From positions 3,621-67,620 of the forward strand of contig CAZBJL010000004.1 of the NCBI GenBank assembly GCA_964492195.1: 64,000 bases of DNA, given 5' to 3'. This document shows, in pieces, positions 1-64,000 of this stretch. This DNA is from an uncultured Candidatus Saccharibacteria bacterium. Its GTDB lineage: Bacteria; Patescibacteriota; Minisyncoccia; Phycocordibacterales; DATGWK01. Numbering within the stretch: the first letter of the stretch is position 1; every line of letters starts with the position of its first letter. The notes beneath the pieces were generated by a model. It was not told the origin of the DNA, searched no databases, and saw only the letters and a list, made by a program, of their open reading frames with translations. The position numbers and the translations under genes are program-made.

Positions 1-1062
1 TGTTCCACAGTCGGCACATACGGTGAGTGGCGAAAGACCTCGGCGGCTTGCAAAGATGACGAGTTGCTCGCTTTTTTCCCGGCTTCGAAGGATGAGGTTG
101 TATAGGTCTGTTGAAATCGGTTCGAACTTTTTTGCGGTTTTAATTTTCCGCATATCAATGATTCTCTGTTCGGCACTTGTTTGTATGCGAAGGGTTGGAG
201 GAGAAATTTCTCCCAATTCGTCATTTCGATATCGTGAAACGGTTTCTGTTCGGAGCAGTGTGTCGCCGTACACGAGTCGCGCATTAATTTCTTTACTGAA
301 CATTTCTGCAAAGATGCGAATGTCTGTAAATGGGCGAGAAATACTTTTATAACTTTTTGAATTTTCACGTTCAAGAATAATTGTGCCGATGTCTGTGCGC
401 GGCACAGAAAGAAATTGTCCTGTTGCGATGATGACGATTGGATGCGATTCGTTTGCGAGGTTTGTCCATCTGTCAATCAATTCTTTTTTCTTCATTCGTC
501 CGTGGAAAATGTACGAGTATTCACTGATACCTTTTTCGAGGAGCATTTCAGCCCGTTTGATGTCGCTCATCGTAGGCAAACATAAAAACACCGAACGCCC
601 ACGAGCAAATTCTTCGCGAATCAAACTTCTATAATGAGAAAAGCGATCATCGTCGTCTGTTTGAAGAATTGCTCCGTGAAGTCGCTGTGCGGTGCGTTCC
701 ACAGTTTTGGTACCGCCAAGGTCTGCAGCATTTTCAAGAATAATTTTTGGTACAAGTGAAGAAAGGAGACTGCCGAGCGTTGCAACGTGGTACTCTGCCG
801 TTTTTTCAACAGCTTTCATAAAAGGTACCGAAAGCAGACTTTCCGAAACAAGCGACGTTGTTTTTTTGTATGCAAACGTAGAGTTTTTTAATTCAAGGCG
901 AATGTTTTCTGCAGGCTGGCTTGCGATAACAAGCGCATTTACGGTTTTGCCTCGTAGAGGAACTTTGACGATCGCACCAGGAGAGACATCGTGCGCAGTA
1001 AAATAACTCAAGGATTCTTTGTGTATGCCTCGGCTAATGGGGATCACCTCGACGATTTTCAT
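1..1062 (-). CDS. priA: Primosomal protein N' (PriA), N-terminal ~354 codons; the gene runs off the window start. Walker A and motif II look degenerate.
   Basis: Hand translation of the minus strand from ATG at 1062..1060 gives MKIVEVIPISRGIHKESLSYF... It continues without a stop to position 1, which is why it is missing from the ORF track. It aligns with PriA through ...HPIVIIATGQFLSVPRTDIGTIILERENSKSYK... and the Cys-rich ...LTVCADCGT. The frame was re-checked by explicit reverse-complement of 301..420 and 601..720. Confidence 0.7.
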   Translation of the reverse strand, partial: MKIVEVIPISRGIHKESLSYFTAHDVSPGAIVKVPLRGKTVNALVIASQPAENIRLELKNSTFAYKKTTSLVSESLLSVPFMKAVEKTAEYHVATLGSLLSSLVPKIILENAADLGGTKTVERTAQRLHGAILQTDDDDRFSHYRSLIREEFARGRSVFLCLPTMSDIKRAEMLLEKGISEYSYIFHGRMKKKELIDRWTNLANESHPIVIIATGQFLSVPRTDIGTIILERENSKSYKSISRPFTDIRIFAEMFSKEINARLVYGDTLLRTETVSRYRNDELGEISPPTLRIQTSAEQRIIDMRKIKTAKKFEPISTDLYNLILRSREKSEQLVIFASRRGLSPLTVCADCGT

Positions 1063-1074
1063 GCACCAATACTA

Positions 1075-2382
1075 CTAGAGAATTTTAATTTTCGCCCCTA
1101 GATTGTTGAGTCTTTTAATGATGTCTTCATAGCCGCGGTTAATACTATAGATATTTCGCAAAATAGATTTGCCTTCCGCGCCAAGCATGGCAATGAGAAT
1201 AATCGCGGCAGGACGGAGCGCAGGTGGGCATACAACTTCCGCAGCTGTAAGAGTGCTTGGACCAGTAATGTAAATACGATGCGGATCGGCGAGATGAGTT
1301 TCAACGCCAAGTTTGTCGAGTTCTTGTAAATGAATGGCTCTTTTTTCGTACACCCAGTCGTGGATGAATGTCGTACCGTGGGCTTGAGTTGCGATTGCGG
1401 CAAAGAAGGGAAGATTGTCGATATTGAGTCCTGGGTATGGCCGCGATTCAATTTTTTCTTCGAGAGCGGTGAGGGTTGAAGGGAATGTTTCTATGTCGAC
1501 GAGTTTTGTGTGACCATTTTTTGCAACATATTTTTTGAGAATATTGAATTTGAAACCCATTTTCTCGAGTTTTAAAAGTTCGATCTCTAGGAAATCAATC
1601 GGACAGCGTTCAATAATAATATTGGAGTTTGTTACAACCGCAGCAGTAATGAAAAACATAGACTCAATAGGGTCCTCGCTCAATTCATATGTAACATCTT
1701 CGTTGATGTTTTTCTTTCCGTGAATGGTAAGAGTTGTGGTGCCGATGCCTTCAATGTTTACTCCAAGTTTTTGGAGGAAAAAACAAACCTCCTGACCCAT
1801 ATAGTTCGCTGAAGCATATTTAATTATTGTCGTGCCGGGGATTCCTGCTGCCGCAATTATTGTGTTTTCGGTGACAGTGTCGCCAGATTCGTATAAAACG
1901 ATTTCATTCGGTTGCAATTCTCCCGTTTCAATTTCATACGTAGTGTCTGTTGTTTCTATCGAGACGCCAAGTTTTTCGAGCGCAAACAAATGCGGCTTTA
2001 CGGTGCGAGAGCCGAGTTTACATCCGCCAGCCTGGGGAAGACTAAATTTTTTAAGTGAATGGATAAGTGGCCCGATGAGTAGGATAACAACTCGAGTTTT
2101 TTCAGCCGTAACGGTGTCCAGTTTATCCATTGCAAATTCTGTCGGAGGAATGATCTCTAAATCATTGTCGATCCACTTTACTGAAACACCAATGCTTTCA
2201 AATACTTCGATCATTCTAAAAACCTCTTCTATTTTCGGCACCAGTTTAAGAGTGGTTTTTCCTCGGTTAAGCAAAGAAGCAGCCATAAGGCCTAGCGCTC
2301 CGTTTTTCGAAGTTTTTGTAACCACGGTGCCGTGGAGCGTCTGTTTGCCTTCAATTTCTATGTCTATTGCTTCAGCGTTCAT
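1075..2382 (-). CDS. murA: UDP-N-acetylglucosamine 1-carboxyvinyltransferase
   Basis: The 446-aa ORF (1075..2415) aligns along its full length with MurA (ISGAKNAAL-like ...TKTSKNGALGLMAASLL..., C-terminal ...INRGYEDIIKRLNNLGAKIKIL). The internal Met at 2382 aligns best with MurA N-termini. Confidence 0.9.
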   Translation of the reverse strand: MNAEAIDIEIEGKQTLHGTVVTKTSKNGALGLMAASLLNRGKTTLKLVPKIEEVFRMIEVFESIGVSVKWIDNDLEIIPPTEFAMDKLDTVTAEKTRVVILLIGPLIHSLKKFSLPQAGGCKLGSRTVKPHLFALEKLGVSIETTDTTYEIETGELQPNEIVLYESGDTVTENTIIAAAGIPGTTIIKYASANYMGQEVCFFLQKLGVNIEGIGTTTLTIHGKKNINEDVTYELSEDPIESMFFITAAVVTNSNIIIERCPIDFLEIELLKLEKMGFKFNILKKYVAKNGHTKLVDIETFPSTLTALEEKIESRPYPGLNIDNLPFFAAIATQAHGTTFIHDWVYEKRAIHLQELDKLGVETHLADPHRIYITGPSTLTAAEVVCPPALRPAAIILIAMLGAEGKSILRNIYSINRGYEDIIKRLNNLGAKIKIL

Positions 2383-2484
2383 ATGAATTTGAGTAAATAT
2401 ACCACAGACATTCAATCGTCGCGCGGCGTGTTTGAAACGAAAAATTTGATACTTGTAACAAAAGACTTTACTATAGCGATACCT

Positions 2485-3498
2485 ATGGCGTTTTTCTCAA
2501 AAAAACTTGGCATTGATCTTGGTACGACAAGTACGCTTGTGTATGTGCCAGGAAAAGGAATCGTGTTGAACGAACCGTCAGTCGTTGCCGTTTCAGAAGA
2601 GGGGAATCAAATTATGGCAATCGGTATTGAGGCGAAAGAAATGATTGGCAAAACTCCGGACAGCATCGTCGCATATCGACCGATGAAAGACGGCGTCATC
2701 GCTGATTACCGCATTACCGAAGCGATGCTTCGATACTATATAAAGAAGGCGCTTGGTAAATACAATATTGTAAAGCCAGATGTAATCATTTCTGTTCCTG
2801 CCGGTATTACTTCGACAGAACGTCGAGCGGTTGTAGAGGCAGCACTCAAAGCTGGAGCTAAAAATGCCTATGTTGTAAAGGAACCAATCCTTGCCGCGAT
2901 CGGTGCGGGCATTCCTATTCATGAAGCAATAGGGCATATGATCGTCGACATCGGTGGTGGTACGACTGACATCGCTGTTATTTCACTCGGAGGTATCGTT
3001 GCGGCCAAGTCCGTAAAGTGTGCCGGCAATAAAATCGACTATGCAATTGCCGACTATATAAAGAAGACGTTCAACCTCGCGATCGGTGACAAAACAGCCG
3101 AAGAAGTAAAAATTAAAATTGGTTCGGCGATCCCGCTTGAAGAAGAATTAGTGCTCATGATCAAAGGACGGGATTTTGTTACAGGTTTGCCACGTTCTAT
3201 TGAAGTGAAGACAAATGAAATCACAAAAGCAATCACTAAAGAACTTCGGGAGATGATTAAGGCTATCAAGGATGTCTTCCAAGAAACTCCTCCCGAACTC
3301 GCTTCGGACATTATTGATCGCGGCATCATCATGACTGGCGGTTCTTCACAGCTTCGCAACTTGCCCGAACTTGTTTTTAGACGAACGGGGGTCAAAGCTG
3401 TCCTTGCCAAAGACGCACTCTTTTGTGTGGTCAACGGCACCGGTGTTGCGCTCGAACATCTCGACGTCTACAAGAAAACTATTTTGACGAAAAAGTAG
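2485..3498 (+). CDS. mreB: Rod shape-determining protein MreB (copy 1)
   Basis: Translation from ATG 2485 reads MAFFSKKLGIDLGTTSTLVYV...EPSVVAV...DIGGGTTDIAVISLGGIV, the actin-like MreB signature. The upstream part of ORF 2332..3498 is not MreB-like. Confidence 0.9.
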   Translation: MAFFSKKLGIDLGTTSTLVYVPGKGIVLNEPSVVAVSEEGNQIMAIGIEAKEMIGKTPDSIVAYRPMKDGVIADYRITEAMLRYYIKKALGKYNIVKPDVIISVPAGITSTERRAVVEAALKAGAKNAYVVKEPILAAIGAGIPIHEAIGHMIVDIGGGTTDIAVISLGGIVAAKSVKCAGNKIDYAIADYIKKTFNLAIGDKTAEEVKIKIGSAIPLEEELVLMIKGRDFVTGLPRSIEVKTNEITKAITKELREMIKAIKDVFQETPPELASDIIDRGIIMTGGSSQLRNLPELVFRRTGVKAVLAKDALFCVVNGTGVALEHLDVYKKTILTKK

Positions 3499-3519
3499 GG
3501 TCGTGCGGTATTTTTGACA

Positions 3520-3934
3520 AGTAGTTAATTTTATTGCCCATATATTTTAGTAAGTTGACACGTGTGATTGTCAGTAGTATCGTATTTCTTAGATCGCTCA
3601 GAAAGGGGAAGAGCTACTCGGCTCGACCTGGTTTCCGAGTTCAGTGTTTAGGGTTCGTGACTTGAGATAGGGTGTATTTTTTTCCATGTGTTCTCAACGG
3701 ATTGAAGCGTAAGGCAACGTTTTTCTTCGGTGGTTCCCACACTGTGTGGTTGTGAACGGTTGCATTTGACCCAGCGGTAAGAGTTTCCCGCTAAGGCCAT
3801 CTGTACTCCTAGTACTACTTCCAAATAAGAGGACCATAGCCGATGTACGTGGCCACACACTCCAACATCTGGTTCAATGCGCATTCACCCTGTTTCAGGT
3901 CAAAAAGGTCTCACAGACCTCGAACTCCACGCGT
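3520..3934 (+). ncRNA. Unassigned structured non-coding region between mreB and holB-like (~415 nt); identity unknown. RNase P RNA is one weak hypothesis.
   Basis: No credible ORF (only junk 70-78 aa ORFs on the track). Several local hairpins (ctcgg...ccgag 3609..3629; ccaca-ctg-tgtgg 3727..3739; ggtct-cac-agacc 3908..3920). The segment cagcGGTAAGAGtttcccGC resembles the GGUAAGAG(CGC) element of RNase P RNA, but the P4 GAAAGUCC element was not found. The region ends in a strong terminator. Confidence 0.3.
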
Positions 3935-3967
3935 CCCCCGACTGTCAAAACAGTCGGGGGTTTTTTT
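3935..3967 (+). terminator. Rho-independent terminator
   Basis: cccccgactg / tcaaaa / cagtcggggg: 10-bp GC-rich stem, followed by ttttttt. Confidence 0.75.
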
Positions 3968-4000
3968 ATTCAATTTTTCCGGAATGCTATACTATTTTCC

Positions 4001-4702
4001 ATGTCGATGAATCCTCTCGTTGTAGATTTTTTAGGCGCACCGCGTCACCATGCGTATTTAGTTGTGGGGGATGCAGAGCAAGGCTATGAAGCGTTGCGAC
4101 TACTCATTCGAAAAAAGATTGTCGCAGGTGAAATCGATGCGTCGGATGTTTGGTCTCGGGCATATGCAAATGTAAGCATTGACGATGCTCGTGAAATAAA
4201 AGAAGTGCAAAATACCCGCCCGATCGGGAAGAGAAGAATTGTCGTTCTCTCTTTGTTTTCTATTCAGAACGAAGCGCAAAATTCTTTACTGAAGCTTTTT
4301 GAAGAACCGTCGTCGGACACCGTGTTTTTTATCTGTGCAGGGAATACGAGTATTTTCCTGCCGACGGTCTTGTCTCGTTTTTATATTGTTGAGTCGAACC
4401 TTGAAAGCAGTGGAAGCGAAGCGGGTCTGCTCACAAAATTTTTTGCAGGGTCAGTAAGCGAACGTGTGGCTCTTCTTGAACCAATTATCAAGGAAAAAGA
4501 TAAAGCAGAAGCTGAACGGTTTCTGGATTCCATTGAAGCAACTTTGTATAAGAATAAAAAAGCAATTGACTCAAACTCTCGCGTATTTGAAGATATTTTT
4601 TCAGCGCGACGATTTCTTCGAGGGCGTTCTCCGTCAGTTAAAATGATTCTCGAACATCTCTGTGGTATTGTTCCCTCAATTCAAGTAACTAAAAAAATAT
4701 GA
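4001..4702 (+). CDS. holB: DNA polymerase III delta-prime-like clamp-loader subunit
   Basis: AAA+-like N-terminus without an intact P-loop. Contains LLKLFEEP (sensor-1/LLKTLEEPP-like) and TVLSRF (SRC-like) motifs. 233 aa. Confidence 0.6.
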   Translation: MSMNPLVVDFLGAPRHHAYLVVGDAEQGYEALRLLIRKKIVAGEIDASDVWSRAYANVSIDDAREIKEVQNTRPIGKRRIVVLSLFSIQNEAQNSLLKLFEEPSSDTVFFICAGNTSIFLPTVLSRFYIVESNLESSGSEAGLLTKFFAGSVSERVALLEPIIKEKDKAEAERFLDSIEATLYKNKKAIDSNSRVFEDIFSARRFLRGRSPSVKMILEHLCGIVPSIQVTKKI

Positions 4703-5199
4703 CACTCGCAACTCATATGGTGACAGGTGCCACCGCTGCTGCAGTTTTTTCCTCTCATCCCGTAGAAGCTTTTTTTATTGGCTGGGCTTCGCATTATGTA
4801 TTTGATGCAATTCCGCACTGGGATTATTCGCTCGCATCCTTTTCTTCTGATTCCGAAAAACCTCTTGATACAAAAGTTACATTCAATCGATTTTTGTTTT
4901 TAGATATTGGTAAGGTTCTGCTCGATGTTCTGATTGGTGCACTCGTTGTGTATTTTTTGAGTGTCGGCGTAAATACATTTACGCTCACCATTTTATTTTT
5001 TGGAGCGATCGGTGGTGTTGTCCCGGATTTCCTCCAGTTTCTCTATGGATTTATAAAAATACCAATTCTTCGATCATTTCAGCAATTTCATAATTTTACG
5101 CACAGTAAAAAGAAATTGGATCACCGTCCACTGATCGGTATTACATCACAAGTCCTCATTATTGCGCTCGCGGGTACCATACTTTTGAGCACAGTATGA
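4699..5199 (+). CDS. Membrane-bound metal-dependent hydrolase family (YdjM/DUF457-like) protein
   Basis: Polytopic membrane protein with N-terminal H..G...H and ...H..D..PH motifs (MTLATHMVTGA...GWASHYVFDAIPHW). ATGA overlap with holB stop. Confidence 0.45.
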   Translation: MTLATHMVTGATAAAVFSSHPVEAFFIGWASHYVFDAIPHWDYSLASFSSDSEKPLDTKVTFNRFLFLDIGKVLLDVLIGALVVYFLSVGVNTFTLTILFFGAIGGVVPDFLQFLYGFIKIPILRSFQQFHNFTHSKKKLDHRPLIGITSQVLIIALAGTILLSTV

Positions 5200-5235
5200 T
5201 TTTTGGCAACTCTTTGTTAAAATGCTTCTACATAT

Positions 5236-5787
5236 ATGGCATACAATTTTTCTGAATTAAAAAAGGGTTTGGGTGAAGTCGAGTCATGGCTTATGAAAGA
5301 GTACGCAGGTTTGCGAACAGGCCGAGCAACACCGTCGATTTTGGATCACGTTATGGTGAGCTCATACGGCGACATGATGCCGATCAACCAAGTTGCAAGC
5401 ATTACCACAGAAGGCGCGCGAAGTCTCCGGATCGTGCCGTGGGATGTTGCTTTGCATAAGCTCATAGAAAAAGCGATCAATGATTCAAATCTCGGACTTT
5501 CTGTTTCTGTTGATGAAAAAGGTGTGCGTGTCCTTTTCCCAGAATTAACTTCGGAACGCAGAGTTGCTCTCATTAAACTTTCAAAACAAAAGCTCGAAGA
5601 TGCTCGTATTTCTGTTCGCAAAGAACGCGACAAAGTCTGGGACGATATTCAGGAAAAAGAAAAAGAGGGGATTCTTACCGAAGATGAAAAATTCCGTCTC
5701 AAAGACGAAATGCAAAAGATTGTCGACGAAGCAGGCAAAAGACTCCAGGTTTTGACTGACAAAAAGGAATTGGAAATGAACAGCTAA
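5236..5787 (+). CDS. frr: Ribosome recycling factor
   Basis: 183 aa, full-length similarity to Frr (…LRTGRATPSILDHV…VRKERDKVWDDIQ…). Confidence 0.95.
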   Translation: MAYNFSELKKGLGEVESWLMKEYAGLRTGRATPSILDHVMVSSYGDMMPINQVASITTEGARSLRIVPWDVALHKLIEKAINDSNLGLSVSVDEKGVRVLFPELTSERRVALIKLSKQKLEDARISVRKERDKVWDDIQEKEKEGILTEDEKFRLKDEMQKIVDEAGKRLQVLTDKKELEMNS

Positions 5788-5790
5788 ATT

Positions 5791-6900
5791 ATGTCAATAA
5801 TACTTTTCGTCGTAATACTCGCAGTTCTCATTGTTGTTCATGAGTTCGGGCATTTTTTAGTAGCAAAATTATTCGGCATTCGCGTCGATGAATTCGGTGT
5901 TGGGTATCCGCCCAAAGCACTTACTCTCTTTACGTGGATGGGAACGAAGTTTACTTTGAACTGGCTTCCTTTTGGTGGCTTCGTGAAGATTTTTGGCGAA
6001 AATGGTATGGAACCAGAAACAACCATTTCATCTGACTCTTCTGCATCAGGTAAAAGTTTTGTCGCTGCTCGTCGGCCCGCACAGGCGCTTGTTCTGTTGG
6101 CCGGTGTAACCTTCAATATTATTTTTGCTTGGATTTTAATTTCCCTTGGTTTTATGGTTGGTTTGCCAACGCCTGTAGATTCTGTTGCAAATCATAGCGA
6201 TGTGAAAAATGCTCATCTAGTAATTACAACTGTTTCTGCAAACTCACCAGCGCTTGAGGGCGGGCTTAAAAGCGGGGATTCCATTACTGCTGTTTCCACT
6301 GAAAAAGCGACAGTGAAAGAACTCACTCCAGAAGCAGTTTCTGCATTTATTGCAAATCACGGTGAAGAAAAAATTAGTGTTGGGTATAGCCGTGGAAAGG
6401 AAAATGGAACTGTTACTATGTCACCACAAGAGGGAATTATCCCAAATCGAAAAGCGGTTGGAATTTCTATGGATATAATCGGCACTCTCTCTTTGCCAAT
6501 TCATAAGGCACTATGGGAAGGTGCACAAACGACTGGTAACCTCGCGGTGATGACTGCGGCAGGGCTTGGTACTTTTATATATGATGCATTCCGCGGTTCT
6601 TCTGATTTTTCTCAAGTTACTGGTCCCGTTGGAATTGTTGGTCTTGTGGGGGACGCATCGAGACTTGGGTTTGTGTATCTCATTTCATTTACTGCGTTTA
6701 TCTCCATAAATCTTGCGGTAATCAATCTCGTTCCGTTTCCCGCACTCGACGGCGGAAGACTTCTCTTTGTCATTATTGAATCAATCAAACGCTCACCAAT
6801 TTCTCCAAAAATCACCAATATCGCAAACGCCGCCGGTTTCATTCTACTCATTGGACTTATGGTTCTTGTGACAGTTCACGATGTGTTTAAGTTATTCTAA
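5791..6900 (+). CDS. rseP: Site-2 protease RseP (M50 zinc metalloprotease with PDZ domain)
   Basis: HEFGH zinc motif in TM1, central PDZ-like segment, C-terminal LDGG motif (NLVPFPALDGGRL). Confidence 0.9.
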   Translation: MSIILFVVILAVLIVVHEFGHFLVAKLFGIRVDEFGVGYPPKALTLFTWMGTKFTLNWLPFGGFVKIFGENGMEPETTISSDSSASGKSFVAARRPAQALVLLAGVTFNIIFAWILISLGFMVGLPTPVDSVANHSDVKNAHLVITTVSANSPALEGGLKSGDSITAVSTEKATVKELTPEAVSAFIANHGEEKISVGYSRGKENGTVTMSPQEGIIPNRKAVGISMDIIGTLSLPIHKALWEGAQTTGNLAVMTAAGLGTFIYDAFRGSSDFSQVTGPVGIVGLVGDASRLGFVYLISFTAFISINLAVINLVPFPALDGGRLLFVIIESIKRSPISPKITNIANAAGFILLIGLMVLVTVHDVFKLF

Positions 6901-6952
6901 ATTCGTTACGTTTTGGTAGACCGTGCGGAGTTTTTCCTGTAATATGTTGTCG

Positions 6953-8206
6953 ATGCGTCAATCAACTCTCTTCACAAAAACTCGAAAAGAAGCTCCCAAA
7001 GATGAAGTGGCAAAAAATGCCGAACTTTTGATTCGAGCCGGGTTTGTTCACAAAGAATTAGCGGGCGTCTATTCTTTTTTGCCTCTTGGTCTTCGCGTTT
7101 TAAATAAAATTGTTGCAGTTATTAGAAAAGAAATGGTTGACCTTGGTGCCGAAGAAGTCTCTCTCGCTGCGATTCAAGATAAAAATACCTGGGAACAAAC
7201 AAATCGATGGAGCGATGCAGAAATGGACGTGTGGTTTAAAACTGAACTCAAAAATGGCACACAGGTTGGACTTGCTCCAACACACGAAGAGCCGCTCACA
7301 AAACTCATGAAGGATCACGTTCGTTCGTATCGTGATTTGCCTCGCTCCGTTTTTCAATTCCAAACAAAGTTTCGAAATGAAACTCGCGCAAAAAGTGGCA
7401 TCATGCGTGGCCGTGAATTTTTAATGAAAGATTTGTATTCTTTTTCTGCTGACGAAAAAAGTCATCAGGAATTCTACAATAAAGTTTCAGACGCATACCG
7501 CCGAATTTTCGATACAGTCGGAATTGGTTCAAAAACATTTTTAACGCGTGCGTCGGGCGGATCATTTTCAAAGTTCTCACACGAATTCCAAACGGTGTGC
7601 GACTCCGGCGAGGACACTATTTATACTCATGCGGATTCTGCTTTTGCGATCAATGAAGAAATTCATGGATCAGAAGAAGCCTTTGAAGGTACAAAAATTT
7701 CAAAAGAAGATTTCAAACCGCAAAAATCAATCGAAGTCGGTAACATTTTTAACCTCGGTACTCGTTTTTCTGAAGCACTCGGACTCACATTCCTCGATGA
7801 CAAGGGCAAACCTCAACCAGTAATTATGGGGAGCTACGGTATTGGTCCAGGAAGAGTAATGGGAACGATTGTAGAAGTGTTGTCCGACGAAAAGGGAATT
7901 GTGTGGCCAGAATCTGTTGCACCATTTACAGTTCATCTCATCGAAATTTCTGGAGCAGATGAAACTCACGCCGTTGCTGAAAAATTATATAAAACACTTA
8001 CACAGCTCGGACATGAAGTTTTGTACGACGATCGCGATCTTCGTCCCGGCGAAAAATTCGCTGACTCTGACCTCATCGGTATTCCGTATCGTGTCGTTGT
8101 GAGTGACAAAACAATAGCGGCTGGCGGTATCGAAGTTAAAAAAAGAATCGAAGAAAAAACAAACATTATTTCAGAAAAAGACCTCATCTCACTGCTTTCA
8201 GAATAA
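6953..8206 (+). CDS. proS: Prolyl-tRNA synthetase (short bacterial form)
   Basis: Class II aaRS motifs with the ProRS N-terminus (MRQSTLFTKTRKEAPKDEV.AELLIRAGF...FQFQTKFRNETR...GREFLMKD). The track ORF starts at GTG 6923; ATG 6953 aligns with ProRS starts. Confidence 0.9.
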   Translation: MRQSTLFTKTRKEAPKDEVAKNAELLIRAGFVHKELAGVYSFLPLGLRVLNKIVAVIRKEMVDLGAEEVSLAAIQDKNTWEQTNRWSDAEMDVWFKTELKNGTQVGLAPTHEEPLTKLMKDHVRSYRDLPRSVFQFQTKFRNETRAKSGIMRGREFLMKDLYSFSADEKSHQEFYNKVSDAYRRIFDTVGIGSKTFLTRASGGSFSKFSHEFQTVCDSGEDTIYTHADSAFAINEEIHGSEEAFEGTKISKEDFKPQKSIEVGNIFNLGTRFSEALGLTFLDDKGKPQPVIMGSYGIGPGRVMGTIVEVLSDEKGIVWPESVAPFTVHLIEISGADETHAVAEKLYKTLTQLGHEVLYDDRDLRPGEKFADSDLIGIPYRVVVSDKTIAAGGIEVKKRIEEKTNIISEKDLISLLSE

Positions 8207-8209
8207 CTC

Positions 8210-9271
8210 ATGAAAAAATTCGCTCATAAACTCTACACGATGTTCTCGAATGATATCGGGATTGACCTTGGTACTGCGAATACGCTCGTCTATGTTCGAG
8301 GAAGAGGGGTTGTGATAAATGAACCATCTGTTGTCGCGGTAAATCAAAAAACTGGTCGCGTGGTGGCAATTGGCAAAGAAGCAAAACAAATGCTTGGCCG
8401 TACACCACCGCATATTACAGCAGTGCGTCCTGTTGTTGATGGTGTCATTTCCGACTTCGAAGTAACGGAGGAAATGATTATTTATTTTATTAATTCCGCA
8501 CAACGAGAATCCAAAAAGTTTTTAGGACCGAAAGTTGTGGTGGGAGTTCCATCCGGAATCACGAACGTTGAAATCCGTGCAGTGAGAGATGCAATCAGAA
8601 ATGCCGGTGCTCGCGAAGTGTACGTTGTTGAAGAACCGGTTGCAGCTGCAATCGGTATGAAGCTTGCTGTGATGGAACCAGTCGGAAGCATGGTTGTGGA
8701 CATTGGTGGTGGCACCACAGACATTGCCGTTATTTCACTTGGTGGTATTGTCCGCTCCAAAAACGTCCGCATTGCTGGCGACAAATTCAACAGCGACATC
8801 ATGTCGTATATCCGCAGCGAATTTAAAATTATTGTTGGAGAAAAAACTGCCGAGAATGTAAAAATCGCAATTGGTTCTGCGATCCCGATGGGCCAGTCTA
8901 TGGAAGCAGTCATAAAAGGTCGTGACCTTGTCACAGGTTTACCCAAAGAGGTTATTGTTACCGACGCAGATATTCGGGAAGCGATGGCGCAGTCTGTGTA
9001 TATTTTGGTGGAATCTGTGCGAGAAGTTTTGGAAACTACTCCGCCGGAAATTCTTTCTGACGTCATGGGGCGCGGGTTGCACCTCGCGGGTGGCGGGGCA
9101 TTGTTGCGCGGCATGGGCCAGCTTCTCCACGATGTAGTAAAAATCCCTATTCATATTGCTGAAGATCCATTGACTTGTGTGGCTCGTGGTACAGGTATCA
9201 TTCTCGAAGACCTCCAGTATTTCAAAGATATTCTAATCGTAAATGAAGATGACTTACCTCCAAAAAAGTAG
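8210..9271 (+). CDS. mreB: Rod shape-determining protein MreB (copy 2), first gene of an mreBCD-mrdA cluster
   Basis: DIGIDLGTANTLVYV...EPSVVAV...DIGGGTTDIAVISLGGIV; 353 aa. Confidence 0.9.
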   Translation: MKKFAHKLYTMFSNDIGIDLGTANTLVYVRGRGVVINEPSVVAVNQKTGRVVAIGKEAKQMLGRTPPHITAVRPVVDGVISDFEVTEEMIIYFINSAQRESKKFLGPKVVVGVPSGITNVEIRAVRDAIRNAGAREVYVVEEPVAAAIGMKLAVMEPVGSMVVDIGGGTTDIAVISLGGIVRSKNVRIAGDKFNSDIMSYIRSEFKIIVGEKTAENVKIAIGSAIPMGQSMEAVIKGRDLVTGLPKEVIVTDADIREAMAQSVYILVESVREVLETTPPEILSDVMGRGLHLAGGGALLRGMGQLLHDVVKIPIHIAEDPLTCVARGTGIILEDLQYFKDILIVNEDDLPPKK

Positions 9272-10055
9272 AAAACCAAAGAAAAATGTTTTGATAATTT
9301 CCATGAGTGTTGCACTGTTTGTGATCGCTCTTATTTTTGCACTGGAAATTTTTGCTGGTAAGCCTGTTGGGAAGTTTTCACTTGCTGTTGGTGGGCCGGT
9401 CGCTTCTGTATACACGGCAGTCGAACACAAACTTTCTTTTGTTGCTGCATTCTCGAGTTCAAAAGGCTCGCTCATCCGCGAAAATGATCGTCTCACGCAG
9501 GAACTCAACAACATGCAAGCTCAACTTTTGAGTTTTGAGAGTTTATATAAAGAACATCAAGAATTACTTTCTGCATATGGAAGGATGCCCGTGTTTAACC
9601 CTACCGTGCTGGGGAATGTTATCGCTAAGCCGCCGCAGTCTCCATACGACATTCTTGTCGTTGATGTGGGAAGTAAAGACGGTGTCGGCGTGGGCGCCCG
9701 CGTATATGGTCTCGGTGGCCAGCCGATCGGTCGGGTAAGTGAGAGTGCGAATGCAACTGCAAAACTTGTACTTTTTTCAAGTAATGGGGAACAGACGCAG
9801 GCTATCGTAGAACGCACGGGAGCTACGATTGTCATTGTTGGAACTGGCGGTGGAAATATGGAAGCAGAAGTTTCTCCGGATATTGATATTGTAAAAAATG
9901 ACAGAATAATTCTTCCGGAATTCAATGGTGCGATCGTGGCGCTTGTTGCAGAGATTGATTCACGAGAGACAAGTGCGTCAAAACGAGTGTTGTTTAATGC
10001 TCCAACAAATATTTTTAATCTCCGTTTCGTTGAGATCGAAAGACTTACAAAATAA
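9243..10055 (+). CDS. mreC: Rod shape-determining protein MreC
   Basis: N-terminal TM helix, coiled-coil (LTQELNNMQAQLLSFESL), C-terminal beta-rich domain. Position is between mreB and mreD/PBP2. Confidence 0.75.
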   Translation: MKMTYLQKSRKPKKNVLIISMSVALFVIALIFALEIFAGKPVGKFSLAVGGPVASVYTAVEHKLSFVAAFSSSKGSLIRENDRLTQELNNMQAQLLSFESLYKEHQELLSAYGRMPVFNPTVLGNVIAKPPQSPYDILVVDVGSKDGVGVGARVYGLGGQPIGRVSESANATAKLVLFSSNGEQTQAIVERTGATIVIVGTGGGNMEAEVSPDIDIVKNDRIILPEFNGAIVALVAEIDSRETSASKRVLFNAPTNIFNLRFVEIERLTK

Positions 10056-10057
10056 AA

Positions 10058-10324
10058 ATGAGCATTCTTTTTCGAATTGCAGCTGACATTGTAATATTCA
10101 TCTCGATTTTCACGACACCGTGGTGGTTTTCTGTACTTCTTATATGTATTGTTATTTTTTGGTTTGAGTTTTTCTACGAATCACTTCTGTTCAGTTTCTT
10201 TTTAGATGGTTTCCACGGCATTCCTGGAATGACATTTTTTGGCATCAATACTTTTTTTACGACGGTCATTGGTGTGGTATTTCTCGTCTCTATTTTCTTG
10301 AAAACGAGGCTTAAATTCTATTAG
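10058..10324 (+). CDS. Small polytopic membrane protein, MreD-like by position
   Basis: 88 aa, 2-3 TM helices. Sits between mreC and PBP2, where mreD normally lies. Shorter than canonical MreD. Confidence 0.4.
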   Translation: MSILFRIAADIVIFISIFTTPWWFSVLLICIVIFWFEFFYESLLFSFFLDGFHGIPGMTFFGINTFFTTVIGVVFLVSIFLKTRLKFY

Positions 10325-10348
10325 TCATAAGTAAGGTAGAATCAAGGC

Positions 10349-12037
10349 ATGTTACGAAAGATTTCTCTCTATTTTAGACGGCGAAGAAAGATGGGTGAAA
10401 TAAACCCGGATGAAATTTTTATTGATTCAAGCAACCTTCCAGAATTCGATGTGCATCAGTTCGAAGGCCGACTTGAACAACCCATTACACGAAGGGCGAT
10501 TGTTCTTGTTTCGTTTTGTTTTGTGCTCGTTGCTGGAGTTTTTCTTTCTCGATTCTGGCTTTTGCAGATTCACAAAGGTGAAGCCTATGCAAAACAGAGT
10601 GAAATGAATCGACTTCGTAACACTGATATTTTTGCAAATCGGGGAGTTATTCTCGATCGAAATGGAATCGAACTCGCATCGAATGCGCTGTTTGAGGGTA
10701 CGTCTGACTTTGCACGTCGTGTCTATGCACCAATTCACGGCATTGCACACTTGATCGGCTATGTGAAATATCCAACAAAAGACAGCTCTGGTTTTTATTT
10801 TAGAACAAATTATGTGGGCGAAGACGGGCTCGAAAAAATATACGACGGTGTGTTGTCAGGAGAAAATGGCGTTCGAATTGTCGAAACTGATGCGCTGGGT
10901 AAAGTGCAGTCGCAAAGTGTTATTCGTCCTCCTGAAGATGGTAAAAGCGTGACGCTTACCATCGATTCTCGGCTCCAAGACAAAATTTACCGACTCATGG
11001 CATCAACGTCAGCGGATTACGGCTTTAGCGGTGGAACGGTAGCGATCATGAATGTTCATACAGGTGATCTTTTGTCCCTCGTAAGTTTTCCTGAATTTGA
11101 TTCAACAAAGCTTACCGAAGGTGACAGAGAGGCGATCAATGGATACCAAAATGATCCGAAAACCCCTTTTTTGAATCGTGCAGTTTCAGGACTTTTTACT
11201 CCTGGTTCGATTATAAAACCCATCGTTGCAATTGGTGCGCTGAACGAAAGAATCATTGATCCACAAAAGAAAATTTTAAGTACCGGCTCGATTTCAATTG
11301 CGAATCCATATTTTCCTGATAAGCCAAGTGTTTTTAAAGACTGGAAAGCGCACGGCTGGGTAGACATGCGACATGCAATCGCCGCGTCTTCTGACGTGTA
11401 TTTTTATGCTGTCGGCGGCGGCTTCGAAGATCAGCGCGGTCTTGGTATCGTAAATATTGAAAAATACATCAGGATGTTTGGGTTGGGAGAAAAAACGGGG
11501 ATTAATTTGTCTCACGAAAAAGAAGGAATCATTCCAAATCCAGAATGGAAAGAAGAAATGTTCGACGGTGACGTCTGGAGGCTCGGGGATACGTACAATA
11601 CCTCGATCGGTCAATATGGACTCCAGTTCACACCAATCCAGATCGTTCGCTATCTTGCTGCGATTGCCAATGAAGGAACATTACTCACACCAAGTCTCGT
11701 CCATGACGACGAAAACCCAACAAAGACAATTCCACTCAAAAAGGAGGATTTCGACATTATCCATGAAGGCATGAGGTTGGCGGTGCTCGAAGGGACGGCA
11801 AGCGGTGTGAACGTGCCGTATATCGATATTGCCGGAAAGACGGGAACTGCACAGATCGGTACCATAAAGCAGCTTGTGAATTCCTGGTCAGTTGGGTTCT
11901 TCCCATACGAAAACCCGACATATGCGTATGTTGTGCTTATGGAAAAAGGCGCCCAAAGTAACACCATTGGCGCGACATACGTCATGCGTCAGCTTCTTGA
12001 TTGGATGCATGTGAATACACCAGAATATTTGCAATAA
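10349..12037 (+). CDS. mrdA: Penicillin-binding protein 2 (elongasome transpeptidase)
   Basis: N-terminal TM helix, PBP dimerisation domain, transpeptidase motifs (SxxK in ...TPGSIIKP..., SxN, KTGT in AGKTGTAQ). Follows mreBCD. Confidence 0.85.
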   Translation: MLRKISLYFRRRRKMGEINPDEIFIDSSNLPEFDVHQFEGRLEQPITRRAIVLVSFCFVLVAGVFLSRFWLLQIHKGEAYAKQSEMNRLRNTDIFANRGVILDRNGIELASNALFEGTSDFARRVYAPIHGIAHLIGYVKYPTKDSSGFYFRTNYVGEDGLEKIYDGVLSGENGVRIVETDALGKVQSQSVIRPPEDGKSVTLTIDSRLQDKIYRLMASTSADYGFSGGTVAIMNVHTGDLLSLVSFPEFDSTKLTEGDREAINGYQNDPKTPFLNRAVSGLFTPGSIIKPIVAIGALNERIIDPQKKILSTGSISIANPYFPDKPSVFKDWKAHGWVDMRHAIAASSDVYFYAVGGGFEDQRGLGIVNIEKYIRMFGLGEKTGINLSHEKEGIIPNPEWKEEMFDGDVWRLGDTYNTSIGQYGLQFTPIQIVRYLAAIANEGTLLTPSLVHDDENPTKTIPLKKEDFDIIHEGMRLAVLEGTASGVNVPYIDIAGKTGTAQIGTIKQLVNSWSVGFFPYENPTYAYVVLMEKGAQSNTIGATYVMRQLLDWMHVNTPEYLQ

Positions 12038-12088
12038 ATGCCAGTTGATTATCCGGCTAACTAGTGTAGAATTGTATTCTCAAATCCC

Positions 12089-12553
12089 ATGAACGAATCC
12101 GAATATTTAACACAAGAAAAACATAACGAGCTTACAAAAGAGCTTGCTGTTCTTGTTCACACAAAACGCAAAGAAATCGCAGAACACCTCGAATACGCAA
12201 AGTCCTTAGGTGATCTTTCCGAAAATGCTGAATATCACGAAGCTCGCGACGCCCAGGCAAATATCGAGGATCGTATTGCAAAGATCGAAATGATCCTCAA
12301 ATCAGCTGTCATTATGCCTTCTACTCATGACACAAGCGTTATCACGATCGGTTCAGTTGTTACGGTTCAAAAGGAGGGTGGTGAATCCAAAACGTACACT
12401 CTCGTTGGTTCAGAGGAATCTGACATGAAAGCAGGTAAACTTTCTATCAAATCTCCACTTGGTCTCAAGCTTGTTGGTAAAAAGAGTAAAGATTCCTTCA
12501 CGGTGCATGCTCCGAGCGGAGTTATTAACTATAAAGTTCTCGATATCAAATAG
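12089..12553 (+). CDS. greA: Transcription elongation factor GreA
   Basis: 154 aa; N-terminal coiled-coil with acidic tip, C-terminal FKBP-like domain; full-length GreA similarity. Confidence 0.95.
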   Translation: MNESEYLTQEKHNELTKELAVLVHTKRKEIAEHLEYAKSLGDLSENAEYHEARDAQANIEDRIAKIEMILKSAVIMPSTHDTSVITIGSVVTVQKEGGESKTYTLVGSEESDMKAGKLSIKSPLGLKLVGKKSKDSFTVHAPSGVINYKVLDIK

Positions 12554-12561
12554 AGACTCAT

Positions 12562-14034
12562 ATGTCATCAATTGACGATATTCGACAGGGACGGTTGGCT
12601 AAACTCAAACTGTTGAGTGAAAAGGGTATTGAAGCATTTCCTGTTGTTTCAAATCAGGATTTTACGAATGCAGAAGCGGCTGAAAATTTCGCTACCCTTG
12701 TAACAGCCCAAAAGCCCGCAACGCTCGTTGGTCGGGTGCTTTCTCTTCGTCCGCAGGGTGCGATTGTCTTTTTTACGTTTGATGACGGTACAGGAAGCTT
12801 TCAAGGTTTTATAAAAAAGGATGAAGGAATGGCTGCAGCGGATTTTGATTTGTGGAGCGATGTTGTCGACGTGGGTGATTTTGTAGAAGTAACGGGTACG
12901 TTTTTTGAAACAAAAAGAGGGGAGAAGACTCTCAATGTTTCTACCTGGAAAATGCTTTCAAAAAGCTTGCGCCCCTTGCCAGAAAAGTGGCACGGTCTCC
13001 AGGATGTTGAAGAACGATTCCGTAAACGCTATTTGGACGTTATTTCTTCTTCTGAAGTTAAAAATCGTTTTATTGTTCGATCAAAATTAATTTCTGAAAT
13101 CAGAAAGTTTTTGGATAAAGAAAATTTCCTCGAAGTTGAAACGCCTGTCCTTCAAGCAATCGCCGGCGGTGCAAGTGCGCTACCTTTCGTAACACATCAC
13201 AATGCACTCGACATCGATATGTATCTGCGCATTGCGCCAGAATTATATTTGAAGGAACTCCTCGTTGCTGGTTTTCCAAAGGTCTACGAAATCGGAAGAC
13301 AGTTTAGAAATGAAGGAATTGATGTGACCCATAATCCAGAATTCACAACGGTTGAGTTTTACGAAAGTTATGCAGAAGCAAAAAAGCATCGCGTTTTTGT
13401 AGAAAAATTATTGCGCTCTGTTGTTAAAAAAGTTATGGGTGCAGAAGTTGTTACGTTCGACGGCAATCAGATCGATTTCTCTAAAAAATTCCAAGTCATT
13501 ACGTTTTACGAATTGCTTACACGCTTTGCTCTTATTCCAAATCCAGAAAATATTTCTTTTGAAGAATTGAAACTTAAAGCCGAACAACTTGGAGTAAGAG
13601 TTGAGAAAGGGGATTTGACTCACAAAATTTTAGACAACATTTACAAAAAAACCTGTCGTCCAAAATTAATTCAGCCAACATTTATTATTGATTACCCGAC
13701 AATCTTTTCTCCACTCGCAAAACACAAACAGGGTACGAAAGAATATATTGACCGCTTCCAACTTATTATCGGTGGCTATGAACTCCTTAGTGCATTTTCA
13801 GAGTTGAATGACCCTCTCGAACAACGCGGACGTTTTGAGCTTCAGGAAAAAAACCGCACCGAAGGTGACGCAGAAGCTCAACTTCTCGACGAAGAATATG
13901 TTGAAGCGATGGAATATGGCATGCCTCCAGCAGGTGGCGTTGGTATGAGTATTGATCGACTTTGCATGGTGTTAACTGACACAAAAAATATTCGCGAAGT
14001 TATTTTATTTCCAACACTTCGTCCACGAAAATAA
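12562..14034 (+). CDS. lysS: Lysyl-tRNA synthetase (class II)
   Basis: OB-fold N-terminus, class II motifs (FRNEGIDVTHNPEFTTVEFY; GGVGMSIDRL). Confidence 0.95.
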   Translation: MSSIDDIRQGRLAKLKLLSEKGIEAFPVVSNQDFTNAEAAENFATLVTAQKPATLVGRVLSLRPQGAIVFFTFDDGTGSFQGFIKKDEGMAAADFDLWSDVVDVGDFVEVTGTFFETKRGEKTLNVSTWKMLSKSLRPLPEKWHGLQDVEERFRKRYLDVISSSEVKNRFIVRSKLISEIRKFLDKENFLEVETPVLQAIAGGASALPFVTHHNALDIDMYLRIAPELYLKELLVAGFPKVYEIGRQFRNEGIDVTHNPEFTTVEFYESYAEAKKHRVFVEKLLRSVVKKVMGAEVVTFDGNQIDFSKKFQVITFYELLTRFALIPNPENISFEELKLKAEQLGVRVEKGDLTHKILDNIYKKTCRPKLIQPTFIIDYPTIFSPLAKHKQGTKEYIDRFQLIIGGYELLSAFSELNDPLEQRGRFELQEKNRTEGDAEAQLLDEEYVEAMEYGMPPAGGVGMSIDRLCMVLTDTKNIREVILFPTLRPRK

Positions 14035-14082
14035 TATAAGAGCCTGAAACGTTTTATTTTAAAAACGTTTGATGCTTTCGCA

Positions 14083-14115
14083 AAAAGAGCCTTATTGTTG
14101 GCTCTTTTTTTGTTG
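14083..14115 (+). terminator. Rho-independent terminator after lysS
   Basis: aaagagcc / ttattgtt / ggctcttt followed by a T-run (tttttttgttgttttt). Confidence 0.6.
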
Positions 14116-14152
14116 TTTTTATTTTTAAAATATGGGGATAAGAATGTATGAT

Positions 14153-14199
14153 AGTGGTAATGGGTGTTATATACTGTTATCTAAGTGGGAACAAGTGGT
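14153..14199 (+). promoter_or_regulatory. Candidate MraZ operator repeats (GTGG(G) direct repeats, about 10-bp phased) in the mraZ promoter region
   Basis: taGTGGtaaTGGGTGtt...ctaaGTGGGaacaaGTGGtaa. The repeats at 14185 and 14195 are exactly 10 bp apart and lie 20-30 nt upstream of the mraZ ATG. Confidence 0.3.
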
Positions 14200-14216
14200 A
14201 ATTCTAAATTGAACTA

Positions 14217-14651
14217 ATGTTAATCGGAGAGTACACGCATACTATTGATGAAAAGAATCGTGTCTCTCTTCCAGTTAAGTTTCGTAAGGAAGTTGGTAAA
14301 AAAGTTGTCATCACACACGGTCTCGACAACTGTATCTTTCTTTACGCGATGAATGAATGGATGCAGGTCGCAGATAAATTAGGAGGTTTGGGAATTGGCC
14401 AATCTGATACGCGAGGCTTTAATCGTTTTATGCTCGCAGGTGCAGTTGAAGTTGAAGTTGATTCTATCGGTCGAATTTTGATCCCAGATTTTCTCAAGAA
14501 GTTTGCGGACCTTGCGGAAAAAGTAATTTTCACGGGCGTCCATAACAGAGTAGAAATTTGGAACAGCGATCGTTGGAATGAATACAAGAAGAAGATTGAG
14601 AAGCAGGCCGACAAGCTTGCAGAAAAGTTGGGAGAAATTGGTGCTCTGTAA
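14217..14651 (+). CDS. mraZ: Transcriptional regulator MraZ
   Basis: 144 aa, duplicated MraZ/SpoVT-AbrB-like halves (…DEKNRVSLPVKFR… and …DSIGRILIPDFL…). Confidence 0.9.
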   Translation: MLIGEYTHTIDEKNRVSLPVKFRKEVGKKVVITHGLDNCIFLYAMNEWMQVADKLGGLGIGQSDTRGFNRFMLAGAVEVEVDSIGRILIPDFLKKFADLAEKVIFTGVHNRVEIWNSDRWNEYKKKIEKQADKLAEKLGEIGAL

Positions 14652-14661
14652 TATCTAGGTC

Positions 14662-15552
14662 ATGTCTCACACAAGCGTCCTTTTACATGAATCAATTGAC
14701 GGTCTCGACATCCATGATGGTGATGTGTTTGTTGATGGAACGTTGGGTGACGGTGGACACACTGCCGAAGCACTTGCACGTTTCAAAAATAAAATCACAG
14801 TCGTTGGAATTGATCGAGATCAGGAATCAATTGATCGAGTCAGTAAAAAACTTGAGAACGAGTCAGATAAAATTTTCTTGAAACAGGGAAATTTTCGAAA
14901 CGTTGATTCGATCCTTGCGTCTCTCGGTTTTCAAAACGCTCACAGATTTCTTTTTGATATCGGCATGAGCTCACGACAAATCGAAGAGTCGGGTAGGGGA
15001 TTCAGTTTTAAAAAAGATGAACCGCTCGTGATGACTTTTGAAAAAGACCAAACTGGTTTGATCACTGCTCGCGATGTCGTCAATGAATGGGAAGAAGAAA
15101 ATCTAACCCAAATCATTCGAGGCTTCGGTGAAGAACGGTTTGCTTCGCGAATTGCGCGAGGAATCGTTGAAGCGAGAAAAAGCAAACCAATCGACACAAC
15201 GGGGGATTTGGTGGAGATCATCATGAAGTTCACACCGTTTTATTACCACCACGGAAAGATCCACCCCGCCACTCGAACGTTCCAGGCGATACGAATCGCA
15301 GTGAACGACGAGCTCGAAGCGATCAGAGACGGACTTAAGGCAGCATGGAAGGTTCTCTCGCCCAAGGGTCGGATCGCGGTGATCTCCTTCCATAGTCTCG
15401 AGGATCGCATCGTCAAACACTATTTTAATGAATTAAAAAACGCAGAACTTGCAACGGCCATCACAAAGAAACCTCTTACCGCAAGCGAAGCCGAAATTGA
15501 ATCGAATCCAAGGTCACGAAGTGCAAAATTAAGAATTATTGAAAAAAAATAA
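14662..15552 (+). CDS. rsmH: 16S rRNA (cytosine1402-N4)-methyltransferase RsmH/MraW
   Basis: SAM-binding motifs (VDGTLGDGGH; FDIGMSS). Second gene of the cell-division/cell-wall cluster. Confidence 0.9.
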   Translation: MSHTSVLLHESIDGLDIHDGDVFVDGTLGDGGHTAEALARFKNKITVVGIDRDQESIDRVSKKLENESDKIFLKQGNFRNVDSILASLGFQNAHRFLFDIGMSSRQIEESGRGFSFKKDEPLVMTFEKDQTGLITARDVVNEWEEENLTQIIRGFGEERFASRIARGIVEARKSKPIDTTGDLVEIIMKFTPFYYHHGKIHPATRTFQAIRIAVNDELEAIRDGLKAAWKVLSPKGRIAVISFHSLEDRIVKHYFNELKNAELATAITKKPLTASEAEIESNPRSRSAKLRIIEKK

Positions 15553-15877
15553 CATGTCTATCAGATCAAAAGTAAGTGCTCACATAACTGGAAGCGGCGT
15601 ATTTTGGCCTCTCGTTGGTCTTATCGTCTTTGTTGCAGTGTTCTACATCTATTCCGTCAACAAAACGGTTATTTTGGTGGCGCAGCGAAATCACATCGAA
15701 TCAAACATCTCTGACGTTCGGGCACAGATCACAAATCTTGAATCTTCTCGTATCGGTGCAATGGATGACATTACCCTTGAACTCGCACAGTCTATGGGCT
15801 ACGAAGAGGCAACACACGTTGTGTACATTCCTCAAAAAGCAGTGAGCGTTTTGAGCAAAGCTGATACAATTCAATAG
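15539..15877 (+). CDS. ftsL: FtsL-like cell-division protein (small bitopic membrane protein with coiled-coil)
   Basis: 112 aa, single TM (VFWPLVGLIVFVAVFYIY), coiled-coil after it. Position is between rsmH and ftsI. Confidence 0.5.
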   Translation: MKKNNMSIRSKVSAHITGSGVFWPLVGLIVFVAVFYIYSVNKTVILVAQRNHIESNISDVRAQITNLESSRIGAMDDITLELAQSMGYEEATHVVYIPQKAVSVLSKADTIQ

Positions 15878-15880
15878 ATA

Positions 15881-17593
15881 ATGTCTCGGTCGCAGGTTAT
15901 GAGAGGAAGAGTCAGATTGGCTTTCATTTTGATTGCGTGTATTGCACTTGTGATTATCTATCGTTTGTACAATATTCAGATAGTCTCTGGTGAAAAATTC
16001 ACAATCAAGGCAGATCGACAATATTTAACTCCAAATTCGTCGCTTCTCAATAGAGGTACGATTTATTTTACGTCTAAAGACGGTGACAGGGTGACCGGTG
16101 CGTATCAGCAAACAGGCAACATTGTCGTTATTAATCCGCGTATCATTACTGATCCCAACGCTATTTACGAAAGGATCAATGCATCAGTGCCTATCAATAA
16201 AGATGATTTTTTAAAAAAAGCAGAAAAGAAAACTGATTCTTACGAAGAGATTACTAAAAAGGTGGATTTAGATATTGGTACGAAAATCTCTACTCCCGCA
16301 ATCGAGGGTTTGCAGGTGTTTAAACAAAAGTGGCGATCGTATCCGTCGGGCAAACTTGCGTCAAGCGTTCTTGGACTTATGGCATACAAAGGCGACGTAC
16401 TCGAAGGTCAGTATGGGCTTGAGTATCAATATGAAAAAACCCTTCGTCGGGAAAATGAATCCTCGTACGCGAACTTTTTTGTAGAAATGTTTTCTAATCT
16501 TAAAAGTACATTTTCTGATAGTGAAAAATCAGAAGGCGACATTGTGACAACGATTGAGCCAAGCGTCGAAGCCTACCTTGAGCGTGTACTCGAAAAAGTG
16601 AATGAAAAATGGAGTTCGGATTATACTGGCGGCATCATTATGAATCCAGCAACGGGGGAAATTCTAGCAATGGGTTTGGCGCCATCTTTTGATCCAAACA
16701 ATTTTAGTGCAGAAAATGATCCAAAGATTTTTTCCAATAGACTTGTGGAAGATGTATACGAAATGGGTTCGATCATAAAGCCGCTTACAATGGCTTCGGG
16801 TATTGATACGGGAATTATTACTGCAAAAACAACATACAACGATGCAGGATTTCTTGTTTTGAACAATAAAAAGATTTCAAATTATGACGGTAAGGGTCGC
16901 GGAGTTGTCGATATGCAGCAAGTGTTAAGTCAGTCGCTCAATACAGGTGTCGCATTCATCGTCCAAAAAATTGGCAAGGATGTGTCGTCAAAGTATTTAC
17001 GAAGCTTTGGGATTGATAAAAAAACAGGAATTGATTTGCCTTTCGAAGCGGCACCGCTCGTATCTAATTTGAATAGTCCGCGCGACATTGAACACGCTAC
17101 TGCGTCGTATGGTCAGGGAATTGCCATGACACCGATTAATACCGTTCGAGCGCTTTCTGTGCTCGCAAATGGCGGCAAGCTCATCTGGCCGCATGTTGTT
17201 TCGAGAATTGATTACACGTCTGGATTTTCAAAGAAAACGGAACTGCCTGCGCCCGAACAAGTCCTTAAACCCGAAACGGCAACAGAAGTCACGCGAATGC
17301 TTGTGAGAGTTGTCGATGAGGCACTTCTCGGTGGTACGGTCAAAATGGATCGCTACAGCATTGCGGCGAAAACTGGTACTGCCCAGATTTCTGACACAAA
17401 AAAAGGCTACTATGAAGATCGCTACCTCCATTCTTTCTTTGGCTATTTCCCTGCATACAATCCAAAATTTATCATTTTCCTTTACACGTATTATCCAAAA
17501 GAGGTTAAGTACGCGTCAGAAACGCTCACACTTTCATTTATGGATATGACCAAATATCTGATAAATTATTATGATATCCCACCGGACAGATAG
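15881..17593 (+). CDS. ftsI: Penicillin-binding protein (FtsI/PBP3-like division transpeptidase)
   Basis: N-terminal TM helix, PBP dimerisation domain, transpeptidase SxxK (GSIIKP), SxN, KTGT (AAKTGTAQ). Position is after ftsL. Confidence 0.8.
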   Translation: MSRSQVMRGRVRLAFILIACIALVIIYRLYNIQIVSGEKFTIKADRQYLTPNSSLLNRGTIYFTSKDGDRVTGAYQQTGNIVVINPRIITDPNAIYERINASVPINKDDFLKKAEKKTDSYEEITKKVDLDIGTKISTPAIEGLQVFKQKWRSYPSGKLASSVLGLMAYKGDVLEGQYGLEYQYEKTLRRENESSYANFFVEMFSNLKSTFSDSEKSEGDIVTTIEPSVEAYLERVLEKVNEKWSSDYTGGIIMNPATGEILAMGLAPSFDPNNFSAENDPKIFSNRLVEDVYEMGSIIKPLTMASGIDTGIITAKTTYNDAGFLVLNNKKISNYDGKGRGVVDMQQVLSQSLNTGVAFIVQKIGKDVSSKYLRSFGIDKKTGIDLPFEAAPLVSNLNSPRDIEHATASYGQGIAMTPINTVRALSVLANGGKLIWPHVVSRIDYTSGFSKKTELPAPEQVLKPETATEVTRMLVRVVDEALLGGTVKMDRYSIAAKTGTAQISDTKKGYYEDRYLHSFFGYFPAYNPKFIIFLYTYYPKEVKYASETLTLSFMDMTKYLINYYDIPPDR

Positions 17594-17621
17594 TGAGGTA
17601 TTATTGTGACAGCAGACCTGT

Positions 17622-18917
17622 ATGAAACAGATTTTTAAAAAAGTAATCGTTACACTTTTACTCGTTGAGGCAAAGTTGGTGCTCAAAAAATATAAGCCAA
17701 AAATTGTCGCTATTACTGGTAGTGTCGGTAAGACAACGACTAAAGACGCTATCTATAGTGTTCTTTCAACGTCGTTTTTCGTACGAAAGAGCAGTAAGAG
17801 TTTTAATAGTGAAATTGGTGTACCCCTCACGATTCTCGGCCAGCCAAATGCCTGGAATGACCCATATTTATGGTTTAAGAACTTTATTGATGGAATTAAT
17901 CTCATTATTTTTCCTCACAAGTATCCAGAATGGCTTGTGCTTGAAGTTGGTGCGGATAGGCCAGGGGATATTCGTTCTGTCGCACGATGGCTCAATGCTG
18001 ACGTAGCGGTGATAACTCGGTTGAGTGATGTGCCGGTGCATATTGAATTTTTTGATTCTGCAGAGCAAGTGCGGCATGAAAAATCTCAACTAGTCATTGC
18101 GTCCCATAAAGCAAGTACTGTCGTTTTGAACGCGGACGATGTCCTCGTGTCTTCGATGCGACCGCTCGCAAAAGGCAAAGTTCTTACGTACGGCACAGCG
18201 AAACATACCGATGTGTCAGGTTCTGATTTTGATTTTGTGTATGACCATGTAACGTCTTTCCCGACCGGCATTCATTTCAACGTGCATGTCTCTGGAGATG
18301 TTTTTCCTGTAGTAATTGAAGGAGCGATTGGCCGACAGCAAATGTATACCGCACTTGCAGCACTCGCGGTTGCCAAGTCTTTAAAAATCGATATGCAAAA
18401 AGCTGTGCAGTCTTTGCACACACATGTTGCGCCTCCTGGCCGCATGAAAATTATTGCAGGTATGAATTCCACCTGCATTATCGACGATACGTACAATTCT
18501 TCTCCAGTTGCGGTTTCAGAGGCTCTCGATACGTTAAAAGAAATTAAGGCTTCAGGAAGAAAAATTGTGGTACTTGGAGACATGCTCGAACTTGGCTCTC
18601 ATTCAAAAAAAGAACACGAAAAGGTGGGGGTAAAATCGGCACAGATTGCAGATGTGATCTATACCGTCGGCACCCGTTCGAGAAATACATTTGATGCTGC
18701 GATCGCAGCAGGTTTTCCAAAAGAGAATATTTTTGAATTCGATGATTCAGTTGAAGCAGGGACAAGATTGCGTGAAGACAGTAAACCAGGTGACATTGTC
18801 TTGATTAAGGGTTCGCAAGGCAAACGAATGGAAAAGGCGACTGCAATGCTTCTTGCGGAACCTGAAAGAGCAAAAGAGCTTTTGGTTCGACAGGAAAAAG
18901 AGTGGGAGGAAAGGTAG
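17622..18917 (+). CDS. murF: UDP-N-acetylmuramoyl-tripeptide--D-alanyl-D-alanine ligase (Mur ligase family)
   Basis: P-loop ITGSVGKTTTKD and ...NSEIGVPLT..., typical of MurF. Mur ligase middle and C-terminal domains present. Confidence 0.75.
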   Translation: MKQIFKKVIVTLLLVEAKLVLKKYKPKIVAITGSVGKTTTKDAIYSVLSTSFFVRKSSKSFNSEIGVPLTILGQPNAWNDPYLWFKNFIDGINLIIFPHKYPEWLVLEVGADRPGDIRSVARWLNADVAVITRLSDVPVHIEFFDSAEQVRHEKSQLVIASHKASTVVLNADDVLVSSMRPLAKGKVLTYGTAKHTDVSGSDFDFVYDHVTSFPTGIHFNVHVSGDVFPVVIEGAIGRQQMYTALAALAVAKSLKIDMQKAVQSLHTHVAPPGRMKIIAGMNSTCIIDDTYNSSPVAVSEALDTLKEIKASGRKIVVLGDMLELGSHSKKEHEKVGVKSAQIADVIYTVGTRSRNTFDAAIAAGFPKENIFEFDDSVEAGTRLREDSKPGDIVLIKGSQGKRMEKATAMLLAEPERAKELLVRQEKEWEER

Positions 18918-18986
18918 AAACGTGAGCCCCTTGAAGATTTGTAAATGAGTGAATTTCGTTGTAAGTTACGTGGGATAGTTTGTAAT

Positions 18987-19058
18987 GGCCCTATCGTCTA
19001 ATGGTTAGGACGGAAGCTTCTCAAGCTTCAAATCCGGGTTCGATTCCCGGTAGGGTCA
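18987..19058 (+). tRNA. tRNA-Glu (anticodon CUC)
   Basis: Cloverleaf by hand: acceptor GGCCCTA/TAGGGTC, D-arm GTCT..GGAC, anticodon stem GAAGC/GCTTC with loop TTCTCAA (anticodon CTC), T-arm CCGGG-TTCGATT-CCCGG, discriminator A. No encoded CCA. Confidence 0.85.
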
Positions 19059-19065
19059 TAAATAA

Positions 19066-19095
19066 TAAAAAAGAAGCGGACGTATCCGCTTCTTG
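19066..19095. terminator. Hairpin terminator between tRNA-Glu (+) and a convergent minus-strand gene
   Basis: aagaagcgg / acgtat / ccgcttctt: 9-bp stem. On the minus strand it is followed by a T-run (tttttattattta), so it probably terminates the 19101..19412 gene. The + side T-tract is weak. Confidence 0.5.
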
Positions 19096-19100
19096 ATTGG

Positions 19101-19412
19101 TTAAAGTTTCCACTTCGGGAAAAGGAATTCGCAAAAAGGTGCTGGAGGCGTTGGGGAGCGTGGGAAGATGGACCCTGCTCGGCGTAGAGCGGCAGTTTTC
19201 TTCCCACCAAATGAGCCGAGAATTTTGCCCATTGCCTGGAGGCGTTCCCGAGTTACTTCGAGACCTGCAGTTTTGAGTGCACGAGCAAAGTAGTCTTTCA
19301 TTGGCTTCGACTTCTGACTTCTGTTTAGATCTGTTCGTCGAAGTTGTGCGGCACGAAAGGCAAGTTCACGGATTTCTGGACTGACCCAGTTCTGATCGTT
19401 TGTAACAACCAT
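19101..19412 (-). CDS. Hypothetical protein (103 aa)
   Basis: Strong SD (aaaggag) 7 nt upstream of ATG 19412. No recognisable family. Lies immediately downstream of the 917-aa surface protein gene. Confidence 0.45.
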   Translation of the reverse strand: MVVTNDQNWVSPEIRELAFRAAQLRRTDLNRSQKSKPMKDYFARALKTAGLEVTRERLQAMGKILGSFGGKKTAALRRAGSIFPRSPTPPAPFCEFLFPKWKL

Positions 19413-19517
19413 CCCTAATCTCCTTTCGATTTTGGGTTACGTTTTTTGGACCAAGTTCTTCCTCTTTTATACTACATATTTTACAAAGTGCAAAGTGCAG
19501 AGCACAAACCCGTCAAT

Positions 19518-22271
19518 TTATACAAACCAACCTATGATTGAATAGAAAAACTCACGGATTGATTCACCGACAAATGAGAGAAACGAAGAAATGTCATTCG
19601 TAAGAGTACTCATTACAACTGCAAGATTTGATGATCGTCCATCCGGTAATGCAGACAATTCAACTTCGCACAGACCTGTAAACACTGTATGGATGCATGC
19701 TTGGCCGGGAAGAGTAAATGTTTTTCTGTATGTTGCTGTTGCACCTTCGGCATCGGTAACTTTTATTCCAACAGTATGTGTGCCTCCCGTTGTGAAGAAA
19801 TTACTTACCCATGCTTGATCTTGGAGACTTGAAACAGCGAGTTGGTATGTCGAGACACCGTCTGTTGTATATGTGGAAGGGTCACCATACACTCCGTCTC
19901 CGTTGAAGTCGTATTCGATCGTGATCGTTGTTCCGTCAGGGTCATATGAACCGTACGAAATAAAGAGAACGTTATTGACGCGGTCGAGTTGATGGACGGT
20001 AAACGAGGCAACAGGAGAAGAGTTGATTGAAGAATCAGAAAATGCGGGAGCCCCTGCATCTTCTGGTTGAACGATCCAGAATCCAAGAGAGGATTCACTG
20101 TCACCTGATGGGTGATAAATCACGCCCTCAGGAAATGTGATCCTGACTTGTGGGGTGAGGAAGGTAACAGGACTTTCAGAAACAAGGGTGCCTTGGACGT
20201 CCATTTGTGTGCCGTCTGGGGTAAAGCGCCAGATTTTTCTACCAGCCGACGTCATGCCGGTAAGAATGTAGTCGTCATTCCATGCTGACTTGTCGGTGAC
20301 GCGGAGGCGGCTGTTTAAATGAGAGTCTTGAGAAGCGAGGCTGTGTTTGTCTTCAAATCCAGCAACAGTGTCGAATTCATCCAACGCATAACTTAAATCC
20401 TGCTTTTCTTGCGTCGTGGTTTCACTTCCAGTCCACAACTGCAGATATTCTGCCCCTGCAAGTGCCATATGGAATACGGTTTCTGCGTATGTTCCTGCTG
20501 GTGGAGCGAGATTCACGTCGCGTTCGATGTGACTTGAGCCGGCAAAGAGGGGTGCAAGAGGTGCGTCAGGTTTTGAAAGGGCAGAAACTTTTGCCCAGTT
20601 CACTTCCTGTTTAATTTTGTTGAAATAGGTTTGATTGTAGAGATGAATCCCGTCGATTGGCACGGTGCCACCACTGAACACTTCCATGGTGTAGAGTGTG
20701 CCTCTATTTTGGTGGGTACCAAAAATTGAGCCGTCGCTGTTGTAACCGCCAGAAATGTGGGTCGTTACCGCAGTATCAAGTGGCGCATAAAACGTATCGT
20801 AATTGTAATAGTAGTCGTTAAAGTTTGTAATATCGACGTTGGGGAAATAAGAAAGGAGAGGTTCGGCCATTGCCTTATTCGTGTAACTCCTAAACCAATC
20901 CGCCAAAAGCAAACCAACATATGTCTGACAATTCACCGCTGCACACGCCGTCGGGTTACGAATAAGTGTGTCGAGAGTACCCATTTTTTGTTGCATTGGG
21001 CCGTACGCTAATTCAGTTGATCTAAAATTCGTATTCGCTTGGCTGTATTTTGGATTTGAAAGGATTAAATCAAATTTTGTTTGGTCGATTCCGCTCACGT
21101 CATTCATGAACTCATTGTCCATGGTAAGGAAATCAATCTTACCGCCTATTGCTGCGTATTCTCTGAAAAAGTTATCCCATCGGACTCGAATCGTTGAAAG
21201 CCATGTATCCATCCATGGGCATCGGTAGGGTTTTGTTACCCCGTACTGGTCAACGTATGTTGGTGTGCCACCGTTTGTGTCTGTACAGTTGTCTGCATCA
21301 CTAAAAAATCCGGTCTCGCTACCTGTCATGCCTCCAAATGACCAAGAAAACATCGCACGTGCACCTGGTTCAAATCGATCGAGGTATGCTTTTGCAAGTG
21401 CAGGGTTTGCAGAAGTTGGTTCACCGGCGCTCAAAATCCACGGAGAAATAATGTTGTGATAATCTCTTTGGTATACAGGTTCTCCTCCCGCAACGTAAAT
21501 ATGCCGAAAGGCGTACAGTGTTTTTCTTGGAACAGAAGAGCCGTTTTCCTGCGAACCATCTATACATTCTGGATCAACAGGGTAGTCAGTAAGTCCATCA
21601 CTATCGTTATCAAGGCCGTCTTGGCATTCTGCTGATGTTGTTGAGTTTGTTGTAGTTCTTGATCGCGTTGGGCCTCCACCTCCGCCGCTTGGTCTGTTTG
21701 TGATAATGCTTCCAATACCTCCAACCCCTCCTGCTGAAGGGTCGCACGGTGCGCCCGTTGTTCTACTATAGAGAGAACCTGGTACACAGCCCGGAGGTAA
21801 GATTCCCGTACTGCCTGTTGAAGCGAACACAGTGGTGGAAATCTGTGAATTAACTCGTGATCGCGTTGTTGGACCAAAAAAACCAGCAACAGGGGTAATG
21901 CGCTGTGACCTTTGATATGCAGCAAGTGCGGCTTGAGTAACGGCACCAAAGTGGCCATATTTAGAAATTGGCCGTAAAAAGCCTTTTGCAATGAGAAATT
22001 TTTGGAGTGCGGTCACATCAGCACCATTGCTTCCAACATTCAAATTTCTTGTAAATCGAAAACTACTCAAGTTTCCACTACTTCCACCACCTTGTGCGGC
22101 GATCTGGCTCTGGAGTTCGGCAATTCGAACGAGGAGGGAATTCAAGAGTGCCTGCAGTTGTTCAGTTGTTTGTGAATGAGTAGCTGAAGGAGAAAAAAGG
22201 AGGGTGGATATGATAATGAAAGACACAAGTGGCCCGGCGAGTTTCTTTATTCTGGACGTATATTTTTCCAC
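19518..22271 (-). CDS. Large secreted multi-domain protein: signal peptide, peptidoglycan-binding domain, Gly/Thr-rich linker, Cys-flanked DxDxDG module, ~550-aa uncharacterised central domain, C-terminal PKD-like domain
   Basis: GTG start at 22271. N-terminal signal (LVSFIIISTLLFSPSATHS). PG_binding_1-like segment (GSNGADVTALQKFLIAKGF...GHFGAVTQAALAAYQ...GFFGPTT). CQDGLDNDSDGLTDYPVDPEC. PKD-like YDPDGTTITIEYDFNGDG...THTVGIKVTDAEGATATY. By eye, GC is higher than in neighbouring genes. Confidence 0.8.
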   Translation of the reverse strand: MEKYTSRIKKLAGPLVSFIIISTLLFSPSATHSQTTEQLQALLNSLLVRIAELQSQIAAQGGGSSGNLSSFRFTRNLNVGSNGADVTALQKFLIAKGFLRPISKYGHFGAVTQAALAAYQRSQRITPVAGFFGPTTRSRVNSQISTTVFASTGSTGILPPGCVPGSLYSRTTGAPCDPSAGGVGGIGSIITNRPSGGGGGPTRSRTTTNSTTSAECQDGLDNDSDGLTDYPVDPECIDGSQENGSSVPRKTLYAFRHIYVAGGEPVYQRDYHNIISPWILSAGEPTSANPALAKAYLDRFEPGARAMFSWSFGGMTGSETGFFSDADNCTDTNGGTPTYVDQYGVTKPYRCPWMDTWLSTIRVRWDNFFREYAAIGGKIDFLTMDNEFMNDVSGIDQTKFDLILSNPKYSQANTNFRSTELAYGPMQQKMGTLDTLIRNPTACAAVNCQTYVGLLLADWFRSYTNKAMAEPLLSYFPNVDITNFNDYYYNYDTFYAPLDTAVTTHISGGYNSDGSIFGTHQNRGTLYTMEVFSGGTVPIDGIHLYNQTYFNKIKQEVNWAKVSALSKPDAPLAPLFAGSSHIERDVNLAPPAGTYAETVFHMALAGAEYLQLWTGSETTTQEKQDLSYALDEFDTVAGFEDKHSLASQDSHLNSRLRVTDKSAWNDDYILTGMTSAGRKIWRFTPDGTQMDVQGTLVSESPVTFLTPQVRITFPEGVIYHPSGDSESSLGFWIVQPEDAGAPAFSDSSINSSPVASFTVHQLDRVNNVLFISYGSYDPDGTTITIEYDFNGDGVYGDPSTYTTDGVSTYQLAVSSLQDQAWVSNFFTTGGTHTVGIKVTDAEGATATYRKTFTLPGQACIHTVFTGLCEVELSALPDGRSSNLAVVMSTLTNDISSFLSFVGESIREFFYSIIGWFV

Positions 22272-22318
22272 GTTTATTTTAAAAAAAGATTATTGCCCAA
22301 TAATAACACATCAAAACG

Positions 22319-22335
22319 AATCAAATATTTTGATT
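22319..22335. promoter_or_regulatory. Perfect 7-3-7 inverted repeat AATCAAA-tat-TTTGATT upstream of the surface-protein gene (operator candidate)
   Basis: Palindrome 48-64 nt upstream of the GTG start at 22271, just after the yqeY stop. Confidence 0.2.
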
Positions 22336-22357
22336 ATTTCAATGCCAAAGCAAATAA

Positions 22358-22813
22358 TTATGAAAACAAAGATTCGACAACCGCTTTTACATCCGCACCA
22401 TCTGCCTTGCCTTTCAATTCTTTCATGAGTGAACCCATAAAAGCACCCATTTTTGTTTTATCTGTAATGCCCATTTCTTCTTTTTTCTTTTTAGCAATTT
22501 CAGTGATTTCTGGAATAGACATAAACTTCGGACTGTATTCTTCGATCATTTTGAGTTCGTTCTCCTCGGAAGTAACAAGGTCGGTACGACCACCAGTTTT
22601 AAACTGTTCGATCGAATCTTTTCTTTGTTTGATTGCGCGTAAAATAACCGCTAGTGCTTCATCGTCGGTGAGTGTTTCGTCAGGTTTTTTCTTTTTGGAT
22701 ACAAGTTCGTTTGTAAAACTTGCCATAAGTCCGCGCATAACATTGACGCGAATAGAATTTTTGTCGCGCATTGCCTGAACCATATCCACTTTGATTTTTT
22801 CTTGGAAAGTCAT
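22358..22813 (-). CDS. yqeY: GatB/YqeY domain protein
   Basis: MTFQEKIKVDMVQAMRDK...: full-length YqeY-like. Start taken at the internal Met 22813 that aligns with YqeY N-termini. Confidence 0.85.
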   Translation of the reverse strand: MTFQEKIKVDMVQAMRDKNSIRVNVMRGLMASFTNELVSKKKKPDETLTDDEALAVILRAIKQRKDSIEQFKTGGRTDLVTSEENELKMIEEYSPKFMSIPEITEIAKKKKEEMGITDKTKMGAFMGSLMKELKGKADGADVKAVVESLFS

Positions 22814-22862
22814 AGTAAAATAGATGATATCACAATCCGAGTTAGTATATAATGCACAATAT

Positions 22863-23927
22863 ATGTCAGTTTCATTCGTCATACTTATCGTGGTCGCCTT
22901 GTTCTTGCTTAACGCGGGATTTATTTGGTTTATCTCTCGAAGAAAAACTGAAACTCCAAGGGAAGATGGTCAGGGCATGTCTCTGTTACTTCAACATATC
23001 AATGACTTGAGCCGGACAATTGATGCCAAAATGGGTGAAACGACAAAGCAGGTGCATGAATCCATGAAGACCCAGTTTGGTGAATCGGCAAAACTGATTC
23101 GTGACGTTACGCAAGGTCTCACAAAACTCGACGAAACCAACAAACAAGTTGTTTCTTTTGCTGACCAGCTTCAGTCTCTCCAGGATATTTTGAAAAATCC
23201 AAAACAGCGCGGAATTTTGGGCGAATATTACCTCGAAACACTTCTTAAAAACGTGTTGGCACCGAGTCAATACCAAATGCAGTATGGATTTAAAAATGGG
23301 GAAATTGTCGATGCTGCAGTTTTTGTAAAAGATAAAATTATTCCCGTTGATTCTAAATTTTCTCTAGAAAATTACAACAGAATGATTGAAACAAGTGATC
23401 CGACAGAGAAAGCTCGTCTCGAAAAGTTATTTGTGAACGATCTTAAACAGCGCATCGTGGAAACGTCAAAATACATTCGTCCGGAAGAAGGAACGATGGA
23501 TTTTGCTTTTATGTTCATCCCACACGAAGCAATTTATTACGATCTTTTGATTAACAAAATCGGGGCAATTACCGAGGATACAGAAAATTTGATCCAACGC
23601 GCGGCCGGAAAGTACAAGGTTATTATCGTCTCGCCGACGTCTTTCCTTGCGTATCTCCAAACAGTCTTACAGGGCCTTAAAGCAATGCAGATTGAGGAGA
23701 AGACTAAAGAAATCCAAAAGAATGTTTCAAACCTCATTAATCATCTCAAAAGCTATGAGGAGTACCACAATAAGCTTGGAACATCCCTTAGCACCGTTGT
23801 AAATCACTTTAATAATGGTAGTAAAGAGTTTAAAAAGATCGATAAAGACGTATTGCGCATTACTGGTACAGGCGGAGGACTTGAAACTATGGCTATAAAT
23901 AGGCCTGATACGCCAGAAAACGAGTAG
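22863..23927 (+). CDS. rmuC: DNA recombination protein RmuC
   Basis: N-terminal TM, long coiled-coil, C-terminal RmuC nuclease-like domain (…FAFMFIPHEAIYYDLL…VIIVSPTSFLAYLQTV…). Start at ATG 22863, which gives the TM N-terminus. Confidence 0.85.
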   Translation: MSVSFVILIVVALFLLNAGFIWFISRRKTETPREDGQGMSLLLQHINDLSRTIDAKMGETTKQVHESMKTQFGESAKLIRDVTQGLTKLDETNKQVVSFADQLQSLQDILKNPKQRGILGEYYLETLLKNVLAPSQYQMQYGFKNGEIVDAAVFVKDKIIPVDSKFSLENYNRMIETSDPTEKARLEKLFVNDLKQRIVETSKYIRPEEGTMDFAFMFIPHEAIYYDLLINKIGAITEDTENLIQRAAGKYKVIIVSPTSFLAYLQTVLQGLKAMQIEEKTKEIQKNVSNLINHLKSYEEYHNKLGTSLSTVVNHFNNGSKEFKKIDKDVLRITGTGGGLETMAINRPDTPENE

Positions 23928-23995
23928 ATTAGGGTCTTTTGCTAAAACCCTTTGTTTGCTTGCACTTTTTGGCAATATAGGTAAAATAGCCTGAT

Positions 23996-24316
23996 ATGAC
24001 CGAATTTGCAGTCATCGAAACAGGAGGTAAGCAGTACCAGGTGAAATCTGGTGATGTTATTACTATTGAAAAGCTTGACGGCGACCTTAAGGCAGGGGAC
24101 AAGGTTACTTTTGACAAAGTCCTTCTTGTTGATGACGGCAAAAACACTACTATTGGTACACCATATATTTCTGGTGCAAAAGTTGAAGCTACTTTCAAAG
24201 AATTCGGCCGAGCGCAGAAAATTGACGTTATTAAATACAAACAAAAGAGTCGCTACTTCAAGAAAAATGGTCACAGACAGCCTTTCTCTAAAGTGACTAT
24301 TGAAAAGATTAAGTAA
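23996..24316 (+). CDS. rplU: 50S ribosomal protein L21
   Basis: MTEFAVIETGGKQYQVKSGDVI...; 106 aa. Confidence 0.95.
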   Translation: MTEFAVIETGGKQYQVKSGDVITIEKLDGDLKAGDKVTFDKVLLVDDGKNTTIGTPYISGAKVEATFKEFGRAQKIDVIKYKQKSRYFKKNGHRQPFSKVTIEKIK

Positions 24317-24323
24317 TTAAAAA

Positions 24324-24347
24324 TCCGCTGAAAAGCGGGTTTTTTTG
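24324..24347 (+). terminator. Rho-independent terminator after rplU
   Basis: ccgct-gaaa-agcgg followed by ttttttt. Confidence 0.75.
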
Positions 24348-24422
24348 ACGAAAGGCTATCCTGGCTGCGGAAACTCTCCTGTCGGGTTGGGTTGGAGTAT
24401 AAATACAATTCGTTACTTTGAA

Positions 24423-25037
24423 TCACCTCCTGTTTCCTAACGCATTCCTCAACGTTTCTGCATCAGAATATTCGAGTTCGGTGCCCGTTGAAAGGCCACG
24501 GCCGAGGAGGGAGATTTTGAGACCTTGTGTTTTAAAGGGAGAAAGTAATTCCTGAATATAGTTCGCAGTGTTTTCGCCGTCGGCATTTGCGCTCATTGCG
24601 AGAATAATTTCTTCGAGACCATTTGCAATCCTTTTCTCTACTTCTTGGACGAGTTCACGACTACGGACCTTTCTTTCAGGTTCGGCTTCGAGGATTGGCA
24701 CAATGCCGCCGAGAACAAAATAAAATCCATCGAAAGAGCCGCTTTTTTCAAGACTTTCAAGATCACTGTCGCGAGAAACAACAGCGAGGAGGGAACTGTC
24801 TCTATTTTTATCCAAACAGATTGAGCATGTGGGCGAACTGCTCGCATTTTTACTGAAAATTCTAAAACAAGAGGTACAAGTGAGGGTGTTGGCTTTTAAA
24901 TTTTCCAGTGCGCGCACAAATTCACCTGTAAGGCTCGGTGGCTGCGTAAGAAGAAAATACACAAAGCGTTTCGCTTGGCGTGGGCCGATTCCTGGAAATT
25001 CTGAAAATATTTCTACGAGGCGATTAAAAGAATTCAT
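24423..25037 (-). CDS. recR: Recombination protein RecR
   Basis: HhH N-terminus (FPGIGPRQAKRF), C4 zinc finger (CTSC...CSIC), Toprim domain. Confidence 0.95.
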   Translation of the reverse strand: MNSFNRLVEIFSEFPGIGPRQAKRFVYFLLTQPPSLTGEFVRALENLKANTLTCTSCFRIFSKNASSSPTCSICLDKNRDSSLLAVVSRDSDLESLEKSGSFDGFYFVLGGIVPILEAEPERKVRSRELVQEVEKRIANGLEEIILAMSANADGENTANYIQELLSPFKTQGLKISLLGRGLSTGTELEYSDAETLRNALGNRR

Positions 25038-25087
25038 AGAATGTAATAAAAATTGAGCAAAATTGTAACGGAAATATGCGGTGAATT

Positions 25088-26515
25088 TTAGAGATCAGCA
25101 AATTCTTTTTCTGCACCGCCGTACTCGCTCTTTGTCAGGCTCTGAAAGGTAACTTTTTTGTCATTAAAGAAGAGTTCAACTTTTCCCGTTTCGCCGTTTC
25201 GGTGTTTTTCAATAAGAATTTCAGCGATGTTGTTTTTGTCGGCTTGTTCTTTGTACTTGTCTTCGCGATGAATAAACATGACAACGTCGGCGTCCTGTTC
25301 GATCGAACCGGAGTCGCGAAGGTCGGAGAGACGAGGTCGGCCTCCGCGTTGTTCGACGGCACGGGAAAGCTGGGAAAGGGCAAGAACAGGCACGTCGAGT
25401 TCGCGGGCAAGATTTTTGAGCGAACGGGAAATTTCCGTGACTTGCTGAACGACGTTGTCATTGCCGCGCGAGTTTGTGGGTACCATGAGCTGGAGGTAGT
25501 CGACAATGAGGAGCTTCAAGCCCTTTTCGCTTTTGAGACGGCGGGCAACAGAGCGCATTTTGAGAATGTTATTTCCTGGCTGGTCGTCAATGTAGATTGG
25601 TGCTTTGGAAAGTTCATCAAGTGAACGGCGAATTGATTCGAATTCGTCTTCACGACTCAACTTTCCTGTTCGGAGTTTCCACGCGTCGACGTCGGATTGT
25701 GACGCAAGCATTCTGTCGACAAGCTGCTGTGAGCTCATTTCCAAAGAAAAAATACCAACAGGTGTATTGTGTTTAATTGCAGACATGCGAGCAATGTCGA
25801 GTGCGAGCGATGTTTTTCCCATTGAAGGTCGAGCAGCCAAAATAATGAGATCGGATTTTTGAAAGCCCGAAAGTTTATTGTCGAGTTCGATAAAACCCGT
25901 TGAAACTCCACGGAGGCCTTCTTTGGAATTGTGAAGTTTGTCGAGACGCTCCCAGGCTTCGGTTAATTCATCTTTGAGTTCGATGAATTTGTGAACGGAA
26001 GAGAAGTTTGTAACATCAAACACGTGTTTTTCTGCGCGATCGAGAACTTCTTCGAGCTCGGTGGATTCTTCGTAGCCTAGATTTGAAATATGTTCGGCGG
26101 CTTCGATGAGGCGACGCATCATAAACTTTCGTTGAACAATTTCAGCGTAGTATTTTGCATTCGTTGCAGTTGGAACACCTTGCACGAGTTCGGCAAGAAA
26201 TGTTGAACCGCCAATCTGGTCGAGTTGCCCTCGCTCTTTAAGGTGAGCTGACACTGAAAGCAAATCAATCGGATTGCTTCGTTTGAAAAGATCAAACATT
26301 GCACCGATCACAATTCGATGTTTTTCAGAATAAAAAGATTCTTTGGTGATGATGTCGGTAATTTCAAACATCGAGTCTGGACGCTGCATGACAGACCCAA
26401 GGAGCGCTGCTTCTGCATCGAGATTTTGTGGAGGAATTCGAAGACTGTTTCTTGTATTCGCCATGCTCACCATACTAGCAGAGCGGGCAGGGTAATTTGA
26501 GTTCGTTTTTGGCAT
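25088..26515 (-). CDS. dnaB: Replicative DNA helicase DnaB
   Basis: Walker A ARPSMGKTSLAL, DnaB N-terminal domain, RecA-like C-terminal domain; 475 aa, no intein. Confidence 0.95.
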   Translation of the reverse strand: MPKTNSNYPARSASMVSMANTRNSLRIPPQNLDAEAALLGSVMQRPDSMFEITDIITKESFYSEKHRIVIGAMFDLFKRSNPIDLLSVSAHLKERGQLDQIGGSTFLAELVQGVPTATNAKYYAEIVQRKFMMRRLIEAAEHISNLGYEESTELEEVLDRAEKHVFDVTNFSSVHKFIELKDELTEAWERLDKLHNSKEGLRGVSTGFIELDNKLSGFQKSDLIILAARPSMGKTSLALDIARMSAIKHNTPVGIFSLEMSSQQLVDRMLASQSDVDAWKLRTGKLSREDEFESIRRSLDELSKAPIYIDDQPGNNILKMRSVARRLKSEKGLKLLIVDYLQLMVPTNSRGNDNVVQQVTEISRSLKNLARELDVPVLALSQLSRAVEQRGGRPRLSDLRDSGSIEQDADVVMFIHREDKYKEQADKNNIAEILIEKHRNGETGKVELFFNDKKVTFQSLTKSEYGGAEKEFADL

Positions 26516-26533
26516 AGTACGTTTACAAGATGT

Positions 26534-27967
26534 TTATAGCTTTGTATCAAAAGACACTAAGCTGCGATGAATTCGTGATCCGTCAACACTGTCGTCGACA
26601 AAGTAGCCCATATTCTCTAGATTTTTTCGGAGTTCGTCTGCCTTATTCCAATTTTTTGCTGTACGAAATGTTTCTCGCTCAATTGATATTTTCTTAATAC
26701 TTTCTGGAATATCTTTTATGTAGACGGCCATGTCTTTGAGACGAAGTCCAAGCACTTTGTCGAATTCTTCGATTATCTTTACATCGCATGAACCAGAAAC
26801 AATTTCATCAACTGTTTTGTGGAGAAGGGCAATACAACTTGGAGTGTCCAAATCATTTTCGATTAATTTCAAAAGTTCTTTTTTAGTTTTCGCTAGAGAA
26901 GTATGTGGAGTAAAAAAAGATACAATTCTTCCACGTTTTTTCTTGAAAGAACTGTCAGCAATTTTTCTCACAATTGACTCAAGTGCATTTTGAGCAGCAC
27001 GAACGGCTTCCAGACTAAATAAAACCGGCGTTCGGTAGTGTGCCGTGAGGAGCCAATATCGATAGGCAAGGGGATTGATCCCGTTTTCTTCAAGAGTTTG
27101 TAAACGAAGAAAATTACCCTCGGATTTTGCCATTTTTCCGCTCTCAACATTCACAAATGCACTATGCATCCAAAATCGAGAAAAAAGTTTACCCGTTGCG
27201 GATTCCGACTGGGCAATTTCATTGTTGTGATGCACAGGAATGTGATCAATTCCCCCGGTATGAATGTCGAGAGTCTCGCCCAAATATTTCATAGACATTG
27301 CAGAACATTCAATGTGCCAGCCAGGGAAGCCAACGCCCCATGGTGACGGCCATTCTTGTTCGCGTTTATCCTCTGGGTGAGAAAATTTCCACAAAGCAAA
27401 GTCAGTTGGATTTTTCTTTTCAGGATTTTTGGCAATGCGAGCACCTTCTTCCATATGTGCAAGATCAATATGTCCGAGATCGCCATATTTTTTAAAAAGG
27501 GACGTATTAAAGTAAAGTCCGTCAGAGGTTTTATACACAAAACCTTTTTTCTCAAGTGTTGTAATGAGTTCTATTTGTTCACTGATGTGATCGGTCGCTT
27601 TTGGGAATAGAGTTCCAAATGTATTGATATTTAATTTTTTAATATCAGCAAAAAAAGCCTGGGTATAAAAATCTGCAATTTCAGTTGCCTTTTTGTGTTC
27701 GCGTTTTGCCTCTTCTTCAACCTTGTCTAACCCAGAATCACTGTCATTTGTAAGATGTCCAACGTCGGTAATGTTTATGACTTGCGTAACATGTAAACCA
27801 ACGTATTCAAGAGCACGTCGAAGCGTATCTGCGAACACATACGCACGAAGATTTCCAATGTGGGCGTAGTTGTACACAGTCGGCCCGCAGTGATACATTC
27901 GAATTTTTTTTCCATCAGCTGGCTCGAGGAGCTCAATTTTTTCTGAAGAAGTATTAAAGAGTTGCAT
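26534..27967 (-). CDS. cysS: Cysteinyl-tRNA synthetase
   Basis: Class I motifs: HIGN ([13 protein letters not shown]) and KMAKS; zinc-binding Cys residues; 477 aa. Confidence 0.95.
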
Positions 27968-28019
27968 CCGAATATTTTAGCATGACTCCCGTTTGACTCT
28001 ACTCCCGCGCTTTGAGACA

Positions 28020-29264
28020 ATGAAAATATACATGTCAGATAGTAGAAAGCGACTCGTCTATTCAGTGCTCACTCTCCTTATTATAGGAGGTTCTTTTTTA
28101 ATCGGTTACCGAACAGGCTTTGCAGGGAAGTCCCAAGTTTCTTCTCAGCTTTCTGTTCAGAATTCTTTGCCGACGGAAAATATTGGTGCGGATTTTTATC
28201 CGTTTTGGAAAGCATGGCAGCTTCTCGATGAAAAATTTGCACCAACGTCGACATCCACAAATGCAAAAGGCACAAGCCAGGAACGAATTTGGGGGGCAAT
28301 CAGCGGTATGGTTGATTCTTTAGGTGATCCATATACTGTCTTTTTACCCCCTGAAGAAGCCAAAATCTTTGAAAGTGATATTTCCGGAAACTTTGAAGGT
28401 GTTGGAATGGAAATAGGCGTTCGTGATGGAGTTCTTACAGTTATTGCACCACTTAAAGGTACACCGGCCTTCCGCGCAGGTATCAAGCCAGCCGATATTA
28501 TTCTCAAAATTGATGGTGTAACAACAGAAAAACTCAATGCTGACCAAGCCGTGAAGTTGATTCGCGGAAAAGTAGGAACAAAAGTCATGCTCACCATTCT
28601 TCACGAAAAATCAGAAACTCCTGTTGAGGTCGCAGTTACTCGAGCAGTTATAGATATTCCAACAATTGAATCAGAACTTCGTGCAGACGGAATCTTCGTC
28701 ATCCGACTCTACAGCTTCTCTTCAAATTCTCCTGATCTTTTCCGAAGCGCTCTTCGTGAATTCGTCCGAACTGGTTCAGACAAGCTTATTATCGATCTTC
28801 GTGGCAACCCTGGAGGTTTCCTCGAAGCTGCGGTGGATATGGCAAGTTGGTTCTTGCCCACAGGTAAGGTCGTGGTAAGTGAATCCTACAAAGACGGTCG
28901 TGATCCAATCATCCATCGAAGCCGCGGGTACGACATTTTTGACAGCAAGCTTAAAACAGCGATACTTATTGACCGAGGCTCGGCTTCCGCAGCAGAAATT
29001 TTGGCCGGAGCGCTTTCTGAAAATGGGGTGGCGACACTTGTCGGAACAACGTCATTTGGAAAGGGATCAGTTCAGGAACTTATCAAAATCACCCCAGATT
29101 CATCGCTTAAGGTTACAGTGGCTCAATGGCTCACACCAAACGGTCATTCGATCTCTGCCGCTGGCCTCAAGCCTGATATTGAAGTAAGCGCAACTGAAGA
29201 CGATGTTAAGAAGGGCCGAGATCCACAACTTGTGTCAGCCGTACAATTTTTACTGAAAAAATAA
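28020..29264 (+). CDS. ctpA: Carboxy-terminal processing protease (S41 family, PDZ-containing)
   Basis: N-terminal TM, PDZ domain (GVGMEIG...GTPAFRAGIKPADIILKIDG), S41 catalytic region (IIDLRGNPGG...). The start is uncertain (27993, 28020 or 28032). Confidence 0.85.
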   Translation: MKIYMSDSRKRLVYSVLTLLIIGGSFLIGYRTGFAGKSQVSSQLSVQNSLPTENIGADFYPFWKAWQLLDEKFAPTSTSTNAKGTSQERIWGAISGMVDSLGDPYTVFLPPEEAKIFESDISGNFEGVGMEIGVRDGVLTVIAPLKGTPAFRAGIKPADIILKIDGVTTEKLNADQAVKLIRGKVGTKVMLTILHEKSETPVEVAVTRAVIDIPTIESELRADGIFVIRLYSFSSNSPDLFRSALREFVRTGSDKLIIDLRGNPGGFLEAAVDMASWFLPTGKVVVSESYKDGRDPIIHRSRGYDIFDSKLKTAILIDRGSASAAEILAGALSENGVATLVGTTSFGKGSVQELIKITPDSSLKVTVAQWLTPNGHSISAAGLKPDIEVSATEDDVKKGRDPQLVSAVQFLLKK

Positions 29265-29274
29265 TATATTCACC

Positions 29275-29718
29275 ATGAAAGTAATATTCAAACGCGATCT
29301 CGCAAAAATTGGCAAAAAGTACCAAGTCAAAAATGTTTCAAACGGATATGCAATAAATTTCCTTATCCCAAACGGATACGCGGTTGCAGCAACACCACAG
29401 GCGGAAAAAGAGCTTGAAACCCTCAAAATGACCATGGGTGCTGAAAAGAATATCCAGGACAGCTTGCTCCAAAAGAACCTTAAAACAATATCTGAAACGA
29501 AGCTCACCATTGCAAGCAAGGCAAATGAAAAAGGCCATTTGTTTTCTGGAATTCACAAAGAGCAAATCATTACTGAATTACAAAGCCAAATGCATATTGG
29601 CGTTCCTACAGATTTTGTTCATCTCGAAAAACCTCTCAAAGAAATAGGGGAGCATAAGGTAAAAATTGGCAGTGAAGATAAGAACGTAACACTCATGGTT
29701 CACATCGTTGCGGCGTAG
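29275..29718 (+). CDS. rplI: 50S ribosomal protein L9
   Basis: MKVIFKRDLAKIGKKYQVKNVSNGYAINFLIP...; 147 aa. Confidence 0.9.
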   Translation: MKVIFKRDLAKIGKKYQVKNVSNGYAINFLIPNGYAVAATPQAEKELETLKMTMGAEKNIQDSLLQKNLKTISETKLTIASKANEKGHLFSGIHKEQIITELQSQMHIGVPTDFVHLEKPLKEIGEHKVKIGSEDKNVTLMVHIVAA

Positions 29719-29735
29719 TTCTAAAATAGAGACAA

Positions 29736-29767
29736 GAAAAAACCACCCGAGCAACGGGTGGTTTTTA
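29736..29767. terminator. Bidirectional rho-independent terminator between convergent rplI and rpmA
   Basis: aaaaaa-ACCACCCG-agcaa-CGGGTGGT-ttttt: 8-bp GC-rich stem flanked by an A-run and a T-run. Confidence 0.75.
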
Positions 29768-29768
29768 A

Positions 29769-30041
29769 TTATGCGATGTGGAGAATCTTTTTGATTTTTG
29801 ACTTGCCATCGAAGTGAGTTCGACGAGTTTGGGCAATGACAACAGTGCCTTCTTTAAGGGCGTAGAGAGTGTGGTCTGAACCAGTACCAACATTTCGGCC
29901 AGGAAGGACGTCTGTACCTCTTTGGCGCACGATAACAGCGCCAGCTTGCGCATGTTCGCCTGCATTTACCTTAATACCTAAGTATTTTGGATTTGAATCT
30001 CTCCCGTTTTTTGTTGAGCCACCGGCCTTTTTTGTTGCCAT
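29769..30041 (-). CDS. rpmA: 50S ribosomal protein L27
   Basis: [24 protein letters not shown]...; 90 aa. Confidence 0.95.
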
Positions 30042-30061
30042 ATGTTTGGTATAATTACCCC

Positions 30062-30427
30062 ATGAGTATACTCAATGGCAGTAAAAAAATCAATATCTTG
30101 GTCCTTATCAGCATAATCGTCGTTCTCGGCTTCACGTTTGCCTTCGGAGGCCTTAAATTGAAGGCTTTGTGGGATAAAAAAGAGCCTTTGCAAATTATTC
30201 AGCCAAATCCTACCACACCAAAGACCACCGAAAATCAAAAACCGTTTGTAAAGATTCGGCCGGTTGTGGCTTCGAAAAATGGTACCACATACCACCTTCT
30301 CGATTGTCCTGGTGCCAAAACAATAGAAGAGAAGAATAAGATTTATTTTAAAGACGAGGCATCTGCCCAAAGTGCAGGCTATGAACCAGCTCAAAACTGT
30401 ATTGGTTTAATCCCTCCCCACGAATAA
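30062..30427 (+). CDS. Small membrane-anchored protein with a C-terminal Ada-metal-binding-like motif
   Basis: Start taken at the Met after rpmA, which avoids an antisense overlap. TM helix ([17 protein letters not shown]). C-terminal [39 protein letters not shown] resembles the Ada N-terminal zinc domain pattern (YH..C....N..F.S..EA..AGY.PC..C), but only two of the four Cys residues are present. Confidence 0.45.
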
Positions 30428-30428
30428 T

Positions 30429-31016
30429 ATGATTGTTGTCGACGTAGAAACGACGGGTACAGACCCTCAAAAGCACTCTTTGGTAAGTATTGGCGCTATT
30501 GATTTCGACAACCCTACAGAGCAGTTTTATGAAGAATGCCGGATCTGGGAAGGGGCTCATATTGACCCCGCAGCTATGGTTGTAAACGGCTTTAGTGAAG
30601 AAGATGTTCGTACTCAAAACAAGCCCGAAGAAGGGGAAATCGTAAAGCATTTCTTCACCTGGTTTGAGGGAAGGGGAAACCAGCTTGTGGCGGCCCAAAA
30701 CCCGATGTTCGATCTCGGTTTCCTCCAGGCAGCGGCAATTCGTCACCACATAGACATAAAACTGGCTCATAGGTCGCTCGACCTTCATACAGTGACGTAT
30801 TTCCATATGATTAAGGCGAATGTCCTTCCACCGGTTAAAAATAAGAAAAGTGATATAAATTCCGACGGAATAATGGCGTACGTGGGTATTCCAGCAGAAC
30901 CAAAGCCACACATTGCGCTCAATGGGGCAGTGTGGGAGGCAGAAGCGCTCTCAAGACTCCTTTTTGGACGCTCTCTTCTACCCCAATTCTCCCAATTTCC
31001 TATTCCTTGGCTGTAA
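30429..31016 (+). CDS. DnaQ-like 3'-5' exonuclease (DEDDh family)
   Basis: Exo I motif VVDVETTG; later HIALNGAVWEAE (Exo III-like H..D/E); 195 aa. Confidence 0.75.
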   Translation: MIVVDVETTGTDPQKHSLVSIGAIDFDNPTEQFYEECRIWEGAHIDPAAMVVNGFSEEDVRTQNKPEEGEIVKHFFTWFEGRGNQLVAAQNPMFDLGFLQAAAIRHHIDIKLAHRSLDLHTVTYFHMIKANVLPPVKNKKSDINSDGIMAYVGIPAEPKPHIALNGAVWEAEALSRLLFGRSLLPQFSQFPIPWL

Positions 31017-31153
31017 GTGTTCAGTGGTTGCCAACGTCTCACACCAAAAAATCACTTTTTTGAATAAAAATTAAGAGCGATTTTAGTGAAAATATGGCTA
31101 TACATAGGCCTTTTTTAGCCATAGTTTATACAATGAAATTCGCATTTTGTCAT

Positions 31154-31182
31154 TGACAAGGGTAGGAGAATATGCTAATATA
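31154..31182 (+). promoter_or_regulatory. Sigma-70-type promoter (TTGACA-17-TAATAT)
   Basis: ttgaca 31154..31159, 17-nt spacer, taatat 31177..31182. Lies upstream of the secreted lysozyme-like gene. Confidence 0.5.
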
Positions 31183-31190
31183 TTTATGTT

Positions 31191-31220
31191 GCTCAGTTGT
31201 AATGACTGAGCTTTTGTTTT
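31191..31220 (+). promoter_or_regulatory. Terminator-like hairpin directly downstream of the promoter (leader attenuator, or terminator of the upstream operon)
   Basis: GCTCAGT-tgtaatg-ACTGAGC followed by ttttgtttt. It begins about 2-10 nt after the predicted TSS. A second hairpin, ggatta-tcaa-taatcc, lies at 31225..31240. Confidence 0.4.
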
Positions 31221-31260
31221 GAAGGGATTATCAATAATCCGTCAAAAGAACTAAAAATAT

Positions 31261-31719
31261 ATGATAAATATAACAGCACTTGGACTCTATATGTTGCTTA
31301 CCGGAATCACTGGTAACCCTGGCGCAGTTCAACCTCCAAAAATGACTGATACGACTGTCCTTGTTGAAAGAACTAAGGAAGAGTCGACAAACGAAATTGA
31401 TAAGAGCGTTGAAGCCCATGTTCGTGATTACTTCTCCGATATTCCAATTATGGTTGAGGTTGCACGATGTGAGTCGCACTTTCGACAGGTTGGTTCAAAC
31501 GGTAAAATTATTCGTGGTATTGAAAACCCGAACGACGTCGGAGTTATGCAAATTAACGAAGACTACCATCTTGAACAGGCGAAGAAGCTCGGTATGGACG
31601 TGTACACCCTTGATGGTAACCTCGAATATGCTCGTTACCTTTATGAGAAGCAAGGTGCTCGCCCATGGTTAGCTTCATCTCCATGTTGGGCAAAAACAAA
31701 AGAATTAGCGATGAGATAA
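31261..31719 (+). CDS. Secreted lytic transglycosylase/lysozyme-like domain protein
   Basis: Signal peptide (MINITALGLYMLLTGITG). ...EVARCESHFRQV...NDVGVMQINEDYH... resembles the SLT/lysozyme-like catalytic Glu-Ser and GLMQ-type motifs. Confidence 0.55.
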   Translation: MINITALGLYMLLTGITGNPGAVQPPKMTDTTVLVERTKEESTNEIDKSVEAHVRDYFSDIPIMVEVARCESHFRQVGSNGKIIRGIENPNDVGVMQINEDYHLEQAKKLGMDVYTLDGNLEYARYLYEKQGARPWLASSPCWAKTKELAMR

Positions 31720-31734
31720 TCGCATTCACGAAAG

Positions 31735-31758
31735 AGTCGGCCTTGGCCGGCTTTTTTG
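31735..31758 (+). terminator. Rho-independent terminator
   Basis: agtcggc-cttg-gccggct followed by tttttt. Confidence 0.65.
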
Positions 31759-31987
31759 TTGTCTGAAAAATGACACAAAATAAATCTCGAGAAAATTTAA
31801 ATATTAAAACAGGAACGGTAGGGAGAAGTGGTTTTTAAATGTTTGAATCCATAGAACCTTCTTATAGGTAAGAGTCGCACAATATATGTTTTGCGACACT
31901 AAGCCTAGAGTAAAGGGGCCTTTTATTTCAAACCACTTCCCTACAGATTAAATGTAAAAAAAAGACTGATTGGTCGAACGCACACAA

Positions 31988-32980
31988 TTAATTATTTTGT
32001 TCAGAAAATATTTCTTTCGCTCTCTTCCAAAATTCTGGATGATTATTTTCCTTCATGTAATACCACCATTCAGCGCCCCATAAATATTGTTTTTCAAAAC
32101 CTGATTTTTTAGCAAATTCAATCGCATGATTAAATTTATCAATGTTCATCTGACTTAACGCAGTATCCATCGATACATCTACAATTGGCTGCAAAAGCCA
32201 TGGTTCGGCTGAGAGTTCGATCAATAGTACCTCTTTTTTGCCATTCACGAGCTCAATTATGTTTCTTTTGATTCTAAAAAACGCTGGGGTAATCGGATAG
32301 CGAATTTGGCCGAGTTTGTGATTCCAGATATAGAGATACATGCTTGTGCCAAATAAATCTCCAGAATTGTACGCTTTGTACCACAAACCAAGTTCGCCGC
32401 TGTCTGTGACAAGAATTTTGTGAGTTGAATCAAGTGAACGAACAAGAGCAACTTCGGTATTTAAAAATTCTCGATCAAAGAAATCTCCGCAATTATTTTT
32501 GGCAAAGAATGAAAGGAACGGTTCGTTTTCGATCTGCCATTCAGAAATTGCCGGTGAATTTTTGTATCGAGTAACAACTGCGGTTATGTACGTGAGAACT
32601 TCTGCACGCTTTTCTTCTTTTGAAAGGTTTTTTGCCCAGTCTGGTTCGTGACATTCTGGCCAGCCAGGCAAACGTCGTCCAACCGCAAGAATTACCCTCG
32701 CGTCGTGCTTTTCTGCCTCTTTGATCTGATAATCAAGCTCTGACCAATTGAAAGAATCTTTTTTGGGTTCGGTGAGCGGCCAATGAGCTGAAAGGCGAAA
32801 TTTCGTGACCCCAAGGTCGTTTAAAAGTGAATCGTAGACCTTTTTCCAGTCCAACTTGAGCTCTTGGGAATGGAATACGCTAAATGAGACGCCATAGGTA
32901 ACTGTGTCTGGAATTTTTCTGATTGAAAGGAGATAGAGACATCCGGCAATAATAATGACGACAATTAAAAGTTTTTTCAT
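31988..32980 (-). CDS. Lipoprotein glycoside hydrolase, clan GH-A TIM-barrel (GH5/GH113-like)
   Basis: Lipobox (IIIAGC). Catalytic acid-type NEP motif (WQIENEPF). Aromatic-rich (beta/alpha)8-like pattern. The family assignment is tentative. Confidence 0.5.
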   Translation of the reverse strand: MKKLLIVVIIIAGCLYLLSIRKIPDTVTYGVSFSVFHSQELKLDWKKVYDSLLNDLGVTKFRLSAHWPLTEPKKDSFNWSELDYQIKEAEKHDARVILAVGRRLPGWPECHEPDWAKNLSKEEKRAEVLTYITAVVTRYKNSPAISEWQIENEPFLSFFAKNNCGDFFDREFLNTEVALVRSLDSTHKILVTDSGELGLWYKAYNSGDLFGTSMYLYIWNHKLGQIRYPITPAFFRIKRNIIELVNGKKEVLLIELSAEPWLLQPIVDVSMDTALSQMNIDKFNHAIEFAKKSGFEKQYLWGAEWWYYMKENNHPEFWKRAKEIFSEQNN

Positions 32981-33876
32981 AAAAAGAGGACAAAGAATCC
33001 AATAACTATTAAACCTGTTGCAAGGGATTTATGTAGAAACTCATGACGGTGAACTGTTTCCTCAAAATATTCTGGCATGAGGCGACTAAAGAATATTGCA
33101 AAAATAAGGAGGAACATATACTGCGTTGCGCTCAAGGCGTTTACGAGCGTGGCGTTCCCAGACTTAAGCGCAATTAAAATACATAAGAAACCTAGACCTG
33201 CCAACACCTTGTTCCCTATTATCAAAACAGTTTTGTTTGCTTTGCTTTTATGTTGATTTGGTTTCCTTAAATCTTTTTTAATTTCTTTATAAAAGGTAGG
33301 GACCAGTAAAAAAGAAAGTGCGACTACTACGTTTGCCATTCGGGACCAGAAAAAGCCGTTGATGAACGTTTCATTTTGAAGGAGGAGCTTCATGATGACT
33401 GTTGAAAAACCGAAAAAGATTCCGGACCCAGAAAGGAAGAATAATGATTGCTTTGTAAATTTGAAGTGAGAGATGAGAAGCATTCCAATGACAAGAATTG
33501 TGAAACCAATGAGAAAATTATTTGGTAGATTTTCATTTAAAATAAATGCGCTGCTGATGAATGCAGAAATTGCGGCTACCCCACCGACAACTGGTACGAC
33601 CTCCGAAGCGTTTGATTTGATGAGGGATTTGTAGAGCAAGAAAATCGAAATGGCATAACTTATTGCTGCAATAAATGAAATACCAATGGTTGCTGGAGTT
33701 GGAATTGTGACACCAAAAGGCAATGCGCCAATAGCAAATATAGACAGAACTCCTACATAAAAGGTGTAGACAACGGGCTTTGAAACAACACCTTCATTCA
33801 CTATGAATCGATCAACAAGCACGGCAACTGCGTAGAGAAACTGTCCGATGATTACAAATAAAAGCCAGGTAGTCAT
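32977..33876 (-). CDS. EamA/DMT-family transporter (10 TM)
   Basis: 299 aa with two EamA-like halves of about 5 TM each. 4-nt overlap with the downstream gene. Confidence 0.75.
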   Translation of the reverse strand: MTTWLLFVIIGQFLYAVAVLVDRFIVNEGVVSKPVVYTFYVGVLSIFAIGALPFGVTIPTPATIGISFIAAISYAISIFLLYKSLIKSNASEVVPVVGGVAAISAFISSAFILNENLPNNFLIGFTILVIGMLLISHFKFTKQSLFFLSGSGIFFGFSTVIMKLLLQNETFINGFFWSRMANVVVALSFLLVPTFYKEIKKDLRKPNQHKSKANKTVLIIGNKVLAGLGFLCILIALKSGNATLVNALSATQYMFLLIFAIFFSRLMPEYFEETVHRHEFLHKSLATGLIVIGFFVLFL

Positions 33877-33879
33877 GAT

Positions 33880-35046
33880 TTAATTTTCTATTTCAATAAC
33901 ATTTGTTTCACAGATATTTTTATACACATACGCTGATGGGCGGATATGTCTCTGTTGAGTTACAAAATCAACTTCAATAAGACCGAAACGTTTTTCAAAC
34001 CCAAATGTCCATTCGTAATTATCCATGATTGACCAATGAAGATATCCACGGACATCAACACCATCTTGAATTGCGCGATGGATTTGGGCTAAATGGTCGA
34101 TGATGAACTTCCCTCTCTGTGCGTCAGTTGCATCGGCTAAACCATTTTCCATTATATACACAGGTTTTTGATATCGAGTGAGTTCTTTTAACACCCCGTA
34201 TATTCCTTCGGGATAAATACTCCAGCCCATATCAGTTTTGGGCAAATCGAGTGTTCCGCCAAGAAGCATGTAGAAATAATAATTTAAACCAATAAAGTCT
34301 AAATGTTTTTGAGTTTTGTTAAGAAAACGATGATTTATCCAGTGATATAAAAACTTTGCAGCAATAAAATTTATTGGATTCAATCCTCTGCTTTCAAAAA
34401 GAACATTGTCTTTCGCGACTCCAATGCTTATATCTGGTCGGATTTTTTTTACTGCCGCACTGGCAGCATTGTGAGCTTTGATTAAGTTATTACAGACCTT
34501 TAGGTACGCAATTGTATCTTTTCGAAATGGTGGCCAATATTTGCGAATGTAGCCGTTATGACTGTAGCCAGAGGGTTCGTTTATGAGTACGAGAAACTGC
34601 ACGTCAGGTAAGATTTCTTTAGTAACAAATTCAGCGTATTTTTTGAATCGCTCAATTGATTTTTTATTTTCAAAACCGCCGTCTTTTGAAAACCATAACG
34701 GCAGCGTAAAGTGCCAGAGCGTAATGAAAGGTTCCAATCCTCGAACTTTGAGTGCGTTGATTACATTTCGGTAATGAGCAACTTCTTTGTGGTCAAACTT
34801 CCCTTCTTCGGGTTCGATTCGAGCCCATTCAATAGATATTCGATGGCTGTTGTGACCGAGCTTCTGGGCATTGTTAAAATCTTCTTCGTATCGGTTGTAC
34901 TGATCGCATGCAGCACCACACACAGGGACTTTTCCCTGCTTCGCTGCTTCAGCCCAATCGCAATTTTCGATGCCGCCTTCAACTTGATATGAAGCTGATG
35001 CCGCGCCCCATAAAAATTTTTCTGGAAATCGGAGAATGTGTTTCAT
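33880..35046 (-). CDS. Glycoside hydrolase family 1 beta-glucosidase
   Basis: N-terminal FLWGAASASYQVEG; acid/base LINEPS; nucleophile YIMENG; 388 aa. Confidence 0.85.
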   Translation of the reverse strand: MKHILRFPEKFLWGAASASYQVEGGIENCDWAEAAKQGKVPVCGAACDQYNRYEEDFNNAQKLGHNSHRISIEWARIEPEEGKFDHKEVAHYRNVINALKVRGLEPFITLWHFTLPLWFSKDGGFENKKSIERFKKYAEFVTKEILPDVQFLVLINEPSGYSHNGYIRKYWPPFRKDTIAYLKVCNNLIKAHNAASAAVKKIRPDISIGVAKDNVLFESRGLNPINFIAAKFLYHWINHRFLNKTQKHLDFIGLNYYFYMLLGGTLDLPKTDMGWSIYPEGIYGVLKELTRYQKPVYIMENGLADATDAQRGKFIIDHLAQIHRAIQDGVDVRGYLHWSIMDNYEWTFGFEKRFGLIEVDFVTQQRHIRPSAYVYKNICETNVIEIEN

Positions 35047-35172
35047 TGGGATTATTCAAGAAGACCTTCCCACCATTCAAACGTGAAATGCATAAAAAGG
35101 TAGAGCGGGCCGTAAATCGGTAGTAACAAGAAAAACAGGATTGTGTTGATGACTTTCATACGTAATTGTATA

Positions 35173-35379
35173 TCAGAAATTCTTACTAATAAAATTTCTA
35201 ATGAATTGCACGAGTGCTTGCAGTGGCTCTTTCAAATGATCATTCCAGAGTGTGAGAAAGAAATTTTGAACTTCTGGTTTTCTAAACCAGGCTAATACGT
35301 CAATATGAAGCCAAAACTTTAAAAGCAAAATGGCAGCAATGACAAGAAGTATTGTTGATATGAATCCTCGATTTTTCAT
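35173..35379 (-). CDS. Small membrane protein (68 aa), hypothetical
   Basis: ATG 35379 lies 2 nt after the M23 peptidase stop. MKNRGFISTILLVIAAILLL has a single TM. The upstream part of track ORF 35173..35565 overlaps the peptidase and is not used. Confidence 0.35.
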   Translation of the reverse strand: MKNRGFISTILLVIAAILLLKFWLHIDVLAWFRKPEVQNFFLTLWNDHLKEPLQALVQFIRNFISKNF

Positions 35380-35380
35380 T

Positions 35381-36688
35381 TTAAAAATAGAGCAATGGGT
35401 TGAGGTATGCGCGAATGTCAGCAACGGGAATGATTGCGTTTTTGCAATTAATACTGTTTTCGTATTTAACAATCTTAACACCTTGCGATGCATATACGCC
35501 AAAGTGAAGATGTGCGCCAGCTGGCCCTGCTGGAACAACGTAGCCTGTGTAGCCGCTGTATCCAACGATGTCGCCAGTTGCTACGCGTTGACCCGGAGTA
35601 ACTTTGATCAAACTTAAATGAGCGTAGAGGCTTGAAAGCCCGTTGTCGTGTCGCACAAGGACCCATCTGCCGTATGAAAAACATCCTGGTACAACGTCTG
35701 TATCGCCAACACCTTCCACGGTGCCGGTAAGTACCGCCATGACTTTTGTACCTGTTGTGGCTCTAAAATCAACACCGTTGTGACCTTTGCCGTTATAGGC
35801 ATTTGTTGTTTTGGAAAATTCAGTATCACCGAAATACTGCGTAATATAAATATTTTCAAGCGGCCAGGTAAGAATTCCCTCACCCGCGCTTGGGTAGCTG
35901 CTTGGATTGATAATAAATTTGAGTTGGCTTTCGTATTGATTCAATTCCTGTCGAAAGGCTTCACCAAGACGCTTTTTTTCTTCGAGTTGAAGTTTATATG
36001 TTGCTTCTTTGCTTTGAGTAACAGAAAGGAGTTTGGTTTTTTCGGATTTGTTTATATCAGCAATTTTTTTCTGATCTTCAAGCGTTCCCTTAAGTCCGAG
36101 CAAGCTTACTTTTTTTGTTTCAGTTGCTTCTTTCTTTTGAGCGAGCTGCTTTTTTAATTCCCGTACCGCTTCAATGTTGCCCTTAAGTGCGGTTTGAAAT
36201 CTACTTAATGATTCAATTTCATTCCATACATCGGCAGCAGTGTCGTGTGCAAGAAGAATCTCAACCATAGAAAAATTTTCTGCTTGGTTCGAAGCGCGGA
36301 TCGCCCCTCCAAGTGCGGACTGACTCGTTTGAATTTTCTTCTCACCGTCAATAATTTCTGATTCAAGTTCTGAAATGCTTAGGCTTGTCGCGCTCACCTG
36401 GTTTTGGGTAATTTCGAGCTCTTTTGCAAGTTTGCTTCGCTGAGTGTCGAGTACGCTGATGGTGCTTTTGAGTGTCTGACCTTCTTTTGCTGTTTCCTGG
36501 ATTTGCCCATCAAGCTGTTTGATTTCTTTATTCAACTGCTCGATTTTGGCATTTCGATCAGCAATATTTTTCTTAATTGTTTCTATTGCAGCATCGTCAG
36601 CTCCTTGTGCATTTTTAAACTGGGGACCACCAAGTACGAGGAGGAGTAAAAGAAAGAGAAGACTGATTTTAAACAGTGCTCTATTCAT
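35381..36688 (-). CDS. M23-family peptidoglycan DD-metalloendopeptidase with N-terminal coiled-coil (EnvC-like)
   Basis: Signal peptide, about 230-aa coiled-coil, C-terminal LytM domain (HNGVDF...YAHLS...GYTGY...HLHFGVY). Confidence 0.85.
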   Translation of the reverse strand: MNRALFKISLLFLLLLLVLGGPQFKNAQGADDAAIETIKKNIADRNAKIEQLNKEIKQLDGQIQETAKEGQTLKSTISVLDTQRSKLAKELEITQNQVSATSLSISELESEIIDGEKKIQTSQSALGGAIRASNQAENFSMVEILLAHDTAADVWNEIESLSRFQTALKGNIEAVRELKKQLAQKKEATETKKVSLLGLKGTLEDQKKIADINKSEKTKLLSVTQSKEATYKLQLEEKKRLGEAFRQELNQYESQLKFIINPSSYPSAGEGILTWPLENIYITQYFGDTEFSKTTNAYNGKGHNGVDFRATTGTKVMAVLTGTVEGVGDTDVVPGCFSYGRWVLVRHDNGLSSLYAHLSLIKVTPGQRVATGDIVGYSGYTGYVVPAGPAGAHLHFGVYASQGVKIVKYENSINCKNAIIPVADIRAYLNPLLYF

Positions 36689-38075
36689 TATTTTTTAATT
36701 TGCTTTCGGCCAAGGCAAGACGTGTGAGACTTTCTTTTCTTCCAAGAAGTGCAATGAGAGTGAACGGATCAGGAGATTTATTTTTGCCAGTAAGCGCAAA
36801 ACGGATTGGCCAGAGAACTGCGCCGCGGCCGTGTTCGGTGGCGTAGTTCCACACAAGTCCTTTTACACTTTCGCTCTCTGTTAACGCTGCATCCGGAGCA
36901 TTTTCAATAATCGCAATGATCTCTCGCAAAAATTCTTGAGTTCTTTCGGAATCTTTTTCGTCTCTCCAAAGTAAGTCTTTGATATCGTACTCTGGGCTTT
37001 CAAATAAATAATCAAAATCTCCCGCGTCAAACAAAGCGACGATGTCTGAATATACATCAATTCTGTCAATTAAAGCCGGCACAAGTTTTACCAAAAGTTC
37101 ATCAGAAAGTTTCCATTTCTTTTCTTTGTATACCGCTGAACTTTCGATAAATGGTCGGATTTCAAGAGCGATTTCCTGATGCGTTTTCCTTTTCAAATAT
37201 TCTCTGTTGACCCAGCGAAGTTTTTCTTCGTTATATACCGCGCCTGCTTTTTGGACTTGGGCAATATTAAATCGCTTTATGAGTTCCGCTGGTGTAAAAA
37301 ATTCCTCCTCTGTTCCAGGATTCCATCCAAGCATCGCCATATAATTAATAATTGCTTCAGGGAAGTATCCTTGGTCTTTGAAATATTTAAGAGAAATTTT
37401 TTCGCCGTGTTTGCGTTTTGAAAGTTTCGTTCGATCGCTTGAAAGAATAAGCGGTAAATGCGCATATATTGGCCGTGGAGCGCCGATTGCTTCTTGGATG
37501 AGGATTTGTCGCGGAGTGTTTGAAATATGATCTTCGCCGCGAATAATGTGGGTTACGCCTGCTTCGAAATCATCAATAACAACAGCCAAATGATATACCG
37601 GCTCGGTAAGGCTTCGTGCAATGACAAAATCACCGAGTTCCTTTGTGTCAAAAGAAATTTCACCGCGAATAAGATCGGTAAAGGTAATATTTTTATTTGG
37701 GTTTTTAAAACGGATTACTTCTGGCCGTTTTGTTGGGTCGCCGCCGGTGTCTTCTTTTGAAACATACGCAAAACCGTCTTTGATTATTTTTTCTAGATAC
37801 AGACGGTACACCTCCCCTCTTTCTGACTGTCGAAGGATTTTTTTATTATCCCAGTGCAAACCAAGCCACGTGAGGTTCGCAATAAGTTCAGTTTCGTATT
37901 CTTTTGTGGACCGTTCTTTGTCCGTATCTTCAACCCGAAAAATAAATTCTCCGTCATGCTGTTTTGCGTACAGAAAATTATAAATTGCAGTACGAACATT
38001 TCCCATTTGCAAAAGACCTGTCGGACTTGGTGGAAATCGAGTAATTATTTTTTTGTAATTTTCGGAGTTTTTCAT
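36681..38075 (-). CDS. gltX: Glutamyl-tRNA synthetase
   Basis: TRFPPSPTGLLQMGNVRTAIYNFLYAKQHDGEFIFRVEDTD and KLSKR; 464 aa. Confidence 0.9.
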   Translation of the reverse strand: MKNSENYKKIITRFPPSPTGLLQMGNVRTAIYNFLYAKQHDGEFIFRVEDTDKERSTKEYETELIANLTWLGLHWDNKKILRQSERGEVYRLYLEKIIKDGFAYVSKEDTGGDPTKRPEVIRFKNPNKNITFTDLIRGEISFDTKELGDFVIARSLTEPVYHLAVVIDDFEAGVTHIIRGEDHISNTPRQILIQEAIGAPRPIYAHLPLILSSDRTKLSKRKHGEKISLKYFKDQGYFPEAIINYMAMLGWNPGTEEEFFTPAELIKRFNIAQVQKAGAVYNEEKLRWVNREYLKRKTHQEIALEIRPFIESSAVYKEKKWKLSDELLVKLVPALIDRIDVYSDIVALFDAGDFDYLFESPEYDIKDLLWRDEKDSERTQEFLREIIAIIENAPDAALTESESVKGLVWNYATEHGRGAVLWPIRFALTGKNKSPDPFTLIALLGRKESLTRLALAESKLKNNE

Positions 38076-38078
38076 ATA

Positions 38079-39206
38079 TTAGATTTCGTGTTTCATAGCA
38101 ATTGAAAGGATTTCTTTCGCGATCGCTCGTGCTGCGTCTGGTTTAAAGAAATTTTTTGCTGCAGTTCCCATATTCGCACGTTCGTTTGTATTATCCATAA
38201 TGCGGTCAATTTCGGATGTGAGGATGTGAGACGTCACGTTTGACTCCTCAAGCACCACGCAGGCTTTATTTCTCGCGTACGCATACGCATTTTTTCTTTG
38301 ATGGTCTCCGTGGGATTCGGTGATCGGAATAAGTATCGACGGAAGGCCCCATGACGCGATTTCAAAAATTGCCGAGCCTGCACGCGAAATAACGAGGCTT
38401 GATGCCCCTGCCGCCATTCGGAGACTTAATTCGTTGAGGTAATCAAACGCTTTGTATCGTGAAGCATGTCTGTTGTTGAAAAGAATTGCATCAGCTCGTG
38501 AAGTAATGTCTTCAAAATTATTTTTGCCGGTTTGATGAATAATCTGATATTTCTCTACGAGCTGTGGAAGTGTATCTACAATAATGTTGTTTATCATCTG
38601 GGCACCAAGTGAGCCGCCGAGAACTAAAAGAGTTGGAACATCACGATCAAGTTTCAAAAATTCATGCGCACCTTCAGTGAGAGGCTCGGTAATTTCTTTT
38701 CGAACAGGGTTGCCGGTAACCTGAACTTTTTCTTGCGGAAAGAATTTCCCCGCTTCATCAAAAGAAACTGCAATTCGTTGTGCAAACTTCCCCGCGAATT
38801 TATTTACTCGGCCAGGTACAGTGTCGGACTCATGGATAACGACGGGAATTCTAAAAAAACGTGCAGCAATGAGTACGGGAAAGCTCGCATATCCTCCTTT
38901 GCTGAACACAACATCAGGATAAATTGAAAATACTGTCCAAAGCGCTGTTAAAACTCCCCACCCTGTTTTAAAGAAATCAAAAAAGTTTTTGGAAGAACGG
39001 TAAAGCCGTTTTTTCCCCGCAGAATTTTTTTTGTAAAGGATGTTATTGTCAAACAAAAGCGCCGCATTGTACGGTGTGTCGGAAATATAATAAAGCTGTG
39101 GTGCGAGAAGTCGATATTCTTTTGAAAGTTTTTGGATTTCCTCGGCAACAGAGAGTATTGGATAAAAATGCCCACCCGAACCTCCACCAGTAAAAAGAAT
39201 CTTCAT
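38079..39206 (-). CDS. murG: Undecaprenyldiphospho-muramoylpentapeptide beta-N-acetylglucosaminyltransferase MurG
   Basis: MKILFTGGGSGGHFYP...; GT28 N- and C-terminal domains. Confidence 0.9.
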   Translation of the reverse strand: MKILFTGGGSGGHFYPILSVAEEIQKLSKEYRLLAPQLYYISDTPYNAALLFDNNILYKKNSAGKKRLYRSSKNFFDFFKTGWGVLTALWTVFSIYPDVVFSKGGYASFPVLIAARFFRIPVVIHESDTVPGRVNKFAGKFAQRIAVSFDEAGKFFPQEKVQVTGNPVRKEITEPLTEGAHEFLKLDRDVPTLLVLGGSLGAQMINNIIVDTLPQLVEKYQIIHQTGKNNFEDITSRADAILFNNRHASRYKAFDYLNELSLRMAAGASSLVISRAGSAIFEIASWGLPSILIPITESHGDHQRKNAYAYARNKACVVLEESNVTSHILTSEIDRIMDNTNERANMGTAAKNFFKPDAARAIAKEILSIAMKHEI

Positions 39207-39223
39207 GTCTTTGATTATTTAAA

Positions 39224-40330
39224 TTACGTCGTTGTTTTTTGAAAACGGGAAATATTGAGAACGATTCCGGCTTCGGCGAGGGTCATAAAGAGGGCGGTGC
39301 CACCATGACTTACAAAGAGGAGTGGAATCCCCGAAATCGGCAAAAGCCCAACCATTGCGCCAATATTGAAGAATGATTGAGTAACAATCAGTATAACAAT
39401 TCCAAATGCCAGGAGTCCACCAAAGGTGTCGGGCGAATTCATGGCGATTCTCATGCCACGAAACGTAAAAAATAAGTATAAAAATATAAGGGAAACGCCG
39501 CCCACAAAACCGAATTCTTCCGCCATTACGGCAAAGATCGAGTCGCCAATCGGTTCGGGTAAGAAGTTGAACTTCTGGACGCTTTGCCCAAATCCCCGCC
39601 CAAACATTCGTCCTGACCCGATCGCAATTAATGATTGATTGAGTTGGTAACTTGATCCTTGAATGTCGCGAGCGGGATTTATAAATGTTGCAAGACGATC
39701 CCGAATATACGGCCTCGTAAACGCAACAACGGAGAGGCCGATTGCCGCAAGGAGAATAATAAGAAGCAAATGTTTCCATTTTCCCCCGCTTACGACATAC
39801 ATCGAAATAGCCGTACCGCTCAGAATAACGAATGTGTCAGTGTCCGGCTGGCTCAAAAGGATTAAGCCAACAAGGCCGCACAGTAAAATCAAAGGTAAAA
39901 TTCCAAATTTAAAAATCTCCACGTTCTTTTTTACTCCAGAAAGCCAGGCGGCAATGTAGATTAAAAAACCAATTTTCAAAAACTCGGATGTTTGGACCGA
40001 AAACGAACCAATAATGATCCATCGTGATGCGCCACCGTGAGTAAAGCCGATTCCGGGCACAAACACGAGGAGGGTGAGAAGGATTGATAGAAGAAAAATA
40101 TAGAATGCGTACTTTCTCCAGAATAGGTAGTTAATTCGTGAGGTAATGACACATGCAACAGTTCCTAAAAACAAACCAAGAAAAATTTGGGAAAAAGCGA
40201 CGCTCGTAAAGTTGGCTCCCGCGCGAGCAAACAAACCAAGTGATGCGGAAGAGAAAATGAGAAAACCAGTAACAGTCATTACAATGACCGAAGTTAAAAA
40301 CCATCGGTCGAATCGATTTTCTCGTTTCAT
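39224..40330 (-). CDS. ftsW: SEDS-family peptidoglycan glycosyltransferase (FtsW, by neighbourhood murG/mraY)
   Basis: 10-TM SEDS protein with the conserved periplasmic loop. Internal Met 40330 chosen, which avoids overlap with mraY. Confidence 0.8.
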   Translation of the reverse strand: MKRENRFDRWFLTSVIVMTVTGFLIFSSASLGLFARAGANFTSVAFSQIFLGLFLGTVACVITSRINYLFWRKYAFYIFLLSILLTLLVFVPGIGFTHGGASRWIIIGSFSVQTSEFLKIGFLIYIAAWLSGVKKNVEIFKFGILPLILLCGLVGLILLSQPDTDTFVILSGTAISMYVVSGGKWKHLLLIILLAAIGLSVVAFTRPYIRDRLATFINPARDIQGSSYQLNQSLIAIGSGRMFGRGFGQSVQKFNFLPEPIGDSIFAVMAEEFGFVGGVSLIFLYLFFTFRGMRIAMNSPDTFGGLLAFGIVILIVTQSFFNIGAMVGLLPISGIPLLFVSHGGTALFMTLAEAGIVLNISRFQKTTT

Positions 40331-40352
40331 TGTTTTTATTATTGCACACGAA

Positions 40353-41417
40353 TTACCCAATGAGCCCTAAAATCATGCCGGCAACTGCACAGACAACTCC
40401 CAAAATCCAGAATCGCATCGTTACTTTGTAGGCGGGCCAGCCAAGTGCTTCAAAATGATGATGAAGTGGGGCAATAAGAAACACCTTCTTTCCATTACGA
40501 AACTTTTTTGAAGTAATTTGAATAATATTCGAAACCGAAGTCGCAAAAAGCGGCAACGCGATAATCGGAAGTACAAGTAGACCATATCCATCACCGAGTC
40601 TGTCTGTCATAAAGGCAATCACGGCAAGAGTCATCGTAAGACCCATAGTTCCCGTTTCAGACATATAGTAGCGGGCGGGCGGGATATTGAACCACAGAAA
40701 AGCCAGTATTGCCCCCACTATAAGCGCACAGAAGGCCGCTAGATCGATCTGTTGCTGATAGAAGGCAATTCCCCCATAAGCGGCAAAAATGCTCGCAAAA
40801 ATGCCTCCTGCGAGCCCATCAATACCGTCGATAACCCCTCCAGAATAAATAGCCAAACTGACCAACATAAAGAGCGGAATAAAGAAGTATCCGAGCTCGA
40901 TTCCAAATCCATGTGGTAAACCAATCGAAGAAATATCAAGCTTGAAGAAAAACCAGAGACCGCAGAGAAGTCCGACCGTTGCAACAACCATGAGCCGCTT
41001 TTTTAATGAAAGACCGCCTTTTTTAACTGGGTTTTCTCTTACTTCCAAAAAGTCATCGATAAGTCCAATGAATCCACCGATAAAAAGTGCAGAGAGTGGA
41101 ATCCATGTCTGATTTCTACTCAAAAAATCGATCTTTTGTGCATCCGGAAAAATCTGACCAATAAGCCAGAAAAGAATAATCGTTGCTCCTGCTGAAAGCC
41201 AAATAACCGAGCCACCCATTCGAGGCACCTTCACTTCCCTTTCTTTGTGGAGTTCATTAAAAAGCGGAGTAGCTTTTCCGGAAAGATCTATCTTCCCCGC
41301 CTGCTTTTTCCACATTCTGTATTTGTAGAGTTGCGCGGTAAGAATTGGGGTGATGAGAATACCACTTGCAAATGCGAGCACCGACGGCAGAGAAACTTTT
41401 ACGATATCGATAATCAT
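40353..41417 (-). CDS. mraY: Phospho-N-acetylmuramoyl-pentapeptide-transferase MraY
   Basis: 354 aa polytopic; conserved DD...D and HHH-loop regions (APLHHHFE). Confidence 0.9.
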   Translation of the reverse strand: MIIDIVKVSLPSVLAFASGILITPILTAQLYKYRMWKKQAGKIDLSGKATPLFNELHKEREVKVPRMGGSVIWLSAGATIILFWLIGQIFPDAQKIDFLSRNQTWIPLSALFIGGFIGLIDDFLEVRENPVKKGGLSLKKRLMVVATVGLLCGLWFFFKLDISSIGLPHGFGIELGYFFIPLFMLVSLAIYSGGVIDGIDGLAGGIFASIFAAYGGIAFYQQQIDLAAFCALIVGAILAFLWFNIPPARYYMSETGTMGLTMTLAVIAFMTDRLGDGYGLLVLPIIALPLFATSVSNIIQITSKKFRNGKKVFLIAPLHHHFEALGWPAYKVTMRFWILGVVCAVAGMILGLIG

Positions 41418-41434
41418 GTAGGTATTATAGTGTC

Positions 41435-42397
41435 TTATTTACCAATCATTGCAATTGTTGCATCGATAAGTTTTTGAATGTCGGTGAAGCGTCCGTCGTA
41501 CGTAGAACCAATCACGACCGCGACGTATGGGCCTTCGAGTCCCGGTGAAAACGCGACAATTAAATTGCCTCCAGCCAAATCGGTAAAGCCGGTTTTCGAA
41601 CCAATGATACCAGGCACTGTTTCAACAGACGTATTTGTATTTTTAATATTATGAACACCGCTCTTTTCAGAAACAATTTCAAGTTTTGAATGAGTAGTTG
41701 GTTCGAGAAGATCAGGATGGTTTTGTAAAATGTAATCCATGAGAACTGCCATGTCTTTGGCGTCACCGTACGCACCGCTCTTTTCGGTATTCAAATCAAG
41801 ACCGCTGTCATTATAGAAATTAACCGATGCAAGACCGATCTTTTGAGCGCGATCGTTCATGTACTGGACGAAGAGTTCTTTTGGATCAGCAGCCTTGTTT
41901 CTCATGAGGAATGAACCTGCGGCGGAAGCGATTACGTTTGCTCCAGCATTTGATGAAGTAATGAGCGTATGAGAAATGAGGTCTTTTGTCGTCCAGTTGT
42001 CATTGACTTGGAGTTGTGAGTCATTTGCGTCCAAAAGATATTCTTTTGCGATGCGGATAGTCGAATGTTGTGGAAGGAGCTCTGTTGCGGCAAGTGCGGT
42101 CATAAGTTTTGTAAGAGATGCAAGAGGCAGAATCTCATTTCCATTTCTTTGATATATAAAATTTCTATTTCGAACATCCCACACCACAGCTGCCCGCGCA
42201 GAAAGTGTAAGTGTGTCAAACGGTGTACTTGTGGCTGCGGGGTGGTTTATAACGACAGGACGAGTAATGTCGTCAGTTTTTTTATATGGATTTTGTGAAA
42301 AAGAAAAGAGATAGAAAATTACGACAATAACAACACCGACTACGCCGATGGCAATAAAAACTTTATCATTCTTGTTTTGTATTTCAGAGTTGTCCAT
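41435..42397 (-). CDS. dacA: D-alanyl-D-alanine carboxypeptidase (S11, PBP5/6-like)
   Basis: SxxK (ASLTKLMT), SxN (TSSNAGAN), KTG (SKTGFTD); N-terminal TM. Confidence 0.85.
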   Translation of the reverse strand: MDNSEIQNKNDKVFIAIGVVGVVIVVIFYLFSFSQNPYKKTDDITRPVVINHPAATSTPFDTLTLSARAAVVWDVRNRNFIYQRNGNEILPLASLTKLMTALAATELLPQHSTIRIAKEYLLDANDSQLQVNDNWTTKDLISHTLITSSNAGANVIASAAGSFLMRNKAADPKELFVQYMNDRAQKIGLASVNFYNDSGLDLNTEKSGAYGDAKDMAVLMDYILQNHPDLLEPTTHSKLEIVSEKSGVHNIKNTNTSVETVPGIIGSKTGFTDLAGGNLIVAFSPGLEGPYVAVVIGSTYDGRFTDIQKLIDATIAMIGK

Positions 42398-42938
42398 GTT
42401 CTTCTTTTGAAACTGTCTCGCCCATCATGAAGTTTTTTAGATCATTTTGAATGTTCCCAAATTCTGGCAATTCTTCGATCTTTGTAATTCCAACATGAGC
42501 TAAAAGTTCAAACGTCGGTTTATACATAAAACTTCGAGCGTCTTTACTCTCTACTCGTTCAATGAGTCCGCGAACCATGAGGTTCCTTACAATATAACTC
42601 GAATTCACTCCTCTGATGTAATCGATATCGCGTTTAGAAATTGGTCCTTTGTAAATAACAAGAGACAAAACTTCTGTAGCCGATTTGGTCAAATCCTGTG
42701 CGAGCTCTTCTTTCGTCAGTTTTTTGATGATGTCGTTTGCGTTTGGAGACGTGTACAGCATGAACTCATCTCCGTTTCGTACGACCACAAGTCCTCTTCC
42801 TTCAAGATTTTTTTCAAGTGCAGAGATTGAGGTTTCGATAGTTACAGCATCTGTTTCAAAAAAATGAGTGAGTTCTTTCATGCTCACCGGTTCACCTTTC
42901 CAAAAAAGCAATGCTTCGATTTTTGATTCAAGAGACAT
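42384..42938 (-). CDS. scpB: Segregation and condensation protein B
   Basis: Tandem winged-helix pattern; IEALLFWKGEPVS... typical ScpB N-terminus. Confidence 0.85.
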   Translation of the reverse strand: MSLESKIEALLFWKGEPVSMKELTHFFETDAVTIETSISALEKNLEGRGLVVVRNGDEFMLYTSPNANDIIKKLTKEELAQDLTKSATEVLSLVIYKGPISKRDIDYIRGVNSSYIVRNLMVRGLIERVESKDARSFMYKPTFELLAHVGITKIEELPEFGNIQNDLKNFMMGETVSKEEHGQL

Positions 42939-42949
42939 CTTTTTACGCG

Positions 42950-43672
42950 TTAACTATATTTAGGAACACCAACATTTTCTGTTTCGATGTCGATTTCACC
43001 AAATGACCCTCTTTGTTCAACTCGAACAACTCCGCGTCTCACAAGTTCGAGAAGCGCCAGAAACCCAACTATAACATTAATTTTTTCAGCTTTCCCGCCG
43101 TTCGCAAAATCTTTAAAGTTCATTTTTAAATTCTGTTCAACTCTTTTTGTGAGACGTTCAATCATTTCTTCAAGACTTACGACTTTCTGCACAATTACTT
43201 TCGGGAGATTTTCTGTTTTAGGAATTTGTGCAATGATTTTCTGCATTGCGGCAACGATGCTCATCTGTGAAATTTTTCCAGGAGAAAAAACTGTTTCCAT
43301 AAAATCTCTTTTTTGTGGAGCGTGGAGTATGGTTTCACCGAATCTTTTTTGAAGTTCTACACCTGCATCCCGAATTTTTTTATACACAGCTAGTCTCATT
43401 TCAAGAGATTTAATGTCACCTTGTTCTTCTTGTGTGAGTTCAAGGGTCGGTAAAAGTGATTTTGATTTTATAAGAAGGAGCGTTGCAGCAACTAAAATAA
43501 AATGAGCACTTTCACCCATTGGAAATTTTTCCTGTGATTCAATATAGCCAATAAAATCATCGGTAACTTTTGCAAGGGAGATTTCGTTTACGAGAAGTTT
43601 CCGCTGCTCAATAAGGTCGAGCAACAGGTTAAACGGCCCTTCAAAATGTTCAGTCTTAACTTCAAAGCCCAT
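42950..43672 (-). CDS. scpA: Segregation and condensation protein A
   Basis: FEGPFNLLLDLIEQRKL...; kleisin ScpA family; 240 aa. Confidence 0.85.
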   Translation of the reverse strand: MGFEVKTEHFEGPFNLLLDLIEQRKLLVNEISLAKVTDDFIGYIESQEKFPMGESAHFILVAATLLLIKSKSLLPTLELTQEEQGDIKSLEMRLAVYKKIRDAGVELQKRFGETILHAPQKRDFMETVFSPGKISQMSIVAAMQKIIAQIPKTENLPKVIVQKVVSLEEMIERLTKRVEQNLKMNFKDFANGGKAEKINVIVGFLALLELVRRGVVRVEQRGSFGEIDIETENVGVPKYS

Positions 43673-43683
43673 GTGTTTTCGAT

Positions 43684-44661
43684 TTATATAGAAATACCAA
43701 TCGCCTCTTTTACCGCAGCCATTTTCTTTTCAGAAACAGTTTGAGCGTGTTCTGCTCCAGCCTTAAGAAACTCCACGATTGATTCAGGATCAGATTCAAC
43801 TTCTGCCTTTCTTTTTCGGAATGGAGTAACAAAACGAGAAATATGTTCTGCTAAAAGCTCTTTCGATTCTTTATAGCCAATTTTTCCACCAATATATTTT
43901 TCTCGAAGATCAGCGAGTTCGTCTTTGTCTGCAAACAGTGTGTGAAGTGCAAAAACTTTGCAGGTGTCTGGGTCTTTTGGTTCGGTAACACCTTTCGAGT
44001 CTGTTGGAATTTTCATTACTGCTGTTTTGATTTCAGCATCAGTATCAAAAATACCAATCGTATTGTTGTAGCTTTTACTCATTTTTTGGCCGTCTGTACC
44101 GGGAACTACGCCGACTTCTTCAAGAATAAGCGGTTCGGGAAGTTTAAAAACATCACTAAACGTATGATTAAATTTTTGCGCTGTGTCACGAGTAATTTCA
44201 ACGTGCTGTTTTTGGTCATGCCCCACTGGGACAACATCCGCGTCGTATAACAAAATATCTGCAGCCATAAGAAGTGGGTATCCAAAAACTCCCGCATTGA
44301 TTTCTTTGTTTTTCGCTTCAGCATCTTTGAAAGCATGTGCGCGCATAAGGTATGGCATCGTTGTGATGCAATTGAAAATCCATGCGAGTTCCGTATGAGC
44401 CGGCACTGCAGACTGCACAAAAATAGTCGTTTTTTTAGGATCCAGACCAAGGGCCACGTATGAAGCCGCAATATCAAGAATGTTCTTCCTCATTTCCTCT
44501 GCATTATAGAGAGAGGTAAGCGCATGAAGATCAGCGATAAATACAAAAGATTCATGAGAATTACTCAGATCTATAAATTGCTTGATCGCGCCAAAATAAT
44601 TACCAATATGAAGCCGGCCAGTCGGTTTAATTCCAGAAACGAGGGTTTTTGTGTGTGACAT
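43684..44661 (-). CDS. trpS: Tryptophanyl-tRNA synthetase
   Basis: Start at ATG 44661 (MSHTKTLVSGIKPTGRLHIGNY...), KMSKS present. The upstream part of the track ORF is not TrpRS-like. Confidence 0.9.
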   Translation of the reverse strand: MSHTKTLVSGIKPTGRLHIGNYFGAIKQFIDLSNSHESFVFIADLHALTSLYNAEEMRKNILDIAASYVALGLDPKKTTIFVQSAVPAHTELAWIFNCITTMPYLMRAHAFKDAEAKNKEINAGVFGYPLLMAADILLYDADVVPVGHDQKQHVEITRDTAQKFNHTFSDVFKLPEPLILEEVGVVPGTDGQKMSKSYNNTIGIFDTDAEIKTAVMKIPTDSKGVTEPKDPDTCKVFALHTLFADKDELADLREKYIGGKIGYKESKELLAEHISRFVTPFRKRKAEVESDPESIVEFLKAGAEHAQTVSEKKMAAVKEAIGISI

Positions 44662-44816
44662 GTTGGAATAATACCAGGAAAATTGGCTTGGGCGAAGGGT
44701 AAAAGAAAACCCCGAAGCCAATGAACGGAACATCATTGACCTTTTTAAATTATTCAGCATAATTATCGGGGATTATTCAAGACGCTCTTTTGTAACAACA
44801 CTGAAAAGGAAACACA

Positions 44817-45218
44817 ATGTCGCCCAAGGAAATCGTCGCTCGGCTTGCTTTCGGTACCTGCCTGCTCGACGGAATGGCTATCGAAATCCATGAAAGCGTT
44901 GAACTTGTGAGGAGTTTGAGTGGAATAAGAAACTTGGTTGAAAGCCCACTCGAATTCCAAAATGGCTTGTACAAGTGGCGGGTGTCTTCTAATTCAGCTA
45001 CATGCTTGATACAGGAAGGTGACACCTGGGTGGTGATATTCACTGACGGCAACAGTTCACCACTTAATCAAGGTTCCGTACTTGAAAGGGAGAACATCAT
45101 CAAGGTTCACGAAGCTCTTGATTGTTTCGTAGAAGGAATGCTCCAGAAATTTCCAGACCTTGAAAAGAAATGGGCACACATTCTCGAGGCTTCTACTTAC
45201 CAGGCATGTGTATTCTAG
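44817..45218 (+). CDS. Hypothetical protein (133 aa), opposite-strand islet gene 1
   Basis: Protein-like composition. Own promoter-like sequence upstream (TTGACC...ATAATT about 44733..44768) and a downstream hairpin terminator. No family recognised. Confidence 0.5.
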   Translation: MSPKEIVARLAFGTCLLDGMAIEIHESVELVRSLSGIRNLVESPLEFQNGLYKWRVSSNSATCLIQEGDTWVVIFTDGNSSPLNQGSVLERENIIKVHEALDCFVEGMLQKFPDLEKKWAHILEASTYQACVF

Positions 45219-45240
45219 GGACAATAGTAGAAATTTATTT

Positions 45241-45272
45241 AAAAACCGCGGCCAGATTGGCAGCGGTTTTCT
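45241..45272. terminator. Hairpin terminator after islet gene 1
   Basis: aaaaACCGC-ggccagattggca-GCGGTtttt. Confidence 0.4.
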
Positions 45273-45273
45273 A

Positions 45274-45302
45274 TTGACATTTTAAGTATTAGGGTGTATA
45301 AT
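45274..45302 (+). promoter_or_regulatory. Consensus sigma-70 promoter TTGACA-17-TATAAT
   Basis: ttgaca 45274..45279, 17-nt spacer, tataat 45297..45302. A leader hairpin cctat-tcgtatgg-atagg follows at 45319..45336, then SD gggagaagaagg before ATG 45358. Confidence 0.6.
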
Positions 45303-45357
45303 TTTATATAGGAAATTCCTATTCGTATGGATAGGTCGCCCGCAAGGGAGAAGAAGG

Positions 45358-45687
45358 TTGATTCCCTACCTTAGCCAATGGGATGGACTTAGTTTGGAGA
45401 TTCAAATGCGTCTAAACATTAAGCTCGGCCCGCCCACCTTCGGAATGTCAGTTTCCTTGTTTCATGGAGACAGTTCGAAACGCATTCCTGTGAAGTTTAC
45501 GCTTGAGAATGGTCTTGAGATCGATGTCATAATTGATGGTGTGGATCGGGAAAGCGGAAATGGTGAGTCCTGGTTATTTAGAGGGTGGTGTGAGATGAGC
45601 GACACACACATCGGAAAGGTAAGCGGGTATTTCAATACCCGCACAAGAACTGGCTGTATCGAAGAACCGATTCCGGTGCTCAGGTAG
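45358..45687 (+). CDS. Hypothetical protein (109 aa), opposite-strand islet gene 2
   Basis: Good SD. Bracketed by a consensus promoter and a strong terminator. No family recognised. Confidence 0.5.
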   Translation: MIPYLSQWDGLSLEIQMRLNIKLGPPTFGMSVSLFHGDSSKRIPVKFTLENGLEIDVIIDGVDRESGNGESWLFRGWCEMSDTHIGKVSGYFNTRTRTGCIEEPIPVLR

Positions 45688-45701
45688 ATAGAGATTTCGG
45701 G

Positions 45702-45728
45702 GCCCCCACCAAGACGTGGGGGCTTTTG
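45702..45728 (+). terminator. Rho-independent terminator
   Basis: gcccccac-caagac-gtgggggc followed by tttt. Confidence 0.7.
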
Positions 45729-45745
45729 TATTATTTATACAAAAA

Positions 45746-46822
45746 CTAAATCCCCTCTTTTTTTAATTCCTCAACTTTCTTTTTTGCTTCACGGGAAAGA
45801 GATTTTGGTAGTTCGATGATAATGCGAACCATAATGTCGCCTCGTTTTTTATTTTCATCTGGCACACCCTTGCCTTTGATGCGGAGTACTTCACCAAAAG
45901 AAATATTTGCTGGAATTTTTACCGCTATGTCCCCATCAAGTGTTTTGAGAGTATATTCCCCGCCCAATAGAGCGTCGGAAAGTTTAATCTTGAGATCGGT
46001 AATGAGGTTGAGTCCCTCTTTTCGGAAAAGTGGATGTTTTTTAACATGGACTTTTATGTACAAATCTCCTGACGTTCCGCCGGAAACACTTTCACCTGCT
46101 CCGGTAAGGCGGATCATTTCTCCATCTTCGATTCCAGAAGGAATTTTGACATTGATCTCACTTTCGCGGCGATTTACACCAGCACCATTACAAGTTTTAC
46201 ATTTTTCATCAGGTACTTTGCCTTGGCCGTGACAGGTTGCACAGGTTCGTTCTGTAGCAAATGAACCGAGAATTGTGCCCCGAACTTCACGAATCTTTCC
46301 TTTACCGTTACATGTTTTGCAGGTAGAAAGTTTGGTACCAGGCGCACCTCCAGAACCTGCACAGGTTTGGCACGTAGACGTTTTGTTGAGAAGAATTTTT
46401 CGACTAATTCCGAAAACCGCTTCCTCAAACGTTAACTCAATATCAATCGAAATGTCTCGCCCACGTTTTGTTTGGCTCGATCTGCCTCCACCAAAAAAAT
46501 CTGAAAAAATATCTCCGAAATTAAAGTCACCATTTCCACCCTGTGTGAACTGAGAAAAATCAAAACCTTCAAAGCCCCCAGCACCTGGTCTTTCACCGTC
46601 GTTAAACACACGTCCATACGCATCGTATTCTGAACGTTTTTTGTCATCAAAAAGGACCGTGTATGCTTCGTTTACTTCTTTAAACTTAGCTTCGTCACCG
46701 CCTTTTTTGTCCGGGTGATATTTGTGCGCTAACGTTCTGAAGGCCTTTTTTACCTCATCTTTAGTAGCACTTTTTTCAACACCGAGGATTTTGTAATAAT
46801 CTTTCGCCATAAGTAGGTGCAC
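45746..46822 (-). CDS. dnaJ: Chaperone DnaJ
   Basis: J-domain with HPD (KYHPDKK), G/F region, four CxxCxGxG zinc repeats, C-terminal domains. Confidence 0.95.
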   Translation of the reverse strand: MHLLMAKDYYKILGVEKSATKDEVKKAFRTLAHKYHPDKKGGDEAKFKEVNEAYTVLFDDKKRSEYDAYGRVFNDGERPGAGGFEGFDFSQFTQGGNGDFNFGDIFSDFFGGGRSSQTKRGRDISIDIELTFEEAVFGISRKILLNKTSTCQTCAGSGGAPGTKLSTCKTCNGKGKIREVRGTILGSFATERTCATCHGQGKVPDEKCKTCNGAGVNRRESEINVKIPSGIEDGEMIRLTGAGESVSGGTSGDLYIKVHVKKHPLFRKEGLNLITDLKIKLSDALLGGEYTLKTLDGDIAVKIPANISFGEVLRIKGKGVPDENKKRGDIMVRIIIELPKSLSREAKKKVEELKKEGI

Positions 46823-48723
46823 TACATCTTCGGTTCTGTGCCTTCTGGTCCTTCTTTGAATTCTGCGTCACGAGCGGTGTCTTTTCCATCACCATTTCCA
46901 GGATTTGTTTGTCCTCCTTGCGCACCTTGATTCATGTGCTGACCAATTTTCTGAATTTCGTTAGAAAGTTCAGTAGTTGCACTTTTAATAGCATCCATGT
47001 TGTCGCTATTCTTCTCTTTCTTAAGGGTTTCAATCTTGTCTGTAATTGATTTCTTTACATCGTCAGGTACTTTTGAACCTGCATCAGCAAGTGCCTTTTC
47101 TGTCGTATAGACGAGTTGTTCGGCGAGGTTTTTTGCTTCCACAAGATCTTTCTTTTTTCTGTCGTCTTCGGCATGTGCTTCAGCGTCTTTTTGCATTTTC
47201 AAGATGTCTTCTTTTGAAAGACCGGAACTTGCCTCAATTCGAATCGATTGCTCGCGATTACTTGCTTTGTCTTTTGCTTTCACGCTCAAAATACCGTTCG
47301 CGTCGATGTCAAAGGTGACTTCAATCTGCGGCATACCGCGCTGAGATGGTGGAATACCGTCGAGAATAAATCTGCCAAGGCTTTTATTATCTGATGCCAT
47401 TGGTCGTTCTCCTTGAAGGACGTGGATTTCAACAGAAGTTTGGTTGTCAGCAGCAGTCGAGAACACTTGAGATTTTGATGCAGGAACCGTTGTGTTCTTG
47501 TCGATCAATTTTGTTCCAACACCTCCCATTGTTTCGATTCCAAGAGAAAGCGGAATAACGTCGAGAAGTAAAATATCTTTTACATCTCCTGAAATAATTC
47601 CACCTTGAATTGCTGCACCAAGCGCCACAACTTCGTCAGGATTAATTGATTTGTTTGGTTCTTTGCCAAAGAATTTCTTTACTTCTTCAACAATTTTTGG
47701 CATTCGAGTCTGTCCTCCAACGAGAATAACTTCATTAAGGTCTCCTACTTTAAACGGAGATGCTTCCATCGCTCGCTTCGTGATCATGATTGCGCGATCA
47801 ATGAACTCTTGAACCAAATCTTCAAGTTTTGCTCGGCTCATTTTTAATACAAAGTGTTTTGGACCAGAGGCGTCTGAAGTAATGAATGGAATGTTGATTT
47901 CAGTATCAAGCGCAGTTGAGAGCTCGATTTTGGCTTTTTCAGCAGCTTCATCGAGGCGTTGGAGGGCGAATGCGTCAGTTCGAAGGTCGATACCGTGTTC
48001 TTTTTTAAATTCTTCTGCAAGCCAGCCGATTATTTTCTGGTCAATGTCGCGACCGCCCAAATGACTGTCTCCGTCAGTAGATTTTACTTCAACGATTTCG
48101 TCGCCAACTTCGAGAATGGAAATATCAAAAGTTCCACCTCCAAAATCGAAGACGGCAATTTTCTCTTCTTTCTTTTTATTAAAACCATACGCAAGGGCAG
48201 CAGCTGTTGGTTCGTTAATGATTCGTTTTACATCAAGACCAGCAATTTGTCCTGCGTCTTTCGTTGCCTTTCTTTGTGCATCGTTAAAGTATGCCGGAAC
48301 GGTAATGATTGCTTCTGTAACCTTTTCACCAAGTTTTGCTTCGGCATCGCTTTTTAGTTTCTGCAAAATCATCGCTGAAATTTCTTCTGGGCGATAGTCT
48401 TTTCCAGACATTTTAACCATGACGCCGCCGTCTGTTCCTTTTGAAATGTCGTACGGAACATTTGCTTTGTCGCGCTGAACAGCCGGATCCTCAAAATTGT
48501 GACCAATGAAGCGTTTAATACCAACAATTGTTCCCTTCGGATTTGTTACAGACTGGCGTTTTGCCAAAAGTCCAACGAGTCGTTCGCCGGTTTTTGAAGT
48601 AGCAATAATAGACGGAGTAGTTCTTCCACCTTCAGAATTTTCAAGAATTTTTGGACCACCGATGTCCATGACTGCAACGGCTGAATTTGTTGTTCCAAGA
48701 TCGATTCCAATTATTTTTGCCAT
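46822..48723 (-). CDS. dnaK: Chaperone DnaK (Hsp70)
   Basis: [14 protein letters not shown]..., DLGGGTFD, full Hsp70 length of 633 aa. Confidence 0.97.
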
Positions 48724-48792
48724 GGTTTTATGTAATTAAATCGTGTAATAATTTGCCTCAAGTATATTCGTCTCACCTCTCAATTTCAAGTT

Positions 48793-49428
48793 CTAGCCTG
48801 TATGTGTACCAACTCGAACTTTTGCGGGACTAATAACTCTTTCATGCAGTTTGTAGCCTTTTTGCAACACAGAAAGCACCACATGATCTTCTTCGGGATT
48901 TTGCGTGCTAATCATTCCAACGGCTTCTGCGAGGGTGGGATCAAATTGCTTTCCAAGCGGATTGATTACTTCCACATTGTGCTCCGCAAGAATTGCGAGA
49001 AGTTTGCTATAAATTTGCTCAATTCCTTTTCGCCAATCCGCTGGTACATTCTCGAGTGTTTCAGAATTCGCAAACGCAATATCAAAACTTACAAGTACAG
49101 GAATAATTTCTGACACGAGATTCGCTTCTGCAAATTTAACCAAAAGTTTGTTTGCTTCTTGGTCTTGCTTCCGAGCGTTTATAAAATCTGCTTTGGCTCG
49201 CTGCCAGCCGGTAAGGTATTCCCCTTTCTCTTCTTCGCTCTTTTTGAGTTTTGTTCTTAAATCAGCAACAACATCTTTATTTCCTTTTGCAGTAAATTCT
49301 GAAAATTCAGCATCTTTTTCAAGTGTGCGGTCGTCGGTTTCAGATTCAGGAGTTATTGGGTCAGTTTCTTTTGTTTCAAAATCTTTTTCGTTACGTGATG
49401 TATCCATAGTTATAATTTCTGATTGCAA
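48793..49428 (-). CDS. grpE: Nucleotide exchange factor GrpE
   Basis: Acidic N-terminus, coiled-coil, C-terminal ...LQKGYKLHERVISPAKVRV. Confidence 0.9.
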   Translation of the reverse strand: MQSEIITMDTSRNEKDFETKETDPITPESETDDRTLEKDAEFSEFTAKGNKDVVADLRTKLKKSEEEKGEYLTGWQRAKADFINARKQDQEANKLLVKFAEANLVSEIIPVLVSFDIAFANSETLENVPADWRKGIEQIYSKLLAILAEHNVEVINPLGKQFDPTLAEAVGMISTQNPEEDHVVLSVLQKGYKLHERVISPAKVRVGTHTG

Positions 49429-49473
49429 CTACTGCTAATCATGTGCAAAAAACATTTCGCCGCACTGTACAAA

Positions 49474-49896
49474 CTATCGCTTAGACCACTGTGGAGATTT
49501 TCGAGCTTTCTTGAGACCGAACTTGCGGCGTTCTTTTGCTCGTGGATCACGTTTCAAAAAGCCGAGTTGTTTGATTTCTTTTCTCAAACTTTGGTCGTAT
49601 GTCAAAAGTGCTCGAGAAATACCGTGTCGGAGTGCTTCAGCTTGTGCACTGATACCACCACCTTGGATGTGAGCTTGGACTTTAAATTTGACTGGGAGTT
49701 TCGTCTGTGTAAAAGGACTTTTTGCGGTTACCTGGAGTTGTTCTGTTGGGAAATATACGGGAAGATCGAGATCGTTTATGCTAAAAGATGACTTTGCGGC
49801 TTCGAAAATTCGAACGCGGGCAATTGCAGTCTTACGACGGCCAATGGCTTCGATGTATCTTCCTTCTGTATTCTTTTTTGTGCTTACTGGTTCCAC
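49474..49896 (-). CDS. rpsI: 30S ribosomal protein S9
   Basis: ...GGGISAQAEALRHGISRAL...RDPRAKERRKFGLKKARK... Confidence 0.95.
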   Translation of the reverse strand: MEPVSTKKNTEGRYIEAIGRRKTAIARVRIFEAAKSSFSINDLDLPVYFPTEQLQVTAKSPFTQTKLPVKFKVQAHIQGGGISAQAEALRHGISRALLTYDQSLRKEIKQLGFLKRDPRAKERRKFGLKKARKSPQWSKR

Positions 49897-49901
49897 TTTG
49901 T

Positions 49902-50255
49902 TTATTCGGTAACGTGAAGATTTTTAATCATTTGTGCACGAAGCTTGTTTGTTGGCAACATACCATACACTGTTTTTCTGAAAAGTTCCTTGTATCCTTT
50001 TTCTTTAATAAAACGTTCGATTGATACCTCTTTGAGGTTACCTCGATATCCGGTGTGATGACGGAAAACTGTATCGTTTAGTTTCTTTGAACTGATTTTA
50101 ACTTGAGAAGCGTTCGAAATATGAACTTCAACCGGGGCAACTGCATTTCTCTTGTAGCCAGTCATTTTTTTGCCCATAAGCATAGTCGCTGCCTCGCTTG
50201 CAACGCGACCAAGACTCTTATTCGCAGTGTCGATTGTGTATTTCATATTAAACAA
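49902..50255 (-). CDS. rplM: 50S ribosomal protein L13
   Basis: 117 aa; L13 family along the full length. Confidence 0.95.
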   Translation of the reverse strand: MFNMKYTIDTANKSLGRVASEAATMLMGKKMTGYKRNAVAPVEVHISNASQVKISSKKLNDTVFRHHTGYRGNLKEVSIERFIKEKGYKELFRKTVYGMLPTNKLRAQMIKNLHVTE

Positions 50256-50595
50256 ATTCGATTATGGCCTGTCGTGCGCCATCGCTCTCTCGTCGAACGA
50301 GCTTGGTTATCCTAACATATCCACCTTTTCGGTCAGCATATTTTGGACTGATGGTCATAGCAATCTTTTTTGCACTTGCGTCACCGATGAGATTAGCAAT
50401 GCCACGTCGTGATGCAAGAGTTTGCTTTTTGCCGTTTGTAACAAGTCTTTCAATGTATGGACGAAGCGCCTTGGCTTTTTCTTCTGTAGTTTTGATTTTT
50501 TCGTCACGAACAAGAGAGACGGCTAAAGAACGCATGAGGGCAATACGCTGTCCTCGTTCTCTTCCGAATTTTTTGATTTTGCTGTGATGTCTCAT
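50248..50595 (-). CDS. rplQ: 50S ribosomal protein L17
   Basis: MRHHSKIKKFGRERGQRIALMRSLAVSLV... Confidence 0.95.
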   Translation of the reverse strand: MRHHSKIKKFGRERGQRIALMRSLAVSLVRDEKIKTTEEKAKALRPYIERLVTNGKKQTLASRRGIANLIGDASAKKIAMTISPKYADRKGGYVRITKLVRRESDGARQAIIEFV

Positions 50596-50638
50596 GGTAT
50601 TGGTCTGACACTATAACACGGGTATCGCTTGGATTCAA

Positions 50639-51592
50639 TTATTCGAGAGTCATTCCGAAATCGGCCAAAACTTTCTTGATTTCGCCAATTCCCTTTGCTC
50701 CTAAACCTTCAATTTCCAAAATATCTTTCTTCTTCTTTCTTACTAAACCGCCAACTGTTCGAATGTTTGCAAGAGTAAGAGCGTTAATAGTTCGCTGTGA
50801 AAGATTGATAGTTTCGATACGAGTTTTCAAAAGTTCCTGATCAAGTTCTTTGCTGTCGCCGTCATTTTCTGTAGGCATGTCATTTTGCACAATTTCTTCT
50901 TCTTTAAAACCAATGATTGCTTTCAATTGGTTAATCATGATTTCAATAGATTTTTCGATCGCTTCACGAGGAGTGATAGTACCGTCAGTTTCGATATTGA
51001 TTCGAAGTCGGTTGAAATCTGTTCGATCGCCAACTCGCATATTTTCAACTTCGTAGCTCACTTTTCGGATTGGAGTGAAAACCGCATCAACTGCAATGGT
51101 ACCGATATCAACTCGATTTTTCTGGAGAGATTCTTTTGAAACAAAACCAAGACCTTTCTCAACAGTAATTTCCATAGAAAGTTCTGCGTTTTTGTCTGTT
51201 GTGTGGGCAATAACGAGATCAGGATTAAGAACGGTAACTTGGCCAGGAACTTTGATATCGCTCGCTTTGATTTCTTGAGCGCCTTTGATTTTAAGAGTGA
51301 GTGTTTGAGGTTCGTCAGTAAGCATCTTAATGCGAACTCGTTTGAGGTTCAAAAGAAGTGTGATTGCATCTTCCTTGACGCCATTCATTGATGAAAACTC
51401 ATGACTTACGCCAGCAATTTTCACAGATGTAATAGCTGCACCAGGAAGAGATGACAAAATCATTCGTCGGAGTGAATTTCCGAGTGTGTGGCCGTAGCCA
51501 GGATAAAAACCATCGATTTCGTATACCCCAGCGAACTCTGTTTCGCTTACTACCTTAGGTTTTGATGGTAAAACAATTGAATGATGAATCAT
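50639..51592 (-). CDS. rpoA: DNA-directed RNA polymerase subunit alpha
   Basis: N-terminal dimerisation domain and C-terminal alphaCTD (…INALTLANIRTVGGL…); 317 aa. Confidence 0.95.
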   Translation of the reverse strand: MIHHSIVLPSKPKVVSETEFAGVYEIDGFYPGYGHTLGNSLRRMILSSLPGAAITSVKIAGVSHEFSSMNGVKEDAITLLLNLKRVRIKMLTDEPQTLTLKIKGAQEIKASDIKVPGQVTVLNPDLVIAHTTDKNAELSMEITVEKGLGFVSKESLQKNRVDIGTIAVDAVFTPIRKVSYEVENMRVGDRTDFNRLRINIETDGTITPREAIEKSIEIMINQLKAIIGFKEEEIVQNDMPTENDGDSKELDQELLKTRIETINLSQRTINALTLANIRTVGGLVRKKKKDILEIEGLGAKGIGEIKKVLADFGMTLE

Positions 51593-51612
51593 ATAAATAT
51601 AAAAATAATGAA

Positions 51613-52236
51613 TTAACGACTATAAAATTCGATCACCGCGTTGAGATCAAAGATGGTATCGACTTTTGCTGCCATCGACGGTGTTCCGGAAATTGTGGCC
51701 ATGATTTTGTCTGGGTTCGCTTGAATCCAGGTTGGCGCTGTAAAATTTTTCATTCGATTCTCTGCTTCTGCAAACAAAGGCTTTTTCGCACTACCTTCTC
51801 TCACCCCGATCACATCACCTTCAGAAACTTGGTATGAAGGAATGTTGAGTCTTCGGCCATTGACGGTGATGTGACCGTGAGAAACCATCTGGCGAGCACC
51901 AGAACGAGTTGTTGCGAGGCCCATTTTGTAGACAACGTTATCGAGTCTTGTTTCGAGTAAGGCAAAAAGAGTTGGAACAGTACTGTTTTTTGAAGCGATT
52001 GCTTTACGAACGTAGTTAGAAAACTGTCGTTCTGTCAAAAGGTATGTAAATCGAGCTTTTTGCTTTTCGATCAATTGTTCTCCGAATGCAGACTTTTGTC
52101 TTGGACCACGACGACCTCCTGTTGAAGATTTTTTAGATTTTCGAGCAAGAGAAAGTGCATACTTTGGGCTCTGAGTTTTTTCAAACACAGGAGCGTTCAA
52201 ACGACGAGCAATTTTGTATTTTGGTCCAATTATCAT
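51613..52236 (-). CDS. rpsD: 30S ribosomal protein S4
   Basis: 207 aa; S4 N-terminal and S4 RNA-binding domains. Confidence 0.95.
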   Translation of the reverse strand: MIIGPKYKIARRLNAPVFEKTQSPKYALSLARKSKKSSTGGRRGPRQKSAFGEQLIEKQKARFTYLLTERQFSNYVRKAIASKNSTVPTLFALLETRLDNVVYKMGLATTRSGARQMVSHGHITVNGRRLNIPSYQVSEGDVIGVREGSAKKPLFAEAENRMKNFTAPTWIQANPDKIMATISGTPSMAAKVDTIFDLNAVIEFYSR

Positions 52237-52251
52237 AAAAATATTTAAAGT

Positions 52252-52692
52252 TTATACTCGTCGTGGGCGAGGTGGTCGCGGACCGTTATGTGGAACAGGT
52301 GTGATGTCTGAAATCGATTTGATTGCAGCACCTCGTGAGACAAATCCACGAATCGCTGCTTCTCGACCAGAACCAACACCTCGAACAAAGACAGAGATTT
52401 CTTTTACTCCGATAGCTTGTGCCTTAAGAGCGAGAGTTTCCCCAACCTTTGCCGCTGCGAAAGGAGTTCCCTTTTTTGCACCAGAGAAACCAAGTGCGCC
52501 GCTTGAAGATGTGGCGATAGTGTTACCGTTCATGTCGGTCAATACGAGCTTTGTATTGTTGTATGTTGATTCAACGCAAAGTCGGGCGCTTTCTACTTTG
52601 CGTTTAGAAGAAACTGCAGGGGCTTGCGCCACTTTCTTCTCTTCTGTTCCCGCTGGAGCGGTTTCTTCTTTTTTTATAGCTCGTTTTCCCAT
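52252..52692 (-). CDS. rpsK: 30S ribosomal protein S11 (with N-terminal extension)
   Basis: ...VESTYNNTKLVLTDMNGNTIATSSSGALGFSGAKKGTPFAA... Confidence 0.95.
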   Translation of the reverse strand: MGKRAIKKEETAPAGTEEKKVAQAPAVSSKRKVESARLCVESTYNNTKLVLTDMNGNTIATSSSGALGFSGAKKGTPFAAAKVGETLALKAQAIGVKEISVFVRGVGSGREAAIRGFVSRGAAIKSISDITPVPHNGPRPPRPRRV

Positions 52693-52703
52693 GGTTGTAT
52701 GAA

Positions 52704-53084
52704 TTACTTCTTATCTACGGTCTTTTTACCGCTACCCATGGTCTTTCGGACGTTTCCACGGCGAGTTCGGGAATTTGTCTTTGTTCGCTGGCCACGTGAT
52801 GGTAACCCACGAGCATGACGCATACCTCGGTAATTTTTAATATCTTTAAGGCGTTTAATGTTTGCTTCAACTTCGCGTTTGAGGTCACCTTCAATTTTAA
52901 AATCTCCGATGATCTTTCGGATAGCATTTTCCTGATCAGCAGAGAGCTCTGCTGGTTTGAGACCAACGTCAACATTTGCTTGAGACAAAATAGAGAGAGC
53001 TCGTGAACGACCAACACCAAAAAGAGTGGTGAGACCAATTTCAAGCCGTTTATTATCCGGAATGGTAATACCTAGAATTCTCAT
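52704..53084 (-). CDS. rpsM: 30S ribosomal protein S13
   Basis: MRILGITIPDNKRLEIGLTTLFGVGRSRA... Confidence 0.95.
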   Translation of the reverse strand: MRILGITIPDNKRLEIGLTTLFGVGRSRALSILSQANVDVGLKPAELSADQENAIRKIIGDFKIEGDLKREVEANIKRLKDIKNYRGMRHARGLPSRGQRTKTNSRTRRGNVRKTMGSGKKTVDKK

Positions 53085-53087
53085 AAA

Positions 53088-53204
53088 TTATCCTTGTCTT
53101 TGCTTATGTCGTGGATTGCTTTTGCACACAACGTATAAAAAGCCTTTTCGTCTGACAATCTGGCATTTGGCACAAATTTTTTTTACAGATGATTTTACCC
53201 TCAT
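53088..53204 (-). CDS. rpmJ: 50S ribosomal protein L36
   Basis: Hand translation of minus strand: [38 protein letters not shown]. 38 aa, so below the track's length cut-off. Sits between infA and rpsM as expected. Confidence 0.85.
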
Positions 53205-53205
53205 T

Positions 53206-53430
53206 TTACAGACGTTTGACTATTCTACCTTTACCACCATATGGATCAATTTCGATTGAAACTTTATCTCCGATGAGAACACGAATTCTGTGGAGCCTCA
53301 TTTTGCCCGCTAAGTACGTCAGTATTTCGTTTTCCTCACCTTCAATTTTTACTTTGAAAAGCGTATTTGGAAGTGATTCCGTAACTACACCAGACACAGT
53401 TTTAACCGGTTTTTTATTGTCTTGCATCAC
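53206..53430 (-). CDS. infA: Translation initiation factor IF-1
   Basis: 74 aa; S1-like OB fold (...[22 protein letters not shown]...). Confidence 0.95.
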
Positions 53431-53500
53431 TTAAAATCGCAATGAACCATAGTCTAACAGACATACCCCTTGGCAGTCAACAATATACGCTATAGCGCGG

Positions 53501-54847
53501 CTATAAAGCCGGCTCAACGATAACTTTTATCTTGTCAGAGTTCTTTGGAAGTGTGAAGAACCAGACGGGGGTTATTGTGACATTTGCCTTCTCTATTGAG
53601 TCGAAATCTGCCAAACGAGCGCTTACATTAGACCTTTTTTGGCCAACCAAGCTGTCGGAAATTTGAACCTGGTCGATCTGCCAGACGAACTTTGCATTAC
53701 CAGCAAGCTTGAATGAGAGCGTTTTACTTGTTGCAGGATTAAAGGTGGCAATATTGTCTATTGAGAACGTAAGTGAATCGAGATTTGCTACATCAACATT
53801 TTTATTTTCACCACTGATTTGAAGATTGGTTAAGAATTTCGAAAGATCTTCTTTTGCAAAAATGATTCCGTAAATATCCCCTTTTTCTGTAATGAGCGCA
53901 GTTGAGGTACTTGTGTTGGCACCTTGAGGTAATTCTGCAAAGCTAAACGTTGAAGCGTTCTTGAATAAAATATGAGTGTCAGGAATCTGTGAAGCCAAAG
54001 TGTCCTGAAGGTCGTTCTTGAGCTTTGTTTCTATTGCGGCTTTTGCTGAAGCGGCGTCTGTAGGGGTAACTTTTTTAACTACCCCAGAAAAACCACCGGC
54101 AATAGGAGATGCGGGGTCAGATTTTGCTGAAAACTTTTCGAATCGAGGGTCACCTTTGAATCCAGGAATGGTGAAATCAGCAAGACCAATGTTGTACGAA
54201 GTTCCAGGCTGGTCAGCGTATACCGTTACCGCAATAGTTCCCGGAGTAGCGACACCGTTGGTTATTTTCTGTCCTGGCACGGTAACCTGGTCAGCAATTC
54301 TAAAAATGAGGCCTTCCGATGTTTCAAAACGGGTCTTTGCAATGAGAACTTGGGGTGAAGCGCTGTAGTTGTTGTAAATAACAACCTTGCCGGATGCTTT
54401 TTTATCTACTTTCTCTTCTCCACTGGCTCGGACCTCTTTGTTTGACTGGCGGCTCAAGGTGACGATTGTGTACGCAAGCTGGCCGTCTGTAGGTTCGAGA
54501 GCTGCAGTGCCAGAGATGTTTATAGGAAGGTTCGACTCTTTAGGGGTAACGGTAACGGTCGCTGATACAAAAAGGAATGAACCTGCGTAGAGAAAGACAA
54601 AAAGAATGGCGACAGCTCCTGCCCAAACCCAGATCTTCCTTGAACCCTTGCTTGTTTTAGAAGACTTCGGTGGAGTTTTTTTGATTGGTTTTTCTTGTAC
54701 TGCTTCTTCTGGAATCTTTTTTGTAATCACTTCCTTTGGAGCATCTTCGACAGGTGCAGCAAAATCTGATTTAGCATCAGGTAAAGGAATATTCCTGATT
54801 GAACGTCGGCTGCCTGGAACTATATCTTGTACAAATTTTTTAGGCAT
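53501..54847 (-). CDS. Bitopic membrane protein with Lys/Pro-rich cytoplasmic N-terminus and ~350-aa extracytoplasmic beta-rich domain, hypothetical
   Basis: TM helix VWAGAVAILFVFLYAGSFLFV after a ~70-aa basic N-terminus. Immediately downstream of the actin-like ATPase gene, with a 7-nt gap. Confidence 0.6.
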   Translation of the reverse strand: MPKKFVQDIVPGSRRSIRNIPLPDAKSDFAAPVEDAPKEVITKKIPEEAVQEKPIKKTPPKSSKTSKGSRKIWVWAGAVAILFVFLYAGSFLFVSATVTVTPKESNLPINISGTAALEPTDGQLAYTIVTLSRQSNKEVRASGEEKVDKKASGKVVIYNNYSASPQVLIAKTRFETSEGLIFRIADQVTVPGQKITNGVATPGTIAVTVYADQPGTSYNIGLADFTIPGFKGDPRFEKFSAKSDPASPIAGGFSGVVKKVTPTDAASAKAAIETKLKNDLQDTLASQIPDTHILFKNASTFSFAELPQGANTSTSTALITEKGDIYGIIFAKEDLSKFLTNLQISGENKNVDVANLDSLTFSIDNIATFNPATSKTLSFKLAGNAKFVWQIDQVQISDSLVGQKRSNVSARLADFDSIEKANVTITPVWFFTLPKNSDKIKVIVEPAL

Positions 54848-54854
54848 TATGATT

Positions 54855-56018
54855 TCATTTTACAAGAGTCGGATGTTGTTTGTAAACAATTTCACTGTGT
54901 GGAAGTCGGTTGTGAATGTAGATTGAAGAAAGCGCCACAAAAATATTTGGCATTTCGTCAGTACCGAACTCCGCAAACTGAGAAAGATTTGATCGAGAAA
55001 GAGAAATTGTGTTCGGAGTTTGTTTTTCGAGTATGTCTTTAAACACCGCGGAAATATTTTGATCTGAAATAAAGAAAGATCGCTGTGGCAAAAAATGTTC
55101 GTGGTCACTTCCCTTCTCCTGAACTGCCGTTTGGAGACATAATCGCCATTCTTCGCCAAAAGCTGCCACAAGTGCCTTCATTTTTTCCTTCATTTCAGCA
55201 TCGGCGGTGTCACTCGCATAGAGGTTGATGAGCGTACCAGCGAGTTCGGGGTGTGTGTCGAAATGCACCGCAACATTCCGTACAAGGTGGTTTTTGCCAA
55301 GCGGAAGTGAAATAACCGACGAGATTGAACCATGTCGAACAACAAGAACATCACTTACTTCACTCCCAATATCTATAAAAATAAAGTCTTCTTTGGGAGC
55401 AAAGAGCGGCACAATAACGTTCCAGGCAACAAAGGGAAGGCTGTGGAAGGTTACAGCCGTCGGATGGATCAACGTATGAATTTCAGAGTCGATTTTCTTG
55501 CACAAATCCTCGGAAGTGATTCCGGCATAGACCGAAAGATCAATTGATTTTGCTGATTTTCCATATGGATTAATGGTTTCGTAGCCATTTAACTTTATAT
55601 GAGATGGGATCTTTTCAATAAGAACGTCAGTGTCTCCGATATTGTTCTTAGAAATTGATTTGATCTGTTCATCGACAAGTTTTTCGATCATTTTTTGAGA
55701 CACAACAAAGGCAGACTCGCTTTTGAGACTTACCTGTTTAGAAAAAGAAGAAAACCACGGAGAAGCGAGCACAATGCTCACTGTGTGGATTCTTTTTCTG
55801 TGTTTTTCGTGAAGAGTTTTTACAACTGTCTGCAACGCGGCAAACATATGTGTAGACAAACTTTCTGCAGTGATTTTTTCTTTTACAGGAAACTGCGATT
55901 CATGAGTAAGCTCAATTTTTGGTAGTAAGCCCTTGGTGAATTGCACAACAGAGCCCGACACTCCGCCGCTTCCAATAAAAATAACGAGATCGTGTTCTTT
56001 TGAGCTTAGAAAGGACAT
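54855..56018 (-). CDS. Divergent actin-like (ASKHA) ATPase-fold protein (FtsA/PilM/Ppx-GppA-like)
   Basis: N-terminal LVIFIGSGGVSGSVV (phosphate-1-like, but the usual Asp is replaced by Phe). Later FIFIDIGSEVSDVLVVRHGSISSVISLPLGKNHL matches the DIGGGTTD / ...PLGG... region of FtsA/PilM/Ppx. Confidence 0.55.
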   Translation of the reverse strand: MSFLSSKEHDLVIFIGSGGVSGSVVQFTKGLLPKIELTHESQFPVKEKITAESLSTHMFAALQTVVKTLHEKHRKRIHTVSIVLASPWFSSFSKQVSLKSESAFVVSQKMIEKLVDEQIKSISKNNIGDTDVLIEKIPSHIKLNGYETINPYGKSAKSIDLSVYAGITSEDLCKKIDSEIHTLIHPTAVTFHSLPFVAWNVIVPLFAPKEDFIFIDIGSEVSDVLVVRHGSISSVISLPLGKNHLVRNVAVHFDTHPELAGTLINLYASDTADAEMKEKMKALVAAFGEEWRLCLQTAVQEKGSDHEHFLPQRSFFISDQNISAVFKDILEKQTPNTISLSRSNLSQFAEFGTDEMPNIFVALSSIYIHNRLPHSEIVYKQHPTLVK

Positions 56019-56042
56019 TGAATCCTTATAGTATAACAGAAC

Positions 56043-57830
56043 CTACGATAGAGTAGCTTTGATTCTCCTCACACCTGCAGACACGGCTTCTTCTTTTGCG
56101 ATTGTGAAAGTACCAAGTTCACTCGTACGTGTCACATGCGGGCCACCACAGATTTCTCTGCTGAAAATTCCCGTTTCTTCATTGCCAATTGTATAGACAC
56201 GAACAATATCTGCGTATTTTGCACCAAACACACCTTCGGCATTGAGTTCGCGTGCTTCCTGAAGCGGCATTTCTTTGAACGTAACTTCGAGGTCCTTCGC
56301 GATCACTGAATTAATAAGACCCTCAACTTCTTTCTTCTCAATATCAGTTAGTTTGGCGGTGTGGGCAAAATCAAATCGAAGCCGTTCAGGTGTAATGTTG
56401 CTTCCCTTTTGTTCAACATGACTTCCCAATACTTTTTTTAGAGCAGCGTTTAAAAGATGGGTTGCGGTGTGGTACTGAACAGATTTTTCACTTGTATCAG
56501 CAAGACCGCCTTTGAATTTTTGTTCGGAACTAGAGCGAGAAAGATCCTGGTGTTTCTTAAATTCATCATCGATTGCCGCAACATCAACAGTAATTCCCTG
56601 TTCTTTGGCCAATTCAATCGTAAGATCAACCGGAAAACCGAAACTTGAGAACAACGTGAAAACTTCTTTAGTAGAAATTGCGCCATTTCGAGACAATTTC
56701 GAAAATTCTTTAAGACCACCTGCGAGAGTTTTTCTGAATTTTATTTCTTCTTCAGAAATAACAGAAATAATTAGGTCAAAAACAGCAGAAATATTTTCGT
56801 AGACCTGTGCGTATGTTTTTGGAATAGTTTCAGCGATTTTTAAGATTCCACCTTCTTCTATTCCAAGGCTATCAGCAAATCGAACTGCTCTTCGGAGAAG
56901 ACGGCGAAGAATATAGCCCCGATCAGTGTTAGAAGGAGTAACTCCATCGGCAATCATAAAAACACTCGTACGAATATGGTCGGCGACGATTCTTTCAACA
57001 CGAATATCACTTTTTTGTGCCAATGCGCGAACTGCTTCAATAGTAGGAGCGAGCAAATCTGTTTCAAAAATACTGTCGACGTTTTGCATAATAATTGCGA
57101 GACGTTCGAGACCAGCTCCGGTGTCGACATTTTTCTGCTTCAATTTTCCAACGAGTACACCGTCCCGTTTCTCGTATTCCATAAAGACGTCGTTCCAAAT
57201 CTCTACAATTTTTTGTTCAGAATCAGCTTTGTTAAAAGCGTCAACATTTTCTAATTCACCAACGGTTCCGGTAATGTCGTAAAACATTTCGGTGCTTGGT
57301 CCGGTAGGGCCGGTCCACGTATCTTTTCCTTTTACAGACGGCCACCAGTTTGAATCCACACCTTTATAGAAAATTCGACTTTGTGGCAAACCAGCTTTCA
57401 TCCAAAGAGCAACAGACTCATCATCTCGTGGAATTTTTTCATCTCCTTCAAAAACAGTCACATACAGACGCGCAGGATCGAGTCCAAGACCTTCGGTTTT
57501 TGATGTTAAAAATTCATAACTCCACGCAATTGCTTCTTCTTTGAAATAACTGCCAAGAGACCAGTTTCCAAGCATTTCAAAAAAGGTGGCGTGAGTTTTG
57601 TCACCAATGTCTTCGATATCCGTCGTTCGAACGCATTTCTGAACATCGACAATTTTGTCGCCGTTTGGGTGTTTTTCACCCATAAGGTATGGCACGAGCG
57701 GCTGCATGCCGGCAGTATTAAAAAGGACGCTTGGGTCATTAACCGGGACAAGCGATGCGGATGGAATAATCGTATGCCCACGATTCTCAAAAAAAGTAAG
57801 GAATCGTTTTCTGATTTCGGACGATGTCAT
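56043..57830 (-). CDS. alaS: Alanyl-tRNA synthetase lacking the C-terminal C-Ala domain
   Basis: Start at MTSSEIRKRFLTFFENRGH... (the upstream track extension overlaps the udg gene). Catalytic and tRNA-recognition domains are present. Editing-domain motifs HTATHLL and CGGPHV are present. The protein ends about 600 aa in (...GVRRIKATLS). Confidence 0.9.
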   Translation of the reverse strand: MTSSEIRKRFLTFFENRGHTIIPSASLVPVNDPSVLFNTAGMQPLVPYLMGEKHPNGDKIVDVQKCVRTTDIEDIGDKTHATFFEMLGNWSLGSYFKEEAIAWSYEFLTSKTEGLGLDPARLYVTVFEGDEKIPRDDESVALWMKAGLPQSRIFYKGVDSNWWPSVKGKDTWTGPTGPSTEMFYDITGTVGELENVDAFNKADSEQKIVEIWNDVFMEYEKRDGVLVGKLKQKNVDTGAGLERLAIIMQNVDSIFETDLLAPTIEAVRALAQKSDIRVERIVADHIRTSVFMIADGVTPSNTDRGYILRRLLRRAVRFADSLGIEEGGILKIAETIPKTYAQVYENISAVFDLIISVISEEEIKFRKTLAGGLKEFSKLSRNGAISTKEVFTLFSSFGFPVDLTIELAKEQGITVDVAAIDDEFKKHQDLSRSSSEQKFKGGLADTSEKSVQYHTATHLLNAALKKVLGSHVEQKGSNITPERLRFDFAHTAKLTDIEKKEVEGLINSVIAKDLEVTFKEMPLQEARELNAEGVFGAKYADIVRVYTIGNEETGIFSREICGGPHVTRTSELGTFTIAKEEAVSAGVRRIKATLS

Positions 57831-57852
57831 GGAAGCATTATACGTGGCCTCG

Positions 57853-58479
57853 CTATACAAGAGAAGCGATGACTGCAAAATCTTTTTTAAGCCCCCCTTT
57901 TGTACCACCGTTATACAGAGCCACCGCTGGATGGTAGAGTGGAACAATTTTTACTTTTCCGTATGAAACAGTGGCTTCATAAATCTTGCCATGAGCCTGG
58001 GAAATCGGCAGGATTTCAGATTCAAGACCGAATTTTTTCATAATATATACCATCGAAAAACGCCCAAGCGTTGCAATTACTCTTGGCTTAATAATGTCGA
58101 TCTGACGGTCCAAAAATGGTCCGTAGAGTGCAATTTCATCTGGAAGTGGATCACGATTATTTGTCGGTCGATCCTTCACAATATTTGTTACATACACTGA
58201 TCCGCGCGGCATATTGATAGAAGCAAGAAGTTCATCCAAAATTCTACCCGACGCGCCGCAAAATGGCCGGCCGGTTTCAGCTTCATTTTTACCAGGAGCT
58301 TCGCCTATAAACATTATTTTTGCGAAATGGTCGCCTTCCCCAATTACAGGATGTGCCTTGTTTGCAATTCTCTCCTTATACAGTGGCGATACAGAAAAAT
58401 TTAATACGTCATCTTTCACTTGCTTCATACGCTCGTGACGATTTTCTACGTCTTTAGTTTGTTCGAGTTCGGACGTCAT
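57853..58479 (-). CDS. udg: Uracil-DNA glycosylase, family 4
   Basis: GEGDHFAKIMFIGEAPGKNEAETGRPFCGASGRIL: the family 4 UDG signature (GEAPG..E...G.PF.G.AG). Confidence 0.85.
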   Translation of the reverse strand: MTSELEQTKDVENRHERMKQVKDDVLNFSVSPLYKERIANKAHPVIGEGDHFAKIMFIGEAPGKNEAETGRPFCGASGRILDELLASINMPRGSVYVTNIVKDRPTNNRDPLPDEIALYGPFLDRQIDIIKPRVIATLGRFSMVYIMKKFGLESEILPISQAHGKIYEATVSYGKVKIVPLYHPAVALYNGGTKGGLKKDFAVIASLV

Positions 58480-58482
58480 ACA

Positions 58483-58758
58483 TTACTTTTTTCCAGAATT
58501 GGCTTTTTCTTTTCTTAAAATTTCTCTTTTGACTTCCATTCCGCCACGATTGTACCCGCCCATGCCGCCATCAGACCGAACAACACGATGGCATGGAATG
58601 TGTGGATCGTAGTTTGTTTTAAGAATACTTCCGACTGCACGATATGCTTTTGGCCGACCAGCCTTTTCTGCCACCAGTTTATATGTAAGCGTCTTACCTT
58701 CAGGAATTTTTCTTACGATTGCAAAAACTTTTTCTACAAATGGTGAAGTTGATTTCAT
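58483..58758 (-). CDS. ogt: Methylated-DNA--protein-cysteine methyltransferase, DNA-binding/active-site domain only (Ogt/MGMT family)
   Basis: 91 aa; HTH plus the active-site PCHRVV motif with the Cys retained. Confidence 0.8.
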   Translation of the reverse strand: MKSTSPFVEKVFAIVRKIPEGKTLTYKLVAEKAGRPKAYRAVGSILKTNYDPHIPCHRVVRSDGGMGGYNRGGMEVKREILRKEKANSGKK

Positions 58759-58762
58759 GAAC

Positions 58763-59614
58763 TTAGAAAAGTGGTTGATTTGAATCCTTAATTTTTTTCA
58801 CATTTTTGGGAACTGATTTTGTTTTCGGCTTTTTAGTTTCAGAGTGAGGAGTTATTTCTGGTAATCCAGCTTCGCTCTCAACAAGAATAATATATGAACA
58901 ATATTCGCAATCACTATTGCCTGTGGGAATTTTTTCAGACATCAAACACTCTTTAATATCGTGCAGCGTTTGATCAATCCACCCATCATTGCCTTCGTAG
59001 GGAATAACAGCAACATCAAATTCTAGTTTGCCATCGAACGCTTCCTTGTCCGTTTTGCCGTTTACATATACAAAATACCCAACATTAGAAACCTTGAAAT
59101 CATTCTGCCTAAAAAGCCATTGGTATATTTCCATTTGGCGTTTATATTGAATTTTCCACTCATCATCAAGCGTAATTTTGCCTTCTTTACTTGTTGCTTT
59201 GTAGTCAACGATAATTAATTCGCCGGAAGGAGTAACCCAGACATCATCAATACCTCCGCGGATAAAAAGATTGGTTGGTTTGTGGAGGGTCGCAATACCG
59301 CGTTTGAGAGCATCGCGCCACTCCTCCATTCTTTCATGCTTAAAAGGTACTGCATCAATCTTGTACGCTTTCATTAATGGATGAGCAGCTTGCTTTGTTC
59401 GATACACGTCGAATTCCTTTTTGAGAAGTAAATCGACAGCGCTGTTGAGAGCGAACGGTGGACCTTTCGGACGCGAAACACCTCTACAGCTATCGAGATA
59501 AAAACATCGCTGACACTGCGTAAAAAGCTCGATTTTTGTGCGGCTTAATTTGAATGGATCTTTTGATTTTCTGTCAAAAAGGTACCATTGTCTCTTTTTT
59601 GCAGGAAACGGCAT
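58763..59614 (-). CDS. Cas4/RecB-like PD-(D/E)xK nuclease with Fe-S cluster cysteines (standalone)
   Basis: N-terminal Cys cluster (CQRCFYLDSC). GGIDDVW...IIVDYKAT (D...D.K core). QYKRQMEIYQWL (QxxxY). C-terminal Cys (C...CEYC). No CRISPR array or other cas genes in the window. Confidence 0.65.
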   Translation of the reverse strand: MPFPAKKRQWYLFDRKSKDPFKLSRTKIELFTQCQRCFYLDSCRGVSRPKGPPFALNSAVDLLLKKEFDVYRTKQAAHPLMKAYKIDAVPFKHERMEEWRDALKRGIATLHKPTNLFIRGGIDDVWVTPSGELIIVDYKATSKEGKITLDDEWKIQYKRQMEIYQWLFRQNDFKVSNVGYFVYVNGKTDKEAFDGKLEFDVAVIPYEGNDGWIDQTLHDIKECLMSEKIPTGNSDCEYCSYIILVESEAGLPEITPHSETKKPKTKSVPKNVKKIKDSNQPLF

Positions 59615-59620
59615 GTAAAA

Positions 59621-60451
59621 TTAAATATTGTTTACTTCCTCAACTATTTTTTCTGCACGATCTTTTGGTAAACCAGCATCTATGAGGATTGAGGTGTTAT
59701 TGCGAATTTGTTTGCAGAGCACAATTCCTTGTTGAAGGAGCGATTTCAATTCCCCACTATGGATTTCAGTAAGACACGTAATGGGCATGAGGTCACCGTC
59801 TTCGATCATAGATTGCAAACTTACGTCACCCGGATAATTCCAGCCGATCATTGTCATGTTTTTGCAGAGTCCGTATTCGATCGCAGTGGAAGTAAAACCA
59901 GTGTTGGTGATTAGCCACGCTTCGTTCAGTGTTCGGCGTTTATTGCCGTAAAAATGCGTCACTTCAAGCAAATCATCGAATCTTGCCTTTACGTAAAGCG
60001 CAACCTTCAAATCGCATTTCATTCCACGCTGATTGTGAAATTTTGCTTCACACATAATAAGTTTTTTATCGTTCCAGGCAACAACGTCAACTTCATGCTC
60101 AACACAACCACCTTTCACAATTTGATTTGTTTCCGCAGAATAGCCTTGGCTTCTAAAAATTTCAGCGACATACTTTTCAAATGGAAATCCGGAAGGACCA
60201 AGAGCAGAAACGGCTTGTCGCATTCCGTATCGATATGAAGCAGGAGTTTGAAATTTATGCAAAAGGAAAAAGGCGTGTTTGTAGATTTGGGCGGTCGTCG
60301 TACCATCCACTAATTCCTTTTGAACGTGGTCGATGATTTTACTAACAATTTCAGGACTTGCTTTCGCCGCTGTAAGCGATTTCTCGAGCTTACTTGGGTC
60401 AAACTGTTCCAATTGGCCATTGGCCTTCAAAACATTCGGTATATTGGTCAT
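59621..60451 (-). CDS. ATP-cone domain fused to a restriction-endonuclease-like (Mrr_cat-type PD-(D/E)xK) domain
   Basis: Residues ~5-90: VLKANGQLEQFDPSKLEKSLTAA...IVSKIIDHVQKEL...TTAQIYKHAFFLL (ATP-cone pattern). Then GYSAETNQIVKGGCVEHEVDVVAWNDKKLIMCEAKFHN (D/E...ExK endonuclease core). Confidence 0.6.
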   Translation of the reverse strand: MTNIPNVLKANGQLEQFDPSKLEKSLTAAKASPEIVSKIIDHVQKELVDGTTTAQIYKHAFFLLHKFQTPASYRYGMRQAVSALGPSGFPFEKYVAEIFRSQGYSAETNQIVKGGCVEHEVDVVAWNDKKLIMCEAKFHNQRGMKCDLKVALYVKARFDDLLEVTHFYGNKRRTLNEAWLITNTGFTSTAIEYGLCKNMTMIGWNYPGDVSLQSMIEDGDLMPITCLTEIHSGELKSLLQQGIVLCKQIRNNTSILIDAGLPKDRAEKIVEEVNNI

Positions 60452-60460
60452 GTTTTTATT

Positions 60461-61456
60461 TTACCTTAAATAGAGTTGTTTGTTTTTCACATGTTCAGAA
60501 AATGTCGAAGCATAATGCATCTTCCCCGCACCATCTGACAAGAAATAGTAATACGTGGTTTTCTCTGGGGTAATTGTCGCAAGGATAGAATCAAGTCCTG
60601 GATTCGCAATCGGTGTTGGCGGAAGCCCAGGATTTTTGTAGACGTTATACGGAGAATCATCAGCAAGGTCAGCTCGGGTAAGTTCCGCGGTTGTTTTGCC
60701 GTTAATGTATTTAAACGCAACATCAACTTGAAGAGGCATTCCTTCATCAATTCGTTTCCAGAGAATACCAGCAATAATTCGTCGAGTTTCGAAATCTCGC
60801 GCTTCAGTTTCGACAATCGACGCCATCGTAATAATGTCATCCACACTTTTTCCAAATTCTATAATTTCTTTTTCGTGAAGTTTTATATGAACGTCAAAAT
60901 TAACTTTCATGGTTTCGATCGCTTTTTTCGATGTCACGTTTGGAGCAAAAAAGTATGTGTCTGGAAATAAATACCCTTCCGGAGCGGTCAGAAGAAACGT
61001 TTCAATATCAAAATGAGGCAAACGACGGACAAGCAACTGCCCAATTTCAAATTTATTAAGACCTTCCGGGATCGTAATTTTTACGGGCTGTATGTTGAAT
61101 TTGCCGTGCACAACTCTCTCGGCAATAGAATACGCGGACAGCGGCTTCTCAAACATATAATCCCCTGCAATAACTCCAGAACCTTCAAGAAAAATACCAC
61201 CGACAATGGCCTCAAAAGCTAATTCGGAGCGAATATATCCTTTTGATCTCAAGGATTTTGCAATTTCTGAAAGAGTCTGGCCACTTTCTATTGTAAAAAT
61301 TTCATCGGATGTAAACGCATCGGACGGAGCGATCAGAAAATAAAGCACGATACATACGAGAAACAGAGCAAAAACCACGCCAACAAATATCTGAAAGCGA
61401 GAAGATACTCTGAAATCCCGGTACGACTGAAATTGATTCATGAGTCGATCCATCAC
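60461..61456 (-). CDS. mltG: Endolytic murein transglycosylase MltG (YceG-like)
   Basis: N-terminal TM, YceG domain with ...DSPYNVYKNPGLPPTPIANPG... signature. Confidence 0.85.
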   Translation of the reverse strand: MMDRLMNQFQSYRDFRVSSRFQIFVGVVFALFLVCIVLYFLIAPSDAFTSDEIFTIESGQTLSEIAKSLRSKGYIRSELAFEAIVGGIFLEGSGVIAGDYMFEKPLSAYSIAERVVHGKFNIQPVKITIPEGLNKFEIGQLLVRRLPHFDIETFLLTAPEGYLFPDTYFFAPNVTSKKAIETMKVNFDVHIKLHEKEIIEFGKSVDDIITMASIVETEARDFETRRIIAGILWKRIDEGMPLQVDVAFKYINGKTTAELTRADLADDSPYNVYKNPGLPPTPIANPGLDSILATITPEKTTYYYFLSDGAGKMHYASTFSEHVKNKQLYLR

Positions 61457-61458
61457 AT

Positions 61459-62688
61459 TTAAATCGGCAAATTAGCTGGAGCTTCGCTTTTCTTAGAACC
61501 AATTTTAGTAAGAGTTGGAGTACCAACAACCTTGCCTGGCAAATGGAAGATAGTCGCGATTTCTTCTGTCGTAAGGATGAACGGTTTAGCCATGATGTAT
61601 TTGTATGGAATCTGGAAGAAAGATCGGAGTTTGTAGGCATTGAGAAGGCTTATTTCGCGCGCACGCTGGCGATGCTGACGGAAATCCTGCCACGGGTAAT
61701 CGAAACCAGTTCCGCCTCCTATCCTGATTTCATTCAAAGACTGGGATCCGTATTGCCTAAAACTACCAATAAGCCCGGTAATACCGATAGGGTCAAATGC
61801 ATCCTTTCTCGCAATATAAAAACCCCTGATTCCAACTTCAAAAGGTAGCTTCGATAAGCTTCGTTCCAATGCAGCGATAACATCTTTCTCACCAGAAGTT
61901 GGGGCGCGTTTTCCAGCTCCTTCATCATCCCCACCACTAATGTCTTCTATCTTCTTTTTGATTTCTTTTTTGGCCTTGTCCGTCCAATCAGGCCTTGCAA
62001 ACACAGCGTCGTCTTTCACACTCATTTTTCGATGAGCCTGAATCAAAATTTGAATCCAAACCTGCTCTCCGGCTTTAATGCTGCCTAAAAATTCCAACAC
62101 AGACGACATTGGATCAATTTTTGACTCTTCTTCTTGCTCCTTATCCAAACCATAGTCGATATATGTTTTTATTGGATAAATATCAGGCTTTTTTAATTTA
62201 AACGTTAGACCAACAAGAGACATCTCGCTTGGATCAACAAAAACTTTTTTGGTGTAGTCTTCAGTTTCGTAGATTTCAACACCCGGATATTGAGCGTAAA
62301 ATTGGGATTCAATTAATTGTCTGAATCTTGGCTGGGTCCAGATAAAAAAACGAACATTTCCTTCAATGGAAACTATTTCGAGAGAAAACCACGGTCTATA
62401 TTTCCCCTTCACAAATGTAGAAAGATAATCACTCGCACCTCCTTGAAACAGGGAGGTAATAATCATTTCCATTGCCGCAGGAGATTTAAACACGTCGCGG
62501 GGCAGTTTTATTTCAAGCAAAATACCACCGGCTTTCACTATTGCATTTGTCCGAACATATTTAAGCCAGATGGATATAAACATTCCAAGAAGCAATATCG
62601 GGAGCCACACTGGTGACGTTTGAAACAAAAGATGTATAACGACACCTAAAAAATTGGGTCTAAATGCAGGGAGAAGATCATTGAGCAT
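61459..62688 (-). CDS. Hypothetical membrane protein (409 aa: two N-terminal TM helices plus ~340-aa cytoplasmic domain)
   Basis: No Walker A or other recognisable catalytic motif. Tightly packed (2-nt gap) upstream of mltG. Confidence 0.6.
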   Translation of the reverse strand: MLNDLLPAFRPNFLGVVIHLLFQTSPVWLPILLLGMFISIWLKYVRTNAIVKAGGILLEIKLPRDVFKSPAAMEMIITSLFQGGASDYLSTFVKGKYRPWFSLEIVSIEGNVRFFIWTQPRFRQLIESQFYAQYPGVEIYETEDYTKKVFVDPSEMSLVGLTFKLKKPDIYPIKTYIDYGLDKEQEEESKIDPMSSVLEFLGSIKAGEQVWIQILIQAHRKMSVKDDAVFARPDWTDKAKKEIKKKIEDISGGDDEGAGKRAPTSGEKDVIAALERSLSKLPFEVGIRGFYIARKDAFDPIGITGLIGSFRQYGSQSLNEIRIGGGTGFDYPWQDFRQHRQRAREISLLNAYKLRSFFQIPYKYIMAKPFILTTEEIATIFHLPGKVVGTPTLTKIGSKKSEAPANLPI

Positions 62689-62780
62689 GATTTATTATAA
62701 CAAATTACGGTATATGCCTATACAAAACAATCCCCTGATTTCTCAAGGGATTGTTAAATCTATTCACAAAGAGGCTGTAT

Positions 62781-63830
62781 TTAAGCTAACGAGTACCGAT
62801 TCTGTTTGTCTTTTTTGAAGAATTTTGAATTCTGGAGGTTCACAAGAATGGTGTTTGGTTTCACGTATCGTTCCGTAAGTACCTTCTCAATGATTTTTTC
62901 CTTTGTAAGCGGACCATCCTTTTCGAGAATCTTTTTGATGACGTCTTTTACAACACCGCTCATATATCCCCACTCTGCGAGCGCATAGAGACCACGACCA
63001 ACAAGAACAAAACGAGGATCTTTAATGAGTTCGTTGTGTGTTGTTGCAACGTGCGCTTTTTTATTGAACACTTCTGTGATCAAACGAGCAACTTCACGGA
63101 AATGAATTGGAGAACCATGCTTTCGAATAACGAGAAACGCGTAATCTCGAACACCACGAGCATTGATGTTTGAAGATCCTGATTTACCCCATTCACCGAG
63201 CGGGTTTTTATTCAAAGACTTTGACATCCAGAGCCAACGCTTGATGACTTCTTCATTTTTGTACTCTTCGGAAACGTCTTTAATGTAAGAAAGGAATGAT
63301 TCGATGATTGTTGATTCTGGAACGATCGCATCGTCGTCGAGATCACTGTAAATCTTTCGGAGTGTTTCGTGAATTTTTTCGGCAAGCTTGTTGTCGATAT
63401 GCCAATGAGTTTTGAACTCTTCGTCTTCTTTATATTTTTTGAAATCTTCACCAACAACAAGGAGGAAATGAGTATGGTTTTGAGTAGATTTATCAGAAGA
63501 AAATTTATTTAAGAGGTCGTGCTCGGAAAGTACGCCACCAAGTCCAGAAAGATGCTGTTTCAATTCCTGAAACGCCTTCGTTTCTTTTTCGTACTCTTTT
63601 GATTTTCGAATATTGGTAATCGAGTGGTTTTCAATCTGACGAACTCGCTCACGAGTGATGCCGTATTTTTTACCAATTGATTCGAGTGTCATTTTCTTTG
63701 TTTCGGTACCGAGACCGTAACGGCTTGAAACAACATCGCGTCCGCGCTCAGAGAGAACTCCGAGTAAACGTTTCGTTACCTGCTTTGGATTAAATGACGG
63801 TGTTATTTGTTTTGTTTTCTTTTCACTCAT
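62781..63830 (-). CDS. Sigma-70 region 4 domain fused to a C-terminal HARE-HTH domain (putative transcription regulator)
   Basis: Start at ATG (MSEKKTKQ...); the track's TTG-start extension runs through the promoter. Region-4-like VLSERGRDVVSSRYGLGTETKKMTLESIGKKYGITRERVRQIENHSITNIRK. C-terminal HARE-HTH-like ...AFLVIRKHGSPIHFREVARLITE...RFVLVGRGLYALAEWGY. Confidence 0.65.
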   Translation of the reverse strand: MSEKKTKQITPSFNPKQVTKRLLGVLSERGRDVVSSRYGLGTETKKMTLESIGKKYGITRERVRQIENHSITNIRKSKEYEKETKAFQELKQHLSGLGGVLSEHDLLNKFSSDKSTQNHTHFLLVVGEDFKKYKEDEEFKTHWHIDNKLAEKIHETLRKIYSDLDDDAIVPESTIIESFLSYIKDVSEEYKNEEVIKRWLWMSKSLNKNPLGEWGKSGSSNINARGVRDYAFLVIRKHGSPIHFREVARLITEVFNKKAHVATTHNELIKDPRFVLVGRGLYALAEWGYMSGVVKDVIKKILEKDGPLTKEKIIEKVLTERYVKPNTILVNLQNSKFFKKDKQNRYSLA

Positions 63831-63865
63831 GATTTTTAATCGGCCTTTAATATAATTACGACAAA

Positions 63866-63894
63866 TTTTACTATCATTGCTGAAATTAGTCAAT
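63866..63894 (-). promoter_or_regulatory. Sigma-70-type promoter (TTGACT-17-TAAAAT) for the sigma-r4/HARE-HTH gene
   Basis: On the minus strand: ttgact (63894..63889), 17-nt spacer, taaaat (63871..63866), about 35 nt upstream of the ATG. Confidence 0.4.
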
Positions 63895-64000
63895 ACGTCT
63901 TGACATAAAGGCAAAATTTAGCCAATTACGAAGTTAATCAACTTATTTTTAACAAAAATCACCTTCTTGATTGTGGCTCCATTAAGCCATTTTTTTACAT

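Follow-up and report, generated by a model that had tools for sequence, protein, structure and literature searches.

A priA-like gene next to murA

The first 1,062 nucleotides of the window, the 64,000-nucleotide stretch of DNA analysed here, carry on the minus strand (1..1062) the first 354 codons of a priA-like gene. It was recognised by its open reading frame, its translation and its homology to PriA, and it is cut by the window edge. The translated reverse complement begins with an ATG at 1060–1062, 12 nt past the stop codon of murA, runs through all 354 codons without interruption and leaves the window at '...CADCGT'.

Several independent comparisons identified the product. In Pfam, residues 17–105 matched PF17764 (PriA_3primeBD) with E 7.1e-6 and 26.2 bits, the cut-off being 22.7, and the NCBIfam priA models matched the protein with E 1e-25 to 1e-10. 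A phmmer search against solved structures aligned residues 140–353 with the PriA proteins of K. pneumoniae and E. coli (E 2.5e-9). The homologue search returned 32 relatives of the fragment (E 1e-27 to 1e-98, 34–49% identity), all of them from Patescibacteria-type MAGs; full-length relatives are approximately 612–660 aa long. Against the family profile the fragment scores 525 bits. Against TIGR00595 it scores 76.4 bits, where the equivalog cut-off is 230.35 and the fragment comprises the N-terminal 354 residues only. Judged by these scores, the homology of the window protein to PriA is far above chance.

The residue correspondences given below come from a MAFFT reference alignment (A2) of E. 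coli PriA, the window protein and full-length relatives, which was compared with the phmmer alignment to 4NL4. For motifs V and VI, the greater part of the Cys-rich region and the C-terminal domain, what is said of the family is read from relatives that are 38–49% identical.

Directly upstream of the priA-like gene and on the same strand lies murA (1075..2382, minus strand; EPSP_synthase Pfam match). The gene order in the window is PBP2-mreC-mreB-proS-rseP-frr-holB-second mreB-murA-priA, and the same upstream order is found in the contig of the full-length relative P0008 (L002), where murA stands upstream of priA and def and then fmt directly follow it. The priA-def-fmt arrangement is classical and occurs, for example, in Bacillus. 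The def-fmt side of the window gene lies beyond the window edge, and downstream neighbours were read from relatives: among 81 related loci, murA is upstream in 53, while def is directly downstream in 49 and fmt in 48.

The window also encodes RecR, RmuC and holB, as well as the replicative helicase dnaB (25088..26515, minus strand; DnaB and DnaB_C Pfam matches). The Walker A motif of this DnaB is intact (ARPSMGKT), and therefore the P-loops of other ATPases in the genome are normal. By analogy with D. radiodurans, the window DnaB is presumed to be the client of the PriA-like protein.

These surroundings bear on the question of whether the gene might be a neofunctionalised paralogue, with restart carried out by a canonical PriA, or by some other restart helicase, that is encoded elsewhere. 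The part of the window's genome that was inspected amounts to only 64 kb, and the rebuilt, highly conserved pocket described below would fit a new function. Nevertheless, the gene holds the priA position beside def and fmt, with def-fmt directly downstream in 49 of the 81 loci. The family profile found no second PriA-like ORF in the 64-kb window, nor was one found in the flanks of up to 6 kb around the 81 loci. Moreover, three homologue searches around divergent members gave only the motif-dead form, and the contigs that bear the gene (0.68–1.0 Mb) suggest genomes of about 0.7–1 Mb, with little room for paralogues. We consider the paralogue explanation improbable, and the gene is treated below as the PriA orthologue of its genome.

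Domain architecture

The protein begins with a 3'-end DNA-binding domain (3'BD; residues 1–105, 748..1062, minus strand), which contains the PF17764 match over residues 17–105. The window Tyr20 is the counterpart of E. coli Tyr18, and the equivalent of Lys61 is retained. Both positions are preserved in the family, the former as Y in 170 of 171 members and the latter as K or R in 171 of 174, and PF17764 matches in relatives reach E 1e-9.

Behind the 3'BD, a variable linker (residues 106–129, 676..747, minus strand) occupies the place of the E. coli winged-helix (WH) domain. In alignment A2, E. coli residues ~105–198 are gapped against the window protein. Across the family the linker is 16–25 residues long, and in the model of the window fragment its pLDDT is 57–66. 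The winged-helix profile PF21213 matches E. coli PriA but none of the family members tested (n = 4).

Close to the window edge lies the start of lobe 2 (4..54, minus strand), defined by phmmer and alignment A2, with the motif IV region 'FASRRGLSP' and the first CxxC pair (C349, C352). This pair is the only portion of the Cys-rich region inside the window. Among relatives, the corresponding cysteines are found in 293 of 300 (C436, E. coli numbering) and 292 of 300 (C439), and each of the eight zinc cysteines, which form four CxxC pairs, is retained in roughly 92–98%. The relatives also have 'GTEM' at motif V, where E. coli PriA has 'GTQM', and they retain the 'IQT', 'YPPF' and C-terminal 'VDP' landmarks.

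Pfam recognised the 3'BD, WH, DEAD, ResIII, Helicase_C, PriA zinc ribbon and PriA_C on E. coli PriA; on four family members it recognised the 3'BD and, weakly, PriA_C, with DEAD, ResIII and Helicase_C unmatched. The residues D438, T482 and H483 of E. coli PriA dock PriB (PMC10175261). In the family these positions are D, an invariant W, and N, R or K, respectively, so that an invariant Trp is present on the Cys-rich region at the place of PriB docking in E. coli PriA.

Alteration of the motor motifs

The former Walker A (motif I) was located by alignments and structure model at residues 131–144, 'AILQTDDDDRFSHY' (631..672, minus strand). Its core, 'LQTDDDDRF' (residues 133–141), contains no glycine and carries an acidic run. 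The phmmer and MAFFT alignments agree in placing E. coli L-L-A-G-V-T-G-S-G-K230-T-E-V-Y opposite A-I-L-Q134-T-D-(gap)-D-D-D-R140-F-S-H-Y144. Thus Lys230 is replaced by Arg140 and Thr231 by Phe141, one residue is deleted, and three acidic residues stand at the phosphate-binding loop.

The original prediction had described a degenerate Walker A, and the alignments bear this out: the true site is altered even more radically than was proposed. The location that had been given for it does not hold, however. The string quoted there, 'ENAADLGGTKTVERTAQ', is present at residues 110–126, but the supposed motif within it, 'DLGGTKT' (residues 114–120, nt 703–723), falls in the variable, low-confidence linker approximately 20 residues upstream of the true site. 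This candidate was ruled out by the phmmer and MAFFT alignments, by its non-conserved columns and by its pLDDT of 57–66; its resemblance to Walker A is due to chance.

Motif II (Walker B) was placed by phmmer and alignment A2 at residues 227–239, 'TIILERENSKSYK' (346..384, minus strand), within the string 'IGTIILERENSKSYK' that the prediction had quoted and that is present at residues 225–239. Here E. coli V-I-D320-E321-E322-H323-DSSYK lies opposite I-L-E231-R232-E233-N234-SKSYK of the window protein. D320 is replaced by E231, the catalytic E321 by R232 and H323 by N234, and E322 is retained as E233. The phmmer and MAFFT alignments show that the earlier placement of this motif was right, as was the reading of DEEH changed to EREN with Arg in place of the catalytic Glu.

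The changes extend beyond the two Walker motifs. In the aromatic-rich loop (residues 238–249, 'YKSISRPFTDIR'; 316..351, minus strand), which was delimited by alignment and family census, Trp333 is replaced by Pro244, Tyr335 by Thr246 and His336 by Asp247, with Arg338 retained as Arg249. In PriA, W333 and Y335 couple DNA binding to the ATPase (PMC5175346). The former motif III was found by alignment at residues 264–275, 'VYGDTLLRTETV' (E. coli ILGSATPALETL; 238..273, minus strand), where GSAT is changed to GDTL and Ser356 to Asp267. It had been stated that the remainder of the protein aligns well with PriA, including the motifs that follow motif II. This is true only in part, as the motifs after II are not intact: both motif III and Trp333 are altered.

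Conservation of the altered state among relatives

A census of 415 relatives, each no shorter than 300 aa and aligned to E. coli PriA, revealed that the altered motifs are a family property and that motif degeneration is retained in relatives, a check which the original prediction had proposed. At the K230 position, R is found in 408 of the 409 occupied cells and K in none, and there is no G-K at the site. Positions 227–229 are mostly D or E, and the A223 position is Q in 394 relatives. The consensus of the family at Walker A is Q-x-[DE]3-R.

A similar picture emerges for the other motifs. The position of the catalytic E321 is occupied by H in 137 relatives, R in 122, K in 100, N in 21 and E in 10 (H, R or K in 359 of 413), and E322 remains E in 403 of 413. 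The S356 position in motif III is D in 389 of 414. In the aromatic-rich loop, the W333 position is P in 406 members of the census and in 291 of 299 in a smaller sample; in samples of 299, the H336 position is D in 295 and the R338 position is R in 283. At motif VI (QxxGRAGR, the arginine fingers), whose site lies beyond the window edge, A-G-R-A-G is deleted in all 415 relatives.

The altered positions belong to the most conserved columns of the family: column conservation is 0.98 for R at K230, 0.98 for D at H336, 0.97 for E322, 0.97 for P at W333, 0.94 for D at S356 and 0.94 for Q at A223. The mean column identity of the family is 44–48%, with many invariant residues that include the altered catalytic positions. 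This conservation refutes the possibility, raised with the prediction, that the degeneration is a sequencing error.

The gene could also be seen as an artefact or a pseudogene decaying in a reduced genome, given that Patescibacteria genomes are strongly reduced and that many members are named 'hypothetical protein' at NCBI. Yet the 354 codons are uninterrupted, and intact full-length ORFs occur in hundreds of independent assemblies. The mean column identity stated above and the many invariant residues, the altered catalytic positions among them, argue against decay, as does the confident fold prediction. The chance that this explanation is correct appears negligible, and by sequence conservation it is already refuted.

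It had further been envisaged that an intact GxxxxGK[ST] or DExH might lie elsewhere in the full-length protein. No such refutation was obtained: the Walker A lysine was never seen in the 409 occupied positions. A regular expression scan of all family proteins returned a single GxxxxGKS, in P0042, within the helix after the Walker A site. This is a chance match outside the aligned site and was rejected as an intact Walker A. The same scan gave DExD/H strings in three family proteins, of which only the DEEH of P0142 is at motif II, the other two lying elsewhere by chance.

The DEEH of P0142 and the 'DEEE' and 'GATTPS' of P0168 are ancestral relics, and in every case the Walker A that accompanies them is dead. 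These relics fit descent from an active PriA, and their distribution suggests that the loss of Walker A, which is universal, was probably early. Transitional forms with live motifs were sought around P0032, the most divergent member, and P0168, the most canonical-looking one, by searches that provided two further sets of 120 homologues; only the dead form was returned.

With regard to distribution, the family profile matched 17,021 representative clusters, 8197 of them at E<=1e-30, although the lower part of the latter list will include canonical PriAs. The top 150 clusters all score above 657 bits and are ~620–700 aa long. When one genome for each GTDB species was scanned with a pattern derived from 7 sequences, an intact relative was found in at least 211 species genomes. 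The best 80 of these 211 are labelled as uncultured or Patescibacteria-type MAGs, a few bins being evidently mislabelled, and their labels include Parcubacteria, Paceibacterota, Minisyncoccia and Zambryski-, Taylor- and Yonath-bacteria.

Annotation of the family is mixed. Labels at NCBI are in part 'hypothetical protein', and JGI uses 'primosomal protein N''. This is because the family straddles the TIGR00595 cut-off of 230.35 bits: four full-length relatives scored 261, 230.5, 202 and 165 bits.

Predicted structure

The AlphaFold model of full-length P0008 was obtained with a pLDDT of 85.6 and a pTM of 0.84. The nine top-ranking PDB matches of the model are without exception PriA structures (E 1.6e-38 to 1.7e-25, TMq 0.63–0.73); after them come Mfd and further SF2 helicases, whose E values are 1e-8 or worse and whose TM is 0.2–0.4. 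In this model, a turn of two residues connects the strand 117–121 'QLVLQ' to a helix (124–140). The model of the window fragment (pLDDT 79.5), which comprises the 3'BD and lobe 1, has a strand at 130–133, a three-residue turn 'QTD' and a helix at 137–153. Since strand and helix are connected by only 2–3 residues in both models, the Gly-rich P-loop that wraps the phosphate is predicted to be absent. Both models agree with the sequence evidence for P-loop loss.

It is worth considering whether the protein could still be an ATPase or helicase that binds nucleotide non-canonically, through Arg140 and other basic residues or at a second, weaker site. The pocket is highly conserved, with Arg at the lysine position in 98% and Glu322 in 97%, and a second nucleotide site has been reported for E. 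coli PriA (review PMC5778457). On the other hand, K230R alone abolishes the ATPase of the E. coli protein (PMC5778457), and the PriA of D. radiodurans, with the same K-to-R change, has no measurable ATPase (PMC4504706). The P-loop glycines are missing, three acidic residues stand at the phosphate site, the loop is shortened to 2–3 residues, the arginine-finger segment of motif VI is deleted, and both W333 and Y335 are lost. We regard a surviving ATPase as very improbable; the motif states and the predicted fold point to its absence.

Comparison with known PriA proteins

Canonical PriA (TIGR00595; 4NL4, 8FAK) shares with the family the 3'BD, two RecA-like lobes, four CxxC pairs, the C-terminal domain, the def-fmt neighbourhood and the overall fold (TM 0.72–0.73). 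It differs in that it is ~19–24% identical to the family, which has no WH and no functional motifs I, II, III or VI. An architectural parallel is 6DCR, the E. coli PriA with the winged helix deleted, in which the 3'BD is also joined directly to the helicase core and which ranks among the top two structural matches of the P0008 model (TMq 0.73). In 6DCR, however, the deletion is engineered and the ATPase motifs are intact.

For the state of the motor, two precedents are relevant. The E. coli priA300 mutant (K230R) has no ATPase, helicase or translocase activity, but it keeps near-wild-type growth and primosome assembly (PMC5778457). Only the PriA-PriC route and some special substrates call for the helicase activity of E. 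coli PriA (PMC5778457). The mutant and the family share the same Lys-to-Arg change at Walker A. Nonetheless, K230R and K230A/D are engineered single changes in a helicase that is otherwise unaltered and has PriB and DnaT as its partners, whereas the alterations in Patescibacteria are natural, affect several motifs and are fixed.

The second precedent is natural. Lopper, Boone & Morrow (2015, PLoS One, PMC4504706) described a PriA of Deinococcus radiodurans with Arg for the Walker A Lys and poor motifs I and II. It neither hydrolyses ATP nor unwinds DNA, yet its affinity for ssDNA and for forks is near normal, and it associates with its own DnaB in a complex (PMC4504706). Review literature treats the Deinococcus PriA as a single exception. 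The prediction had implied that a motor-dead PriA lacks precedent, which is not the case. A PriA pseudohelicase that occurs in nature has been on record since 2015, and the Patescibacteria family, with its hundreds of protein clusters, is a second and much larger lineage, not the first. Our literature search found no paper that ties Patescibacteria or CPR to the loss of PriA motifs.

The two natural forms share the K-to-R change at Walker A (R140 in the window) and poor motifs I and II (E-R-E-N at motif II in the window). In both, a restart role is presumably kept without the motor, and PriB and DnaT are not expected, so direct recruitment of DnaB is plausible. They differ in lineage and in the kind of evidence, the Patescibacteria form occurring in at least 211 species genomes and being known from sequences and models only. 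Compared with the published description of the Deinococcus protein, it also has an acidic, shortened P-loop, altered motif III and aromatic loop, a partial deletion of motif VI and no WH. By alignment, the Patescibacteria form thus combines a much larger sequence diversity with a deeper loss, the lack of a WH and a rebuilt, conserved pocket. The phylogenetic distance between the lineages suggests an origin separate from that of the Deinococcus-Thermus form.

A proposed motor-less adaptor for replication restart

Taken together, the window gene probably encodes the PriA orthologue of a member of the Patescibacteria (class Minisyncoccia/Paceibacteria, 'Parcubacteria'), a conserved pseudohelicase that would act in replication restart as an ATP-independent adaptor. 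We hold this view with considerable, though not full, confidence on the basis of sequence, models and analogy. As read from the alignments with its relatives, it retains the 3'BD, a scaffold made of the two RecA-like lobes, a two-zinc Cys-rich region and the C-terminal domain. By the same reading, the protein has lost the winged-helix domain, motifs I, II, III and VI and the aromatic-rich loop, that is to say the elements for ATP binding, hydrolysis and coupling to DNA. The scaffold reading of a helicase-dead PriA, put forward in the original prediction, is consistent with these motif states, and it fits both E. coli K230R (PMC5778457) and the D. radiodurans pseudohelicase (PMC4504706).

In the proposed mechanism, the pseudohelicase would recognise an abandoned fork or D-loop by its 3' end and its arms, using the 3'BD and the lobes but no ATP. 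Once bound, it would serve as a landing pad that returns DnaB to the lagging-strand template, with the Cys-rich region perhaps making the contact. Fork binding and DnaB recruitment without a motor are proposed because of the analogy with E. coli K230R and D. radiodurans PriA. The lagging-strand duplex would not be unwound by the pseudohelicase itself; at forks with such a duplex at the junction, either another helicase would be needed or restart would not occur.

The residues of the rebuilt pocket, Q134, the acidic 136–139, R140, E233, D267, P244 and D247, are among the most conserved columns. Such very strong conservation suggests that the pocket does something specific, beyond what a plain scaffold model holds. 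A more far-reaching reading, which we put forward tentatively and think rather unlikely in full, is that the old ATP pocket has been rebuilt as a new, strongly selected site and that a whole major radiation restarts replication with a motor-less, one-protein adaptor. In such a protein, the lobes might be locked by an internal salt-bridge 'pseudo-nucleotide' or might bind a different ligand, and the zinc domain might dock DnaB or another partner directly.

The adaptor role that we favour has several implications. Many members fall below the TIGR00595 cut-off and are labelled 'hypothetical protein', and as a consequence replication restart may wrongly look absent from their genomes. The family could also offer a naturally minimal PriA, with no WH and, as predicted from its motifs, no ATPase, for structural work on the hand-over of DnaB without PriB and DnaT. 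More broadly, it adds weight to the idea that PriA is indispensable for recognising forks and recruiting the helicase, rather than for unwinding. If the more far-reaching reading were true, the ancestral core function of PriA would be that of a scaffold, with the motor as an accessory.

Genes flanking priA

In the window, the probably helicase-dead priA is accompanied by murA (1075–2382, minus strand) and, divergent from it, by a second mreB paralogue (2332–3498, plus strand). We observed 47% identity between this paralogue and the mreB at 8210–9271. The true start of the second mreB probably lies at ~2485. Two minus-strand ORFs found inside it (2593–2937 and 3054–3440) were rejected as spurious.

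A related contig with matching gene order around murA and priA, L002, carries the same additional mreB, placed between holB and murA. In the window, holB (4001–4702) encodes a short protein of 233 aa. The two MurA proteins differ: that of L002 (8405–9937, plus strand; 510 aa) has an HTH_3/HTH_19 domain fused at its N-terminus, whereas the window protein (~435 aa) lacks it.

Other features of the window

A 276-aa protein (59621–60451, minus strand) joins an ATP-cone, an Mrr-type restriction-endonuclease core and an AF1548-like C-terminal domain. As judged from its domains, this combination is an unusual, putatively nucleotide-sensing nuclease architecture. Its gene is directly adjoined by that of a PD-(D/E)XK nuclease (58763–59614, minus strand). 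Further along the same strand, a 377-aa protein (62781–63914) carries Sigma70 region 4 at its N-terminus (residues 50–104) and a HARE-HTH domain at residues 257–315. For a sigma or delta-like factor, this arrangement of domains is odd.

Several large minus-strand ORFs gave scant family matches. The 917-aa ORF at 19518–22271 contains a peptidoglycan-binding domain only, the 448-aa ORF at 53501–54847 yielded just a weak, sub-threshold match to GlxA (E 7e-4), and for the 409-aa ORF at 61459–62688 no Pfam match was obtained.

The only RNA gene detected in the 64 kb is tRNA-Glu(CTC), at 18986–19059. GC skew is positive from position 1 to ~34 kb and then near zero or negative. Genes lie mostly on the plus strand at 4–19 kb and all on the minus strand at 32–64 kb. 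A terminus-like switch in skew and gene orientation may therefore lie at ~32000–40000, the signal being weak.

Conserved and relic motifs in the PriA family

We compared the Patescibacteria relatives of the window protein with E. coli PriA. In the Cys-rich region, E. coli PriA docks PriB through D438, T482 and H483. The family keeps D at the first of these positions (285/292), almost always has Trp at the second (286/290) and has N, R or K at the third. Together they form a conserved CxxCGSW surface, a candidate site for partner docking. In two relatives, P0014 and P0007, cysteines are missing from both middle CxxC pairs; their Cys-rich region probably binds one Zn instead of PriA's two.

The Glu at the catalytic position of motif II is kept in eight relatives (P0142, P0168, P0119 and five more), with strings such as DEEH, DEEE and EEEH. 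Walker A is dead (Q...R) in all eight. Besides this Glu, P0168 has a near-canonical motif III, GATTPS. On sequence grounds, the motif II and III remnants in these eight relatives are apparent relics, which fits descent of the family from an active helicase.

Follow-up and report, generated by a model that had tools for sequence, protein, structure and literature searches.

A conserved gene pair of an FtsA/PilM-fold protein and a bitopic membrane protein, a candidate envelope scaffold of Paceibacteria

Between alaS and infA, the 64,000-nucleotide stretch of DNA analysed here (the window) carries two adjacent genes, A and B, which we interpret as a class-wide two-gene envelope module of Paceibacteria (Parcubacteria, CPR), in which an FtsA-derived scaffold would be recruited by its bitopic partner. 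We assign this reading a probability of about 0.45. Protein A belongs to an unnamed family of its own that has the FtsA/PilM fold and is distinct from genuine FtsA, and a literature search found neither the A nor the B family described. Paceibacteria, a class of ultra-small organisms, count among the most abundant bacteria not yet cultivated, and to our knowledge their cell biology has barely been characterised.

The gene pair and its neighbourhood

Both genes, and all of the features described below, are located on the minus strand. Gene A (54855-56018) is an ORF of 387 codons encoding a cytoplasmic protein with an FtsA/PilM-class actin fold and subdomains 1A-1C-2A-2B, gene B (53501-54847) is an ORF of 448 codons encoding an N-in bitopic membrane protein, and each begins with ATG. 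The 7-nt spacer between them (54848-54854) contains no Shine-Dalgarno sequence, which suggests that translation of A and B is probably coupled. A Shine-Dalgarno-like AAGGA (56023-56027) is present 5 nt upstream of the ATG of A, inside the 24-nt spacer that follows the alaS stop codon (56043-56045), and infA (53206-53430) is found 70 nt downstream of B. No terminator-like site was seen between alaS, A, and B; the promoter and terminator counts fell inside the shuffled expectation and hence were uninformative. This arrangement agrees in its coordinates with the first-pass annotation, and the motifs quoted there were found at A residues 13-22 (IFIGSGGVSG), A residues 216-245 (DIGSEVSD...VISLPLGKNHL), and B residues 14-23 (RRSIRNIPLP). 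Its placement of the pair outside the division cluster was also correct, as the dcw genes of the window form two fragments, mraZ-rsmH-ftsL-ftsI-murF (14.2-18.9 kb) and dacA-mraY-ftsW-murG (38-42.4 kb), neither of which includes A or B. Peptidoglycan enzymes are abundant in the window.

The two genes form a conserved pair: 66 of 78 genomes (85%) have A directly upstream of B in the same orientation. Their adjacency holds down to 33% identity for B and ∼20% for A, and in 60 pairs the genes, always co-oriented, are separated by a median of 47.5 nt. The surrounding block, alaS-A-B-infA-rpsM-rpsK-rpsD-rpoA-rplQ-rplM-rpsI-grpE-dnaK, is syntenic, and the neighbours at all loci are alaS or prfA together with infA/ribosomal-protein genes; at the locus with prfA rather than alaS upstream (L004), the A-B adjacency is kept. 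Gene order beside ribosomal genes can stay conserved without functional coupling. The median identities to the window proteins were 26% for A, 37% for B, and 54-70% for the neighbours, and by this comparison A and B are fast-evolving, like adaptor or surface proteins.

Fold, family and nucleotide site of protein A

The AF2 model of A (pLDDT 85, pTM 0.85) was compared with the PDB using Foldseek, and the best 29 matches were all FtsA or PilM, aligned over the full length with query-normalised TM scores of 0.56-0.72. The FtsA structures (4a2a, 1e4g, 3wt0, and 7q6i) matched with E values of 5e-21 to 1e-16 and query-normalised TM scores of 0.59-0.72, and the PilM structures with scores of 0.56-0.67. 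Complexes of PilM:PilN(1-12) and FtsA:FtsN(1-29) were both among the best matches, the latter (7q6i) giving the highest score of 0.72. The next tier comprised Ppx/GppA, ParM, and MreB (E ∼1e-9, TM 0.3-0.45), with the Ppx/GppA structures at TM 0.32-0.36 and E ∼1e-8. A had initially been placed in a broad FtsA/PilM/Ppx-GppA class; the FtsA/PilM part of that assignment is borne out by the 29 best matches, but the exopolyphosphatase part is not, its matches being far weaker. A Ppx/GppA exopolyphosphatase was thus rejected on the basis of fold (TM 0.32 versus 0.56-0.72).

The family of A comprises 3,325 representative clusters (E ≤1e-3). A scored 21 bits with the FtsA model TIGR01174 (cut-off 175.85) and 26 bits with PF14450 (gathering score 31.8), and the best E value of the FtsA model across 65 family members was 6e-7. 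The PilM model TIGR01175 (cut-off 133 bits) was matched by 7 of these 65 members, with a best E of 2e-5. In hhalign comparisons, the probabilities were 91%, 79%, and 33% for Paceibacteria FtsA, E. coli FtsA, and Pseudomonas aeruginosa PilM, respectively. Because FtsA is nearest by profile, A probably originated as an old FtsA duplicate. The 2B subdomain, on which FtsA binds the C-terminal peptide of FtsZ, is all-helical in A and has 74 residues; its E. coli FtsA counterpart has 97 residues and includes a hairpin, and that of PilM has 67 residues. Three members of the family are named 'cell division ATPase FtsA' in the JGI annotation.

The four-subdomain fold of A, with 1C (an SHS2 domain in FtsA) replacing 1B, is that of FtsA. 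The 1C-type inserted subdomain (residues ∼86-146, 55581-55763) was assigned from secondary structure and is flanked by SPW (86-88) and LNGY (143-146), with near-invariant Trp88 (170/172) and Tyr146 (168/172) bounding it. The phosphate-2 loop (residues 212-223, FIFIDIGSEVSD, 55350-55385) aligns with DIGGGT of FtsA and DIGATM of PilM and keeps its acidic residues: Asp216 in 156, the family-invariant Glu220 in 171, and Asp/Glu223 in 170 of 172 members. In the phosphate-1 loop (residues 13-22, IFIGSGGVSG, 55953-55982), Phe14 is found where the metal-site Asp is expected. The reported absence of that Asp proved right for A of the window and for its clade, in which the position is variable and non-acidic (Phe, Asn, Ser, Thr, His, Ile, or Gln), but not as a family trait, given that 128 of 172 members (74%) have Asp. 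At the (T/S)GG position of the adenosine loop (residues 315-321, FFISDQN, 55056-55076), which hhalign places opposite 'iiTGGG' of Paceibacteria FtsA, (Ala/Ser)-Asp replaces the two glycines; column 319 is Asp in 116 of 172 members and Gly in only 11. As judged from these motifs, the nucleotide site of A is altered, with the adenosine GG changed to Asp family-wide and the phosphate-1 Asp lost in the clade of the window.

No hydrophobic segment was detected in A (maximum KD19 1.5). The C-terminal hydrophobic moment was ∼0.37-0.38, compared with 0.61 for canonical Paceibacteria FtsA, and the tail beyond the core has a median length of five residues in the A family versus ∼34 after the last core motif in canonical Paceibacteria FtsA. 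The short tail and the moment of 0.38 substantiate the earlier claim that A has no FtsA-like C-terminal amphipathic helix, and by these predictions A is without a membrane anchor of its own.

For comparison, 80 Paceibacteria ftsZ loci were fetched with FtsZ sequences published with PMC9871819, a paper that also makes general statements on ftsZ context. A protein of ∼389 residues is encoded 40-340 nt upstream of ftsZ in ∼55 of the Paceibacteria loci. These ftsZ-linked FtsA proteins scored 231-247 bits with TIGR01174, and they keep the phosphate-1 Asp (GIDVGT) and an amphipathic tail (...SILSWFSQFLP). Among the 78 loci with an intact B ORF, none had ftsZ within 10 kb, and neither ftsA nor ftsZ was found on A-B contigs by way of MurG neighbours; the dcw block there ends murG-gltX-M23, as it does in the window. 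The class thus has its own ftsA-ftsZ pair, in keeping with the earlier view that A is not a canonical FtsA orthologue, and A as true FtsA was rejected on the basis of ftsZ-linked ftsA genes that pass TIGR01174. FtsA differs from A in passing this model, in having a C-terminal amphipathic helix and linker, in a 2B subdomain ∼23 residues longer, in the presence of the adenosine GG, and in its adjacency to ftsZ. A, unlike FtsA, coexists in the class with a true FtsA (a coexistence shown for the class or the order and not for a single genome) and is dispensable in some lineages.

Topology, peptide and outer domain of protein B

Homologues of B form at least 863 clusters and occur across the genomes of at least 478 species; families of this breadth show that neither A nor B is a chance ORF. 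B has only one hydrophobic segment (∼71-101), containing a single transmembrane helix assigned from hydropathy and flanking charges to residues ∼72-95 (54563-54634) and placed at 70-93 in the AF2 model (pLDDT 82). The 71 N-terminal residues include 17 Lys and Arg versus 9 Asp and Glu, and the 30 residues that follow the segment include 1 versus 3; these charges indicate an N-in, C-out topology. The first 24 residues (MPKKFVQDIVPGSRRSIRNIPLPD, 54776-54847) constitute a conserved cytoplasmic peptide and candidate docking motif, in which Asp8, Pro11, Ile17, and Arg18 are at least 90% conserved among 40 diverse members, whereas residues 25-69 form an unalignable, hypervariable linker beside it in the same members. 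The peptide is disordered in the AF2 model of B alone, and a search of the ORFs in the window, at the B loci, and at the ftsZ loci found its motif in no other protein. Charges, hydropathy, and the conserved peptide all agree with the initial description of B as a protein with a basic cytoplasmic N-terminus, one transmembrane helix, and a large outer domain.

The extracytoplasmic region (residues ∼96-448, 53504-54562) was related by Foldseek to phage baseplate-wedge (J/gp6) proteins in both the PDB and BFVD. The 14 PDB matches at E ≤1e-3 consisted of nine baseplate-wedge chains (from phages Pa193, A-1(L), XM1, Mu, 7-7-1, and E217) and five GlxA chains, and most of the named entries among 26 BFVD matches were baseplate J or baseplate wedge. 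The baseplate-wedge alignments covered 350-390 columns with Foldseek probabilities of 0.93-1.0, although the global TM score was only ∼0.2. The most conserved part is a beta-barrel (residues ∼146-235, 54143-54412) with the invariant columns NTRFET..GLI.RI..VPG..PG...V.V.AD..G..YN....DFTIPGFKGDP. This barrel alone was covered by PHROG_6, the baseplate wedge subunit, which matched 36 of 40 members (best E 7e-7). The GlxA-barrel model PF21110 matched 39 of 40, with B of the window at 20.6 bits (gathering score 27), and the GlxA structures 4unm and 5lqi matched the barrel with Foldseek E ∼1e-6 and 19-24% identity. The likeness to GlxA, a radical copper oxidase of Streptomyces, is confined to the barrel: B has no copper-oxidase domains, and B of the window scored 13.9 bits with the NCBIfam GlxA model, for which the cut-off is 800. 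The baseplate J model PF04865 matched only 4 of 40 members (best E 0.025), and this count and the low global TM score indicate that the domain arrangement of B differs from that of J/gp6. We conclude that the outer part of B resembles, in its modelled structure, an assembly of baseplate-wedge (J/gp6)-type domains, with homology that is well founded in the barrel and looser outside it. The T6SS protein TssF is the cellular counterpart of this phage family. In contrast to J/gp6, which is soluble and encoded within tail or contractile-injection gene clusters, B is membrane-anchored, has a cytoplasmic peptide, and belongs to the core genome, where it occurs without tail, sheath, or other baseplate genes.

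The peptide and A are not strictly linked. A is absent from 12 of 78 loci, where the B peptide is kept and alaS is followed directly by B wherever the upstream sequence reaches, and two further loci (L042 and L053) encode a short A without the 1C subdomain and likewise keep the peptide. The persistence of the motif without A or 1C implies a role independent of A, provided that those genomes do not carry A at another locus. Conversely, seven genomes retain A despite a degraded B motif. When 45 conserved columns of A were scanned for co-variation with the presence of the motif, Gly145 of LNGY, at the 1A/1C junction, was found to be replaced by Lys or Arg in four of the seven genomes with motif-less B and in none of 57 with the motif (p = 8e-4); the other columns gave p values of ∼0.03 or higher and failed correction for 45 tests. 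The Gly145 co-variation is thin and may go back to no more than one or two evolutionary events.

A candidate envelope scaffold and its alternatives

In the mechanism that we propose for the module, A would serve as a scaffold and not as an enzyme. It would be brought to the membrane by B, most likely via the conserved N-terminal peptide, as the counterpart of the contacts made by the PilN N-terminus with PilM and by the FtsN N-terminus with FtsA. FtsN, itself a bitopic protein, is bound by FtsA at its N-terminal peptide (PMC7613929). Membrane-recruited A may then oligomerise and so organise or cluster the outer domain of B, which would be the working part of the module, a platform outside the cytoplasm that acts on the wall or the cell surface. 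A would be accessory because some lineages dispense with it. Candidate processes include wall or surface assembly, division-associated remodelling, and cell-cell contact. A bolder version, which we consider a long shot, holds that B was domesticated from a phage baseplate-wedge protein and forms a ring- or lattice-like platform on the external face of the Paceibacteria membrane, peptide-coupled to an oligomer of the FtsA-derived pseudo-ATPase A on the internal face to give a new kind of trans-membrane scaffold. If true, the role of this scaffold could be to set the place of wall remodelling, of a surface appendage, or of the host-contact site in these episymbionts; cross-talk with true FtsA could occur as well, and would explain why the peptide survives the loss of A.

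The persistence of the B motif where A is absent or lacks 1C invites another interpretation, that B is a late-division analogue of FtsN whose peptide binds canonical FtsA, with A being a paralogue that competes with or modulates this contact. Canonical FtsA occurs throughout the class, A is nearest to FtsA by profile with the FtsA:FtsN(1-29) complex as its top TM match, the FtsN peptide is known to bind FtsA (PMC7613929), and the window is rich in peptidoglycan enzymes. The pair, however, is never close to dcw genes or to ftsA or ftsZ, a Pfam scan of 40 B members revealed neither SPOR nor POTRA domains, and the short, all-helical 2B of A contrasts with that of E. coli FtsA. We regard such a divisome role as unlikely, though as the likeliest of the alternatives.

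It is less probable still that A and B are functionally unrelated and stay side by side only because the gene order has been frozen where the infA/ribosomal-protein block begins. The synteny of the entire alaS-to-dnaK block, the 12 loci with B but not A, and the loose linkage between the B motif and A are consistent with this idea, but the adjacency outlives the change of upstream neighbour from alaS to prfA in L004, the A-B spacing is tight, A is anchor-less where B offers an anchor, and Gly145 co-varies with the motif.

The first-pass annotation had proposed a PilM/PilN-like pair, and the architecture is similar: an anchor-less FtsA-class gene, with a PilM-sized helical 2B and a PilM-like fold, precedes that of an N-in bitopic partner with a short conserved N-terminal peptide, ...IRNIPLP being loosely like the PilN motif INLLP. 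Type IV pili are also widespread in CPR (PMC6744442). The results nevertheless go against a role of the pair in aligning a type IV pilus or a similar fibre machine, which we consider very improbable. A and B miss the family models TIGR01175, PF11104, and PF05137; 58 of 65 A members score below the PilM model, and the profile of A is nearer to FtsA. No PilN or PilO Pfam domain was found in 40 B members and no PilN or PilO structure among the 50 structural matches listed for B, and its ectodomain of ∼350 residues is of the baseplate-wedge type in place of the coiled coil plus ferredoxin-like domain of PilN (∼200 residues). The context is alaS/infA, with no pil gene within 10 kb at 78 loci and no pilO, pilB, pilC, or pilin neighbours, and no Pil domains were present among the window proteins scanned against Pfam. 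CPR genomes, moreover, carry their own co-localised PilM/PilN/PilO (PMC6744442).

The remaining possibilities are hardly credible. That A is the FtsA of the organism, relocated from ftsZ, accords with weak Pfam FtsA and COG-type matches and with the JGI naming of three members, but conflicts with the separate ftsZ-linked ftsA that passes TIGR01174 in ∼55 Paceibacteria loci, the 21-bit score and missing membrane-targeting helix of A, and its loss in 12 lineages. Equally remote are a Ppx/GppA phosphatase or other ASKHA enzyme, suggested by weak Pfam Ppx-GppA matches in 27 of 65 members (best E 2e-5) but opposed by a TM score of only 0.32 and the degraded adenosine and phosphate-1 motifs, and a prophage remnant or defence module, suggested by the baseplate-like domains of B but opposed by the lack of any match to PADLOC defence-system models and by the core syntenic position in at least 478 species without other phage genes.

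The A family represents a third, unnamed family in the FtsA/PilM class of bacterial actins, and the 'FtsA' label applied to its members by some pipelines can skew surveys of division-gene content. In B, a phage baseplate-wedge-type protein is found, unexpectedly, as a membrane-anchored core protein that is nearly universal in the class and is encoded at the start of the infA/ribosomal-protein block. The proteins are small and either soluble or peptide-sized, so the central claim is testable in vitro without cultivating the organism, and the lineages without A or without 1C provide a natural experiment on the contribution of each part. If A docks on B, the design of an anchor-less actin fold and a bitopic N-terminal peptide, as in PilM-PilN and FtsA-FtsN, would reach a new ectodomain. 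The A-B pair is probably an undescribed envelope scaffold.

The gene pair and its surroundings

The actin-fold protein A (387 aa; 54855-56018, minus strand) and the membrane protein B (448 aa; 53501-54847, minus strand) are encoded by two ORFs located where the first-pass annotation had placed them, and every string it quoted was found in the translations. In the window sequence, A starts 24 nt past the end of alaS with AAGGA 5 nt ahead of its ATG, a 7-nt spacer leads to B, no Shine-Dalgarno sequence precedes B, and infA starts 70 nt after B. The gene content of the window (mreBCD-pbp2, two dcw fragments, a short alaS, and a ribosomal-protein block) is that of a Patescibacteria/CPR genome of the Parcubacteria/Paceibacteria type, and the names carried by homologues are Zambryski-, Kaiser-, and Taylorbacteria. 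The Paceibacteria-type A-B-infA locus also occurs in numerous TPA_asm MAG records under the title 'uncultured Candidatus Saccharibacteria bacterium' (L007, L008, L010-L013, and many more, L numbers denoting loci from other genomes), a label that looks generic or wrong for such records.

In three relatives, one represented by a 617-kb contig (L001), the gene order is (alaS or prfA)-A-B-infA-rpsM-rpsK-rpsD-rpoA-rplQ-rplM-rpsI-grpE, running on into dnaK in two of the three, and hhalign identified the ∼400-aa proteins upstream of B as homologues of A (E 1e-39 to 1e-50). When species-representative genomes were scanned, B turned up in at least 478 species. The 78 best loci whose B ORF is intact divide into 66 with A immediately upstream of B on the same strand (median gap, 47.5 nt) and 12 without A, with alaS leading directly to B where the upstream DNA suffices (L031, L039, L048, L063, L077, L081, and L084). 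The A-less genomes include MHWQ01 and LCQJ01. Two further A proteins are short, 304 aa in L042 (9029-9940) and 280 aa in L053 (9138-9977); the family profile matched both sides of a missing segment at positions ∼103-182, corresponding to subdomain 1C. A third apparent truncation, in L080, was rejected as an N-run artefact. The two 'mini-A' genomes and the twelve A-less loci show reductive evolution of A; B and its N-terminal motif are preserved in every one. Over 44 genomes, the median identity to the window was 26% for A, 37% for B, and 54-70% for their neighbours.

Several other features of the window were recorded. Two MreB paralogues are encoded at 2485-3498 (+) and 8210-9271 (+), one alone between murA and a holB-like gene and the other heading mreC-mreD-pbp2, so that the window of this small genome holds three actin-fold proteins with A counted, dnaK being extra. 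The dcw cluster is split between 35381-42397 (-) and 14217-18917 (+), and the order of the second half, scpA-scpB-dacA(S11)-mraY-ftsW-murG-gltX-M23 peptidase, is the same on other Paceibacteria contigs (L089 and L090). The alaS gene (56043-57947, minus strand) encodes at most 634 aa, and its relatives in L001, L002, L031, and L084 encode 511-651 aa; typical bacterial AlaS has ∼875 aa. Because the protein is short and its Pfam matches stop at the tRNA_SAD domain close to the C-terminus, it seems to be missing the C-terminal extension usual in bacterial AlaS. The 917-aa product of the minus-strand gene at 19518-22271 carries a signal-like segment at its N-terminus and a PG_binding_1 domain, and it matches PKD weakly; it may be a large surface protein associated with the wall.

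The actin-fold protein and the ftsZ-linked FtsA

Sequence models placed A only loosely: Pfam FtsA scored 26 bits, below its gathering score of 31.8, TIGR01174 (FtsA) scored 21 bits against a cut-off of 176, and the best PDB sequence match was FtsA at E=0.09. The AlphaFold2 (AF2) model was confident (pLDDT 85, pTM 0.85), and when it was searched against the PDB the top 29 matches, full-length in every case, were to FtsA or PilM (E 5e-21 to 6e-16, TMq 0.56-0.72), bearing out the class first proposed. Below these the matches dropped sharply to BT_3980, sugar kinases, Ppx/GppA, EutJ, ParM, and MreB, at E no better than 3e-10 and TMq 0.3-0.45, and this excludes a Ppx/GppA identity. On the basis of this drop, the modelled architecture of A is the FtsA/PilM-specific 1A-1C-2A-2B. 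The family is large and uniform: an exhaustive profile search collected 3,325 representative clusters at E<=1e-3, 1,396 of them reaching E<=1e-30, and the 150 best listed were mostly 370-415 aa in length. Of 65 diverse members, 49 were matched by TIGR01174 (best E 6e-7) and 7 by TIGR01175 (PilM), and none reached the curated-model threshold. In hhalign comparisons with E. coli FtsA and P. aeruginosa PilM (sequences identical to 7q6d and 5eox), the family gave probabilities of 79% and 33%, respectively.

No ftsA, ftsZ, or pil gene was present within the 64-kb window. Paceibacteria FtsZ queries were taken from the supplement of PMC9871819, which reports that the FtsA context of ftsZ is preserved in CPR, and 80 ftsZ loci were fetched from metagenomes with one of them (FtsZ 61-83% identical to a Kaiserbacteria-type FtsZ). 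In ∼55 Paceibacteria loci with enough upstream DNA, a bona fide ftsA-ftsZ pair was found, the gene for a ∼389-aa protein preceding ftsZ on its strand at a distance of 40-340 nt. This protein matched E. coli FtsA at E 1e-29 to 1e-38, the A-family profile at only 1e-4 to 1e-12, and TIGR01174 at 231-247 bits, so the idea that A is the FtsA of these organisms was rejected. Its start reads ...ITGIDVGTYQVKV, so the phosphate-1 Asp is kept, and its C-terminal end is amphipathic (...SILSWFSQFLP). The A family has a median of 5 residues past the core and a C-terminal hydrophobic moment of 0.37 versus 0.61 for canonical FtsA, in agreement with the earlier claim that A has no FtsA-like amphipathic helix. 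By hhalign, the A family matched the ftsZ-linked FtsA with a probability of 91% over 294 columns, pairing 'F-l-t-a-D' of A with 'i-i-t-G-G-G' of FtsA. Judged from these sequence comparisons, namely the separate ftsZ-linked FtsA in the class, the differing anchor features, and the hhalign alignments, A is a lineage distinct from canonical FtsA and probably derived from FtsA. The A-B pair was present in Kaiser-, Zambryski-, and Taylorbacteria-named genomes; co-occurrence of A with canonical FtsA was traced at the level of class or order.

In Paceibacteria, the canonical pair of the fetched loci (L091-L170) lies apart from the remaining dcw genes and is preceded by a ybeY-like gene, not ftsQ (e.g., L091 8172-8555, 8582-9751, and 9929-11245). 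A 370-kb contig (L100) has ftsZ without an adjacent ftsA (region 5193-12877); the genes flanking this ftsZ are homologous to those at the right end of the window (61459-63914; DUF8128-like, 33% identity, and sigma-70-like, 49% identity), and for this reason the ftsZ of the window's genome might sit just past position 64000.

The phosphate-1 Asp had been described as missing. This held for the A of the window and its clade, in which F, N, S, T, H, I, or Q occupies the position, and not for the family, whose consensus is DIGSGSVGAAL with Asp in 128 of 172 members; the varied replacements point to relaxed constraint in the window's clade only. The phosphate-2 motif is F.D(I/V)GGE(V/I)TD, with Glu220 in 171, Asp216 in 156, and D/E223 in 170 of 172 members; given this acidic cluster, members that have the Asp, such as those of L002 and L014, may still bind metal or nucleotide. 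Across the family, (A/S)-Asp stands in the adenosine loop instead of (T/S)GG. The absence of GG throughout the family, and of Asp14 in the A of the window, would argue for a structural rather than a catalytic role. Other near-invariant residues (SPW 86-88, E135, LNGY 143-146, and P151) lie at the chain entry and exit of subdomain 1C, the region in which PilN binds PilM.

The membrane protein and its cytoplasmic peptide

An alignment of 40 B members, down to 33% identity, gave an N-terminal peptide of consensus M-x-K-x-(I/F)-x-Q-D-(I/V)-x-P-x-x-R-S-I-R-N-I-P-L-P, followed by a basic, proline-rich linker that could not be aligned, a single TM helix, and a conserved ectodomain. Together with hydropathy and flanking charges, which place the N-terminus in and the C-terminus out, this confirmed a bitopic protein with a basic cytoplasmic start and a large outside domain. 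In the AF2 model (pLDDT 82), residues 1-68 are disordered, and the beta-rich ectodomain contains three long helices. Of its 14 PDB matches at E<=1e-3, 9 were phage baseplate-wedge J/gp6-type chains (Pa193, A-1(L), XM1, Mu, 7-7-1, and E217; 350-390 columns, E 3e-7 to 6e-4) and 5 were GlxA barrels; the named ones among 26 BFVD matches at E<=1e-3 were mostly baseplate J or baseplate wedge. PHROG_6 'baseplate wedge subunit' matched 36 and the Pfam GlxA barrel 39 of the 40 members. Global TM to the fold matches was only ∼0.2, and the modelled B shares baseplate-type domains, not their arrangement. At the domain level its ectodomain groups with proteins of the baseplate J/gp6 type, but B differs from them as a membrane-anchored, cellular, core-genome protein.

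Docking of the B peptide on A would supply the anchor that A needs, as judged from the sequences, and by analogy would follow both known relatives of A, which work by docking a partner peptide; the best structural matches of A include PilM:PilN(1-12), PilM-PilN, and FtsA:FtsN(1-29) complexes, the last a cited precedent (PMC7613929). Co-variation also speaks for docking: at the position of Gly145 of A (in LNGY), Lys or Arg stands in 4 of 7 genomes that have lost the B motif and in 0 of 57 with it (Fisher p=8e-4, with 45 columns tested and possibly only one or two evolutionary events). In these four LN(K/R)Y genomes (L004, L043, L072, and L075) the RSIRNIP-type motif is lost without exception; LNGY is kept in the three other motif-less genomes. 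Counting against docking, the motif is fully kept in genomes lacking A or its subdomain 1C, and seven genomes retain A together with a degraded motif. No ORF other than B carried the motif across ∼2.4 Mb of related sequence. The main rival reading is that the peptide may be a general ligand of the FtsA-class groove, with canonical FtsA as an alternative or additional partner, and it fits all of this evidence, for and against docking on A.

Relation to known systems

In working principle the A-B pair is closest to PilM-PilN and FtsA-FtsN; by membership it belongs to neither. The PilM/PilN reading first proposed stood for the likeness and failed for membership, given the PilM results for A (7/65 and 33%) and the lack of any PilN or PilO domain, or of POTRA or SPOR, in Pfam searches of the 40 B members. 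Separate, co-localised PilM/PilN/PilO are known from CPR (Méheust et al., PMC6744442). Defence models matched neither A nor B, and we found no paper describing either family. The A-family members P0014, P0017, and P0021 carry the JGI name 'cell division ATPase FtsA'. Surveys of FtsA that rest on JGI-type annotation may double-count or mis-assign the protein in Paceibacteria.

Follow-up and report, generated by a model that had tools for sequence, protein, structure and literature searches.

The question raised by this locus is whether four adjacent genes, which encode a uracil-DNA glycosylase (UDG), a short MGMT/Ogt-type protein (MGMT), a RecB-like nuclease and an ATP-cone nuclease, constitute a dedicated DNA-repair or defence operon. 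An earlier note on the 64-kb stretch of DNA analysed here (the window) had described them as a compact four-gene operon and as a repair or defence module rather than a random neighbourhood.

Gene arrangement and transcription

The four open reading frames lie on the minus strand at small distances from each other, as had been noted, with gaps of 6, 4 and 3 nt in the direction ATP-cone nuclease to UDG (Table 1). Such spacing is the local norm: 27 of the 54 same-strand gene pairs in the window have junctions of 10 nt or less, the median same-strand gap is about 10.5 nt and the coding share is approximately 95%. The tight spacing extends past the quartet to DUF8128, MltG and AlaRS, and the quartet is itself part of a series of 10 or more genes on one strand (sigma-like, DUF8128, MltG, the quartet, AlaRS, FtsA-like and onward). 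A scan of the region from 53 to 64 kb revealed promoter- and terminator-like sites at the counts expected from shuffling, with no excess, and operon boundaries can therefore not be assigned to the quartet. Given a genome that is approximately 95% coding and in which the median gap is some 10 nt, the quartet is most likely transcribed together with the flanking genes. The earlier description of an operon holds in that the four genes run in one direction and almost certainly share a transcript, but not in that they form a unit with boundaries or spacing of its own.

Table 1 Genes of the quartet and its flanks; positions are those of the window.
Gene or product	Position	Strand	Remarks
Sigma70_r4/HARE-HTH protein	62781..63914	-	opens the co-directional run inside the window
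DUF8128 protein	61459..62688	-	2-nt gap to MltG; precomputed PF26449 match in L087-L090
MltG/YceG endolytic transglycosylase	60461..61456	-	PF02618, 231 bits; 9-nt gap upstream of the ATP-cone nuclease gene
ATP-cone nuclease	59621..60451	-	276 aa
RecB-like nuclease	58763..59614	-	283 aa
MGMT	58483..58758	-	91 aa
UDG	57853..58479	-	208 aa
Alanyl-tRNA synthetase (AlaRS), short form	56043..57830	-	tRNA-synt_2c, 420 bits; 22 nt past UDG
FtsA-like gene (387 aa) and 448-aa gene	53501..56018	-	string goes on to infA, ribosomal protein genes and rpoA

The AlaRS gene starts with an ATG at 57830. The real start of the Sigma70_r4/HARE-HTH gene is probably near 63830, as its relatives measure 345–351 aa. 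A search of the window for MnmA found no such gene, although it is usual in relatives, being present in 69 of 80 species-level loci of the ATP-cone nuclease.

The four DNA-acting proteins

The Pfam profiles UDG, DNA_binding_1, PDDEXK_1, ATP-cone and Mrr_cat all matched the respective proteins above their curated cut-offs, and in both nuclease cores the catalytic residues are intact upon alignment and invariant in homologues, as are the active-site motifs of the UDG (GEAPG, HPA) and of the MGMT (PCHRV). Substrates of the four enzymes, and any control by nucleotides, are predictions from sequence.

The UDG belongs to family 4, as had been proposed, on the basis of its Pfam UDG score (103.6 bits), a TIGR00758 (UDG family 4) score of 179.1 against a cut-off of 125.3, the presence of both motif A (GEAPG) and motif B (HPA), and a best PDB match to the Sulfolobus tokodaii UDG (4ZBX, E = 4e-43). 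The score for the archaeal equivalog NF040953 (196.8) is under the cut-off of 250. Motifs A and B are shared with the family-4 UDGa enzymes of S. tokodaii (4ZBX) and T. thermophilus (1UI0). Unlike in those enzymes, all four [4Fe-4S] cysteines are absent; the equivalent positions are F, S, D and Y, so that the protein lacks the cluster ligands, and in 43/43 Paceibacteria UDG orthologues they are L/F, S, D and Y. Given its family and intact active site, the enzyme would remove uracil from DNA and thus begin base-excision repair. In L098 and L085 the UDG gene is on the opposite strand, outside the conserved gene string described below.

The 91-aa MGMT is an active-site domain with a PCHRV motif, an assignment made in the earlier note and borne out by PF01035 (98.4 bits), TIGR00589 (ogt; 76.4 against a cut-off of 46) and alignment to residues 96–178 of Ada-C (1SFE, E = 7e-15). 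Aligned to Ada-C and MGMT, it retains the Tyr, Arg and Asn positions as well as PCHRV, with Cys56 as the active-site cysteine. It does not have the two-domain Ogt/MGMT architecture: the C-terminal domain stands alone, and full-length equivalogs score far below their cut-offs. It thus shares the Arg finger, Tyr/Asn and PCHRV with canonical Ogt/MGMT but lacks their N-terminal domain. In its single-domain size the protein resembles the ATL proteins; unlike these it retains the acceptor cysteine, and it is nearer to MGMTs than to ATLs. The family and the intact active site suggest stoichiometric transfer of O6-alkyl groups from guanine to Cys56.

The third protein is a member of the RecB family of PD-(D/E)xK nucleases (PDDEXK_1, 47.2 bits; cut-off 22). 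The motifs D123/D124, D137-Y-K139 and Q160...Y164 are invariant in homologues, as are the cysteine pairs C34-x2-C37 and C236-x2-C239, while C223 is 90% conserved. By sequence the four-cysteine site fits Zn and an Fe-S cluster equally, and its spacing is unlike that of Cas4 and AddB. The fold matches Cas4, Dna2, AdnAB and Exo5. The protein is akin in fold to the iron-staple nucleases Cas4, AddB, Dna2 and Exo5, but it stands alone, in housekeeping contexts, and its C-terminal tail (residues 255–283) is disordered and basic. Of the earlier designation as a Cas4/RecB-like nuclease with N- and C-terminal cysteines, the RecB-family core and the cysteines stand; membership of Cas4 is rejected because the curated score is low (TIGR00372, 22.4 against a cut-off of 65 bits, with no Pfam Cas_Cas4 match at E ≤ 0.01), the match to the Cas4 structure 4IC1 is marginal (E = 0.056) and no tandem or CRISPR-like arrays were found within the 64-kb window, where the neighbours of the gene are housekeeping genes. 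The cysteine pattern also differs, being CxxC...CxxC here and C...CxxCx5C in Cas4. A nuclease of the RecB/Cas4/Dna2 fold with a four-cysteine metal site or Fe-S staple may trim 5′ single-stranded ends or flaps in repair or recombination.

The fourth protein comprises an ATP-cone (residues ~1–85), a Mrr-type PD-(D/E)xK domain (~88–205) and an AF1548-like C-terminal HhH domain (~223–276), with Pfam scores of 30.0 for ATP-cone (PF03477; cut-off 25.8), 30.6 for Mrr_cat (21) and 27.0 for AF1548-like_C (23.9). The fusion of an ATP-cone to a Mrr-like endonuclease core, recognised in the earlier note, is supported by these scores, by the ATP-cone fold and by an intact catalytic set (E92, D122, E135-x-K137) that is invariant among homologues; D122 and E135-x-K137 are invariant across 26 CPR and 14 mixed archaeal/CPR sequences. 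It is not a Mrr type IV restriction endonuclease, as the Mrr_N domain is absent, the N-terminus is the ATP-cone and the catalytic-domain profile alone matches. The Mrr_cat core followed by the AF1548-like C-terminal domain, together with homology to 1Y88, places the protein in the AF1548-type family. Counterparts of D122, E135 and K137 are D38, E51 and K53, predicted as the catalytic residues of AF1548 (PMC1821046), and AF1548 was predicted to be a restriction-type nuclease in the 2007 GOS paper. The 1Y88 chain was crystallised without the ATP-cone that is present in the full-length protein here. The protein is putatively a metal-dependent D-ExK nuclease with a non-specific, nucleic-acid-binding HhH module.

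A variable slot in a conserved Paceibacteria gene string

Conservation of the gene order was assessed in 80 fetched species-level loci of the ATP-cone nuclease (43–57% identity), of which 55 were eligible for upstream and 60 for downstream counts. The commonest neighbours in the 60 species-level relatives with enough flank are housekeeping genes. Upstream, MltG is present in 49/55, DUF8128 in 48/55 and the sigma-like gene in 47/55 eligible loci; AlaRS is found no more than 9 kb downstream in 52/60. The string reads (LeuRS), sigma-like/HARE-HTH, DUF8128, MltG, (MnmA, in most relatives), ATP-cone nuclease, a variable slot, UDG, AlaRS, FtsA-like, the 448-aa gene, infA, rpsM/K/D, rpoA and rplQ, and continues onward. 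In relatives the slot also holds unrelated genes, for MgtC, PCMT, M3 peptidases, SOD, EamA, DUF7282, a YfbR-like HD protein, ExoX and SWIB.

The companion genes are variable. Near the ATP-cone nuclease gene, UDG is found in 35/60, the RecB-like gene in 15/60 and MGMT in 13/60 loci, and all three occur downstream in just 4/60, so the quartet is not co-conserved in relatives. Viewed from the RecB-like gene, approximately 90% of 80 metagenomic loci are without any other gene of the quartet (the ATP-cone nuclease is near it in 8, MGMT in 5 and UDG in 5), and its close homologues (55–76% identity) occur in dozens of unrelated contexts. All 8 of the RecB-like loci with an ATP-cone nuclease are inside the same housekeeping backbone.

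These data indicate that the quartet is a lineage-specific stretch of a long, conserved housekeeping string rather than the repair or defence module of the earlier note, and not a discrete four-gene operon, as site counts show no excess, the gaps run on into the flanks and co-occurrence is 4/60. The reading that we favour, and consider probable, is that of four separately acting DNA-maintenance enzymes in the variable slot of a vertically inherited Paceibacteria string. Against it, four consecutive DNA-acting genes are unlikely to be pure coincidence where repair genes are few, and parts of the arrangement recur. The quartet order is identical to that of the window in L029 and L072 and is interrupted by one extra gene in L087, L019, L065, L077 and L168. 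The nearest relatives (L087, L089) have it, and it recurs in two or more Paceibacteria clades that lie well apart, among them the branch that is deepest in the tree of the ATP-cone nuclease. In L061 and L074 the arrangement ATP-cone nuclease...RecB-like-MGMT outlasts the loss of the backbone, and the RecB-like and MGMT genes, seen jointly in 10/60 loci, appear to be gained or lost together (odds ratio 28, Fisher p = 8.5e-6, not corrected for phylogeny).

The same observations are what would be expected of a co-selected DNA-damage module, an ancestral Paceibacteria order retained because co-expression is advantageous. The UDG and MGMT would detect uracil and O6-alkylguanine and both nucleases would handle the resulting intermediates: in long-patch repair the RecB/Dna2-like enzyme would remove 5′ flaps, and the ATP-cone nuclease would make incisions controlled by the nucleotide pool. 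All four products being DNA enzymes is in keeping with this, as is an MGMT-RecB-like adjacency independent of the backbone in L167, but that lone adjacency is close to the chance prediction over approximately 70 loci; for the same reason the adjacencies in L167, L098 and L085 were not counted as support. We regard such a module as unlikely, since occupancy is low and variable, unrelated genes (MgtC, DUF7282, PCMT, peptidases) are often interleaved and the partners are absent for most RecB-like homologues and for the archaeal ATP-cone nucleases, none of whose 5 loci has a UDG, MGMT or RecB-like gene. Presence of the RecB-like gene is, moreover, not associated with that of UDG (odds ratio 0.53, p = 0.37), and UDG adjoins AlaRS (13/37) as frequently as the ATP-cone nuclease gene (11/46). 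A degree of selection for expressing DNA-care genes together is possible, as ExoX-like and YfbR-like 5′-deoxynucleotidase genes are sometimes found in the slot of relatives. More tentatively, alongside the gating of the nuclease considered below, the RecB-like-MGMT pair and the UDG without Fe-S cysteines may be what is left of a DNA-care cluster of ancestral Paceibacteria.

The ATP-cone nuclease family

The ATP-cone nuclease family is ancient, common to Archaea and CPR, and catalogued. It is present in at least 596 Paceibacteria species genomes and, in most of the 80 loci studied, occupies a constant place among housekeeping genes, whereas archaeal AF1548 members have no such fixed position. 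Its NCBI labels are 'ATP cone domain-containing protein' and 'restriction endonuclease'. The fusion is consequently not the novelty, peculiar to this locus, that it had been taken for, but an old family named in databases. The literature searched on ATP-cone nucleases and AF1548 contained no description of the fusion and no biochemically characterised member of the family, the GOS prediction for AF1548 being the single pertinent item.

To our knowledge, the ATP-cone has previously been recognised solely in ribonucleotide reductases (RNR) and NrdR, as their (d)ATP sensor, where its output is a reductase or a Zn-ribbon repressor; here the output domain is a predicted nuclease. In NrdA, we take K9, R10, K21 and T55 to be the nucleotide-contacting residues, as per RNR structures. 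K9, K21 and T53 are invariant in the ATP-cone nucleases, while the position of NrdA Arg10 is Ala in CPR members and many archaea, unlike the cones of RNR/NrdR (KRDG motif) and those of Archaeoglobi, which have Arg or, in some of the latter, Lys. It is conceivable, and we put it forward tentatively, that in this family the ATP-cone allosterically gates the PD-(D/E)xK nuclease.

A related proposal is that the enzyme is a nucleotide-salvage nuclease that breaks down nucleic acid at adenine-nucleotide shortage, with its repair neighbours there by synteny alone. CPR organisms rely on nucleotide salvage, and the distribution in Archaea and CPR fits this, as do the invariant cone residues, a YfbR-like 5′-deoxynucleotidase gene after the ATP-cone nuclease gene in 12 Paceibacteria loci and a Bathyarchaeia contig where the nuclease gene and the last part of an AMP-phosphorylase gene overlap, the latter gene being preceded by an IF-2B-family (ribose-1,5-bisphosphate-isomerase-like) gene. 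That is the one such archaeal context, the remaining ones being unrelated (CorA/DUF389, an amino-acid permease, an RM system), and with the Ala substitution at the Arg10 position a salvage role in place of repair appears rather improbable.

An anti-phage or restriction-like system, whose Mrr-like and Cas4-like nucleases would be directed against foreign (e.g. uracil-containing or modified) DNA under nucleotide gating, is very improbable: dNTP-pool sensing through an ATP-cone would, as a concept, suit abortive infection well and both nucleases gave weak domain-level PADLOC matches (Cas4, 7.8e-8; ZorD Mrr-like domain, 7e-4), but the PADLOC-DB 2.0 scan yielded no system-level match, and no hits for UDG, MGMT or DUF8128, which led us to reject this reading, and the locus is without methyltransferase, specificity or sensor partner, CRISPR array, mobile or defence-island genes, being flanked by MltG/MnmA and AlaRS. 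Both nucleases, furthermore, behave as core, vertically inherited genes, the RecB-like family being 55–76% identical across CPR. Nothing in these results points to the four enzymes working as a single machine or as a defence system.

As a module the quartet is of little importance; it exemplifies how an operon can be mimicked by synteny that is conserved among streamlined CPR genomes. The Paceibacteria UDGs, a uniform family-4 clade with none of the four Fe-S cysteines, provide a natural experiment on the purpose of the cluster. The complete ATP-cone::nuclease::HhH architecture emerges as a conserved trait of the AF1548 family, from Archaeoglobi through to Paceibacteria. If the cone controls the nuclease, ATP-cone allostery would reach past nucleotide synthesis into nucleic-acid cleavage, and DNA or RNA cleavage would be coupled to the adenine-nucleotide pool, a coupling that might serve nucleotide salvage, or repair linked to replication, in organisms unable to synthesise nucleotides de novo.

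Gene content and genomic setting

The earlier note had described the four ORFs as a compact repair or defence operon. All four were located exactly where it placed them, and a Pfam profile search of the four proteins put every proposed domain above its curated threshold. The UDG protein matched Pfam UDG (103.6 bits) and the NCBIfam family-4 UDG model TIGR00758 (179 bits, cut-off 125); the MGMT protein matched DNA_binding_1 (98.4 bits) and the NCBIfam ogt model (76 bits, cut-off 46), and the RecB-like nuclease matched PDDEXK_1 (47.2 bits). The ATP-cone nuclease contains an ATP-cone (30.0 bits, cut-off 25.8), Mrr_cat (30.6 bits, cut-off 21) and a third domain unnamed in the earlier note, AF1548-like_C (27.0 bits, cut-off 23.9).

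Coordinates of the quartet and of two upstream genes in the window
Feature	Position	Strand	Length	Remark
UDG ORF	57853-58479	minus	208 aa	
MGMT ORF	58483-58758	minus	91 aa	
RecB-like nuclease ORF	58763-59614	minus	283 aa	
ATP-cone nuclease ORF	59621-60451	minus	276 aa	
DUF8128	61459-62688	minus		near-constant upstream neighbour
sigma70_r4/HARE-HTH	62781-63914	minus	377 aa	as listed, TTG start

The description as a compact operon holds for the small gaps (6, 4 and 3 nt) on one strand, but such gaps are ordinary in the window, which is about 95% coding and has 27 of its 54 same-strand junctions at ≤10 nt. On the same strand, MltG (9-nt gap), DUF8128 (2-nt gap) and the sigma70_r4/HARE-HTH gene lie 5′ of the quartet, and AlaRS (22 nt to its ATG at 57830), an FtsA-like gene and a 448-aa gene lie 3′; promoter- and terminator-like motifs did not exceed their frequency in shuffled sequence, and the quartet lacks boundaries of its own. 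Because its relatives have 345-351 residues, the sigma70_r4/HARE-HTH ORF as listed is probably about 28 aa overlong. The longest alaS ORF begins at a TTG and overlaps the UDG gene by 95 nt (window 57831-57947, minus strand); the ATG (MTSSEIRKRF...) agrees with the Pfam domain start and with the length of the relatives (~590-600 aa). Catalytic and SAD domains make up the whole of the window AlaRS, which is of the short form.

The two nucleases, MGMT and UDG

Residues 94-274 of the ATP-cone nuclease are homologous to PDB 1Y88 (AF1548) in a sequence search (E = 4e-25), and the AlphaFold model, with 26 homologues as input, has a mean pLDDT of 90.5. In the alignment E92, D122 and E135-x-K137 are invariant; D122, E135 and K137 correspond to the three catalytic residues that the GOS paper (PMC1821046) predicted for AF1548. 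Invariance from Archaea to CPR extends to C116, H139 and C196, which may make up a further metal site or a redox site. In the cone, K9, G12, K21 and T53 do not vary across Archaea and CPR; at the position matching Arg10 of Escherichia coli NrdA, CPR proteins have Ala and those of Archaeoglobi have Arg or Lys. The roles of these residues are presumably those in ribonucleotide reductase structures.

The structural-genomics protein AF1548 (PDB 1Y88) was solved as a ~199-aa chain lacking the N-terminus. The Archaeoglobus protein itself, P0243, found with the crystallised sequence as query and 99% identical to it, is a 265-aa protein with an N-terminal ATP-cone, Mrr_cat and AF1548_C, and 1Y88 is therefore an N-terminally truncated product. 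The same three-domain architecture occurs in Geoglobus, Ferroglobus, Korarchaeota, Bathyarchaeia, Aenigmarchaeota, Altiarchaeales and Nanoarchaeota; many archaeal phyla and CPR bacteria have it in common. The fusion of ATP-cone and endonuclease is not new, being already present in archaeal database entries, where NCBI names the homologues 'ATP cone domain-containing protein' or 'Restriction endonuclease/ATP cone domain'. No published description or test of it was found in the literature searched, and the ATP-cone papers found concern, in the parts seen, only ribonucleotide reductases and NrdR.

The RecB-like nuclease has invariant D123/D124, D137-x-K139 and Q160...Y164 motifs in the homologue alignment, together with the invariant pairs C34-x2-C37 and C236-x2-C239 (C223 is 90% conserved). 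These features make it a RecB-family nuclease by fold, putatively of the iron-staple type; Cas4 identity was rejected at 22.4 bits against the NCBIfam equivalog threshold of 65. No repeat array was found in the 64-kb window.

In the 91-aa MGMT, which aligns with residues 96-178 of 1SFE (the C-terminal domain of Ada-C; E = 7e-15), PCHRV is retained, as are Tyr, Arg and Asn at their positions; the protein is nearer to true MGMTs than to ATL proteins. The best match of the UDG is the Sulfolobus tokodaii family-4 enzyme (4ZBX, E = 4e-43), and the protein has both motif A (GEAPG) and motif B (HPA) in intact form. Unlike the S. tokodaii and Thermus thermophilus enzymes, which have four Cys ligands, the window UDG has none: the Fe-S cysteine positions are occupied by F, S, D and Y. 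The 43 Paceibacteria orthologues recovered from the 80 fetched loci all have L/F, S, D and Y there and form a uniform family-4-type clade lacking the cluster cysteines.

Conservation of the arrangement among relatives

A scan over one genome per GTDB species gave at least 596 genomes with a relative of the ATP-cone nuclease; 80 loci were fetched and their neighbours compared by tblastn and ORF clustering. The conserved backbone reads sigma-like, DUF8128, MltG, MnmA, ATP-cone nuclease, a variable slot, UDG, AlaRS, FtsA-like, 448-aa gene, infA, rpsM, rpsK, rpsD, rpoA, rplQ, rplM and rpsI. Among eligible loci, AlaRS (52/60), MltG (49/55), DUF8128 (48/55) and sigma-like (47/55) are frequent neighbours, followed by UDG (35/60), the RecB-like nuclease (15/60) and MGMT (13/60). 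In 69/80 relatives the gene immediately before the ATP-cone nuclease is MnmA (tRNA 2-thiouridylase); the window and the relatives closest to it (L087-L089) lack it there, and no copy is detectable anywhere in the 64-kb window. Other slot genes include MgtC, DUF7282, PCMT, M3 peptidases, Fe/Mn SOD, EamA, a YfbR-like HD protein and an ExoX-like exonuclease.

Co-conservation of the quartet was not borne out, all three partners being present in 4/60 loci. At 68-71% identity, L089 keeps the quartet, with an rve-family transposase before alaS (10002-10964), L087 keeps it with a SWIB-domain gene (7756-8010) between the RecB-like nuclease and MGMT, and L088 is missing MGMT. UDG adjoins AlaRS (13/37) about as often as it adjoins the ATP-cone nuclease (11/46). 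In a reverse test of 80 metagenomic loci with RecB-like proteins 55-76% identical, an ATP-cone nuclease was nearby in 8, MGMT in 5 and UDG in 5; all those with an ATP-cone nuclease sit in the same backbone and the others in dozens of unrelated contexts. The partners were beside none of five archaeal ATP-cone nucleases (Ferroglobus, Geoglobus, the Bathyarchaeia contig and two others). Outside the Paceibacteria backbone a single case of MGMT adjoining the RecB-like gene was found, with MGMT directly upstream on the same strand (L167, ~5650-6705); this is about the chance expectation over ~70 loci.

The simplest reading is that the order ATP-cone nuclease, RecB-like nuclease, MGMT, UDG, AlaRS is ancestral in Paceibacteria and is decaying through loss and relocation, as is the remaining string. 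Weak selection for co-expression of DNA-care genes is a rather unlikely alternative. The RecB-like nuclease and MGMT share the slot in 10/60 loci (odds ratio 28, Fisher p = 8.5e-6, uncorrected for phylogeny), a neighbour-joining tree of the ATP-cone nuclease places the pair in two or more separated clades, one of them the deepest, and L061 and L074 retain ATP-cone nuclease...RecB-like-MGMT despite loss of the backbone; RecB-like presence, however, is not associated with that of UDG (odds ratio 0.53, p = 0.37). A defence module is highly improbable, as both nucleases look conserved and vertically inherited at housekeeping positions, the quartet locus has no methylase or sensor partner, and PADLOC gave domain-level echoes only for the nucleases (Cas4, 7.8e-8; ZorD Mrr-like, 7e-4) and no match for UDG, MGMT or DUF8128. 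As an arrangement of members of known families, the neighbourhood is ordinary and lineage-specific.

Proposed activities and a possible nucleotide link

We infer, with reasonable confidence, four independent enzymes co-transcribed within a long housekeeping polycistron. Identities, conserved residues, folds and gene order were observed directly; what the enzymes act on, their co-transcription and the nucleotide control are inferred. The UDG, without Fe-S cysteines, would excise uracil; the one-domain MGMT would carry out suicide dealkylation of O6-alkylguanine; the Cys-stapled RecB-family nuclease would trim 5′ single-stranded ends or flaps; and adenine nucleotides would act via the cone on the activity or assembly of the HhH-tethered D-ExK nuclease.

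In the Bathyarchaeia contig (L173, 3467-5873) an AMP-phosphorylase-type gene (Glycos_trans_3N/Glycos_transf_3/PYNP_C), preceded by an IF-2B-family gene, overlaps at its 3′ end with the gene for the ATP-cone nuclease; this group, a single observation, resembles the archaeal nucleotide-salvage (AMP) pathway. A YfbR-like deoxynucleotidase gene follows the ATP-cone nuclease in 12 Paceibacteria loci. Mg2+-transport genes repeatedly adjoin it: MgtC is found downstream of it in about 12 loci of Paceibacteria (L019, L021, L033, L043, L056, L058, L060, L061, L063, L065, L071), and in Ferroglobus (L171) CorA sits upstream, stop and start codons overlapping, DUF389 being next. The AMP phosphorylase, YfbR-like and Mg-transport genes are three thin hints towards a nucleotide-gated or salvage role. 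Tentatively, the AF1548 proteins of Paceibacteria and many Archaea could be a very widespread family of nucleases gated by (d)ATP, with a possible tie to nucleotide salvage.
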